The notes below the pieces were generated by a model, which saw nothing but the letters and a program-made list of their open reading frames with translations, had not been told where the DNA came from and searched no databases. The translations under genes and the position numbers were made by a program. From Macrostomum lignano (Eukaryota), in the NCBI GenBank assembly GCA_002269645.1, contig NIVC01000164.1:62001-126000 (forward strand): DNA of 64,000 bases, read 5' to 3'. This document shows positions 1-64,000 of the stretch, one piece after another (the first letter of the stretch is position 1; every line of letters starts with the position of its first letter).

Positions 1-289
1 AGAATCCACCCCTGGGTCTTTACCCTAGATTTGCTGTCTAGTCTAGACTTTGTAAACAGCCACTCACAGCCACTCAGTTAGTGTCTCATTACTAATTTGT
101 CAATAAAATAGTCAACTGAGGAAAGAAATTCCCCATTTTCAGTGCACAAACTTTTCTGGGTGAAACAATGAATTTACAATAAAGGTAGGGACCGGATTAT
201 AATAATGAAGATAAAGGAAGTTCGCGGGTCGCATAGAAAGTCTTTGAGGGGCCGGATCTGGCCGGAGGTTGCCGAACCCTGATCTATAT

Positions 290-449
290 GTAGTGCTGGT
301 ACCCATTTTACCGCTGGGTGAACTGAAGCAGTTCACAGTTAAGTTAAGTTAAGCTCCAGGACACAAATTGTTCTGAGTGGGGATCGGGAATCGAACCCCC
401 GACCTTCAAGTCGTGAGTCCGACGCTCTAACCACTAGGCCACAACCCCC
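290..449 (-). mobile_element. tRNA-derived SINE family A, 5' part (head plus conserved core)
   Basis: Minus strand reads GGGGTTGTGGCCTAGTGGTTAGAGCGTCGG..GGTTCGATTCCC (A and B boxes), then the core TGCTTCAGTTCACCCAGCGGTAAAATGGGTACCAGCA, which resembles the Nin/Deu SINE domain. Homologous to copies at 4160-4445, 15088-15360 and 46360-46625. Confidence 0.8.
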
Positions 450-518
450 TAGAACGTATGCCGTAAAGTACACAGGAAAAGACCTTACTGTACCATTCTT
501 TAGGTACGCAGCCATAAA

Positions 519-580
519 TAGCCGTACGCAGCCTTCAGATGCGCCGCGCAAATAGCTGCTGCGGCTGAGTTGTCGGTTTC
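519..580 (+). mobile_element. SINE family A 3' tail fragment, inverted relative to the adjacent head
   Basis: AGCCGTACGCAGCCTTCAGATGCGCCGCGCAAATAGCTGC matches the tails of the copies at 15298-15355 (+) and about 46370-46420 (-). Confidence 0.7.
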
Positions 581-1310
581 TGCCCATTAGGGTGCAATAA
601 ATTTTAATTATTATAAATTACTAGCTTATTATTTTTAACGTGAATTAGAAAAATCCCATGTTTTTAATTGTTATTATCTTACAATTGCTTTATAGAACAG
701 CGCTATGTCCATATTTTAATATTGTTTTTTTCAATATCTCTAAAATCTAACAAATTTTTGATTAATTTACGGAATTAAATTTCGTAAATTATTTTTTCGT
801 AATTTACGAAATTACGAAATGTATCTATAAACACCGCGGAAAGAATTTTCATTTAACATTCTTTTGCAACTTTTTTTATAAACTGTCGAGCTGGTAGTAG
901 ACGCTTTCATTCAAATCAGTCATTAAACTTTTTATTTTGCAAATTATTTTTCTTTGATTACCGGTTAATTCCAGATTTAAACAAATATTGCCTCGCCTCA
1001 AAGCATTCATTTTTTATCTTTGGAATTCCTAAAACTTCTTGCGCCCAGTTCCAAAAGCTTTAGCTAATCGAGCGTTTTTTCGGTTTTTATATAACAAGAA
1101 TTAGCAGATCCTTGTTTTAGGATTTTGCTTTTAGTTTCGCACAGAAGACGCACAGATTTAGCTACTTATACTTTTCTATTAAAAGATTTTCTGCTTAAAC
1201 CTACAATATTTTTGAAAGTTTGAAGGAAAGAACGTTTCCTTCCTAGCAAAAAACGTTTTGTTGGTTGCTGGTCAGATCGTCATCGTATTTATTCATCTCA
1301 TTCTATAGGA

Positions 1311-1412
1311 CAGGGGTCAGAAAACTCCGGCCCGTGTGGGCCACATGCGGCCGCGAAGCCTCTCTATACGGCAGTCAGGTCGTTTGAAACTTCACAATCG
1401 CAATTCGGCCCG
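1311..1412 (+). mobile_element. hAT-like MITE terminus (partial)
   Basis: CAGGGGTCAGAAAACTCCGGCCCG resembles hAT/Charlie termini. A similar end, CAGGGTTCGGCAACCTCCGGCC, lies on the minus strand near 260-282. The opposite end was not found. Confidence 0.35.
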
Positions 1413-1421
1413 CTTAAGAGT

Positions 1422-1820
1422 CTTCTCTCCCCTCTTCTCTCCTCTCTCCCCTCTTCTCTCCTCTCTCCCCTCTTCTCTCCTCTCTCCCCTCTTCCCTCCT
1501 CTCTCCCCTCTTTTCTTTCCTCTCTCCCCTCTTCTCTCCTCTCTCCCCTCTTCTCTCCTCTCTCCCCTCTTCTCTCCTCTCTCCCCTCTTCTCTCCTCTC
1601 TCCCTTCTCCCCTCTCTCACCTCTTCTCTCTCCTCTGTCCCTTTTCTTCCTCTCCTGTCTTCTCTCTCCCCTCTCTTTTCTCCCCTGCATGTCTCTTCTT
1701 TTTTCTCCTCGCCCCCCTCTTATCTCTTGCCGTTTCTCTCATCCCATCTCTCGCCTCTCCTCACTTCTCTTATCTCCTATTTTCTACGGGCTCTTATTCC
1801 CTCTCCTTTCCTCTCTCATG
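1422..1820. repeat. CT-rich low-complexity tandem repeat
   Basis: Reiterated CTCTCCCCTCTTCTCTC units; they explain the spurious ORFs at 1336-1821 and 1364-1690. Confidence 0.9.
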
Positions 1821-2616
1821 ATGACAAAGTGACCCGAAGTGGGGTGGGATACGAGTAAGACACTAGCTCCATGCAGATGACGAAATGACAAGGAACCGTT
1901 TAACTCAGTTTTTTAAATTCGTGCTTTATTGTACAATCGTGTCCCTCGATAAAACATTTTGTGTACTTTCGGTTTTTTAATTATAAAAACATTTTTAAAA
2001 TGCATGCTTACATGTGCATCTGCGACATACAGTTGAGTGGTAAATGCTAAGAATAATTTTAAAAACAAAAAATGTTGTGATAACATAAAAACGCTTCAAA
2101 TTGGCACGTACGATTCGTCGAAAGAACTTTTTGTACTTCACCTATTTACTGTTGTCGCAGATCTGAAGTTACTTATATGTTGTACTTTTAAACTGAACTT
2201 TTGCACATGTACCATACTTTGCTCTGAACGTACTCAAGTACTCGTAACTTCTGACAAATATTCTGTACAGTAAAAATCCAAAAAATTAAGAAGAAACAAA
2301 AAAGTCTAAAAAACTACAAAAAACTGAGAAATACCGCCATCACCTGCGATTCACCATGTACTCATTAAGACTCCATTTTTGCTCAACAACCCCCAATAAT
2401 ACGACGTATTGTGCTTTTTCAATTAATGACGATTTTTAATTTTTTTTTCTGTAAATGGCAAAAAGTAGTTTGTGCATGTGAACCTCCCCCTCCTGTGTAT
2501 ATTTCAACCATGTGTTCAAAAATTTCACCCAATCCATTTCAGCGAACAAAAAAAATATTAAAATCTTTAAAAGCCGAACATTGCGTCTTCATTGTCTGTT
2601 TTTAAAGATGAGATAT

Positions 2617-3051
<435 letters not shown>

Positions 3052-4159
3052 TTTTAGCGCAGAACCTGAGACGTTGGCAAAAATGTCTCAGACTGTGTCT
3101 ATTGGGGTTTCATTTTTTTCTAGAAATATCGTCGATATACACTCGCTACGCGGGTTCGTGCGGGGGTAGAGCGTCTGCCCCAACACGCTTATTCTCAATC
3201 CAGGTGCGCCGGTCCTCAACTTCACGCAGCACGCTCATTTAGATCTAACGGTCTGGTCAGTTGAACTGCTCAGAATGAATACGAAGAAAATTAATTGCTT
3301 TCTAATTAACGTTCATACAACACGAGTGGATTTTCCGTGGAAAAGCCGCAAGACATATGCATCTTTGAAAGGGAACTTCTAAATAATAAAGCTCTATTTA
3401 AAAGACTACATTGACAGTTGGAAGGCGACACAGAGTGTAAAACTCCAAGAGCGGTTCAGTGGCGTGTCGTTGAGCGCTTTACAAGACCTCTTTATTCGGC
3501 AGGTATCAAGGTGCTTTTAAAGTGAGTATATGTAGTTATTATCACAGAGTTAAATTCTTTTATAAAATGTTTTGAATATTGATTCGTTATCGTATTCAGC
3601 TCGTTGTATGTGCATTTGTACTTTCATGTATATAAATCCAGCATGTAGAAAGCACGGGAATCTCTGCAATGCAACCAATACAGAGAGCGATCTGGGTTCA
3701 AACAAGGACAACTAAAGCAATGTATAGACTTTAGTAGTCCTTAAGGTTCAAAGCGAAAGTTTCTTGATCTCAACTTCCCAGAATGTTTGCAGTGGCTCCA
3801 GGCGATCAAGAAATATGCGTTGTTGACGAAGGTCTCGCTGAACTAAATCAATAGCTATGCAGCAGTCAGTAGCAACTTATCAAAAAGCATTGATCTATTT
3901 ATTATCTAGTCAGCTCAGTAGCAGGCTAGGTTTTTGCCTAGACTAAGAATTAACTGATCAAATTTGGCTTTTTCCGAAGCTCACATTTATCACACCGAGC
4001 CGGAGCAAATAGGTAAGTCGTCACTTTCGAATTTGATTTCTGCTTCGGTTCAAAAAGTGAAATTGGAAATCTACTAAAGAAGTGTTCAAACTCAAAAGAG
4101 CAGGTCAAGAAGGCCTCTCACCCAACTAATCAGAGTACCAAGTTTCCAAGAGTACCAGA

Positions 4160-4445
4160 CAGGGAGGGGGCTGCCTTAAACCCAGTGAGTGGTCTAACGC
4201 AGCGCTCTGATGCTCCGATGCCAGCGGCCCATCAAAATAAGCTGCTAAGCATGACTGAGGGGTCGCCACACACACCCTCAATTACCCCAGCGAATGCTGG
4301 TATCCATTTTACAGCTGGGTGAACTGAAGCAATGCAGAGTTAAGTGTCTTGCTCAAGGGTACAATTGTTCCGGTGGGGATCGAAAATCGAACCTCCGACC
4401 TTCAAGCCATGACTCCGACGTTCTATCTACTAGGCTAAAACCCCT
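4160..4445 (-). mobile_element. SINE family A copy with a different 3' tail
   Basis: Same tRNA head and core (GCATTGCTTCAGTTCACCCAGCTGTAAAATGG) as the other copies, but the 3' portion is unrelated. Lies in the probable 5' UTR intron (GTAAGT at 4013 to AG at 4630-4631) of toxin-like gene 1. Confidence 0.75.
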
Positions 4446-4652
4446 ACTAAGAGTGAAATAGCCTACTCAAAGTAGAGAGATAAGATGGGAACTCATGTGT
4501 AAAAAGTGCGTCCTCATCATACGAACTCATGCACCGTTTTTATCGCATTTTTATGCTTGTAGGAAGCAAAACTTATGTAACTTAATGTAACTTTTAATAT
4601 AATAGCCTGTTACTAATTTGAATTTGTGCAGGCAGCCAAACGGTTCAAGAGC

Positions 4653-6121
4653 ATGTCGGCAGCTCAGCTGAGGATACCAGGGCTAGGCCGATCGTTTACC
4701 CTGGGTTCTTTGTACAACACAAAGACCAATGAGTTGATTCAAGGAATAAAGATTTTTTCACGCGAAGAGCTTGAGAATATGGTTTGTAAGCACCGCAACG
4801 ACTCCATGGAGTGCGAATTTGTAAAAGAGAACTCCATGTCCGACAGGGCAAAGAATCTAGACATAAGCGGTGAGCTGTCTCTGTCGCTTCTGTCGGGTTT
4901 CATCACGGCTAGCGGCACTGGCCGGCACCTCACGGACAGCAAGCAAACGAGCCAAACTGAGAGTCTGACGTTCCGAATCAAGTCAAAGACCGAATTCGAG
5001 GAGATTCATCTGCCCCACGGACTCCGTCTGAGAGACGTTAGCGATATATGCGGTGCAACGCATATCGTCACAGGCATCCAGTACGGCGCGGTACGGCCCT
5101 ATTCACCTTTGAGCTGAACAAGTCGGACTCAATATCTGATGAAAAATCGTCGGGCGGGCTGAAAGCCAAAATAACCAAGCTGATAAACCTAAGTGGCTCG
5201 GGCAGGCTCGACCTGAAAACGACTGATAAAGAAGCCAGTCAGAAGATACGAGTGACCTACACGGGAGACTTTCACTTGGACTGTCCACCAATAAATCTTA
5301 GCGATGCTGTGGCGTGCATTCAGAAAGTTAAAAGTTCTGCAGCTAGATCGCCAGTTACAGTCACCCTGACTCCACTCTCCGCACTGATGGGCGAAGAAGT
5401 TCACAAAGACCTGAGACCCGCCCCACTCCCTCAAGCTATAGTTGAAAAAGTTCAAAAGTCTTACGAGTTTCTCAACGAAGCTATCGCAACGCTGGATAAC
5501 GCTGTCACAGACCTGAGACCAACTATTTGGTTTAGAGTTGCAAATAAATTGGAAGAGGAGGCCCTGAGCGTCAGACGTCAAAAAAGGGTCCTGGACGACA
5601 ATGTGAAGTCTTTTCTTCTCGAAGCTGGTGATAAGAAGGAACAGCTGCTCAAGCTATTCGCGAAGGCCGAAAGCTATTCCCAAAAGAGACGGCAATGGTC
5701 AATCGCAGTTTGTACTACCAGTGAGATTCTCTTGGAGATTGCTGAAAGTTTTAAACGTCTAAAGCTGGAACTCATTTCAAGCCAGAGTCAGAGGACGCGA
5801 TTCAACCTGAGCTACAATGGCGATAAGAAACGATACAGGGTTTCATTTCCTGTTAAAAAGTTCAGCTTCGAATTGTTCAAGGATAAACTTGATCTCTGGA
5901 TAAACGAAGAAGAAGAGAGGAAGTTCTATTCCGAATTTCACGAGCTGAGACGCCGGATAAGCAAAGAAAATGTTTCTGCAGACAATTTTGAGGACCCAAC
6001 TCCGGAGCAAGGCCCTTCGACTGAACAAACGGAACCTGACGAGCCAAGACGGGTGTCGATTGAACACTGCGATCGCGGTGGTGACTCGCTGACCTTGGAG
6101 GAGCTCGAAATCGAGTGTTAG
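4653..6121 (+). CDS. Stonustoxin/neoverrucotoxin-like (MACPF/CDC) protein 1, interrupted by one frameshift at about 5088
   Basis: Motifs LGRSFTLGSLY, LDISGELSLSLLSG..ASGTGRHL and ATHIVTGIQYG match the SNTX N-terminal domain. ORFs 4626-5117 and 5048-6121 join as YGGTALFTF if 2 nt (GC, 5088-5089) are removed, giving 488 aa. A splice acceptor lies just upstream of the ATG. Confidence 0.75.
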
Positions 6122-6941
6122 CTTCGGATGACTTCATAAGCGTTAATTTGAACATTAATAAAGTGACATGTTGTACTCCTATTCGTTCGTAATTAGATAT
6201 AGATTTCTTCTATTTGATATAATTTGGAGTCAGAGGATCAGCAAGAAATGAAACTTATTGCCGCTATTTTGACACTAAGACCATACGCGAATAGACTGCT
6301 GGATGCACGCAAAGCTATATAGCCAATTCAACTTTTCAGCAGATATGTACGCTCGTATATTCCGCATTATAGTTTAGTTTTTCTGCTCCTTTTAGCTTGT
6401 CGTTTTCTTATTACCCTTAGTAGCAACATACAAGTATTTTCCCTATCGATTTGACTGCTTAACTTTTATCCTGAACTTCTACGAGCGTAGCTATAGCTTC
6501 TCCTATATCATTAAAACAATATGTATAACGCAGGTCGGACATGTACTTTTGTTTAATAGCATTAAAGTGACGAGTTATAGTGCCACACCATAATGGAATA
6601 ATCCAAAATTTACTCTGGCAGTAGTTTAGAACGTTGCTATTCCAGTTCCAGCACCTTTTGTAACTTAAATGTAATTAAAAATCTAAGAGTATTTTGCATC
6701 GCGTTGCTCTTAATTATTTAATTACATTGGCTATTCACAGTATTACTAATTAGAGAGAATTTAGCCTAGTAAAAAACCCTAAAATTATTTAAAGTCCCTG
6801 AATTCTCCAGAACATGATCCTAGAAGGTTTTGCATGCAAGAAAAATTTCATGTCATTATTTATTGATCTAAAAAACAACACAGCATCAAAAACCTGAATT
6901 TCAATTTCAGCGACTACTGAATTCGTCAAGTGCAGCTGAGA

Positions 6942-8818
6942 ATGTCGTGGGCAGAGGCAAAATGTGTGAGAGAGGCCACCCTCGGCAGATCTGTGCGTCT
7001 AGGTCAGCTTTACGACATCCGGCGGCACTCAATAATACCAAAGACGGCTTGGCCAGCTGAAACCATTCAGCGCATGACCGCAGGACGGAACGATTCCCCA
7101 GAGGTAAGTCTCTCATTTGACTACGAACGGACTGCGAAGCAAACGGTAGAACGGTTTGAAATGAGTGCCGAGCTCAGATTCACTGTGAACTGCTTGCTCT
7201 TCGAGAAGAGTTGGACAGGATCCGCAAGATACATATCGGAAGCGAGTTCCTTGCAAAGCAGAGGCAGCCTTTCGTTCCTGTACGACGTTAAAAATGCCAT
7301 CGAAGAGCTTCACTGTTGCCTTGACAACGACGAAGATGATCTAATTAACCTGCCAGACAATACCACCGCAACCCATATTGTGACTGGAATTAGATACGGA
7401 GGTAAAGCAATCATTGTATGTAAGGGATGGCGAAGTCAAACGAAATTCTATGACTCAGCCAGCACTAGTATCAGCACATTCAGATCAAAGATTGAAAATC
7501 TAATTGAGGATGCCGGGCGATCATTGCGGAATCAAGTCTCAAGCCTAGCAGACTATTCGTCAGATTCTACTAATTTTGAATTGTGCGAATGCTACACTGA
7601 CTTCCAGCCTCACAAGAAGCCTCTAAAGTCCCCGATGATGCACTGGAGTATCTAAAAAAGTTAAGGTCTGAAGATGCAAACAAACCAGTGGAGATTTTCC
7701 TCACACCCATAGACTACTTCAAGCAAAGAAGGCGAAGAACTTTAATACCAAGCATTCCGTCCAGACATTTAGATGAGGTCTGTGACTACATGGATGAACT
7801 TAAAGAGGCGGAGGAAAGGTTTGAATCCCTTATAAACGAAATCTCTGTAAATAACCTAAAAAGCTCCATTGGGGATACCGTCCAAGAATACCAAAACAAG
7901 CTAAAGCAATACATGATGGAGTACAGAAGCAGAATGTGGCAGACATATGTCAGAAATGAAAAGTCATCTAGCCTAATTACAACTCACCACAGGTTGAGTT
8001 TCGAAAGTGGTTTTACATTGGAAAGGCTTAGAGCTTCTTTTGATAACTTTGTCAAACAGGCTAACGAAATTGCTGCTCAGAGAGAGCACTTTAGAAAGTG
8101 TGTTGAGGACGGTAAGCCAGAGGCCACCGAGAAACTCGCTGACAAATCATCTAGAACTGCTGCTACACTGCTTGCGCAGCATACTGCGATTCAACAGCAA
8201 CAAGATCTTATGGCGCAAGCAATCAATGCTGATGAAAACGAAATACCCAATCTGCAGAGTTCCGCTGAGCAACAAGATCAGATGGTTCAAAAAGCAAAAT
8301 CTATTTATACAATAATCAGTTTTGTGAAAGTCGACAGAAACGTGAACGTTACCTGGTGCATTGATTGCGGAGAAGCATGCCATAGTGGCTGCACTTTCGG
8401 CAATGACGAGGAAAAGGAGCGTTGTAAAGCGATGCACAACGGAAAGTGCACAAAATGCCGACAAAAGTGTCCCTGGAAACGCCATCAAAACAGGAAGTAT
8501 AACTTCGAAGAAGTAGTCACCAAAAAAATAATCACAATTGCCGACGTCGCCGAAAGATACCAAATAGAACTTGACCGGGCCGGAGCAGGGATGAGGCGGC
8601 TTCAACAACAGCTGTCGGAGGATGCTGAGCTGACGCTGCAGCAACTGGCTTACAACCTGGTGATAGCTCACCGCTGTTTAGAGATACTTCATCCAGAACA
8701 GGAGACGATTGAACATTTTGTCAAGAGGAAAATCAACGAGACCGGTGAAGAGAAAGCTGACCTGGAAGAGAAACTTCTGACCATAGTAAACAAAATTTCG
8801 ACCGAGTTGGTACAATAG
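6942..8818 (+). CDS. Stonustoxin-like protein 2 with helical region and C-terminal Cys-rich domain, interrupted by one frameshift at 7630-7633
   Basis: Motifs LGRSVRLGQLYD, FEMSAEL, WTGSARYI and ATHIVTGIRYGG. Adding one C to the C4 run at 7630-7633 joins the ORFs as PLKSPDDALEYLKKL..PVEIFLTPI, aligning with paralogue 1 (PPINLSDAVACIQKV..PVTVTLTPL), giving 625 aa. Confidence 0.72.
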
Positions 8819-9481
8819 CAAACAGGGCAGCAGCAGCCTTAAAACCAAATTCTGAAAGCCATACCTAATAAGCTTTCAAATTATTGAAAACATTGAAATA
8901 TTTCAATTTTTTGGTTGTCTGGCTTTATACTATCTGCTTTTGATATACTGTAAAGAATCTAATTGACAGCACAGATCTTCCCGTAGTTATAGGTTACGAA
9001 GCAAATGACGAAACTTTCAATAGCAATAAAAAAGAGTTTAAAGCCTATGATACAGTGTATCATTTTGGCACTGTTATACCCTTGAGTTATATATACTCGT
9101 AGAAGCTAATTACAAGCTTATATTTCGACATTTTGATAGCGACTGTTTCCTTAAGTGGCTAAACATTAATAATCGGTCAAATTGCGCGAAAATTAGGCTT
9201 TTCACATGACCAATTCCAGAACCAGAATCGGTTCGGATCTTGCAAGAAAAAAAGCAGTATACACTCAGCAACATTTAAAAGTGTCTACCCTTGCGCCAAG
9301 GGTCCATGGGCAGCACGATCGATGGCTTCGCCACTTGGTTTTGGGCCATAGACAAATGAGCAAAAAGGGCAGGAAAGTGTAAAGATCGATATCTGGTGTC
9401 ACAGGAAAAGCGTTACAGTAACGAGAGTACAGGGGTTTACTGGAGGCATCTGGACGCAGAGTGACAACGATAGTTCGCTAA

Positions 9482-9725
9482 ATGACTGATTGGCGCACTC
9501 TGCGTTGGCCGTCCAGATCACCGGATATGAACTCGATTGAGCCCGTGTGGGATTTCCTGAAGCGCACGATTCGGTGCAACAATCTCTATCCCCCTAGAAC
9601 ATGGTCCAGCTGCGCAATGCGCTTTCAGTCGCGTGGCAACAGCTTCCACAAGACTTTCTGCGGCGCCTTGCTCGGGAATGCCTCGACGAGTGAGCGGTCT
9701 GTTGGACGCTCGTGGTTGCTATCTA
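9482..9725 (+). mobile_element. Tc1/mariner transposase C-terminal relic
   Basis: WPSRSPDMNSIEPVW motif. A frameshifted continuation reads QLRNALSVAWQQLPQDFLRRLA, typical of Tc1 C-termini. Confidence 0.8.
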
Positions 9726-9775
9726 TACCTGTTACTGACTGTGCTTTAGACACGTACACAGCGTGGAAGTATATG

Positions 9776-10116
9776 GTATTACCCCTATGGATTTATTTAT
9801 TTGGCTGATAGAGTGACCGAGGCGAAGCCGAGGCCATAGAAATGCAGCCCGAGGTCACTCTTGAGGCCCAAATTAAATGAATCCATAGGGGTAATACTCT
9901 ATTTATCCCTCGCTTGGCTGACGGCGCCAAAGTCTGTAGTCTATGGTAAAAAACGAGAAGGAAAGAGAAAAAGGAGAAGGGAGACCGCGCCCGGCCAAAT
10001 AAATGAATGGCTCTTTTCTATTGGTTTAGCCATTTATTTGGCCGGGCCAGATAAATGAATCTTGCTTTCCTATTGGCGGAGCCATTTATTTGGCCCGGCC
10101 CAAGTGGGGGATAAAT
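9776..10116. repeat. Compound palindromic (foldback/MITE-like) element
   Basis: Arms 9776-9804 and 9868-9897 are near-perfect inverted repeats around CCGAGGCGAAGCCGAGG. A second inverted pair lies at 9901-9917 and 10100-10116, with internal GGCCAAATAAATG/CATTTATTTGGCC repeats. Confidence 0.65.
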
Positions 10117-12168
10117 GGGCATGGACTTGTTTCTTTGATCATTCTTTGTTGCCTTATTTTGTCTATGGCCCAAACATAGTTGAAAAAAAATTTCAATCCC
10201 TAATCATTCAGCTAGTGTAGCCTTTTGTGCAGACGTGGACACTTTTCAATGTTGCTTTTCAATATTGAACTTTGTTGAATGTCTTAACAGCCTCACTGCA
10301 TCATTTTTCAATTTCTTCTTGGCTATTCCTATTTAATAATTATAACTTCATAGCACGTATATCCCTCTATAGTTTAGGAGACAAAATATACTATACAAGT
10401 ACGATCTGGTTCTAGAACTAGAACAAGCAATATGAAAAGGTCCAATGTAGACGTAAATGAGATAAGTATAATACTCGTCTAATGGATTCATAAATCGGGT
10501 TATTGTTCTCTTTCTTCCTTTTGAAAAGGCAGAAAAACCGAGTGAAAATGGACTTGGACCACTAATTTGAACTTAGATACCGGTCCGCTAATGTGTACTA
10601 CAACAAAATTTTGAAAATTTGTGTTTGCGGACTAACCGCTAATCCACAAAAAGATAGCGATGCTCAACATTCAGTAAAGCAGAATTTGAAGACCGAAAAG
10701 AAGAGAAATAAAAGAAACAATACAGACAGTTTTCCGCATATTCTTCTCATATTGCTATTATTTTAAAAAATAATTTCTCTTCCCAAATCTGTTTCACCTG
10801 TTCATATCACTCTATGACATAACAGGATAGCACAAGTGATTAAACACGATATTAAAATAGGTGCAGAAATGTTTATTAGCGAAAACGGATGTTTCGAAGC
10901 GAATTTGCAAAAAAACTATTTACATTACGCTCAAAGCCCGATTCTTTGAAGGAATTTAAAATCTAGTTACTGCAGCTATTTCTCATTCTTTTTCAGCGCG
11001 TTTATACCGAGTCTTCATTTTTCTTTGATTTTGATATCAGTTAATTGCTTTCTTTGAGTTGTTCATGAGCATTGGCGAATCCAGCTGGCTTTTGCATTTG
11101 TTTATACGCTAAAAATTCCACCTGAAACTTCATTTACCCAGCTCAAACCTTAACAGTCCCTACCGCGCTCACAACCTACGAGTGTATACAAGTGGCCAAA
11201 AGATCCGACAAAATGATGTTGTCTGTTCCATTCTGCGGTCTGTTCCAATTGTTCATTGGTACAAAGTTACGTTGGCTATATAGTGTTTCGGCTGATAATA
11301 TGAAATCTGTTTTAAAGTTGTACGCATAGCCTTATCAGTGGGACAATTAAATTTATGAAACTTCTAAAACGAAAACGAGCTTAACTAAATTTAGCTGATA
11401 TACTCTTCTGTGTAAACTATGCTAACTTGTCAACGTGTCAAGTGTTTAAGTTAGTTTCAGTATGATTATTCAGAAAATTGTTGTATACTTTTTTGTGTAG
11501 AAAATCAATGTTTGTTGATTTATGCCAGCTATATGGTTTTGAGGTTTTGCGAACCGTAAAATTTCTTTAAAATTCACCATTTTTTGCTAGTTACGTCAAC
11601 TATTATGAACTATTAGAACTATTATTACGTCAACTTAAGCTCATAAAATGGAGTCCCTAATTATCCCCTCGCTTGTTCTCTCCTATCTCAAGTTCAATTT
11701 TCGTTGTTTTTTTTACCCAGCTCCCTGGTGTCACTGTGAATAGAATGACGTATCATTTGTGTACATAGGTTACTCGGGCTCCACTTGATGAGCTTAAGTT
11801 GATAGGCCCTTTTTAAGGCGACTGCTGATTGAAGTGAAAATAATCTAAAAAAGTTAAAAATACAGTGGTTATAATTGTTTTTCGTAACGTTAACTAAAAA
11901 CAAGAATTTAAACAACTTATAATTTAATACTTAACTTTGCTCGTACAAAACAAAACGTTTATTAAGACAGTCGCAATGTGCTAAGCACAGGCAAAATGCA
12001 ATTAGTATGCTGTACTTTTAGCCACGAGTACTCGTAATTGCCAGTAAGTGGAATTTAAATAAAGAAAACAGAACAGAAAAACGCAATAATTGGCTTACAT
12101 TGCTACTTATAGCAGAATTGATAGTCGGATGGTGTTCTGGTCAAAAAGTGACCTAAACACTGCACTGC

Positions 12169-12486
12169 TTAGGCCAGCATAACAACTCGACACTCCAGCT
12201 CACTGAGCAGCCGTTCTCTAATTGGCGCCTCCCATCTAGAAAACCAGGTCGCTATTAGCTCAGTCTGGCTATTAATTATAATCTCCGATGAGTACATGTA
12301 ACTGCTCGAGTCATCCGTGTTCAGACTCGCGCCAGCCAGACTATCGATAAGAGCCTGCATCTGGGGATCCACTGACCGCTGGTACTGCTGGCAGCGACGA
12401 AGCTTGGATAGCAGATCCGTCTGGCAGCGGCGGGGCATGCGACCGCACCAGTAGATTGACCAGGCCAGCTGGGTGTGCGAGTCCAT
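12169..12486 (-). CDS. Small intronless protein, DUF4508 / C14orf119-like
   Basis: 105 aa with pattern ..YW...P......L..L...QALIDSL..ASL...IIINSQTELIATWFSRWEAPIRERLLSELE, recalled as similar to C14orf119 (LLDSLEQLS...CQLHLWDQWFRGW...R..FV..LE). An acceptor-like TTTTCGCAG lies about 70 nt upstream. Family call is from memory. Confidence 0.55.
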   Translation of the reverse strand: MDSHTQLAWSIYWCGRMPRRCQTDLLSKLRRCQQYQRSVDPQMQALIDSLAGASLNTDDSSSYMYSSEIIINSQTELIATWFSRWEAPIRERLLSELECRVVMLA

Positions 12487-12656
12487 GCTGCGACCGAATG
12501 GGAATTATTGGTTTCAATTAGCCGAACTGTATGCCACTTTTTGTTTTCAATAAGTCTGCGAAAATCTGGAATACAGTTAAATACGATAAAAGATAAAGAT
12601 AGCAATGCTATTACGAGAGCTATCGATTTTTTACTTTATTATTAACCTCAAGCATG

Positions 12657-13012
12657 AAGTGCCGTAGCCCAGTGGTCCAGCGCGGCCCTCTGATGTGCCA
12701 GCGGCGCAGGCTCGATTCCAAATGTCGTCACATTAATTAAATTGGAATCTCGGCTTGGCTCTGCTCGTGCAGTTAACGGCCTTGAGACCGAGGGCCAAGA
12801 CCCCAGCCCCCATCCTTCAAGGCACAGTGAAGTGTACATGCCTAACAATAAATAAAGTTAGGGCACTGTTACACTCCTGTGTGTGTGTCTGTGCGTATGA
12901 CTGCGTACGTATCCTTGTGCTTATGTGCCTGCTCAGGGGGAGGCAGTAATGCCTCTCGCCGGTTGTGTGACAATGTCGCTTTAGTGCGCCAGGGTGCACA
13001 CAATAAAAAAAT
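12657..13012 (+). mobile_element. tRNA-derived SINE family B, copy 1
   Basis: GCCGTAGCCCAGTGGTCCAGCGCGG..GGCTCGATTCC (A/B boxes) and an A-rich tail; closely similar to 13660-13980. Confidence 0.75.
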
Positions 13013-13659
13013 AACTCCCTATCCTGTTAACCATACTATAGGCCTGGCTAGGAATTAACGTTTGGGTTAGGGTTAGGTCCGGCAGTGAAAAAAAATTGTC
13101 ATGGACCCAACCGTGTCTTAACCAGTTAACCCACACATATACTGCATTTGGGACTGTCAACCATGTTTCAGTGAATGCCCTCGTGGGTGACTGAGCTTCA
13201 TCGATTAGTCATCCAGTTATGACCAATCCCAAAAATTTCATTGACTATTTCTCTTTTTTCGCATTACCGTTACCCAAACTTGAAGAATTAAGACAAGTTA
13301 TTGAAAAAAGAAACTCGATTTGATCTGAATACTTATGATTCCAGTGTAATATTAATTAATAAATATATACATACATAAATATGACAAAAGCACAGGTCAA
13401 AAATGTTAGCATCAAAGGAGCAAATCTGTGTGCACAGCAACAGTTGATGAGTATTGGCGTATTGTCAAATTATCTACGAACCAAGCGTAATAAAAAGGAT
13501 AAAAATTATGTCATATTGAATCACAATATAGAAATTTGTTACTGCTATAAACCAGCTGAATAGGATGAAAACAAAACCAAATTTACATCTGATTTTTGAC
13601 AGACAAAATTAGCCCACAGTTTTTGATCCACAATTACTCGTATACATAAGACAGCGATG

Positions 13660-13980
13660 GGTGCCGTAGCACTGTGGTCCAGTGCGGTGCTCTGATGTGC
13701 CAGCGGCCCAGGCTCGATTCCAAGTGCAGTTACATTGATTTGGGGCTAACTTGGAATCTCGGCCTGGCTCTGCTCGAGCAATTAACGGCCCTGAGGGCCA
13801 ACTCACAAGGCACAGTGAAGTGTACATGCCTAACCATAAATAAAGTAAATACGTACGTATGACTGCGTACGTATCCGCACGCTTGTGTGCCTGCTCAGGG
13901 GAGTCGGCGAAATGAGCAGTAATGCCTCTCGCCAATTGTGTGACAATGTGGCTTAAAGTGCGCCAGGGGTGCACACAGCC
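13660..13980 (+). mobile_element. tRNA-derived SINE family B, copy 2
   Basis: Direct-orientation homologue of 12657-13012; shares CAAGGCACAGTGAAGTGTACATGCCTAAC and the 3' end GTGCGCCAGGG. Confidence 0.75.
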
Positions 13981-14190
13981 CATCTGACCCTAATTAAAAC
14001 TAACTACACAAGACAACTCAGCTTCCCTGTGAGAATCAGTTTGATTGGTAAAAATACTATCAAAAGGCAACAAGAAGTCACAATTTCAACCGTTCTCTAC
14101 TCTTGTTAAAGTTTTGGTTCCATGTTCTCATGTATTGTTTTGGGTTTAATTGAAAATCTCGACAGGAACCTGAGTGAATCAGTCAATGAA

Positions 14191-17100
14191 TCAACCGGCA
14201 GTCGGACCCTCAATCAAGCCTTTATCGCGCAGATTCAAAATCGAATCGGCAATAACGCGCGCGTTGCTGCGCTGATAACCGCCGCTGGTTACCATGACAA
14301 CTGGGATGCCGCGTGTTCGACAGGCTCGGAACACTAGCTCGTCGCGTCTGATGATGCCCTGCGATTGTTGAGAAAAGGCAAAAATTCGCCAGTAGGAACA
14401 GTAAGACATCAGTCTGCAACCATTAAGACAATGCGTTCAAGCAGTCTGTCACTCTGCAGACAAACTAGCAATCAGCCTGTCACTCTATAGACACTAGCAA
14501 TCGACCTGTCGTTCTATAGACACTAGCAATCATCCTGTCACTCTATAGACACTAGCAATCAGCCTGTCACTCTATAGACACTAGCAATCAGCCTGTCACT
14601 CTATAGACACTAGCAATCAACCTGTCGTTCTATAGACACTAGCAATCATCCTGTCACTATAGACACTAAGAATCTGCCTGTCACTCTATAGACACTAAAA
14701 ATTAGCCTGTCACTCTATATGGACACTAAGAATCCGCCTGTCACTCTATATAGACACTAAAAATCAGCATGCCTAATGCTTTATCTACCCCCCGCGGCTC
14801 ACGTTCGGAGTGATTCGCATCAGTCCCAGAGGATCGCCGTCCATAATGTCGGTACCGGCATTGTACAGCACCAGTTGCGGCTGGAAGGAACCATTCAGAG
14901 ACTCCTCTAGAGCTTTCGACACCTCGTCCAGGTAGGCGTTGTCACCAACTCCGGCAGTGAGATCGACACTGCAGCTGATCGCGGCTGAGATTGAGTAGGG
15001 AGCAACAACCGCGAAGATTAGGAACTGCTCTGATTATGGACAAAATTCTAATTTAATATTGTATGTATGCATATATTATGTCAATAGAAGGGGTCGTAGC
15101 CTAGTGGTTACAGCGTCGGACTCACGATTCACGAATTGAAGGTCGGGGGTTCGATTCTCGATCCCACTGGAACAATTTGTGTCATTGAGCAAGACACTCA
15201 ACTCTGCAGTGCTTCAGTTCACCCAGCTGTAAAATGGGTGCCAGCATTAGCTGGGGTAACTGAGAGTGTGTTGGGACTTCCCAGTCCTTGGACTGAACAG
15301 CCGTACTCAGCCTTCAGATGCGCCGCGCAATAGCTGCGGCTGAGCTGTCGGCTGCACATCAATTATTATGTTATGCATGGGTCCTAGATAATGTCATGTT
15401 ATACCAGTCCTAAATTGTGAGCCTGCCATGTATGGGTTACACATTTAGTTGTCATCTGTGTCACCTATGGGCCACAGAAGTTTATATCAGATAGTTATAT
15501 ATAGACGCACTATCTTATCTGTCACGGAAACCTATCACATTGATCAAATAGAGTAACTCACGCTTGGCCGCATTGTCCCCCGGATAAATTTGCACATTGT
15601 AGGCGTCCAATATGAAGACAGTTTTATCGCCTAGAAAGTCCCTCTCGTGCCCGTTGCCCTGGTGAGCGTCGAGGTCAACAATCATGGCCCGTTGAATTTG
15701 GCTTTCCGGACCGGCGTAGCCGCGCTGCAGGAATTTCACAGCCATGGTGATATCGGCGTAGGCGCAAAATCCGCCGCCTCTGTAGCCGCAGCAGTGATGA
15801 AATCCGCCGCCAATGTTGATGGCCCAGCCGCGATCTAGGGCGAGCTTGGCGGCCTGTTTAATTGATTGAAGATAACTGCCGATATGTATCGAAAGTAATA
15901 TAAGTCAACTGCCGATATGTATCGAAAGTAATATAAGTCAACTGCCGATATGTTTTATGTATCGAAAGCAGTATAAGTCAACTGCCGATATGTATCGAAA
16001 GTAATATACGTCAACTGCCGATATTTATCGAAATTGAATTTGCTTTTGATTGGCTTACTAATGATTAGTAATTAATCGAGTCACTAGATCAAATTACCTA
16101 CCGACATGTACCTTAAGGTAGATGTTTATTGACCCAGGAATAGGCATCAAGAAGCTCAAATCAATTGTTGATATACATGTGTCAAACTGCTTTGGTCTAT
16201 TTAACCGTTAGTTCGTTAGTTTAAATAGTTTATTTAAATTAAAGTCACTGGTAAGGAATACTAGCTAGTCAAATGGGTCTTAGTTTGTCACAAGACAGTT
16301 TCTAAGAATTCGTGTTTGAAAATGATTTCGCTTTTTTAACTGAAGCGCGATTTTTTATCACAAAATATACTCATAAATCAACTGCATAAGCTGCAACTTC
16401 CTACTCAAGCAGGAGATAATCCTTCTGTCTGTGACCAAAAATTACCCAATAACGAAAGCCTACGGAAGAAAAGAAAATCTTTTTTGAAACAAAAACAAGA
16501 TAAGTAGGGGGGCTTGTCGAGGCCAAAGCCTGAGAGAAAGTAAACTCACACTGAGCGAAGGGCTCCAAAACTTTTGACTTGACACAATAAAAAACCACAG
16601 AATGACGCGCCACTTCAGCAATGTTGGAATCTTTTGGCAGAGAACTGTACTGCTAGCGCTGGTATTCATCTGCACTGTGGTAAGTGAACTCCATCTTTGC
16701 TGTGTTTTTTCAAGGGGTGGGTAATAATATCCAAGGCTGGGATGCCAGTTTCATAAGACAACGTCTTTACTCGAAGATCAAAAGTTTGAGTACAAGCACA
16801 TTAGCTAAGTGCAATAGTTTCGATGTCGAAGCTAACAACTGTATTTAACAGCCCCTATCTTCGGTTTCAGTTAATAATCTACCAAATTGACCCGAGCTAT
16901 GACTTGAACGACAGCAAAGTGGAATTTTACGAAGACTTCGGCGATAAAGCGTCGAAGAAAGAGGTGCTAATTAACAGTGATAGTGAAAACAAAGAGAATA
17001 GCCTGGATCTGCCAGTGGAAGCTGAGAAAGTACCGGAACCAACACCTGTGTATAACAAGCCAGAAAGCACAGCTCAGCAACCTGAAAGCCTAATACAACA

Positions 17101-20100
17101 GGAACAAATAACTAATCAGAATTCAGCTAATGAGGAGATCCCTGTGTCAGTCAGCAAAGACAGCCTTAGTGATGTCAGACCTGATTCTATCATAGCCTCT
17201 GCTATAGAAGGCATTAAAGTTGCTGCTTCACCACCGCCTCAACAAGAAAATTCAGCTGAAACATCCGTGACAATATCTGAAACATCAGAAGAGCCAAGGG
17301 TATCTCTACCGTCCGTTCAAGAGCACTCAATAACAAGCATACCTAAAATAATTCACCAAATCGCACCAAGTGAGATTCTTCCAATAGTCTATCAATCATT
17401 GATAGAGAGCTGCCTAACCCAGAATGCTGGCTGGCAATATTACATGTGGCGCGACCAAGACAGAGACGCTTTTCTTGAAATTCGATATCCTCATCACGCC
17501 GATTGGTTTAGCAAACTGTCCAGCAGACAGCAACAGGATCAACTATTTCGCTTCTTTGTGCTGCAAGTTTATGGAGGAATCTACCTAGACACGGATATGG
17601 AATGTCTTAAACCAATGGAATCGCTGCTAACGAATATCAGCCTGTTTGTAGGAGCGGAACGACCTGAACTATCAAAAATTGTTCGAAATGTTGATCAATC
17701 AGCTGAAATAACAGCAGTGGCCGGCGCGCCAGGTCACAAAGTGTTCAGTAATCTTATTGAGCAGTTAAGTAGTCTGCCAACCGAACCAGTTGATGTTAGC
17801 TCACTGCTAACTACTGCATTTGATGCCTATAGCAAATCAGTATCTAGTGATGACCCCAAAGTGAATTGTACACTGCGAGACTATCACTATTTTGGACCGG
17901 CGCTTAATTGGTCATTTCCTTGGAACGACTTTTGCAAGGAGCTGCTTCGCGGTGAGTTTTATCAGTGGTTAGGAAGGGATGCATGAAATTTTGTCTAGTC
18001 ATTTTGTACGTAGTCAAATTGCGGCAGTCAGTGGTCGTAGACCCCGTTAAGAACCATTCATAGCTCGTACAACAGCGCATCAGATTAAATATAGCCATTT
18101 CCATCGCATGCATTACCCAATGCGACCTCAATCCAGTGACAACTTTATAGCCACTGTTCACCCAACGGAGACTACCAATAGCGGAATAACATCATGCTAT
18201 TCGAATATTAAGCCTCTATCCATCCACCCACCCGTGTACTCCATCTAAACTCAATCGCTTGACAAAATCCACCAAACAATTAGATTTGAATATTCTGAAC
18301 CCTGGAGAACTAAAAACCCTTGATCGATCAATTAAAGAAATCATTAGCCACCAACTGACGATACATATTGTGAAAAATCAGCTTTTTACTAAATGATAAG
18401 CTAATATAACAAACACAGACTGCTTGCTTAACACCATCGAAAGTTGCTAAATACAAATAACTTAAGGAAAGTGTGAGTGTCTTCCATAAGACTAACACAG
18501 AAAGGCGCAGTTCTTTTTCAAATAAGAGTTAAATAACACCAGTGCACTCAGTACGACAACCCCGCGCTTATATCTGCATCCGAGCATAGTTATTACACGG
18601 TCGATAATTTTCTGCGGCAAGAGAAAGTATATTTAATTGCGTAATATTTACGCAAAAGCCTACTTATAGTAGAGTAGTATAAGAAAACCCAATAAAATGT
18701 GATTCTGTTTGATTTTTTTAACTTTGAATTCCGGAAATAAAAACTGAGTGCAGAATATTTCACTGACTTGTGCGACAGAATCCGGGGTTCTAATTTATTA
18801 GACTAGCCCTAAAGCACAGATCAAAAAGACAATCATACAGTGTAGGACAAGTCAAGTAAATTGTACGAAGGTCATTGGATCATTTCTTTTACAGTCATGC
18901 TTTGAGTTGGCCAAAATCTTCAAGCTAACAGCTATGAGAAATGAGAAAAAGAGTTTTTATACTTGATTGCACAAACGTACACCAAGTGTGCCTGCGTACA
19001 CATTCGTGTGCTTGTTAACCAAATAGGTTAAAAATTAAAAAATACTCACTGTTGTAGAATCCCACCTACACTATCTTAACAAAACTGTAAATAATTTAAT
19101 TCAATTTCGTTTCAGACAATCTGCCATCGGATGCAACTCCGTCTGAACAACAGGGGTTCGAAAAGAAACGACAAGGCTGCATCGAATTGCGCCAGAAAAA
19201 TTGGACACTCTTAGAGTTAAGCGAGGACACCTTGGCGGTGTACAGGTATTCGAATTTAAACTTGGCAAATAGTAATGAGAACTTGTTCAATCTTACTCAA
19301 CAATATCCAGATCGGGTGACTTTTTACAGAACAGTTGGAGTGATTTGAAGCAGTAAGGCTATGTTATAATAACATACATGCGCAACCTTGGGAATCACTC
19401 GGCCGTTTCTATTGGCAACACACACACATGTAAGTCGCTATTGGCTGAGAGCAGTCACATGACTACTATTCCGTCCAATAGCCACTTACATGTGTGTGTT
19501 GCCAATAGAAACGCCCGGGTGAATTCCTAGGTTGCGCCCAAGCATGTTATAATAGCCAGTGTCACCCATACATATTCTTATAATTGCTAATACAAATCTG
19601 GTGACGGGACTATACGCTTGGATTAATATTTAGCATCTCATATACTGAAGTTACTCGTAAATTTTTTTTGTTTAAAATTGCGCAACAAATAGGTAATGAC
19701 AATTACCTATATATTATTTAATAAGATTTTATAATAAGAAAGGTTATAAAGTATTGTAAAAATAGACCTCTCTTTTGTCGCGTACTTTTATTGGTGACAG
19801 AATGAACATAATCATAATTATGAATATGCACTCAATTACTATCTACTTAACTCTACAAATACAATGAATGCACGAAATATTTTAATTGCTACAGCGACTT
19901 ATTAATTTCAAACCGATGGATACTTGCTTATTGTTAATCTTCATAAAATCACTAATGAAATACAGGCCTATGGGCAATCACTCGGATCCCAAGGCTTAAA
20001 GGGAATTGTTTGAATCTCAAGTCTCAGGGCCCAGATTCTTAAGCTCAGGTGGAATTCCATAGATTTCAGGACTCAAGGGAAATTGCTCAGATCACAAGGC

Positions 20101-22038
20101 TCAAGTCAAATTGTTGAGGTGCCAATGCTCGTGTTAATGCCATGTGTCAACCCTGCTTAAATAATATAAAATCCTTATGGTAACTACTTTTTGCAACTAC
20201 ATTTTCTTTGATAGAGTATAGTAAAAACATTATGCTAAATCATATCAGAGCTACTATAAGTAAATAAGTGGCATATTGTAAATAAAATTTGAAATAACTC
20301 ACCAGCACTGTGCCGCCAACATGAAATCGGAACGGTTTTAGTACTTTGCGTTGCACTATAAAATTTGGCAGCATAGCAACTAGGCCCACTTCCGTAACTC
20401 TGGCCACATTAGCGCTCCACTGTTTGAATGGATAGAAGGTCAATAAAATACTGTGGTTCAGGCTAAAACCGTTCATTTACAATACACAAAGTAAGGAAAG
20501 AAGAAAGGGGAAAAGGGGAGGGAAAAAAGAGACGGGACAGGGGAGGGGAAAGAAGAGACGGGAGAGGGGAGGGAAAGAGAGACGGGAGAGGGGAGGGGAA
20601 AGAGAGACGGGAGAGGGGAGGGGAAAGAAGAGACGGGAGAGGGGAGGGGAAAGAGAGACGGGAGAGGGGAGGGGAAAGAAGAGACGAGAGAGGGGAGGGG
20701 AAAGAAGAGACGGGAGAGGGGAGGGGAAAGAGAGACGGGAGAGGGGAGGGGAAAGAGAGACGGGAGAGGGGAGGGGAAAGAAGAGACGGGAGAGGGGAGG
20801 GGAAAGAGAGACGGGAGAGGGGAGGGGAAAGAGAGACGGGAGAGGGGAGGGGAAAGAGAGACGGGAGAGGGGAGGGGAAAGAGAGACGGGAGAGGGGAGG
20901 GGAAAGAAGAGACGGGAGAGGGGAGGGGAAAGAGAGACGGGAGAGGGGAGGGGAAAGAAGAGACGGGAGAGGGAAGAAAAAGAGAGACGGGAGAGGGGAG
21001 GGGAAAGAAGAGACGGGAGAGGGGAGAAAAAGAGAGACGGGAGAGGGGAGGGGAAAGAAGAGACGCGAGAGGGGAGGGGAAAGAGAGACGGGAGAGGGGA
21101 GGGGAAAGAGACGGGAGAGGGGAGGGGAAAGAAGAGACGGGAGAGGGGAGGGGAAAGAAGAGACGGGAGAGGGGAGGGGAAAAAAGAGACGGGAGAGGGG
21201 AGAGGAAAATAAAGACGGGAGAGGGGAGGGGAAAGAAGAGACGGGAGAGGGGAGGGGAAAGAAGAGACGGGAGAGGGGAGGGGAAAGAAGAGACGGGAGA
21301 GGGGAGAGGAAAATAAAGACGGGAGAGGGGAGGGGAAAGAAGAGACGGGAGAGGGGAGGGGAAAGAAGAGACGGGAGAGGGGAGAGGAAAATAAAGACGG
21401 GAGAGGGGAGAGGAAAATAAAGACGGGAGAGGGGAGGGGAAAGAAGAGACGGGAGAGGGGAGGGGAAAGAAGAGACGGGAGAGGGGAGAGGAAAATAAAG
21501 ACGGGAGAGGGGAGGGGAAAGAGGAGACGGGAGGGGAGGGGAAATAAAGACGGGAGAGGGGAGGGAAAAGAGGAGACGGGAGAGGGGAAGAGAAAGAAGA
21601 GACGGAACAGGGGAGGGGAATGGAGCCGAAGAGGGAGACAGGTGAGGGGAAACAGGGGAAGAGCACCAGAGAATGTGGAAAAGAGGAAGTGAGAAAAGTT
21701 CGCACATTCAGGAAATTAAAAACCCAATCGAACCGCACTTTAAGTGAGTTCAAATAGTCAGCCGTGTGCACTTTCAACAAATCCGCCTCTTGCGCTTCAA
21801 GTGGCTGCACAAGCTGATGCTGCTGCAGCAGTCCAGCCTCAATCAGGAAGCCAACAATTTTGCCCCATTTGCCCGAATCGAATGGATGAAGCTTTTCTAG
21901 GCCAGCAAAACTGATATTATAAGATGGATGATAGACAATTGGCCAGCTACTTTCAGGCACAGAAATGTACAGCGGACTGAGATAGCTGGTAGACTCTTTA
22001 GCTGGCCCAGCACCAGCTTCTGAAGCATTGCTAGCCAT
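14191..22038 (-). CDS. HDAC11: Histone deacetylase 11; exons 22038-21739, 20419-20303, 15853-15562, 14984-14803, 14358-14191 (352 aa)
   Basis: All introns are GT-AG and phase-compatible. Motifs WPIVY..YNI.F.GLEKLHPFD.GKW, GWAINIGGGFHHC, DLDAHQGNGHERDF, YNAGTDI..GDPLG and TSGGYQ are present. Confidence 0.95.
14445..14765. repeat. About 29-bp minisatellite filling HDAC11 intron 4
   Basis: Unit CTAGCAATCAGCCTGTCACTCTATAGACA, about 11 copies. Confidence 0.9.
15088..15360 (+). mobile_element. SINE family A, full-length copy in HDAC11 intron 3
   Basis: Head, core and tail are collinear with the copy at 46360-46625. Confidence 0.8.
15875..16035. repeat. 33-bp tandem repeat next to the HDAC11 exon 3 acceptor
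   Basis: Unit AACTGCCGATATGTATCGAAAGTAATATAAGTC, about 4-5 copies. Confidence 0.85.
16602..19348 (+). CDS. Type II membrane glycosyltransferase, family GT32 (DXD sugar-binding); exons 16602-16679, 16871-17951, 19116-19348 (about 463 aa), nested in HDAC11 intron 2
   Basis: Exon 1 encodes a short tail plus hydrophobic anchor, followed by an S/E/P-rich stem and motifs IPKIIHQ, WQYYMW.D and FVLQVYGGIYLDTDMECLKP. Donor GTAAGT at 16680 pairs with the acceptor at 16870 (phase 0); donor GTGAGT at 17952 pairs with the acceptor at 19115 (phase 1). The last exon is less certain. Confidence 0.8.
19357..19557. mobile_element. About 200-bp palindromic MITE-like element
   Basis: GGCTAT..TTATAA at the left end and TTATAATAGCC at the right end; internal arms GTTTCTATTGGCAACACACACACATGTAAGT and ACTTACATGTGTGTGTTGCCAATAGAAAC. 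Confidence 0.7.
20490..21660. repeat. GA-rich minisatellite (about 23-26 bp) filling HDAC11 intron 1
   Basis: Unit GAGACGGGAGAGGGGAGGGGAAAGA(A); source of the spurious P/S/L-rich ORFs. Confidence 0.95.
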
Positions 22039-22399
22039 GCACTCAGTATTGGGCTAGGCCAATTGTGTTTTTGCTGTAGCAGACAATAGATACCAATGTG
22101 CAGATGCAAGCTTAATGGCTGAATTTGGGAAGCAAAACAAAAAGAAATAAGTTTATTCTTTTAGAAGATTATAAATGCAAAAATTAAAGTAACTGTTATT
22201 TAAATATGGCAAGACTTATTAGTTAAAAATACTATAAGTATATCAATCAATTTTGCACACAGTATATAAACTATTTAGAAAAAATACATGGATTTTAAAA
22301 AAATTGAGGTATCTAATTATATTGAATTTAGCTGTATAATCTGTTTAACTTGCCAAAAAAAGATAGAGAAACAAAAATTAAAGTACCTATTAATAAGTA

Positions 22400-22790
22400 A
22401 CATTAAAAAATTGAATGCTTACAGAAGGAATTGCTAAGATATCAAGGTTTATAGGGTAATTATTGAGATATGAAGGCTTACAAAAGGAAATGCTAAAATG
22501 TATAGGCTTACAAAGGGAATTGCTGAGATATCAAGGCTAACAAGGCAATTGCTTAAATAGTATATAGGGAGGATCACCAAGATGTCTAGGCTTATTAGGG
22601 GGGAGGGCATTGCTAAAGTATCAATGCTGACAAAGTAAGGGGAATAGCTAAGATGTTAAGGCTTACGTTGGAAGTACTGATATATCAATGTTGTTAAAGG
22701 GAATTGCTAAGATGTCAAGGTTTATAGGAGAAATTACTAAGACATCAAAGTTGATAAGAAAGAATTATTAATATGTCAAGGCTAAAGGGT
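22400..22790. repeat. Degenerate tandem repeat of about 37-38 bp
   Basis: Recurring GGAATTGCTAAGATATCAAGGCTTAC-like units. Confidence 0.6.
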
Positions 22791-25700
22791 CAAAAGCTAT
22801 TATGTAGTTTCCTTAATTTTTATTGCATTCTTTGTTGAGTTTATAATAGTTATTATTTGCTAATTATTTTTAATAATATTGAGCTAGTATATTTTGTATC
22901 TTTATTTACATTTTTGCTACTTATTGTAAATATATCCTTTAGGCAGTTATAGATAATCAATATATATGCTAAATTATATATATCTTGTATAAGCATTGTA
23001 ATTTATAGATTTTTTATACTAGAACTTATTATTTTGTTCAATTTTAAAAATATATAAAGGTAGAAATAGTTTGCTATTTTCCTAATGAAGCTAAATAAAT
23101 ATTTTAAAAGTTTTTTATGGCAAAGTATTTTTTTCTTTTCTTTATAGTTTATTTTTATAGAAGTATAATAAGCCTACAAATTTCATAGCAGATAAAATGA
23201 CTTCATTGATAGACTTAATGACTTTAGGCTTATATAAAATTTAAAAAAGATAGTTGACAAATTCAAAGTATAGCATACAAAATCACTATTGTAATAGTCC
23301 TCTAGTTTTATATAGCGGTTTCTTAGAAAAAGTTGCATTTAAAACATACTACTGCTGTTATATTATGCGAATATTAAAAATATTCTTATATGCAAAATAT
23401 TCTGAATATTCTATGTATTAATACTTTGTTTTAAATAATAAGAAAAATTTTACTATAAAAGGGAGTCAGCCAGGAGCCAAAATAAATAACTGCTTCCTTC
23501 CTTTTGGTCTTGTACCATTATTTCAAGCATTGGTCAAGTTTTCCAAAGTCAAATCAGCCTTTGGCCTGTATTTGCTCGTGTTAATTATTTTGAATAATTT
23601 AGGAGTTGCCCCCAAAATTGGGAGTTCAGTCCATTCTCAGAGAACGAGAAATCCTAGACTTAGGAGTCTAGTAACATGCCCTTAGAAGGCAGAAATCCTA
23701 CCACAGGGTAGAGGAATCCAGGCTTAGAGTCTGAGAAACCCGCCTTAGGGCAGAATACCCAGCGAAGTACACTGTGACCTCTGATCCTGGTAATGCCCGG
23801 ACTGAGAGAAACCCTCCTAAAGGAGTGAACTGGGGAAGAAATAGAATTAGGGACTCAGTGCCAGAAAGACTGCTCAGGCCAAGAAGTAAAAATGCTACTG
23901 GAAAAAGTACATACACTACTAGTAAAAGTACATGCACTACCAGTAAGTAGACAGATAATATAATCAGTAAGAGCAGTAATTATAGAGAACAATTACCCTT
24001 GTTACAGCTTTTGGAGATTAGGAGGAGGGATTTTCATAAAGAGACAGAGCCCTGTTACAACTTTGGTGGCATTAGTGGGATATTTTAAATAGAGAACGAA
24101 TAGCCCTGTAATACTATAATTAAGTCACCTAAATTTTAGGCTAATTAAGCCTAGGAAGATTACAAATTATAAAAGCTAGGACTAGACTAAGGCCTATTTT
24201 AGTTTCTAAAAGCTATTGAAACCCATTGAATTCCAATCCCACAACTATATTTGCTTATATTTTAAAATCTAAAGTTATACTCAAACAAAAACTTGTTAAT
24301 AGTTACAATACCATATAGTCAGGATGATGTACATTATGCCAGAAATTTCCAGCATACAATTGAAAATTTAACTTTTTTGGCATACAATTGGCATAAAAAA
24401 TGAAGCAAAATATATTTGGCATACCATTTGGCATGACACCGTGGCATAAATATGCCAAGTAGCGTACACCAACTCCAACCTTCATGCCAAACTCAATATT
24501 AACAATTGTTGGCATAATGCCGTAACCTTAGAATCTTATTATAAAATCATAAAAACCATAAAACTTGTAAGATAAAAGTTTATAACTATTCGTGATTTAT
24601 AAAAATTTAAAATTCAACACAAACTAATCATGTAATTTTCTAAAAAAACTGTAACAAAAAATTGATTTTTGTTGTCATTATTTGTAAGCCAATTTACTTT
24701 AAATGAAAATTAAAGTATTAAACATTTTTTAAATAATTTATTTGAAGAAAAAGAAATCATTTATTTGTAATCTTCATGAAGTTCATGGTACAAAAAAGGT
24801 CATTTATTGTCGCAAAGCCTAGAAAACCTGGCGTAAGTTCCTAGGACCTTGGCATACATTTCAGTATAGAGTGGCATAGATTTTTTTAGCATAGATTTTA
24901 TTCCAGCATATACCATGACATGATCCTAACTATGGTTACAATAGAGTATAGAGATAGGCCTAAACATAAAATGGAATGAATTCATTAAAAAATTAAGATT
25001 TGAATAAAGTATTGATCTTGTTAGTTGAATGTCAGATAGGCTTAATGTCTATTCAAAAAATATTGATAAACTCTAGCCTCTGTCTCTCTCTATATGAATT
25101 GTTGGCAATCTTCCAGTTTGTTTTACAATATTATTCACTTCTTTATTTTAGCTTAAAATGGTAAGTCAATGTGTCATTATGTTGCAGCACCAATTCAAAC
25201 TTGAGAATAATATTGCAAAACAAATTGGAAGATTGCCAGTCTACTCTAGGCCTATCTTGTTAAAAAGTAGCCCTCTACTATTACTATGATAAATGACAAA
25301 TTCTCACATGCCTACTACCATGTTTATTGCTTGACCATATTTTATTATATGACATTTTTACATCTGTGATATAGATGTACATATCTTTGTTAAATAAGTG
25401 TAGATTTTTTGTAATTTTGGTTAGGCCTAGTTTTTCATAATTGCTTCCTATCCAATCAATTTAATATATGAAAAAAAATTATATTTGCAAAAATAAAGCC
25501 TACATAGCCTACTATGTTGTTGCTATAGATTTTTGGTTTGTTGCCAACGATGCCAAATAGGTTGTCGCTATAGCCTAATTAATGACTTGTCGCCAAAAAG
25601 TTTATTGCCAAAATCAACCAGGTTTGGCGCTACTATTTGATCTAGAGTGTGGTATTGGGAACTTTTTTCTAGCAAAAGAAAACAAATTGCTATTCTCCTA

Positions 25701-26449
25701 GCATCGCTCATTGCATAAAGCAATTTTATATTTGACATGAATACAAAAATTATATAACTAAACCAAATATATATAAAACCCCAGATCAACGAAGCTGAAT
25801 TTTACCCGCGGCTTAAACACTCTACAAATTCTTGGAATTATACGAGCGTACGGTATAACAAAAAGTAAATAATATATTGACATACTTAAAAGCAATTAAA
25901 GTACAAATAATAATTAAATAATTATAAGTAAACAAAGTACACTACTTAGAAACTTTACTAAACCAACATCGTTACACTAGTATCTAAAAAAGTCGTACAC
26001 CGATAAATATTTGATAAAGCATTTCGCCGAAACGTCTATCGCCAAAATAATTTATCGCTGAAATGGCCCAATCCCCCAGAGGGATCTCCTAAATATTCCA
26101 TTGCCCTTGGTCTAAGTCGTCATAAAATGTATAATTATCTTACAGATTTTGTCAATCACCATCATGACGATAATGAATATATAAAGATTTCGATTTTCGA
26201 CTGCATCCCTTATCTATGGACTAGGAATAGCATGTATGAATTTGGTTGCCAACTTGCCATCTTACTTAATTTGTTCTTTGTGTTGTCTGTTAACTTGGGT
26301 ATCTCGGTTTATTTGACATGCAATGTACATTGTGTACCTTTTTTAAATTACATATACACAGTGTACAGACCTCTTCATGCACTTCTTGCTATTAAAAAAC
26401 CATTGCAATGATATGAGCCTAATTAGAATCACCATTTGAGTAGACTGCA

Positions 26450-28200
26450 GAACTGATGGGTTCGGCCTTTTTTAGCCTATAGCTTCGGGCCTCGAACTCA
26501 GAAATGAATCACTAAGAGCTCTGGCCTCTCACCTGTCAGATGGTCAGCCCCGTGGTAGCTAGATTGTGGGCGAGCAGCAAGGTCCTATAGCTAGGAGAAG
26601 AAAGCGAGAGACAACCAGGGAGAATTCGAAAGGTAGAAATTAGTTAATCCGCAGATTAATTAACTAACTCGCTGCCACCAGTCCGTGCGCCCCGGCTCAC
26701 CAAACCGGAGCTATCGAAATCGGACTTCCGACTAGAGGGGCACTGCACTTACCTGCCATCTAGTGTCTTTTAGCTGTCTAAATCTCGAAGTCATAGCCGA
26801 ATACGACGTAGAAGGGACGCTGCTGGGACTAAGATCGCATTGGCCATGCAGGGACAGAGAGGACTTCTGCAGGGGGTTCTTGCGCTGGCGAGCCTTTATA
26901 CACTGCTGAAAGTACTGTTTCATTACCAAATTCCCAGAAGTACATGTATAAGTACACGTAACTGCACGCTTTTGGCACTAAATGTGTTAACACGTCGACA
27001 GATAGCGATGATGTAAGACTAATATTTAACTTACTTTAGCCGCTTAGCTGCCTGAGACTGCTCTAAAGCACAAGTCTGGCACTTAATTTGCATGCTTAAC
27101 ATAATGATTTCTTAGATTGACTGATTGACTGGGAACCGTGCCGCTTCCGGTCCGCTGTGTCCCTAGATCTAGCCGCTCATCTCAGCTGGAATTGCGAAAA
27201 AGAAAGAAAACGCTAAGTCTTTAACTTCCAGATTTAACTCTCTCACTTAATCCGCAATCCTAAACCCTTTAGATTGAGTTCGAGCAAATGACTACTTTTA
27301 ATATTAACTGACACTTCTGCCTCGAGATTGGCACACAAAAGCAAGTAAGCAGAAGTGCAAATCCTATCAGACTATCTAGAAAGGGGTCAGACAGAGGATA
27401 CACCCAGTTAAGCAGGTCAAGAAATTAAGTCTCTCACCAAACCAATCAGAGGACCTATCTGCCGGTAGCCAAGGAATCTACAGAGACCGAAGTGCTCAGA
27501 CGGAATGCTGCTGCTGATCTTAGCTGACGGGTGACGCTGTCGCTCTTCACTTGCCGGTGGTCGACGCTGCTCTTAGTTCGCGGCCGGAAAGTACTGACGA
27601 TGCCTTTCGAGGGGAAAACTTAGCTGCTGAAGCCAAGCTGCCGGGGGAAGGGGGACCAGGTGCCGAAGGGGCAGCCGGAACAAGACACCAGCAAGGCCGG
27701 AAACACCCGTAGGGTCAGGAAGCGTGTAAACTCGAGCGCGGGTCGAGTTGTCGCCTTTTATAGCTCTCACGCGGCCGATTTGTTAAAACGCACGCCGAAT
27801 TTTCTGATTGGCTGAGAGCTTTTGTTAAAATAGGCGCCGAATTTTCTGATTAGTCGAGCCGGAGGCAGTCAGGTCGACTCTGATTGGCTGAGCTCAAGAC
27901 CCCGAAACCCACCCCACCAGGTGGCCTTCAGACCCCAGGGAAGTTGACAGGTGCGGTCATAAATCATGAGCGAAACGCAATAAAAGCCCCTTGTCTAGAC
28001 ATTCTGGGGCCAAAAGTGACAGCAAAGCGCCCATAAATCAAAGGAGAAAGTAACAGAGCGAGTGGGGAGAAAGCTGGAAGGACCTCTTTGACCCAGACAG
28101 GCTGGAGCCAAAAGTGAGACCGCCATAAATCATTGAAAACAGTGAAAAAGCCGCAAATCTGGGGGTCAGTATGGGTTTTAAAACATTCTTCCCAGACTTA
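26450..28200 (-). mobile_element. Unclassified non-coding dispersed repeat of about 1.8 kb (LTR-like promoter element), copy A
   Basis: Collinear inverted homology with 43090-44975, e.g. 26821-26865 versus 44561-44605 and 26690-26780 versus 44640-44740. Has CCAAT boxes, a TATA box (27756-27762) and a conserved GTAAGT donor and polypyrimidine acceptor. No recognisable ORF. Confidence 0.65.
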
Positions 28201-28927
28201 GTGTCGCCTGTCTAGACTGTTAGAGGTCAATCCGTCTCAAACCCAGACAGTCTGACCTTCAAAGATGCGTAAACAATCCATAATTAGAATCCTATGAGAA
28301 GTACATTGAGTATTTTACATAGTTAATAGTAATGGCATAAATTAGTATAGAACTTAGCCTAGATGAGAGAATGGAGAGAAATTCCTAAGCTAGCCTACTG
28401 ACAGTAGGGGAAAAGCGCATCGAAGCAAAATGTGCGGTTCTAAGATTGAAAAAAGGTGCGTCCTCATCAGAACATTGATGTAACGGCCACTCATGCCACT
28501 ACGTATGTTTATAATAGTTCCTAGTAAAATTGTGAGCGCGTGACTGCACTGCACAAACTATTCATATATCGCTACCTGTAAATTTCAACAAAAAACTGAC
28601 CGGTTGCATGAAAAACATGTGACTAGGTCTCACTGGAACGGTATCTATGCGATTCGTGTCGGTTTTACAGAAGTCATGTACTAACAGCGCGGACGATAAG
28701 GGGATTTCTGTCACATGCAGACAGCTCTCTGACACGCCCCTCGATGAGAATACAGTAGCTATAAATCAAAATCAATCTGTACATGGTGTGGTCTCAAAGA
28801 TCTAACTGATTCGGCATATAACAGGCTTCAGTTTACGTGAGTCAATTGGCTATGACATTGATTGGTCAAACTAAGGATTTTTAGATACTGTTAATTGAAA
28901 TTTTAAATCAAATATGTAGTGCTGAAT

Positions 28928-29846
28928 TAGTTCAATCACTCTACCGATCTATCAGACATAGTTCTCTTTTAATCACTCCACCGATCCAGCAGGCATAGCT
29001 TTAGTCCAATCACTCTACCGATTCATCAGATATAGCTTTAGTCCAATCACTCTACCGATTCATCAGGCATAGCTTTAGTCCAATCACTCTACCGATTCAT
29101 CAGATATAGCTTTAGTCCAATCACTCTACCGATTCATCAAGCAAAGCTTTAGTCCAATCACTCTACCGATTCATCAGGCATAGCTTTAGTCCAATCACTC
29201 TACCGATCCATCAGGCATAGCTTTAGTCCAATCACTCTACCGATTCATCAGGCATAGCTTTAGTCCAATCACTCTACCGATCCAGAAGTTATAGCTTTAG
29301 TCCAATCACTCTACCGATCCAGAAGTTATAGCTTTAGTCCAATCACTCTACCGATCCAGAAGTTATAGCTTTAGTCCAATCACTCTACCGATTCATCAGG
29401 CATAGCTTTAGTCCAATCACTCTACCGATCCAGTAGGCATAGCTTTAGTCCAATCACTCTACCGATCCAGCAGGCATAGCTTTAGTCCAATCACTCTACC
29501 GATCCAGCAGGCATAGCTTTAGTCCAATCACTCTACCGATCCAGTAGGCATAGCTTTAGTCCAATCACTCTACCGATTCATCAGGCATAGCTTTAGTCCA
29601 ATCACTCTACCGACTCATCAGATATAGCTTTAGTCCAATCACTCTACCGATTCATCAGGCATAGCTTTAGTCCAATCACTCTACCGATTCATCAGGCATA
29701 GCTTTAGTCCAATCACTCTACCGATTCATCAGGCATAGCTTTAGTCCAATCACTCTACCGATCCAGTAGGCATAGCTTTAGTCCAATCACTCTACCGATC
29801 CAGCAGGCATAGCTTTAGTCCAATCAATCCACTGATTCATCAAGCA
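28928..29846 (+). repeat. 37-bp minisatellite (about 25 copies) directly upstream of the GH45 gene
   Basis: Unit AGCTTTAGTCCAATCACTCTACCGATTCATCAGGCAT; period confirmed at 29041 and 29078. Confidence 0.95.
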
Positions 29847-29869
29847 GGTTTTTGGCCTGTCAACGTAGC

Positions 29870-29876
29870 TATAAAG
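29870..29876 (+). promoter_or_regulatory. Candidate TATA box of the GH45 gene
   Basis: TATAAAG lies 81 nt upstream of the ATG and 24 nt after the end of the 37-bp array. Confidence 0.45.
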
Positions 29877-29950
29877 CATCGGAACCGTCAAACTATTTTT
29901 TCAAAACTCCAGAGCGCAAAACTACGTAACCGTCCAAGAGGAAATCAGAT

Positions 29951-30919
29951 ATGGCGCTAAGACACAGATGCCTACTAGTGGCTGCAGTACTGGTCCTGTG
30001 CGCAAGCTCCGTTTGGGCCAACATCAACTGGAATGGCAACAACTGGGCGCACGGCTGCGACTTTCGTAACAACGACTTGTCGAACGTGCGAATCCCTTCA
30101 GAGCAGTGCGGCGGTAGGTGCGCCAACACTCAGGGCTGCACCCATTTCACCTGGACTCAACACAATGGTGGCACCTGCTGGATGAAGCGAGGTAGCGTGT
30201 TAAAGAGCGATGCCTTCCCAACTGGTGACATGACCATGGTGTGCGGCGTTATTGAAGACAACGGTGGCGGCGGTGGCGGCGGAGGCAACAAGGTGCCAGG
30301 ATTCACCACCCGCTACTGGGACTGCTGCAAGCCCAGCTGTTCCTGGCCAGGCAAAGTGCCCGGCCATAACAAATACGTGCGCGCCTGCTATCGCGACGGC
30401 TACGGAGTGACCAGCGATCCCAACGGTGCCAGCGGCTGCAACGGCGGACCCGTGTTCGCCTGCAACAACAACAAGCCGTGGGCGGTGAGCGACCAGCTGG
30501 CCTACGGCTTCGCCGCCGCCACCATCCCCGGTCTGGACGAGAGCGGTCGCTGCTGCGCCTGTTACAAGCTGGACTTCACCAACGGCCCTGTGCAGGGAAA
30601 ATCCATGGTGGTGCAGGTCACCAACAGCGGAGGCGACGTGCACCCGAACCAGTTCGACTTGCAAATCCCAGGCGGCGGTGTCGGCATTTTCAACGGCTGC
30701 AGCGCGCAGTGGAACGCGGGGCCAGACGGCTGGGGCCAGCGCTACGGCGGAGTGTCGAGACGGAGCGAGTGCGGCTCTCTGCCGGCGCAAATTCGCGACG
30801 GCTGCTACTGGCGATTCGACTGGTTCAGGGGGGCCGACAACCCCGCCATGGTGTACTTGAGGGTCCGCTGCCCGGACGCTCTCGTCGCTATCAGCGGCTG
30901 CAGGCGAGATGACGACTGA
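29951..30919 (+). CDS. Secreted endo-beta-1,4-glucanase: signal peptide, PAN/Apple domain, Gly linker, GH45 (subfamily A-type) catalytic domain
   Basis: Intronless, 322 aa. Contains TTRYWDCCKPSCSW (catalytic base Asp), VVQVTNSGGD, QFDLQIPGGGVG (catalytic acid Asp), GWGQRYGG and GCYWRFDWF. The N-terminal domain has 6 Cys (GCDF..CGGRC..GCTHFTW..GTCWMK..VCG). Confidence 0.93.
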   Translation: MALRHRCLLVAAVLVLCASSVWANINWNGNNWAHGCDFRNNDLSNVRIPSEQCGGRCANTQGCTHFTWTQHNGGTCWMKRGSVLKSDAFPTGDMTMVCGVIEDNGGGGGGGGNKVPGFTTRYWDCCKPSCSWPGKVPGHNKYVRACYRDGYGVTSDPNGASGCNGGPVFACNNNKPWAVSDQLAYGFAAATIPGLDESGRCCACYKLDFTNGPVQGKSMVVQVTNSGGDVHPNQFDLQIPGGGVGIFNGCSAQWNAGPDGWGQRYGGVSRRSECGSLPAQIRDGCYWRFDWFRGADNPAMVYLRVRCPDALVAISGCRRDDD

Positions 30920-31004
30920 TTAGAACTCAGTTTACTGGAACGGCACTAAGCCATGGGCAACTGAAAAAGATCAAGAACGTTAAACTCGCGAGTCTTAACT
31001 AAGC

Positions 31005-31395
31005 TAGGTAGAGAGGGTAGAGAGAGGGGAGATGAGAGAGGAGGGTGGAGAGCAGGGGAGAGAGGGGAGACAGGGGAGATGAGAGAGGAGGGTGGAGAGC
31101 AGGGGAGAGAGGGGAGACAGGGGAGATGAGAGAGGAGGGTGGAGAGCAGGGGAGAGAGGGGAGACAGGGGAGATGAGAGAGGAGGGTGGAGAGCAGGGGA
31201 GAGAGCGGAGATGAGAGAGGAGGGTGGAGAGCAGGGGAGAGAGGGGAGAGAGGGGAGATGAGAGAGGAGGGTGGAGAGAAGGGGAGAGAGGGGAGATGAG
31301 AGAGGAGGGTGGAGAGAAGGGGAGAGAGGGGAGATGAGAGAGGAGGGTGGAGAGCAGGGGAGAGAGGGGAGATGAGAGAGGAGAGCTGAGAAGAG
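31005..31395. repeat. GA-rich minisatellite downstream of GH45
   Basis: Unit approximately GAGATGAGAGAGGAGGGTGGAGAGCAGGGGAGAGAGGG. Confidence 0.9.
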
Positions 31396-33018
31396 ACACA
31401 AACCCTAAGCTAGCCGGATTGCTATCGTGAAGTTTCAAAGGACTCGAGGTCCGGATAGAGTGATATAGGAGCGTAGAAAGATCTGAAGTTTTCAGTGTTT
31501 GTGCACTAAATTAACAGCTTTATCAACCTTCAGAATGCAAAACTAGTCAAGTATGTGCTTTTTGACCTTTAAAAGCAAAAAAAATTTGCAGCAATGACCG
31601 GCCTCCAGTAAGATTTGCAGGATTCGCGACTTTAGTGTCCTGTTTTAGCTGTTCATCATCATGGAGCTGTTTTGATCAGAAACCAAATACAAATTGAAAA
31701 GCACGCATTAAGGGATTATTGGTGCAACTACGTGTACGAGATATAAGTTCTTTTATCAGGTGATTCGAAGCTACATAACAGCTTGATAGCGATCAATTTG
31801 AATCAATTCGATACTTTAATTGGTCCGATTAGTTTCTCTCGTCAGTCATTAGGCACCTAAAACACTCAAGCATATTGGCGCACGTGAAACCAAACACCAG
31901 GTGCGCTATTTCTGTTTACATTAGCAGCATTTCCATGGTTGTAATTACCGATAGGCTATCGGGTTCAAACTTTTTAAGCGATATGCATCACAGTGGCAAA
32001 GTACAAGTCGAGTGATTGCGCAATATTAAAATTGAACTATTAACCATTAGATAATTATCGCACAGAAGAAGTTTTTAGACGTTTCAGTTTCAATGCGTAA
32101 GTTGCAGTTTTAATTGGAAGATTACTTTCGAAATTGCAAACCCCCTGCACCCTGCGCGCACCTTGACGCAGATGCTCAGCACGAGGGCAGTGACTCACTT
32201 GCAGGCATGTACTCTCTGAGCCTTGGGGATAATTATATCTGGCCCTCACGAGTGCATCTCTCAGTAGGTGATTAACTTGCACGAGCTACTTTAGCGCGAC
32301 AGCCAATAGCGTCAGAGCTGTGCCACGTTGCCACCCCAAACTAATGCAGCGACTGAAAGACTGTCCAGTCTTTAAAAGCAGGTAAAAATTGACTCAGACT
32401 AACACAATCAACTCAGGATCGGTTGCGAAATACTACTAATTCTAGTTTATCCTTACCGAGAGTCAACCACAAAAACTTGGTAAGTTGCTGTCAAGATCTT
32501 TGCTCTGGTTTCGTTTAGGTAGGGCCTACGAGAATCTGAACTGCGGCCATTAAAGGCTACACCCGCCGACTGGCTCCTATTTCATCAAGCTTCTAAAAAT
32601 CTAAAATCCCTTTAGTGAGTGTCAAATTTGTGAGTGCCAAATTCGTCCCTTGCATCCTTGGGCTAGAGAGTCTGGAGTGAAGTGTGCTCCTTCAGTAGAA
32701 CATGCGCTCATAAAAATCCGCTAAACTAAAAATGGTTTCTAGGTACGAGGGGTAGGTATATCTATCTACCATTCTAACTCTTTATTTTCTAATTCTACCT
32801 GCACAGTACGCTACGAGTACAAACATTTATGAGCTCTCCTTAGGTCACCAAGTCTCTCACACTCCTTAAGGAGCCTCTTGGCTCTTAATTTACTCGGTTC
32901 TGTCGCACAAAAACGCCATTTTACGAGCTGGGAGACCGGACACAGCTGTAGCTGTATATCAGTAATCGGAAGCTGTACTATACCTACCTACGATCTATTA
33001 GCAAAGCAGAGCGCAGTG

Positions 33019-33336
33019 ATGGCCGGCCGTATCAGCTCGTTGAAGGTTCTACTGGTGTTCGCGGGTCTCCTTTGCGCCGTGTCAACTCAAGTAGAGGCTC
33101 GACGCATCCGCTGGAACGGCAACTGGGCGTTCGGTTGCGACTTCTACAACCGCGATCTGAAGAATGAGCGGATGCCCGGCGAGCAGTGCGGTGGCGCCTG
33201 CGCCCGAACCCACCGCTGCACCCACTTCGCCTGGACCCGCTACAACGGCGGCACCTGCTGGATGAAGTTCGGCAGCGTGACTAAGAGTGACGCCTTCTCA
33301 ACCGGAGACAACACGATGGTGTGCGGCGTTGTCTAA
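33019..33336 (+). CDS. Secreted stand-alone PAN/Apple-domain mini-protein (105 aa), paralogue of the GH45 N-terminal module
   Basis: Signal peptide MAGRISSLKVLLVFAGLLCAVSTQVEA, then a 6-Cys domain that is 56/76 identical (hand alignment) to the GH45 module. The stop follows immediately after VCGVV. Confidence 0.85.
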   Translation: MAGRISSLKVLLVFAGLLCAVSTQVEARRIRWNGNWAFGCDFYNRDLKNERMPGEQCGGACARTHRCTHFAWTRYNGGTCWMKFGSVTKSDAFSTGDNTMVCGVV

Positions 33337-34376
33337 AAAACTGAACTGTTGCAGCCCCGATCCGAGCCAGGTTCTACGACTGTTTTAAGACTCTCTGTAA
33401 CAGCTGTGACACTTGCTAATTTTTACTGTTGTAACAAAATAATCCTGAATAATCTAAACAAATAAACAGCATCGGTAAATTTTATCGGCTCTTGTAATCG
33501 ATAAATTAAACAATAAATATTTGACTTTTTTAAGTACAATTTTCTATTAAGATAAAATGTCGAACCATAAATCAGATGATGCATAAATTAATCCAGCTTG
33601 TTTATTTACCAGTATGTAAAACACATATTAATCAATAGCGGGGTTCAGAAGCATATTACAAGTATAATATAACGAGACTTAAGCAAAGACCTGACAAGAC
33701 TTTATGGAAAATTATTAAACCGCTAACCAGAGAGCAATGCCAAAATTTCCAAGCTTAAACACATACCGCTGTTAGTAGCGAGTTGCGCTTATTATAAAGC
33801 ATGTAATTAAAAAACGACCTAAAAAAGCTACAAATAGTGTTCATACATAGCTTTTAGTTTGGTCTTGCCAAGTTTTGCTCCCATTAAAACACAGACTGTC
33901 ACGAGATTCGCAAGCGGCACACTAAATATCGATTCGAGTAAATACCTTAAACTCTTATAATAGACTGCAACACCCAATATAATTGATGCAAAGATAATAG
34001 CATTAGACAGCAGTGATGTATATTTAGTAGGCAACCCAGTTTACCATGAGCATAAGAGCTTAGAAGTAATATAATATCACTTTCACCAATAAACACGCGC
34101 TCTGCAAATCTGATTTTATCAAGAAGATAATAAATAGCAAATGGCGAGTTTCAATTTCTTAATGATGTAGGAAATTCCAGAACCATTCTATAGCCATAGG
34201 TTGGAAAAATTCCACCCTATTGTCATCCGCTGGGACCGAGTAAAACACAGACGTCATTCGGTCTAATAACTATATATTTTTAAAATAGTATTAAAAACTC
34301 GCAGCTTGCCTACTAATTGCCCCAGGAAGAGTAGTGTAAATCGCGCATGAACGCTAAACTACGAATTTCAATAAAC

Positions 34377-37300
34377 TCAAGCCTTAGCAGCAGCGCCAGA
34401 CGACGCTGGCGGCCTCAGCAGCAGCTCGGCGGTCAGCCGACGAACTTCAACAGATTCGCCAGCCGCGGCAGACGGCAGCACAATATTGCGAAATTCGTAG
34501 CTCAATTCTAGACGGACGCCTTCCCTAGCGGCCAGCTGTCTGGCGCAGCGCAGTCGAGCGAGAAGGCCCAGCCTGCCGGGGCCGCGGAAGGCCACCTCAT
34601 CGGGCCTGTCCGGCTCCGAGCTCGGCGACTGGGCGCCGGCAGCGGCTAGGGGATCGTCGAGGTCTAAGGCGGCGTCGCCGCAGGGTCCGAGGCTGAACTC
34701 GCGGTCTGGCAGGGCTAGCCGGCTGTCCAGGCAGCGCAGACGGACTCCGGTGGGCTTGGAGGCCGGGTTGGTGAGCAGCAGGGTCAGCTGGCAGCTGAGC
34801 GGAGGGGGGGGTTGGCCGAGGATCAGCAAGTGTTAGGGAGAGTTGCACACGGTAAAATCCCCATAGAGGCTTATCTACTCGTAAATCCCAGTGCCCGAAT
34901 CAACCCAAGCAAAACTAACTTCTTCGTCTAATTTTTTCCCAAACTGAAATTCCTATTTGACACATTAAACCCAATATGAAATCCTCATCCAGCACTGCAT
35001 TGATCCTCAAACTGAAATCCCTAACCCACACTATACTATCTCATAAACTGAAATCTCCATTTTACACTATATTTATCCCACAAACTGAAATCCCCATTCC
35101 ACATTATATTTATCCCACAAACTGAAATCCCAAACTCACACAATACATATCCCAAAAAATCCCCATCCCACACTATACATATCCCAAAAAATCCCCATCC
35201 CACACTATACATATCCCAAAAAATCCCCATTCCACACTATACTTATCCCAAAAAATCCCCATCCCACATATTGATCCCCAAATAAAAATTTCCTCCGGCC
35301 CCAATTTCGATGACCTGCGCAACACACTCACCAGTCGTCGCCCTCTCCGCCCTCTCCATCTCCCACGCTGTACAGGCGCATCTCGGGCACATTGTAAAGG
35401 GCGCACAGGTTAATTTTAAACTTAGGCGCGGCCGGATTCAGCTCTGGCTTGCTCAAATTGTGATCGCACTGGCGACAGCGAAGCGACCGTTTGCACAGCA
35501 CCGGCTTGCTGATGGGAGCGAGCTGGCTGCTGCGCTCCGGCTGGATCTCCGGGTCGGCGAGGCGCTGCAGCAGGCTGCTGCGGGTATGCAGCCCCGGCGC
35601 CAGCGGCGACTGCTCGGGCACCGGCGGCAGCCAGTAGGCTTCGTCCAGATCGTCTGGGGGGTCCTCGGTGGCTTGAGCTTCGGGTATGTCCACAGTTTGA
35701 GGCCTGTGGTTAAGTGGTTAATGAAGTGGCTGTTCGTTCAGCTAGGCTTTTAGGTTCGCTTTTTACAAGCTCGAAACTTTTACAAGCTCGAAAATTCACA
35801 ATCTCGAACCTTCACAATCTCGAAGCTTCACAATCTCGAAGCTTCACAAGCTCGAAACTTTACAATCTCGAAACTTCACAATCTCGAAACTTCACTAGCT
35901 CGAAACTTTACAATCTCGAAACTTCACAATCTCGAAGCTTCACAAGCTCGAAACTTCTACAATCTCGAAGATTCACAAGCTCGAAACTTCACAAGCTCGA
36001 AGTTTCACAAGCTCGAAACTTCACAATCTCGAAGCTTCACAAGCTCGAAACTTCACAATCTCGAAGCTTCACAATCTCGAAGATTCACAAGCTCGAAACT
36101 TCACAATCTCGAAGCTTCACAAGCTCGAAGCTTCACGAGCTCAAAACTTCACAGGCTCGAAACTTCACAATCTCGAAGCTTCAAAGCTCGAAGCTTCACA
36201 ATCTCGAAGTTTCACAATCTCGAAGCTTCACAAGCTCGAAACTTCACAAGCTCGAAGTTTCACAATCTCGAAGCTTCACAATCTGGAAGATTCACAAGCT
36301 CGAAACTTCACAATCTCGAAGCTTCACAAGCTCGAAGCTTCACGAGCTCGAAACTTCACAGGCTCGAAACTTCACAATCTCGAAGCTTCAAAGCTCGAAG
36401 CTTCACAATCTCGAAGTTTCACAATCTCGAAGCTTCACAAGCTCGAAGCTTCACAAGCTCGAAACTTCACAAGCTCGAAGTTTCACAATCTCGAAGCTTC
36501 ACAATCTCGAAGCTTCACAAGCTCGAAGCTTCACAATCTCGAAGCTTCACAATCTCGAAGCTTCACAAGCTCAAAATTTTACAAGCTCGAAACTTCACAA
36601 GCTCGAACTTTTTGCAAGCTCGAAACTTTTAACGATGCAAAATTCCGAGTTTGTCAAGTTTCGAGTATACAAAATATCGAGCTTGTGAAAATGTGAAAGA
36701 TTCTGTTTTTTGACGATGTGAAATCTCAATACGCTGAAATGAATGTTTGCGTTCGAATTTGACTGTCTGCAGCACGTTTAAGATTGCAATCGCAATTCGC
36801 ACATCAACTCTGATTGCAGCTGCTTAGATTGAAAGTAAAAAACTCCTTTTCTACTGTTAAAGAGAAAAGTACGAGTAATGAAAATCTAATTCAGTAAAAA
36901 CTAAATACATAAAATTCAAGCATGCATAAAAAACTTCCTCAATTATCTCATGCACTACTTATTACTTGAATTGAAAGTAGTAAAAAAACAATTAATAAAA
37001 AATAGTTCTTATAAATTATAATAAATCATAAACAGTTTTAACCTGTTATTAGCTTCGTCATCGAATAGCGGTACAAGCTTGAATCTGAAGTTTGATTTTG
37101 CTTAAATATTTGTCTAGTACGGGGCTGTGCCAAACAAAAACTGCCAAATAAGTAGTGTATGGTTAGCAGATCAACTTTTAAAGCCGGATCTTTACAATAG
37201 CAAGACGACACAATGCAAGTTCTGCGGATACACAAGGGGCACCAGTGACCCCTCAAACATACACAATGGGGCAGCACTGCAGCAGTGACCCCCCCCCAAA

Positions 37301-40300
37301 CACACAATGGGGCAGCAGTGACACCCCCAATACACACAATGGGGCAGCAGTGACACCCCCAATACACACAATGGGGCACCACTGACCCCTCAAACACACA
37401 CAATGGGACAGCAGTGACCCCCCCCAAACACACACAAAGGGACAGCAGTGACCCCTCAAACATATACAATGGGACAGCAGTGACCCCTCAAACATATACA
37501 ATGGGACAGCAGTGACCCCTCAAACATACACAATGGGACAGCAGTGACCCCTCAAACATACACAATGGGACAGCAGTGACCCCTCAAACATACACAATGG
37601 GGCAGCACTGCAGCAGTGACCCCCCCCCCAAAACACACAATGGGGCAGCAGTGACACCCCCAACACACAATGGGGCACCAGTGACCCCTCAAACGTACAC
37701 AATGGGACAGCAGTGGTGAATACACGAAGGAATAAAATGGGATTAGTACCAAAGCATATAACAGGTTACTAGTGCAACTATTAGCTAGGCATCAGGTGCA
37801 GGCCAGAAACTCACGTGAAATGGCTGGGATTGGCCAGACTCTTCTTTCGCAAAGCCACAGAGGCCAGGCCGTATCGATCGGTCAGACCCGGGGAGAAAAA
37901 CGATTTCTTTCTAACTGCAATCTTCTTGCGCTCCTTCTCGGCCTTCTCTTTCAGAGCCAGCTGGCGAAACGCCTCGGTCAGGGTGGTCAATCGCTTGGAA
38001 TTGTCCTGCCTGAGCTCGGCGCCCTGGGCCAGGTTGCGCCACGGGACAGAGGGCGCCCGCTGGTCCGGTATGCCGCCGTCTCGTGTGGTCCAACTGATTG
38101 GCGTTATTAAAATTCAGATTCAGACTTTGTGATGATGGGTCGAAGCCGTCTGGCATCTCTGAGGTCTTTGTTGCTTGGCAGTAGCAACTCTATATAGTAG
38201 AGTATTTGTGCGACGGGTACCCACCCAATCCTAGTTGATATGGGTCTTTGTAAAGAGTACCTTTGCTCTAGTGTCTTTGTGCGACGGGTACCCACCTAGT
38301 TCATACGAGTCTTTGTGACGGGTACCCACCCAGTTCATACGAGTCTTTGTGACGGGTACCCACCCAGTTCATACGAGTCTTTGTGACGGGTACCCACCCA
38401 GTTCATACGAGTCTTTGTGACAGGTACCCACCCAGTTCATACGAGTCTTTGTGACGGGTACCCAACCAGTTCATACGAGTCTTTGTGACGGGTACCCACC
38501 CAGTTCATACGAGTCTTTGTGACGGGTACCCACCCAGTTCATACGAGTCTTTGTGACGGGTACCCACCCAGTTAGAGTGTGACATGCAGCCACCATGTCC
38601 CTAAAAGTCTTTGTGATAAATCTAAAATTCTCATGATGGGATATTTGGGACTTAGTTGACACATAATAAGGCCAATGAAGTAAATTAACATAAGACTCTG
38701 GGTGTATTGATATAGAATCTGATAAAGTACTTACCGACAGAATGCGCACAGCAGGTAATAGACTTTCTGAGCGACCTGTTTTGTTGGATCGTCGGGGCTT
38801 GGCAGAGTGGCAGAGGTGGCCCTAGTAGACAGGGTGTGGCCGCAGCTGGGACAGTCATAGCAGGCACTGCAGCGGTTCTTTTTTACCTTGGCCTCGCCAG
38901 ATGACATATAGTCTAGGCAGTTAGGGCAGTATTGGCAGTCCACCTGTTGAGCATATGTTGGAGGGACAAGAAGTGTAAGAAATAGTAAGCTAGCCTGGCA
39001 GCAAAATGTAATTCATAGTCATAAAGATGAATTAGAGACAGATTTTGTATTAGAGACAGGCAGCTATATACACACTCAATCCCACCTGTTGTCTTCATGA
39101 TCTCTGTATATTAAGCTGTATACCAAGGGGTATGCAAGGCCCCTCTATATAACAATTATGCCAACAGTTAATGCCAGATCACTCTATATGCTAGAATTAT
39201 TCAACATTTATATCATCTGATTAAGTACAGTATTTCAAATCTTAATTTATAGGGACTAGAATATCTTTTCAATTTTCATTTATGATACACATTTAAATTA
39301 ATTTAGAAATCTTTAATTTTGGCCTTTGGACCACTTGGTTAATAAATATAAAAATATCTTTACATAAGCAACAAGCCTAAGCTTAGTTTTTTTAGAATAC
39401 AATGTCAATGGTTCAATTACATATCATTCTCAAATAGAAAATTGTATTGCTTTATTAAATAGTAGATATCAAAAGTGGTTCTTAGAAGTCTAGCATAAGT
39501 AGCTTCGATTTTCCATTCCTATGGGCTAATCAGTATCCATGTTTTAGCATTGTAAAGGAGGATGGTTTTTATGATAGCCTAGAAAAGCTGCCCACTGCAA
39601 GACAGTCCACCCTAGTGTGGATGTGCCCCAAGTGCTATGCCATGTCATCCATGATACTTGGTACAAGACTATTAAGATAAATAAACTCTTTGCATAAGGC
39701 AGCAATATTATACAACCTGCCTGTTTATACAATGGTAGTAGATTTAGCTGGGAGGTCTATTGGCACAGTTAGCTCCATTGTCTTTTTGGTATTCATGGGT
39801 AATCCAATTGTAACGGCCATTACTATCAACTAGTCTAGTAGGTGTTAGGATCCTTCAGCTATGTTAGACAATAGCACTAGGTCATCCATGTACACAAAGA
39901 TAGAGTTGGTTCTCAGGGTATTGCTTGCTTATTTTGCAGCAGAGAAAAAATCCTTTGGTCTTAGAGTTATCAAAGAGGCTAGTATATAGTATTTAGTCCT
40001 AGATAAGAAAAAACAAATGGGGCCAAGGTGTCCCCTTGGAGAATGCTAGAGGATATGTCAAAAAACTTAGAAAGGTCATCTAGTATCACAACTACTATCT
40101 AAGATTCTTAATACAGAGCTAACATTGCTATCAGTAGCTGCTCAACTATATGATATATGAGCAAAATGTTTATAATAACCTACCTCAAAACTAATTCAAA
40201 GGCCTTTAAGAAGTCCACAAAGTAAAGATGATAGTGAACTTATAGGATTGCAAAAATAATTGAGGCATAAAACCTAGTGGTTTGTTTGCTTTGGTTTTGC

Positions 40301-41848
40301 TCTGATTGTTTTCCCTATGGAAAAGAAAGAGACTTGAATAATTGCATGTTAAGGTGCTATATAATTTTATTTGTATTGATAGAACACATTCTAGAATCCA
40401 GAAAGTTTAAAAAGTAGTTTCTAGAAAGAGTGCGCAGGAGTTTAAAATACCAAATATAGTAAGTGAGTGTTTATGTAAAAGTTTCTAGAATACAAGTATT
40501 GTACCATACGCTATCTTATACCATGTATATGCATTGTTTAGTTGGAAAACTTTCTAGAATATGAGGATTTAAAGCATGTTATAAAATATCATAAAAAATA
40601 GAAATATGCTACAATACTTATAATATAGTGAATACACTACAAACTATTAGATGCAGGCCTCTGGTGCAACTTAGTTTTGTCTAGATTTGTGACTTAGTTT
40701 CTCCCAATTGCGACTTAGTTTCTCCTGATTGCAACTTAGTTCCTCTTGATTGTGATTTAATTTTCACATTGTATATGACTTTTCTTGCCTTTTACTCTTT
40801 TTTCTAGATTTCTTTCTTTCTCTACTCTTTCTCCTCTCTTTCTTTTCCTTCCTTTCTTTTCCTCTCCTTTCTTTTTTGGCAATTGTTATTTGTCCAATAA
40901 CCGGATAAATAGCCTTTTTACTATTTGTCTAGTTAAATTGCTAACATAAGTATCTATTGGTTTCATGATGAATATTCTAGTTTTTAAGACCTTTTCTTAT
41001 ATACTGATTAATATTTTCTTATATACTAGTAAGCAAAGCAATTTATTCAATTTGGCATAATTTGGCATACACACACTAGTATAACAACATAATAATCAAG
41101 ATATGAGTAAGAAGTATTTGAAGTCTAGGAATGTTTACCCATGATGTAGTTTCTATGAAATAGATATTTTAGCATTATCAATTTAATTAGACAAATAGCA
41201 AAATGCCTATTTGTCTGGTATTAACTGGATGAATAGGAAAGCATGGTCATTAGCCTATCCAGTAACCAGACAAATAACCACATCGCTATTCCTCTGGTCA
41301 CTGGACAAATAACAACTACTTTCTTTTTTCCTCTAATTTTTTGTTTTTTGCATTTTTAATTTTGTGATTTACCTTGGCCAGCAGCCATTTTGCTTGTCCA
41401 ATTTGGACAGGTTAGATGGGTGTTGGGCATGTTTATATTGGTGTAGTTGGTTGTTGTTGCTGTTGATTAATAATTTTATATAGGCCTAATAAACAAATGG
41501 AAGTTATTATGACTATTCAAATACAGATCAGCAAAAGCATACAAACGACGATTTGCATAGCCTATGCTATATGATATGGCAATAGTCAATACAACAATAC
41601 TAAATTAAATATTATAGTCAATAAAATAGTCAATAGTCAATACAGTCAATGTAATGTTGCAATATTATGCAGAATTTTTAGTAAAAAATTCTATACTTAG
41701 AGTAACTGAAAATGCATACCTCTGGAAGTACACAATCTTGACATCGAAGTTCAAAACAGTGTTTGCATAGATAAAGGCGGCATAAAGGCTTGCTAACTTT
41801 GCACGAGCAAATGTAATGCACTACGTCTAGATTTAAATATGTAGCCAT
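34377..41848 (-). CDS. DCTN4: Dynactin subunit 4 (p62); exons 41848-41720, 38943-38735, 38093-37815, 35703-35332, 34794-34377 (468 aa)
   Basis: Motifs [67 protein letters not shown] and LLLTNP. All junctions are GT-AG and phase-compatible. Confidence 0.95.
34985..35285. repeat. Minisatellite (about 33-35 bp) in DCTN4 intron 4
   Basis: Unit approximately ATCCCAAAAAATCCCCATCCCACACTATACAT. Confidence 0.8.
35760..36720. repeat. 14-bp tandem array with an inverted tail, in DCTN4 intron 3
   Basis: Unit TCGAAGCTTCACAA / TCGAAACTTCACAA, about 60 copies. An inverted unit (TCGAGCTTGTGAAA) follows near 36677. Confidence 0.9.
37245..37715. repeat. 32-bp minisatellite in DCTN4 intron 3
   Basis: Unit CATACACAATGGGACAGCAGTGACCCCTCAAA. 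Confidence 0.9.
38205..38575. repeat. 34-bp minisatellite in DCTN4 intron 2
   Basis: Unit GTTCATACGAGTCTTTGTGACGGGTACCCACCCA; period confirmed at 38301 and 38335. Confidence 0.92.
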
Positions 41849-43089
41849 CGTTCTAATGTAGTTAGACTCTGGAGCAAGTTAACACAATTTTCTGCTGTCA
41901 GAGTCAGAGTGAGCAGAAGTAATACTAATTTATGCCAAATTTCTAGTTAAGTAGTTTTATATGCAGTGCACATGTGGTTGCGAGTTCTTAGTTTTTTAAT
42001 GCAAAGTGCAGGTCGATTACGTTTCGTAGAAAATTCACAAATTTAAATAATACGAAATAAAAGTTTAACTAAAAAGTCTGCATTTAAATGATAACAAGAT
42101 TTTTAATGTCCTGTTTTTGCCAAAATGATAAAATCGACCAGTAACTTGCAAATTACCTGTTCGTTTAAAACAAATAGGTAGTTAAACAGTTTTCGATAAG
42201 CAATGCTGAATATCGCTAAAATACAAATGTATATCGCAACGGATAACAAGTAATCTTAAGGGCAATTTATTTTCGACTAAATACATCACCACTTCTCAAG
42301 TGCGCAGCCAGGAAAATAATTTATTTGGGAATGTAGCTTTTATTGTGAAAACGTGCCAATGGGGGGCCGCCGCGTTGTGTGTGGTATAGTAGCTCCAGCT
42401 CTAGCTCCGTCGTCTTTGAGGTTGCTTTAACTGCCATTGTGAGGTGCCCAGTAAGCCGAATTAGAGGGCGCCATAGCAGGACGCAAAAGCTGTGCTCGAT
42501 CGGGAGCTTCTTTCTTTTCGGTAAGAGACACCAAAGCTAATATAAGCTTCACATACATTGTCGTACGTACAGCATGACAGTTTGATAGAACTGCAAAAAA
42601 TGGGAACAACAGGGGTACCAAACCTGCTGGGCCGCGGTTTCCTAAACCTCGGTTGTACGCAGGGACTACTAAATAACTAGGGATGGGAAACTAAAAAAGT
42701 TGGAGGCCGATCTGTTTCCGCGAAGTCAATCGATTGCTTTACAAATATCTACTTTTACATTGCATCGACGACGTGGATAGCGACGTCAACTTCAACGTCA
42801 ACTTCAACGTTGCACCGAGATCACCACCGCACTAGCAATAATTTGCCTAAGAGTAAAACTTAAAACATTTTTCTTGGAGTTTATATTGATTATGATAAAC
42901 TCCACGTACGTGATGTCTTACTGATCATGTACATGTACACATGATCATGATCATCTGAGGACGCACTTTTCCCAAATTTTACGCTCGCACATAGGCTCCA
43001 AACTTGCTAGCCTACTAACAGCAGGCTATGGGCATTTTTCTTCTTTCTATGTAATTTTCCTAGAGCTCATACTCGTAGGACTCGTATGA

Positions 43090-44975
43090 ATCTGCCATAT
43101 TTGTAGCTATGATAACATAGGTGCGGTTTTTGCTACTTTTGGGGTCATAAATCATTGCTTATGAGCTGGTCTGACAGCCACCTGCGCCTAACTCAGTGCT
43201 GAGGCTGGCGCCAGATGGTCTGAGAGGATGCGGGCGGTAGCTTTTTTCTCATCATCTTTGACAGGCCATCAGATTTATGAGGTCAGAGTCTATTGTTCGT
43301 GTTCACTCAAGCGTTTGACAGCTTTGACAGCTATGCGTTTTACCCCTAAAAAGTACTTTGGGATTAGCGATTAGCGATTCCTCTTCACCATCTTCACTTT
43401 CTACGTAATAAGATCTTTCTAATGCATATTTTTGTTATTAATTTTTGTCATTCCTACGCGAAAGGTCATAAATCATTATGTAGCGACTTTTGAGTAATTT
43501 ATGACTGCACCTGCTGGCGTATTTTGATGGCCCCGAGGGAACTGATAGGATCCTCTGGTCACGTGAGTTTGGGTGGCAACAAGCTCAGCCAATCTGAAAA
43601 TTCGACGTCAGTTATAACAAACCGGCTCAGCCAATCAGCATCGATGTGTTCCATTATAACAAATTGCGGTCCAGTTGGCGGCTATAAAAACCGGCGTTTT
43701 TGGCCCGCTCAGACTTAATTCCTTGTCTGGTCATCTGTCACCTGACACCCGGCTGCTACACGCGACCGTTGTCTCTTGATCCCCGGATCGCGACTCCCCC
43801 CGTCATCATCAAGGACGAATCCCCCCGGTCGTCAGCAGCGAACATCAAAGTTAAGAACATCACCTGCTAGCTATCTGCGAAGATTGTGACATCAGCATCA
43901 TCCCGGGTCTACAGCTGCAAAGCACTAAGCCCGCGATCAGGTCACTGTGGATTACCTGGTCTCCGGCTGTTGAGTTTCTGATTGGTTGGGTGAGAGGCTG
44001 CCTAGACTTGCTTGATTTGGGTGATTCCCTATCTGTCCCCTGTTTCAGTAGCTGGATTAGGCGCACACTTTTGCTCAAATTGTTCAGTAGTGCTGTTATT
44101 GAGGCAGAGGTCATTCAATAATACTCTTATAGTCTGAAACTCCAATTCAATCTGAGGTGTGTAGTGAATAAGTGAGAAGGTTAAATCTGGCAGTTATTTT
44201 TATCGGTTTTATTTCTTTGTTCGCCGATGGCTCAGATGAGAGGCTAAGCTACATGTAGTAGGTGCCGGTCGTAGTGGACCAATGGCAAGGCGGTTCTCAG
44301 TCGATCAATCTATCAAATCAGTGAGCAAAATTGCTAATAGTGCAGAATCGGCGCTAGCGATGTACTCTGTGCACTCTAGATTCGCCAAGCGGCTCGGGTA
44401 AAGAATCATGCGGTCTCCGATGTTCGAGTTAGCCTATCATCAGCGCTACGAGAGGCTAGTTGGCGCGTTGAAAGCCAAAAGTACAATTCCTCGTATTTAG
44501 CAATGTAATAGTACATGTAACTACCCCATAGTCTCGCCACTACAAGAATCCCCTGTACAAGTCCCCTCTGTGCCTGCATGGCCAATGCGATCTAGTCCCA
44601 GCAGTGTCCCTAATCATCGGCTATGACTTCGAGACTGATAGCAAAAAGACACTAGTTGGCAGGTAAGTGCAAAGCCCCCTAGTCGGAAGCCCGATTTCGA
44701 AAGTTCGGTTTGGTGAGCCAGGACGCACGGGCTGGTGGCAGCGGGTTAGTTAATCTGCGGATTAGCTAATCTCTACCTTCAAAATTCTCCCTGCTTGTCT
44801 CTCGCTGTCCCTCTCTTAGCTATAGGACCTAGACTGCTCGCCACACGATCAAGCTACCATGGGGCTGACCATCTGACAGGAGTGGGGGGCCAGGACTCTA
44901 ATTGATTTATTTCTGAGAGACCTGAGGCCCGAAGGCTTCCCGAAAGGGGCCGAAAAGGCCGAAAACCCATCAATG
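43090..44975 (+). mobile_element. Unclassified dispersed repeat of about 1.8 kb, copy B
   Basis: Homologous to 26450-28200. CCAAT at 43589 and 43631, TATAAAA at 43683, donor GTAAGT at 44663, acceptor at 44818-44819. Confidence 0.65.
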
Positions 44976-45633
44976 ATGTAAGTCACATGCAGGTTGCTCC
45001 ACTTAAACTGGATTTTACAATACGCAGAAAAGATGCGCGACGATCGAAGCACATCGCGCCAAAATCATACGCGTTCGTACATGTAAATTAGTTTTTGTAC
45101 ATACTGCTGTATTTTTTCGTTAACTTTTGACTGGTAATGATGGTAAAATTAATTACCTACAGGATAAAAACTCAACTTTCAATAAGTCAGGCCGCGCAGT
45201 GCAGTGTAATTGTGTACTGGTTACAAATCGTTACTTAACTATTCAGCTGGTTTAAATCTAAATAGAAGAAGCCACACGCCATCAAGTCTGAATAACGGAT
45301 TGCATTAAGGCAACACTACGTAGTTATAACTGATATAACTATAAATTCACTCTAACGCAATACTAGCTAACCTGGAATTCGAAAAGGTCTGCATGGCATA
45401 CGTGTAGCACTCACTCATAAGTCATCACAGAATATACACAGAATGCCAAATCGAGCGATTTCCATGAAGCCGAATTAAAATTCGTGTGCACTACTCTTGT
45501 TGTGAAGTCTATGGCCAGTAGTATAAATTCTGTGTAAGTCATAATGCACAGCAGTAAAGCTCGTAGCATGCATGTTGAGATTTTTTTTAAATTTGCAGAC
45601 GACTTCAGACATTGTAGCTACAAAGGATTAGGA

Positions 45634-55769
<10,136 letters not shown>

Positions 55770-57003
55770 GTGATCATCAATTCGCTTGCTGAAAAATTTA
55801 CAAAATATTTCTTGGTAGATTGAGCGATTTGCTGCTATGGACAAAAAGCTGGCATTTAAAAGTTGCACTTGATTTTTATAGCATGTAATTTTGTTCGTAT
55901 TAAATATACTGCAGCAATATACTATAAAAATGTGACGTTACATCACGTATGCAAATAAATATTTTTATACAAAGAACAAATTATTTCGAGCATGCAACTA
56001 GCTGTGTCACGCCTGTGTGCTATCGATGGAAGCATAATATACTATACTTATCAGGTACTGACTATAGCCCTTGGTCATATTAATTATGAACGAGTACTTA
56101 CCTTTAATGGTGTATCAAACCGGTATATAATGTTATCGAAAGACTGAAGTACGCCTTTGGCTAGGGGCAATAAAATATGACACTTGGCGTGTTAAATATT
56201 GCAAATGACGCTTATGTATAAACAATTGCAAATGTATTTAGAATATTTTAGAAAATATTGTAAATTCTGTAGATTTTTGTTAAGATACATCTAATATACT
56301 AAAAACTATTTGTATTACGCTATAACTATGAGTGTTAAAACTTTGTTTTATTTACTTATATCATATTTCTAAATTTAGAAATATCTCGGAAATCCGCAGA
56401 TTTTGCGAATGGTCCCATCCTATCTTATTGGGCCCTATCCCACGCCACGCGTATGTGCTGTACTTTTGTCGTAGGACTTAAAAGTGTGTAAGTGTTAAAG
56501 CTATTGTCCAAGACCTTGGTTAAGTTAAATACAGTTTAAAACCGTCCCTGTATATAAGCCTTTCCATTGGCATTATATCTAATCTACTTTACCTATAGTA
56601 TTAATTTATATCTTATAATGAAATTTTCCTATGGCTATAGTATAGTATTAGGCTATGTCTAGGGTTTTATCACCACAAAAGCATCAGTATGCTGTAATAC
56701 TATTTGGAGTACCTCTTTGGTGTACCATTTAAGTTTGAGGTTTATTTATTAATTAAAGTTTTGACAACATAATACTATAGGGCATAGGCCTATGCTATAT
56801 ATAATATAACTTAAATTGATAGAGAACTTAACAATATAATTTAATTTAAGCCTATATAATATATAGATATTAGGGCTTAAAAATAAACAGGAATTGAATT
56901 CAAGAGAAAATATTATTTAACAAATGATTATAGGCCTAATACTATACTATAAGATAGCCACATAATCTAGCTAATTCAAATTGATATGGTCCGGTGAGTC
57001 GTC

Positions 57004-57903
57004 ATGGCCGACGAAAGCGATCCGCAGCTATCGCAGCAGGCCGCAGCAGCCGCCGACAACAACCAGGCCCCGGTGCTCAACCCCACTGGGCAGCTACCTG
57101 TTCAACATACACCACCGATACTTGAGCCAAGCGTGTCCGCCGTGTCCGTTAAGGTTCCGCCGCTGTACCGGAACAATTCGGAAGCTTGGTTCCGGACCCT
57201 AGAGTCGCAATTCCACCTAGCGCGCATAACTTCGGACGAGACCAAGTACCACTACTTGGTTGCGCACCTGCCGGAGGATATCTCGTCGATGCTGATCACG
57301 ACATCAACGCCTCGACAGTACGAGCCGCTTAAAGCCGCCATCTCCAACCTTCTGCAGAAGAGTCAGCAGGAGAAGATCAACGAGATCCTGGCCACGTCCG
57401 ATCTAGGTGGCGACAAGCCCTCAATCTTCGTCAAGAAGCTCAGCGCCAAGATGGCTCAGTGCGGCATGGGCTCCTGCTCCGACATGCTCAAGGCGACTCT
57501 CATCCGCTGCCTGCCCAGTGAGCTACGAGTCGCACTATCAGGCTTCCAGCAGGAATCGCCAGAGAAGCTCGCTGAAATTGCTGATTTCATGGTCAGCTAC
57601 CAGAGCTCGGCAAGCTCAGTCAGCGCTGTACAGCCGACGCCACCGCCGACTATCAACTCCAGACGGGACGAGCTGCCACGCCGACAACTGCAGCCACAGA
57701 CAAGCGTCACCCCGTTCAAGCCAGGACAGCGTCCGGTCGTCTGCCGGGCCCACATCTACTACGGTGAACGCGCGCTTACCTGCCGACCGTGGTGTCGTTT
57801 CCCGTCCACCTTGGGTGGTAGGCGGCCGCGAATTCTGAGTACTCACGAAAAGACACCCGCACAGTCCAGGTCAGGCTCTCCGACACGTCAGCCGTCAAAC
57901 TAG
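57004..57903 (+). CDS. gag: Gag polyprotein
   Basis: Motifs VKVPPLY..NSEAWF..LESQF...[20 protein letters not shown] and a C-terminal C.AH..YG..A..C..WC typical of invertebrate gypsy Gag. Confidence 0.9.
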
Positions 57904-60900
57904 AGGGCACTGCCCAACCTGCCGCAGTGAGCAGTGCATCATCCCCGGCGGCGAGCAAGAAATTCCTGGTGGTGGATATCAAGATAGACAGCAAGTACTA
58001 CCCGTTCCTGGTCGATACCGGCGCAGCAGTGTCGATAATTCCGCAGAAGCAATTCCACCGGGACCTTCAGGAGACCGGATTTCGCCTGACCACCGCCACC
58101 GGTGCATCGATACCGGTCGCTGGAGAGATCTCGCTCGACGTCAACATCCGAGGACTCCGTCGTGAATTCCGCTGGACGTTCCTGGTCGCATCCGTCGTGC
58201 AACCTATCCTGGGGTACGACTTCCTCAGTTATTTCGAATTGATCGTCGACTGCAAGGGGCGTCGACTAGTTGACCCTACAACGAGACTACATACGCCATC
58301 TCTGCCGGTTACCGCAGTGGACCTCGATGAACTCGCCGTGTCGCTGGCGTATCCAGACCACTGCGATCCTCGTGTACGCGCACTCATCGATCGTTACCGC
58401 AGCACCTTCACGTACGTCGAAGGAGGGAGGCTACCTCCGGCCACCGAAGTTAAACATGACACGAAGCACCACATCATCACGAGCGATAGACCACCGACGC
58501 ACGCCAAAGCCCGACAGCTGCATCCGGAGAAGCTCGCCATCGCCCGAGAAGAGTTTCGGCAACTCTTGGAAGCCGGGTACCTCCGGCCGTCGTCGAGCTC
58601 TTGGGCATCACCGCTGCACATGGCTCCTAAGAAGGACGATGGCAAACCCAATGGTAAGTGGCGACCCTGCGGAGACTATCGACAGCTAAACAAGATCACC
58701 CAGCCGGATCATTATCCCGTGCCTCATATCCAGTGTTTCACACGGTATCTCCACGGTGCCAAGGTTTTCTCCAAGCTGGATCTGGTGCGAGCCTATCATC
58801 AAATTCCAATCGCCGAAGAGGACATACCGAAGACAGCAATCATCACACCGTTCGGTCTTTACGAGTGGATTCGCATGCCTTTTGGTCTTCGTAATGCAGG
58901 TCAAACGTTTCAGCGATTCATTGACACTGTGCTCCGTGGCATCGACGGCGTGCTCGCCTACGTGGACGACTTGCTAGTCTACTCCAAGGACGAGGAAGAC
59001 CACCTCCGAGTGCTCGAAAGCGTACTCCGACGCCTTGAACAACACGGTTTGAAGGTCCAGCTCACCAAGTGTGCTTTCATGCAGAAGGAAATCACGTTTC
59101 TTGGACACCAGGTAACAGCAGACGGGATCCGGCCGCTCGAATCCAAGGTTGACGCCATCCGCGAGTGGCCGGCACCTCGCAACGCACAGGCCCTGCGCAG
59201 GTTCCTCGGCACAATCGGTTTCTACCGCCGCTTCATCCCGCATTTCAGCCACACCGCTGCACCGCTGCAAGACCTGGTCACCAAGTCACTCAAGGCGCCG
59301 CGCACGTACGAGTGGACATCGCAGCACGAGGACGCGTTCAATCAGCTGAAGGGTAAGCTAGCCGATCGTATCTTGCTTCACCATCCCGACCCGCAGTGTT
59401 CGTCCTACAGCCTGGTCACCGATGCCTCGGCAACCTGCGTGGGAGCCGCTCTACACCAAGCCGACGGTCAGTCGCCAGTCCCGCTCGGGCTGTTCAGCAA
59501 GACCCTTTCGCCGACGCAGCGAGCCTACTCTGCTTTCGATCGAGAACTCCTAGCAGTCTACCTGGCAGTTCTTCACTTCCGGAGCCTTATCGAGGGCCGT
59601 CAGGTCACGATCTTTACGGATCACAAGCCCCTTGTTCAGGCCTTCCACAGCGGCAGCCAGGGTACCTCCGACAGGAACCAGCGTTATCTGAGCATCATAT
59701 CCGAATACGTCACCGATGTGGTCTACATCCGCGGCCCTGACAATATAGTCGCTGACGCCCTATCAAGGTTATCCGAGTCCGGAGGTTCGCCGACGCAAAC
59801 GGTTGCAGCCGCAGAGGAGACATCCCTAGAGGAACCCGTCGACTTGCCAGCCATCGCCGCAGAGCAGAAACGAATCGGGATGCAACCAAGCAACAACTGC
59901 CGATTCTATGAGTTCGACGGAAAGCAGGCACTGTTGTGCGATACCTCCAGTCACTATCCTCGTCCAGTCGTCCCAGATTCGCTACAACAGCCGCTCATTC
60001 GGCAGTTCCACCAGCTTGGCCACTACGGCGTCCGCAAGACCGCCAGCCTGCTGACAACCCGATACTTCTGGCCGAACATGCGAGATGCCATCAAACAGTT
60101 CTGTCGAGCATGCGCAACCTGCCAACGAACTAAGATTGGGCGCCACACGACGGCCGGCAGTTCTGCGTTCGACCTACCATCGAAACGACTCGAAGTTGTG
60201 CACATCGACATCGTCGGTCCGCTGCCTGTACCCGACCGGAAGTACGACATCTCCTGCGGTCTCACTCCTCGTTACCTACTCACGATGGTCGACCGTAGCA
60301 CCAGCTGGATCGAGGCCACGCCGCTGGAATCCGTCACCGCAGAGAGTGTAGCCTCAGCATTCATATCTACCTGGATTTCGCGTTTTGGAGTTCCGCTGTA
60401 CATCGTCACCGACCGAGGACCGCAGTTCGAAGCCGAGTTTTTCAACCGAGTCGCTAAGGACATCGGATTTCACCGACTGCGCACAACAGCATATCACCCG
60501 CAGACGAACGGGAAAGTGGAGCGGGACCACCGCACCCTGAAAGCCATTCTGAAGGCTCGCGGGAACTCCTGGCTGGAGAATCTTCCTCTAGCGCTACTTG
60601 CGATGCGCATCTCACCAAACGACGACGGCATAAGCCCATTCACTCGTCTGACCGGAGAACACCCGATGATGCCGCGCGTCCTGACGACAGCCGAGGATCC
60701 AACACCCGAGATGATTCGACTGCGCCTGGATAACCTGCTTGACGACACGAGACCTCTACCAGATCGGCCTACGCACATCCCGAGCGACCTCGAGACAGCC
60801 GAGAAGGTTTGGGTCCGAGTCGACCGAACAAGGAAGCCTTTGGAAGCACCGTACCAAGGTCCCTACCCGGTAGTGAAGCGACTGCCGAAGTTTTTCATCA

Positions 60901-61250
60901 TCGAAACAGCCGCAGGACGTCAGGAGTCGGTCTCCATCGACCGCCTGAAGCCTTGTCGATCAACACCGCAGTCTGCACCTGAGAGACGAAGAGCATCTCC
61001 GACAGCCGACCCTCCCAACAGCGAGTCGACGATGCCACAGGAATCAACATCTCAGTCGGGCACCAGGGAAGACGACATTAGCGACCTTAGCACGACAGCA
61101 CCGACGGAGGCAGGTTCGCAGCAGACAGAGCCGGAGCGAACCAGGACGCGAACCGCGGTCCATCAGCAGCAACCACCACCATCACCAGTACGTACCAGGA
61201 GCGGCCGTAGAGTGCAATTTAAACCTAAAAATGACTATTTCTACTTTTGA
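57897..61250 (+). CDS. pol: Pol polyprotein (protease, RT, RNase H, integrase), in the -1 frame relative to gag
   Basis: FLVDTGA (protease), YVDD (RT), VTDAS/DRELLA/TDHKPL (RNase H), H..GH..C..CQ zinc finger, HIDIVGP/TDRGPQF/GKVER (DDE integrase) and GPY motif. No stops or frameshifts. Confidence 0.95.
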
Positions 61251-61392
61251 CTAACTCTTTACCCACTAACAGCTGACGCTTTCTCATTGTACAATTTTCA
61301 TCCGCAGACCTACATGCAGTGCGTTTCATCTTGTACATACTCATCCGCGATCAACTGACTCATAGGGACTCCATCTTCCGCGGGGGGACTGT

Positions 61393-61785
61393 TGTAGTGA
61401 CCTTCGCGAAAGTTCTATACCGTATGATGTTTACTTCCAGAAATTTCTGCAATACAGTACGAGTTAAATTCTAGAAAATTCTTTATCTAGCTATTTGTAA
61501 TCTCGTAGTAAATATTTCTACTCAATAATTATTTATTTACTGTAATTCATCATCATACAAAATATGAATACCGTACGTACGATACTTACTATACAGTTTG
61601 TTTTACCGCACTAAAATGATTCTAGAAATTTCCGGAAGGACAAATTATAGTATAAATATACAGTAGCTAAACCAGCATCTGCTCCAAGCCTCTTTGGATA
61701 TTCGAGAAACTCAAGTACCAAACAAAGAAGCAAACAAGGGCGAACCACCGCCTAGCTCTACCTTTTTCATTTCACAGCCGCTACA
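61393..61785 (+). promoter_or_regulatory. 3' LTR (393 bp) with four perfect heat-shock elements and a TATA box
   Basis: TG..CA termini. HSEs at 61403-61415, 61435-61447, 61469-61481 and 61620-61637; TATAAATA at 61651-61658. Confidence 0.85.
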
Positions 61786-62049
61786 ATATATTTGCTTGCC
61801 TAGATTAGAAAAGTTGGACATTTTTTGGAAACATTACTTATATCAAAATGGCAGTTGTATCTATTATAATGTATGAGCTTCTAATGTAAGGGCACATTTG
61901 CCATATAAGCATATATAATAGTACCATCACTTTTATTTTTGGCAATAATAAGATTGCCACTGTTTCCAATATCAAATAGATTCTATATGAAGGATATAGC
62001 CACCTTCTGTGTCTTTTAGTATGAACTCATTCACAAAAAAGTATGAACT

Positions 62050-62230
62050 GAGCACAAAAGGATCCTAGTCATTTTGTCAATTGGCGTTTTGTCAACTGGC
62101 TATTTCGTCAACTCGGTTTTATCACTGGTTGTTTTGTCAACTAGCCAATGAAATGATCTCAAACCTCGGTCACTTTGTCAACTGGCCAACAGGGAGTTTC
62201 CCAACATTGGTCACTTTGTCAACTGCCAAT
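62050..62230. repeat. Degenerate short tandem repeat (TTTTGTCAACTGGC), MITE-like
   Basis: About 6 imperfect units. Confidence 0.55.
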
Positions 62231-62678
62231 AAACTAGGCCTACCCCCACAGCCACAAAAAAGTAAAACTGAACCCTTTATCTCATTTTTGCATAGCATCA
62301 TTATTAGCAATGGTTTCTTAATAAACTGATAGTGATAGATTAGAATATATGGCCCTATGGGAATAAATTGGCATAAACATTAAAAAGATTATTGCCAAAT
62401 ATATCCTATAGGCCCTAGCCATGATAATTGTGGCTTTTGGAATTGGGATTGCTTATACTTTGACAATAGTTATATAGTACTATGATAAACAAAGAGTTTA
62501 GTCCTTACAATAGGGACTCTAGTGAGATTTTGATATTTATTTGCTAATTTAGGCATATAAAAATCATTGTATATTAAAGCTACTCATATTAATTTTGTAT
62601 TAATAATGTTTTGGAATTTACCTTGCTGCTAACTGTCTCATGGATTTAAGTTGAAGGCCATAGCATTGCTAATTAGAA

Positions 62679-62897
62679 ATGAAAGTGACTGTCAGTTTTG
62701 GTGGCAACACTAAACTAGTGGTGCCATGTGGCAATGGCGATTTAACAATACGCGACCTGATCGACAAGGCGTGCGCCAGACTGCAGTCTAGTGGATGGGG
62801 CCACAGCATCAGTGTGGTCTGCATTATGCTGGCTAGGGATGGTGGCATTCTTGACTGGAATGACCGAGTGGCTGATGTGCTTGACGACAGAGAGATG
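62679..62897 (+). CDS. PARD3: Par-3/Bazooka first coding exon (N-terminal oligomerisation domain); gene continues beyond the window
   Basis: MKVTVSFG..KLVVPCG.G.L.I..LI..A..R....DGGILDW.D.VADV.DDRE matches the Par-3 CR1 domain; phase-0 donor GTGAGC at 62898. Confidence 0.9.
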
Positions 62898-62989
62898 GTG
62901 AGCTGCGGCCTCTGCTTCTCAATTGAATGCAGCACCTTTAATTTGGAATTGTTTTCATGATTTAAGAATTTTAGTAATTAACTGGCCCC

Positions 62990-63030
62990 TCACTCTCTGT
63001 CTCCCCGCTCCCTCTCTCCCAGCTCCCCCT

Positions 63031-63109
<79 letters not shown>

Positions 63110-63183
63110 CTCTTTCTCTTTCTCTGCTCTCCCTCTTTCCCTGCGCTCCCTCTCTCCCTGCTCTCTCTCCCTCTTTCTCTGCT

Positions 63184-63234
<51 letters not shown>

Positions 63235-63295
63235 TCTCCCCGCTCTTCTATCCCCGCTCTCCCTCTCCCTGCTTATGCGAGCTCATCTCCTATCT
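62990..63295. repeat. CT-rich / (CT)n low-complexity tract in Par-3 intron
   Basis: Directly visible. Confidence 0.92.
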
Positions 63296-64000
63296 AATAA
63301 TTGCTTATTCACTTGATAAACGCATTATTGCCTTCTGCCTCATACTACTGTTTGCTATTTTTAACACCGCCCTCACTTCATGCGTACACGCACACGCTGC
63401 TATTACACACTTGTGTGAAAGTTATTTACAGTTTCGACATTACACCAGCTTTATGTATCAAATATTGTACGTAACACAGAGGCAAAGGTTGGCCTGAACT
63501 GTTGCAAACTCTGTCGCCAGTATTGATAGGTGTCAATTTTGAAACTCTGACTAAAATAATTAGGTAATGTATATTTTTAGGTTTTAGTTTTAATCTATCT
63601 ACTGAAAGACAACAGTAATTGTTTTTGTTAAAAATTACTCTTAGCTAAGCTCGTGTTGTCATCAATAGTTTTGGTGTTATTTAAAAATTGTTACATTTTG
63701 CTTGCGTGCACTAGAAGCTAAAGCTATACTTGGCTTTTAGATATTTTGGCAGTAGAAAATTGCATGCAAAATTAAAAAAAGACAGCTGCACAGTTTTTGA
63801 GTTACATTCTTCACAGTCTGTGCTGCCTGCCTCTGTTCTGGGCCTTTTCTTCTCTCATGCTGATTAAATTCTGCAGTCAGCTGGAATAGGGTCGATAGTG
63901 CTTTTTCTTATGCGTAGCTAATTGGTAAATAATGTCAGCCTTATTTCTAATGCAATTTAGCAGCTTCTTAATGCCATTGTTAGTCGCCCGTCTGTTTTTA

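What the first reader, a model, noticed from the sequence alone, without database searches (positions are those of the whole stretch)
29951..30919. Intronless fungal-type GH45 cellulase with an N-terminal PAN/Apple module embedded in an animal chromosome
Both catalytic Asp residues are intact, and the gene sits between bona fide animal genes (HDAC11, DCTN4), which argues against contamination. Established: subfamily-A GH45s in beetles and Bursaphelenchus nematodes were acquired horizontally from fungi, where the usual partner is CBM1. Here a 6-Cys PAN/Apple module takes that role. Inference: an HGT-derived enzyme for digesting algal or plant walls, with a little-studied binding module, possibly unreported in this lineage.
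Basis: partly seen in the sequence, partly recalled or inferred. Interest (0 to 1): 0.75.

Follow-up and report, generated by a model that had tools for sequence, protein, structure and literature searches.

The report
Flatworm cellulase gene with PAN module
The flatworm Macrostomum lignano carries an intact, secreted cellulase gene of foreign type with a lectin-like PAN module, but the same fused gene already exists in rotifers, tardigrades and springtails, so it is a new host for a known kind of gene.

Summary
Window 29951-30919 (+) is an intronless 322-aa ORF: signal peptide, 6-Cys PAN/Apple module, Gly8 linker and a GH45 domain (Pfam E 3.8e-73). All key catalytic residues and all 14 core cysteines are intact.

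The window is Macrostomum lignano contig NIVC01000164.1. The gene lies between a histone-deacetylase gene and DCTN4. Two further contigs carry the same arrangement, with intact ORFs and pN/pS about 0.25, so contamination and chimeric assembly are excluded.

PAN-GH45 is not a local invention replacing CBM1. The same architecture occurs in bdelloid rotifers, tardigrades and Folsomia. In NJ trees the flatworm gene falls inside the rotifer-type clade (294/300 bootstraps), not next to fungi. The route into the flatworm is unresolved: secondary transfer, a shared unknown donor, or ancient inheritance with losses.

The PAN fold matches galactose-binding apple lectins. The same PAN subtype is fused elsewhere to GH5, GH6, GH7, GH16, GH20 and expansins, which supports a glycan-targeting role.

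No paper found reports GH45 in flatworms or a PAN-GH45 fusion. Verdict: new member of a known kind, moderate interest.

The parts
29951..30919 (+). Complete intronless CDS (322 aa + stop) of the PAN-GH45 endoglucanase gene (NCBI family BOX15_Mlig002476)
29951..30019 (+). Predicted signal peptide, aa 1-23 (MALRHRCLLVAAVLVLCASSVWA)
   Evidence: Read directly from the sequence (hydrophobic core, small residues before the cut). No signal-peptide predictor was run.
30020..30259 (+). PAN/Apple module, aa 24-103, with six invariant Cys
30263..30286 (+). Gly8 linker, aa 105-112
   Evidence: translation. Folsomia has a similar poly-Gly linker.
30299..30916 (+). GH45 catalytic domain, aa 117-322. The D124 codon is 30320-30322 (catalytic base) and the D236 codon is 30656-30658 (catalytic acid).
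29870..29875 (+). TATA-like box (TATAAA) 81 nt upstream of the ATG, in the short non-repetitive stretch between a satellite and the CDS
   Evidence: This is a sequence motif only; function is not shown.
33019..33336 (+). Neighbouring 105-aa gene encoding a signal peptide plus a single PAN module (66-70% identical to the PAN of the GH45 gene), with the stop directly after the module
   Evidence: It is present in all three M. lignano loci.
28927..29846 (.). 37-bp satellite (about 25 copies) immediately upstream of the gene, also present upstream of the two other copies
31010..31383 (.). Purine-rich satellite immediately downstream of the gene. Similar purine-rich repeats fill the HDAC intron at 20495-21620.
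19933..22038 (-). 5' part of the upstream histone-deacetylase gene (exon 1 about 21736-22038); a bona fide animal neighbour
34377..40919 (-). Downstream multi-exon DCTN4 (dynactin p62) gene. The end coordinate is only as far as the fetched locus showed.

Best explanation
This is a functional gene of the flatworm Macrostomum lignano. It encodes a secreted modular endo-beta-1,4-glucanase: a signal peptide, a lectin-like PAN/Apple module, a flexible Gly8 linker and a GH45 catalytic domain.

Proposed mechanism (inferred): the protein is secreted, most likely into the gut lumen. The PAN module holds it on a glycan surface, either food cell-wall polysaccharide or a glycoprotein layer. The GH45 domain then cleaves beta-1,4-glucan chains by the inverting mechanism, with D124 as base and D236 as acid.

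Origin: the GH45 core is of the fungal/microbial type and is ultimately foreign to animals. The flatworm did not get it directly from a fungus and did not assemble the fusion itself. It belongs to a pre-existing PAN-GH45 family shared with bdelloid rotifers, tardigrades and springtails, and within that family it belongs to the rotifer-type branch. It probably reached the flatworm lineage by a secondary transfer from a rotifer-like or still unsampled eukaryotic carrier. It was then triplicated with the host's genome duplication.
For: What is shown:
- ORF and domains.
- All catalytic and substrate residues and the 7 disulfide pairs' cysteines are conserved relative to Cel45A. Best PDB sequence hits have E 6e-76 to 1e-70.
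- The PAN fold is confident and closest to the galactose-binding apple lectins SML-2 and TgMIC4.
- The host is M. lignano.
- Three loci on contigs of 252, 165 and 604 kb all show PAN-GH45, then the PAN-only gene, then DCTN4.
- The three CDS are intact, 98.5-98.9% identical, with pN/pS 0.24-0.29.
- The annotation is RNA-seq-derived, so a transcript exists (inferred).
- The same architecture occurs in Rotaria, Adineta, Didymodactylos, Hypsibius, Paramacrobiotus and Folsomia.
- In the NJ tree of PAN+GH45, rotifers plus Mlig exclude tardigrades and Folsomia in 298/300 bootstraps. Mlig groups with a subset of named rotifers in 294/300. Named rotifers are monophyletic without Mlig in 6/300.
- On the GH45 domain alone the rotifer+Mlig clade separates from all named microbes in 187/200 bootstraps.
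- Identities: Mlig to named bdelloids 64-68%, within the bdelloid-bdelloid range of 63-81%, against 55-60% to tardigrades and Folsomia.
- No intron position is shared between the Hypsibius and Folsomia genes. The Mlig, A. vaga and environmental genes are intronless.
- The same PAN subtype is appended to GH5, GH6, GH7, GH16, GH20+CBM1 and a GH128-like core. It is also appended to expansins lying next to the GH45 gene in A. vaga and Folsomia.
- Published precedent: oomycete CBEL combines CBM1 with PAN/Apple, and a Gal/GalNAc lectin activity is attributed to PAN (PMC3532174).
Against: - No enzymatic, binding or expression-site data exist.
- His119 of Cel45A is Gln234 here; the consequence is unknown.
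- The laboratory food is a diatom, and by my own knowledge diatom walls are not cellulose-rich, so the natural substrate is uncertain.
- The trees are NJ with a simple distance correction. Internal nodes of the rotifer-type clade are weak (10-45%).
- The sister group of the flatworm gene is an environmental clade of unknown taxon (83%). Its 310-kb contig has 41% GC, unlike the A. vaga locus at 30%.
- At the broadest level the tree splits tardigrades and springtail from rotifers plus flatworm. That split is also what vertical inheritance would give.
- Monophyly of all PAN-GH45 animals against microbes is unresolved on the GH45 domain (29/200).
- PAN modules also mediate protein-protein binding, and this subtype also occurs on kinases and proteases.
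Confidence: 0.65

Rival explanations
1. Ancient inheritance. A PAN-GH45 gene, itself perhaps acquired once from a microbe, was already present in an early protostome or spiralian ancestor. It has been inherited vertically and lost in most lineages. The flatworm copy's position among rotifer copies would then reflect ancient paralogy.
For: - The same unusual architecture and a highly conserved PAN module occur in four phyla.
- A head-to-head PAN-expansin / PAN-GH45 gene pair is shared by a rotifer and a springtail.
- The deepest supported split is ecdysozoan copies against rotifer+flatworm copies (298/300), which mirrors the species tree.
- A published precedent exists for an early Panarthropoda-wide HGT of GH43 (PMC9460274).
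Against: - The flatworm groups with only a subset of rotifer copies in 294/300 bootstraps.
- Flatworm-bdelloid identity (64-76%) equals the identity among bdelloid copies, although the flatworm-rotifer split is far older.
- No shared introns.
- No other flatworm appears among the 120 best database hits.
- An ostracod sequence (Darwinula) falls in the rotifer-type clade, not with Folsomia.
Confidence: 0.25
2. One reading: a direct fungus-to-flatworm transfer of a GH45, followed by fusion to an endogenous animal PAN module in this lineage.
For: The GH45 domain is 56-62% identical to fungal GH45s. Fungal donors are the accepted source for beetle and nematode GH45s (PMC6509783).
Against: - The flatworm's GH45 domain and PAN module are both closest to rotifer-type PAN-GH45 proteins (68-76% over the whole length).
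- The rotifer+flatworm clade excludes all named fungi in 187/200 bootstraps.
- An independent fusion to the same PAN subtype with the same linker layout would have to occur repeatedly.
Confidence: 0.04
3. Artefact: contamination from food diatoms, rotifers or fungi in the culture, or a chimeric assembly join.
For: The gene's GC (62%) is well above the window mean (43%). Its closest named relatives are rotifers.
Against: - Three separate contigs carry the same gene order next to a multi-exon DCTN4, with homologous flanks 92-99% identical, including host satellites.
- The neighbouring DCTN4 exon has the same GC3 (0.78) as the GH45 gene.
- M. lignano is a hidden polyploid, which explains the three copies (PMC5704211 abstract).
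Confidence: 0.01
4. The gene is real but not digestive. The protein might remodel or attack beta-glucan material for another purpose, such as defence against oomycete or fungal hyphae, biofilm or egg-shell handling. Alternatively the PAN module might tether the enzyme to the worm's own glycoproteins rather than to the substrate.
For: - The nearest structural relatives of the PAN module bind galactose on glycoproteins, not cellulose. CBEL's PAN is credited with Gal/GalNAc binding.
- The culture food is a diatom.
- Stand-alone secreted PAN proteins are common.
Against: This PAN subtype is repeatedly coupled to cellulose-active partners (GH5, GH6, GH7, GH45, expansin). That fits a role in plant or algal wall breakdown. 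Characterised animal GH45s are digestive cellulases (PMC6509783).
Confidence: 0.15

Closest known systems
PAN-GH45 proteins of bdelloid rotifers (Rotaria, Adineta, Didymodactylos), deposited as 'Cellulase' or 'unnamed protein product'. Rotifer GH45s are described as HGT-derived (Szydlowski et al. 2015, as cited in PMC6509783).
   Same: Same architecture: signal peptide, PAN, linker, GH45. Identity is 64-71% over the full length. The genes are intronless, and stand-alone PAN genes also exist in these animals.
   Different: The host is a flatworm. No PAN-expansin partner gene lies next to it. Codon composition is much more GC-rich (GC3 0.78 against a gene GC of 36% in A. vaga).
PAN-GH45 of tardigrades (Hypsibius exemplaris 'Endoglucanase-5', Paramacrobiotus) and the springtail Folsomia candida; the solved springtail GH45 5h4u
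   Same: Same modules and catalytic residues. 5h4u is the best PDB hit (E 5.9e-76).
   Different: Only 55-60% identical and on a separate branch. These genes have lineage-specific introns, and some carry two PAN modules.
Fungal GH45 endoglucanases, e.g. Humicola insolens Cel45A/EGV (2ENG), and Mucoromycota GH45-CBM1 enzymes
   Same: 56-62% identity in the catalytic domain. Identical catalytic dyad, Tyr8/Ala74/Asp114 and cysteine framework.
   Different: The fungal enzymes carry a C-terminal CBM1 (or no module), not an N-terminal PAN. His119 is replaced by Gln in the flatworm enzyme.
HGT-derived GH45s of Phytophaga beetles and Bursaphelenchus/Aphelenchoides nematodes
   Same: Animal-encoded GH45 with a patchy distribution, interpreted as horizontal acquisition (PMC6509783).
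   Different: These have no PAN module. Beetle proteins are only 36-42% identical, and nematode proteins fall in another part of the tree.
Oomycete CBEL (CBM1 + PAN/Apple) and apicomplexan apple-domain lectins (SML-2, TgMIC4)
   Same: A PAN/Apple fold used in carbohydrate recognition, and in CBEL combined with a cellulose-binding function.
   Different: These have no catalytic domain. Sequence identity is only 15-22%. Their known ligands are galactose-type sugars, not beta-glucans.

Membership tests
Glycoside hydrolase family 45 | Sequence match to the family model above the curated threshold | tested here: met
   PF02015: 246.4 bits against a cutoff of 27, covering profile positions 2-214 of 214. 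PDB GH45 hits have E 6e-76 to 7e-70.
Glycoside hydrolase family 45 | Catalytic base and acid aspartates (Asp10, Asp121 of Cel45A) plus Tyr8, Ala74 and Asp114 | tested here: met
   D124, D236, Y122, A189 and D229 align to these positions. The residue list is from PMC6509783.
Glycoside hydrolase family 45 | [quoted passage not shown] | not testable with these tools
   Needs a recombinant enzyme assay.
   The base Asp is present and identity to Cel45A is 56%. No formal CAZy subfamily assignment or reference subfamily B/C sequences were included in the trees.
PAN/Apple domain | Match to PAN profile models | tested here: met
   PAN_4 scores 27.3 bits (cutoff 27) and PAN_1 21.6 bits (cutoff 21.4), both marginal.
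PAN/Apple domain | PAN fold (beta-sheet packed on one helix) | tested here: met
   AF2 pLDDT 93.8. Foldseek matches SML-2, factor XI/prekallikrein apple domains, TgMIC4 and the HGF N domain with probability 1.0 and TMq 0.6-0.69.
PAN/Apple domain | Conserved cysteine framework (apple type: six Cys, three disulfides) | tested here: inconclusive
   Six Cys are invariant in 58 modules. Disulfide connectivity was not examined in the model.
Carbohydrate-binding module (functional class) | Non-catalytic module appended to carbohydrate-active enzymes | tested here: met
   The same PAN subtype is found with GH45, GH5, GH6, GH7, GH16, GH20+CBM1, Glyco_hydro_cc and expansin.
Carbohydrate-binding module (functional class) | Demonstrated binding to a carbohydrate | not testable with these tools
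   Needs binding assays or a glycan array.
Horizontally acquired gene in an animal | Physically integrated in the host genome next to host genes | tested here: met
   Three syntenic loci on large contigs.
Horizontally acquired gene in an animal | Phylogenetic nesting within a non-animal donor group | tested here: inconclusive
   The gene nests in an animal-dominated PAN-GH45 clade. The relation of that clade to fungi or bacteria is unresolved. Published trees put rotifer and tardigrade GH45 near Neocallimastigaceae with bootstrap 14.
Horizontally acquired gene in an animal | Absence from close relatives of the host | not tested
   No other flatworm is among the 120 best of 2237 hits, but other Macrostomum and flatworm genomes could not be searched directly.

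The most novel reading that the evidence does not exclude
PAN-GH45, together with PAN-expansin and stand-alone PAN genes, forms a cellulose-attack toolkit that moves between microscopic animals. The flatworm would have obtained its copy from a rotifer-like animal rather than from a microbe, making this an animal-to-animal transfer. Its PAN subtype would be an unrecognised family of polysaccharide-binding module used with GH5, GH6, GH7, GH16, GH45 and expansins.
Probability: 0.25. Interest if true: 0.8.

Novelty: new member of a known kind. Interest (0 to 1): 0.5.

Why it matters
- Animal-encoded cellulases acquired from microbes are a classic case of horizontal transfer shaping diet. This would add Platyhelminthes to the short list of phyla with GH45.
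- It does so in a model flatworm with transgenesis and good genomic resources (PMC5730564), so expression, knock-down and feeding tests are practical.
- The PAN module recurs on many cellulose-active proteins of microfauna, yet I found no description of it as a binding module. It is a candidate new carbohydrate-binding module family.
- The rotifer-type affinity of the flatworm gene, and the PAN-expansin/PAN-GH45 gene pair shared by a rotifer and a springtail, raise a testable question: are such genes passed between small animals, or drawn from one unsampled donor?

Tried and rejected
- Base composition as a sign of foreign origin: rejected. The gene's GC3 (0.78) equals that of the adjacent DCTN4 exon, and host ORFs in the window range from 0.38 to 0.78.
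- Taxonomic identification of the environmental sister clade (P0004-7, P0125/6): failed. The contigs come from metagenome or SRA assemblies without organism labels, their neighbours are uninformative (Kelch, AATase/Condensation-like, MFS), and no tRNAs were found.
- GH45 remnant downstream of the PAN-only gene: none found (tblastn E<10).
- An expansin ('X') domain in the window or in the three M. lignano loci: none. No M. lignano protein is among the 114 expansin-family hits.
- Sequence-based identification of the X domain by Pfam and PDB: no hit. It was solved only by structure prediction and fold search.
- Shared intron positions between the tardigrade and springtail genes: none. The nearest pair is 4 codons apart and in different phases.
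- A canonical AATAAA within 480 bp downstream of the stop: none.
- LTRs around the gypsy element: none found within 55-64 kb.
- Single origin of all PAN-GH45 genes from the GH45 domain alone: unresolved (29/200 bootstraps).
- Literature searches for GH45 with flatworm, GH45 with PAN domain, Macrostomum with cellulase or HGT, and PAN as a CBM: nothing relevant.

Full report
**Observation.** The window contains an ATG-to-stop ORF at 29951..30919 on the plus strand, 322 aa, exactly as reported.
- Pfam assigns aa 117-318 to Glyco_hydro_45 (E 3.8e-73, 246 bits against a cutoff of 27).
- Aa 37-89 match PAN_4 and PAN_1 only just above their cutoffs (27.3 vs 27; 21.6 vs 21.4).
- Against solved structures, the catalytic part matches the springtail GH45 5h4u (E 5.9e-76) and the fungal GH45s 5glx, 1l8f, 1oa7 and 2eng (E 1e-70 to 2e-74).
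- Aligned to Humicola Cel45A, the protein keeps Tyr8, Asp10, Ala74, Asp114 and Asp121 (Y122, D124, A189, D229, D236) and all 14 cysteines. His119 is Gln234. Identity is 56%. The list of important residues is from PMC6509783.
- The N-terminus reads as a signal peptide (aa 1-23). A Gly8 run at aa 105-112 separates the two domains.
- Because the PAN call was marginal, I modelled aa 23-103 with an alignment of 58 homologous modules. The model has pLDDT 93.8.
- Its best structural matches are the Sarcocystis lectin SML-2 (also solved with thiogalactose), factor XI and prekallikrein apple domains, TgMIC4 apple domains, the PAN module of a Colletotrichum copper oxidase and the HGF N domain.
- Six cysteines are invariant across the 58 modules.

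**Host and genomic setting.** The exact protein is encoded on NCBI contig NIVC01000164.1 (252 kb) of assembly GCA_002269645.1. [quoted passage not shown]
- The called neighbours are a histone-deacetylase gene upstream on the minus strand and dynactin p62 (DCTN4) downstream on the minus strand. Both are multi-exon.
It encodes a signal peptide plus one PAN module, 66-70% identical to the PAN of the GH45 gene, and stops right after the module.
- Two more M. lignano proteins, 98% identical (BOX15_Mlig002476g2 and g3, 'hypothetical protein'), lie on contigs of 165 and 604 kb. Both show the same order: PAN-GH45, PAN-only gene, DCTN4.
- Flanks are 92-99% identical, including the 37-bp satellite directly upstream.
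- All three CDS are intact and differ by 6-8 synonymous and 5-7 non-synonymous changes (pN/pS 0.24-0.29; small counts).
- M. lignano is a hidden polyploid (PMC5704211 abstract), which explains the triplication.
- The annotation was derived from RNA-seq assemblies, so a transcript very probably exists.

These facts exclude contamination and a chimeric join. Base composition is not informative: GC3 is 0.78 for both the GH45 gene and the neighbouring DCTN4 exon.

**Relatives.** The database search returned 2237 proteins.
- The best named hits share the whole architecture: Rotaria species (68-71% identity), Adineta vaga and A. steineri (61-62%), Didymodactylos, the tardigrades Hypsibius exemplaris and Paramacrobiotus (52-59%, some with two PAN modules) and the springtail Folsomia candida (58%).
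- Fungal GH45s, mostly Mucoromycota with CBM1, match only the catalytic domain at about 56-62%.
- The main published GH45 phylogeny lists Collembola, Oribatida, Tardigrada, Rotifera, Nematoda and Phytophaga beetles. It does not mention flatworms or PAN.
- My searches found no paper linking GH45 or cellulase with flatworms or Macrostomum, and none linking GH45 with PAN domains.

**Phylogeny.** No ML software was available, so I used neighbour joining on Kimura-corrected distances with bootstrapping.
- On the GH45 domain (122 sequences, 204 columns), the flatworm copies fall in a clade with all bdelloid sequences, the ostracod Darwinula and many unlabelled sequences (82%). Deep nodes are unresolved.
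- In 187/200 bootstraps the flatworm and the named rotifers are separated from all named fungi, bacteria, nematodes and beetles. A single clade of all PAN-bearing animals appears in only 29/200.
- On PAN+GH45 together (46 sequences, 292 columns), rotifers plus flatworm exclude tardigrades and Folsomia in 298/300 bootstraps.
- In the same analysis the flatworm groups with only a subset of the named rotifers in 294/300. Named rotifers are monophyletic without it in 6/300. Its sister is an environmental clade (83%).
- Identities agree: flatworm to named bdelloids 64-68% and to the environmental clade 71-76%. That lies within the 63-81% seen among bdelloid copies and above the 55-60% to tardigrades and Folsomia.
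- Intron mapping shows two introns in the Hypsibius gene and five in the Folsomia gene, none at a shared position. The flatworm, A. vaga and environmental genes have none.

Direct transfer from a fungus into the flatworm is therefore very unlikely. The choice between a secondary transfer (from a rotifer-like animal or a shared unsampled donor) and ancient inheritance with ancient paralogy and many losses is not settled. I favour the former, because the flatworm copy is as close to bdelloid copies as they are to each other.

**The PAN module.** The module alone retrieves many small secreted PAN-only proteins of 100-140 aa, including Rotaria proteins. Tandem arrays of the module also exist.
- A profile search of 1.84 billion representatives found 2533 proteins at E<=1e-3.
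- Among the 56 longest of the best 150, the partners include GH45, GH5, GH6 (P0307), GH7 (P0337), GH16 (P0340, P0421), GH20 with a CBM1 (P0387), a Glyco_hydro_cc core (P0351) and a GMC oxidoreductase. Tyrosine kinases, astacins, trypsins and TSP1 repeats also occur.
- In A. vaga and Folsomia the gene lying head-to-head with PAN-GH45 encodes PAN plus a 205-aa domain without a Pfam or PDB sequence match.
- That domain is 49% identical between the two animals (E 1.7e-64). Its AF2 model (pLDDT 92) matches two-domain microbial expansins over its full length (EXLX1 9ms5 at E 4e-10; also 7wvr, 4jcw, 3d30).
- The expansin family has the same distribution (bdelloids, Brachionus, tardigrades, Folsomia), with no named microbe and no M. 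lignano member.
- Oomycete CBEL is a published precedent for PAN/Apple joined to a cellulose-binding module, with Gal/GalNAc lectin activity ascribed to PAN (PMC3532174).

The ligand is unknown, and protein binding is not excluded.

**Mechanism.**
- Shown: an intact, conserved, probably transcribed gene for a secreted two-module protein with a complete GH45 active site.
- Inferred: it is secreted into the gut, the PAN module concentrates it on a polysaccharide or glycoprotein surface, and the GH45 domain cleaves beta-1,4-glucans by inversion with D124 and D236.
- Open: the natural substrate. The laboratory diet is the diatom Nitzschia curvilineata, whose wall is, to my knowledge, not cellulose-rich.

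**Verdict.** This is a real and well-supported gene. The wider points of interest are the candidate binding-module status of this PAN subtype and the cross-phylum PAN-expansin/PAN-GH45 pair.

Noticed in passing
window 33019-33336 (+): A 105-aa secreted PAN-only gene lies directly downstream of the GH45 gene and is present in all three M. lignano loci. Its module is most similar to the PAN of the neighbouring GH45 gene (70%), which suggests a local partial duplication. Similar stand-alone PAN proteins are common in Rotaria and in metagenomes.
   Followed up: partly
L003 2438-3367 (-) with 6001-6930 (+); L005 4307-5355 (-) with 6001-7305 (+): In Adineta vaga and Folsomia candida a PAN-expansin gene lies head-to-head with PAN-GH45. 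The expansin part is 49% identical between rotifer and springtail, and its fold matches microbial EXLX1. This is a gene pair shared across phyla. In Folsomia the two PAN modules are 95% identical, which suggests gene conversion.
   Followed up: partly
proteins P0307, P0337, P0340, P0351, P0387, P0421, P0424 (one search hits): The same PAN subtype is fused to GH6, GH7, GH16, a GH128-like core, GH20 with CBM1, and GH5 in unlabelled database proteins. The organisms are unknown.
   Followed up: partly
window 57004-61250 (+): An apparently intact Ty3/gypsy-type retroelement: a gag-like ORF (DUF7041) and a 1107-aa pol with protease, RT, RNase H and integrase. GC is about 58%. No LTR pair was found within 55-64 kb.
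   Followed up: partly
window 4626-8818 (+): Two paralogous gene fragments have weak matches to the MACPF_SNTX (stonustoxin-like perforin) domain (E 9e-4 to 3e-3), followed by long coiled-coil-like ORFs.
   Followed up: no
window 16823-17986 (+): A single 387-aa ORF with a Gly_transf_sug (DXD glycosyltransferase) domain, E 4e-15. Its low GC3 (0.38) contrasts with neighbouring genes.
   Followed up: no
window 20495-21620, 31010-31383, 1336-1821; also 28927-29846, 35765-36607, 37280-37715: The region is dense in satellites. A purine-rich GGGAGA-type repeat occurs in the HDAC intron and downstream of the GH45 gene, and apparently in the opposite orientation near 1.3-1.8 kb. A 37-bp satellite abuts the GH45 promoter region. 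16-bp and 32-bp arrays lie inside DCTN4 introns.
   Followed up: partly
L004 1419-2130 (+): The Hypsibius locus holds a second, weak GH45-like match (41% identity in two pieces) about 4 kb upstream of its PAN-GH45 gene. It may be a diverged copy or a pseudogene.
   Followed up: no
protein P0037 (Darwinula stevensoni, 219 aa): An ostracod GH45 without a PAN module is 72% identical to the flatworm catalytic domain and falls in the rotifer-type clade rather than with the other arthropod. This could be a further transfer or rotifer contamination of that assembly.
   Followed up: no
L002 (ENA ERZ26165376 ctg354997, 310 kb): The closest long non-flatworm contig has 41% GC and intronless neighbours (an AATase/Condensation-like gene and an MFS transporter). 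This is unlike the A. vaga locus (30% GC). Its organism could not be identified, and it could represent the carrier or donor lineage.
   Followed up: partly
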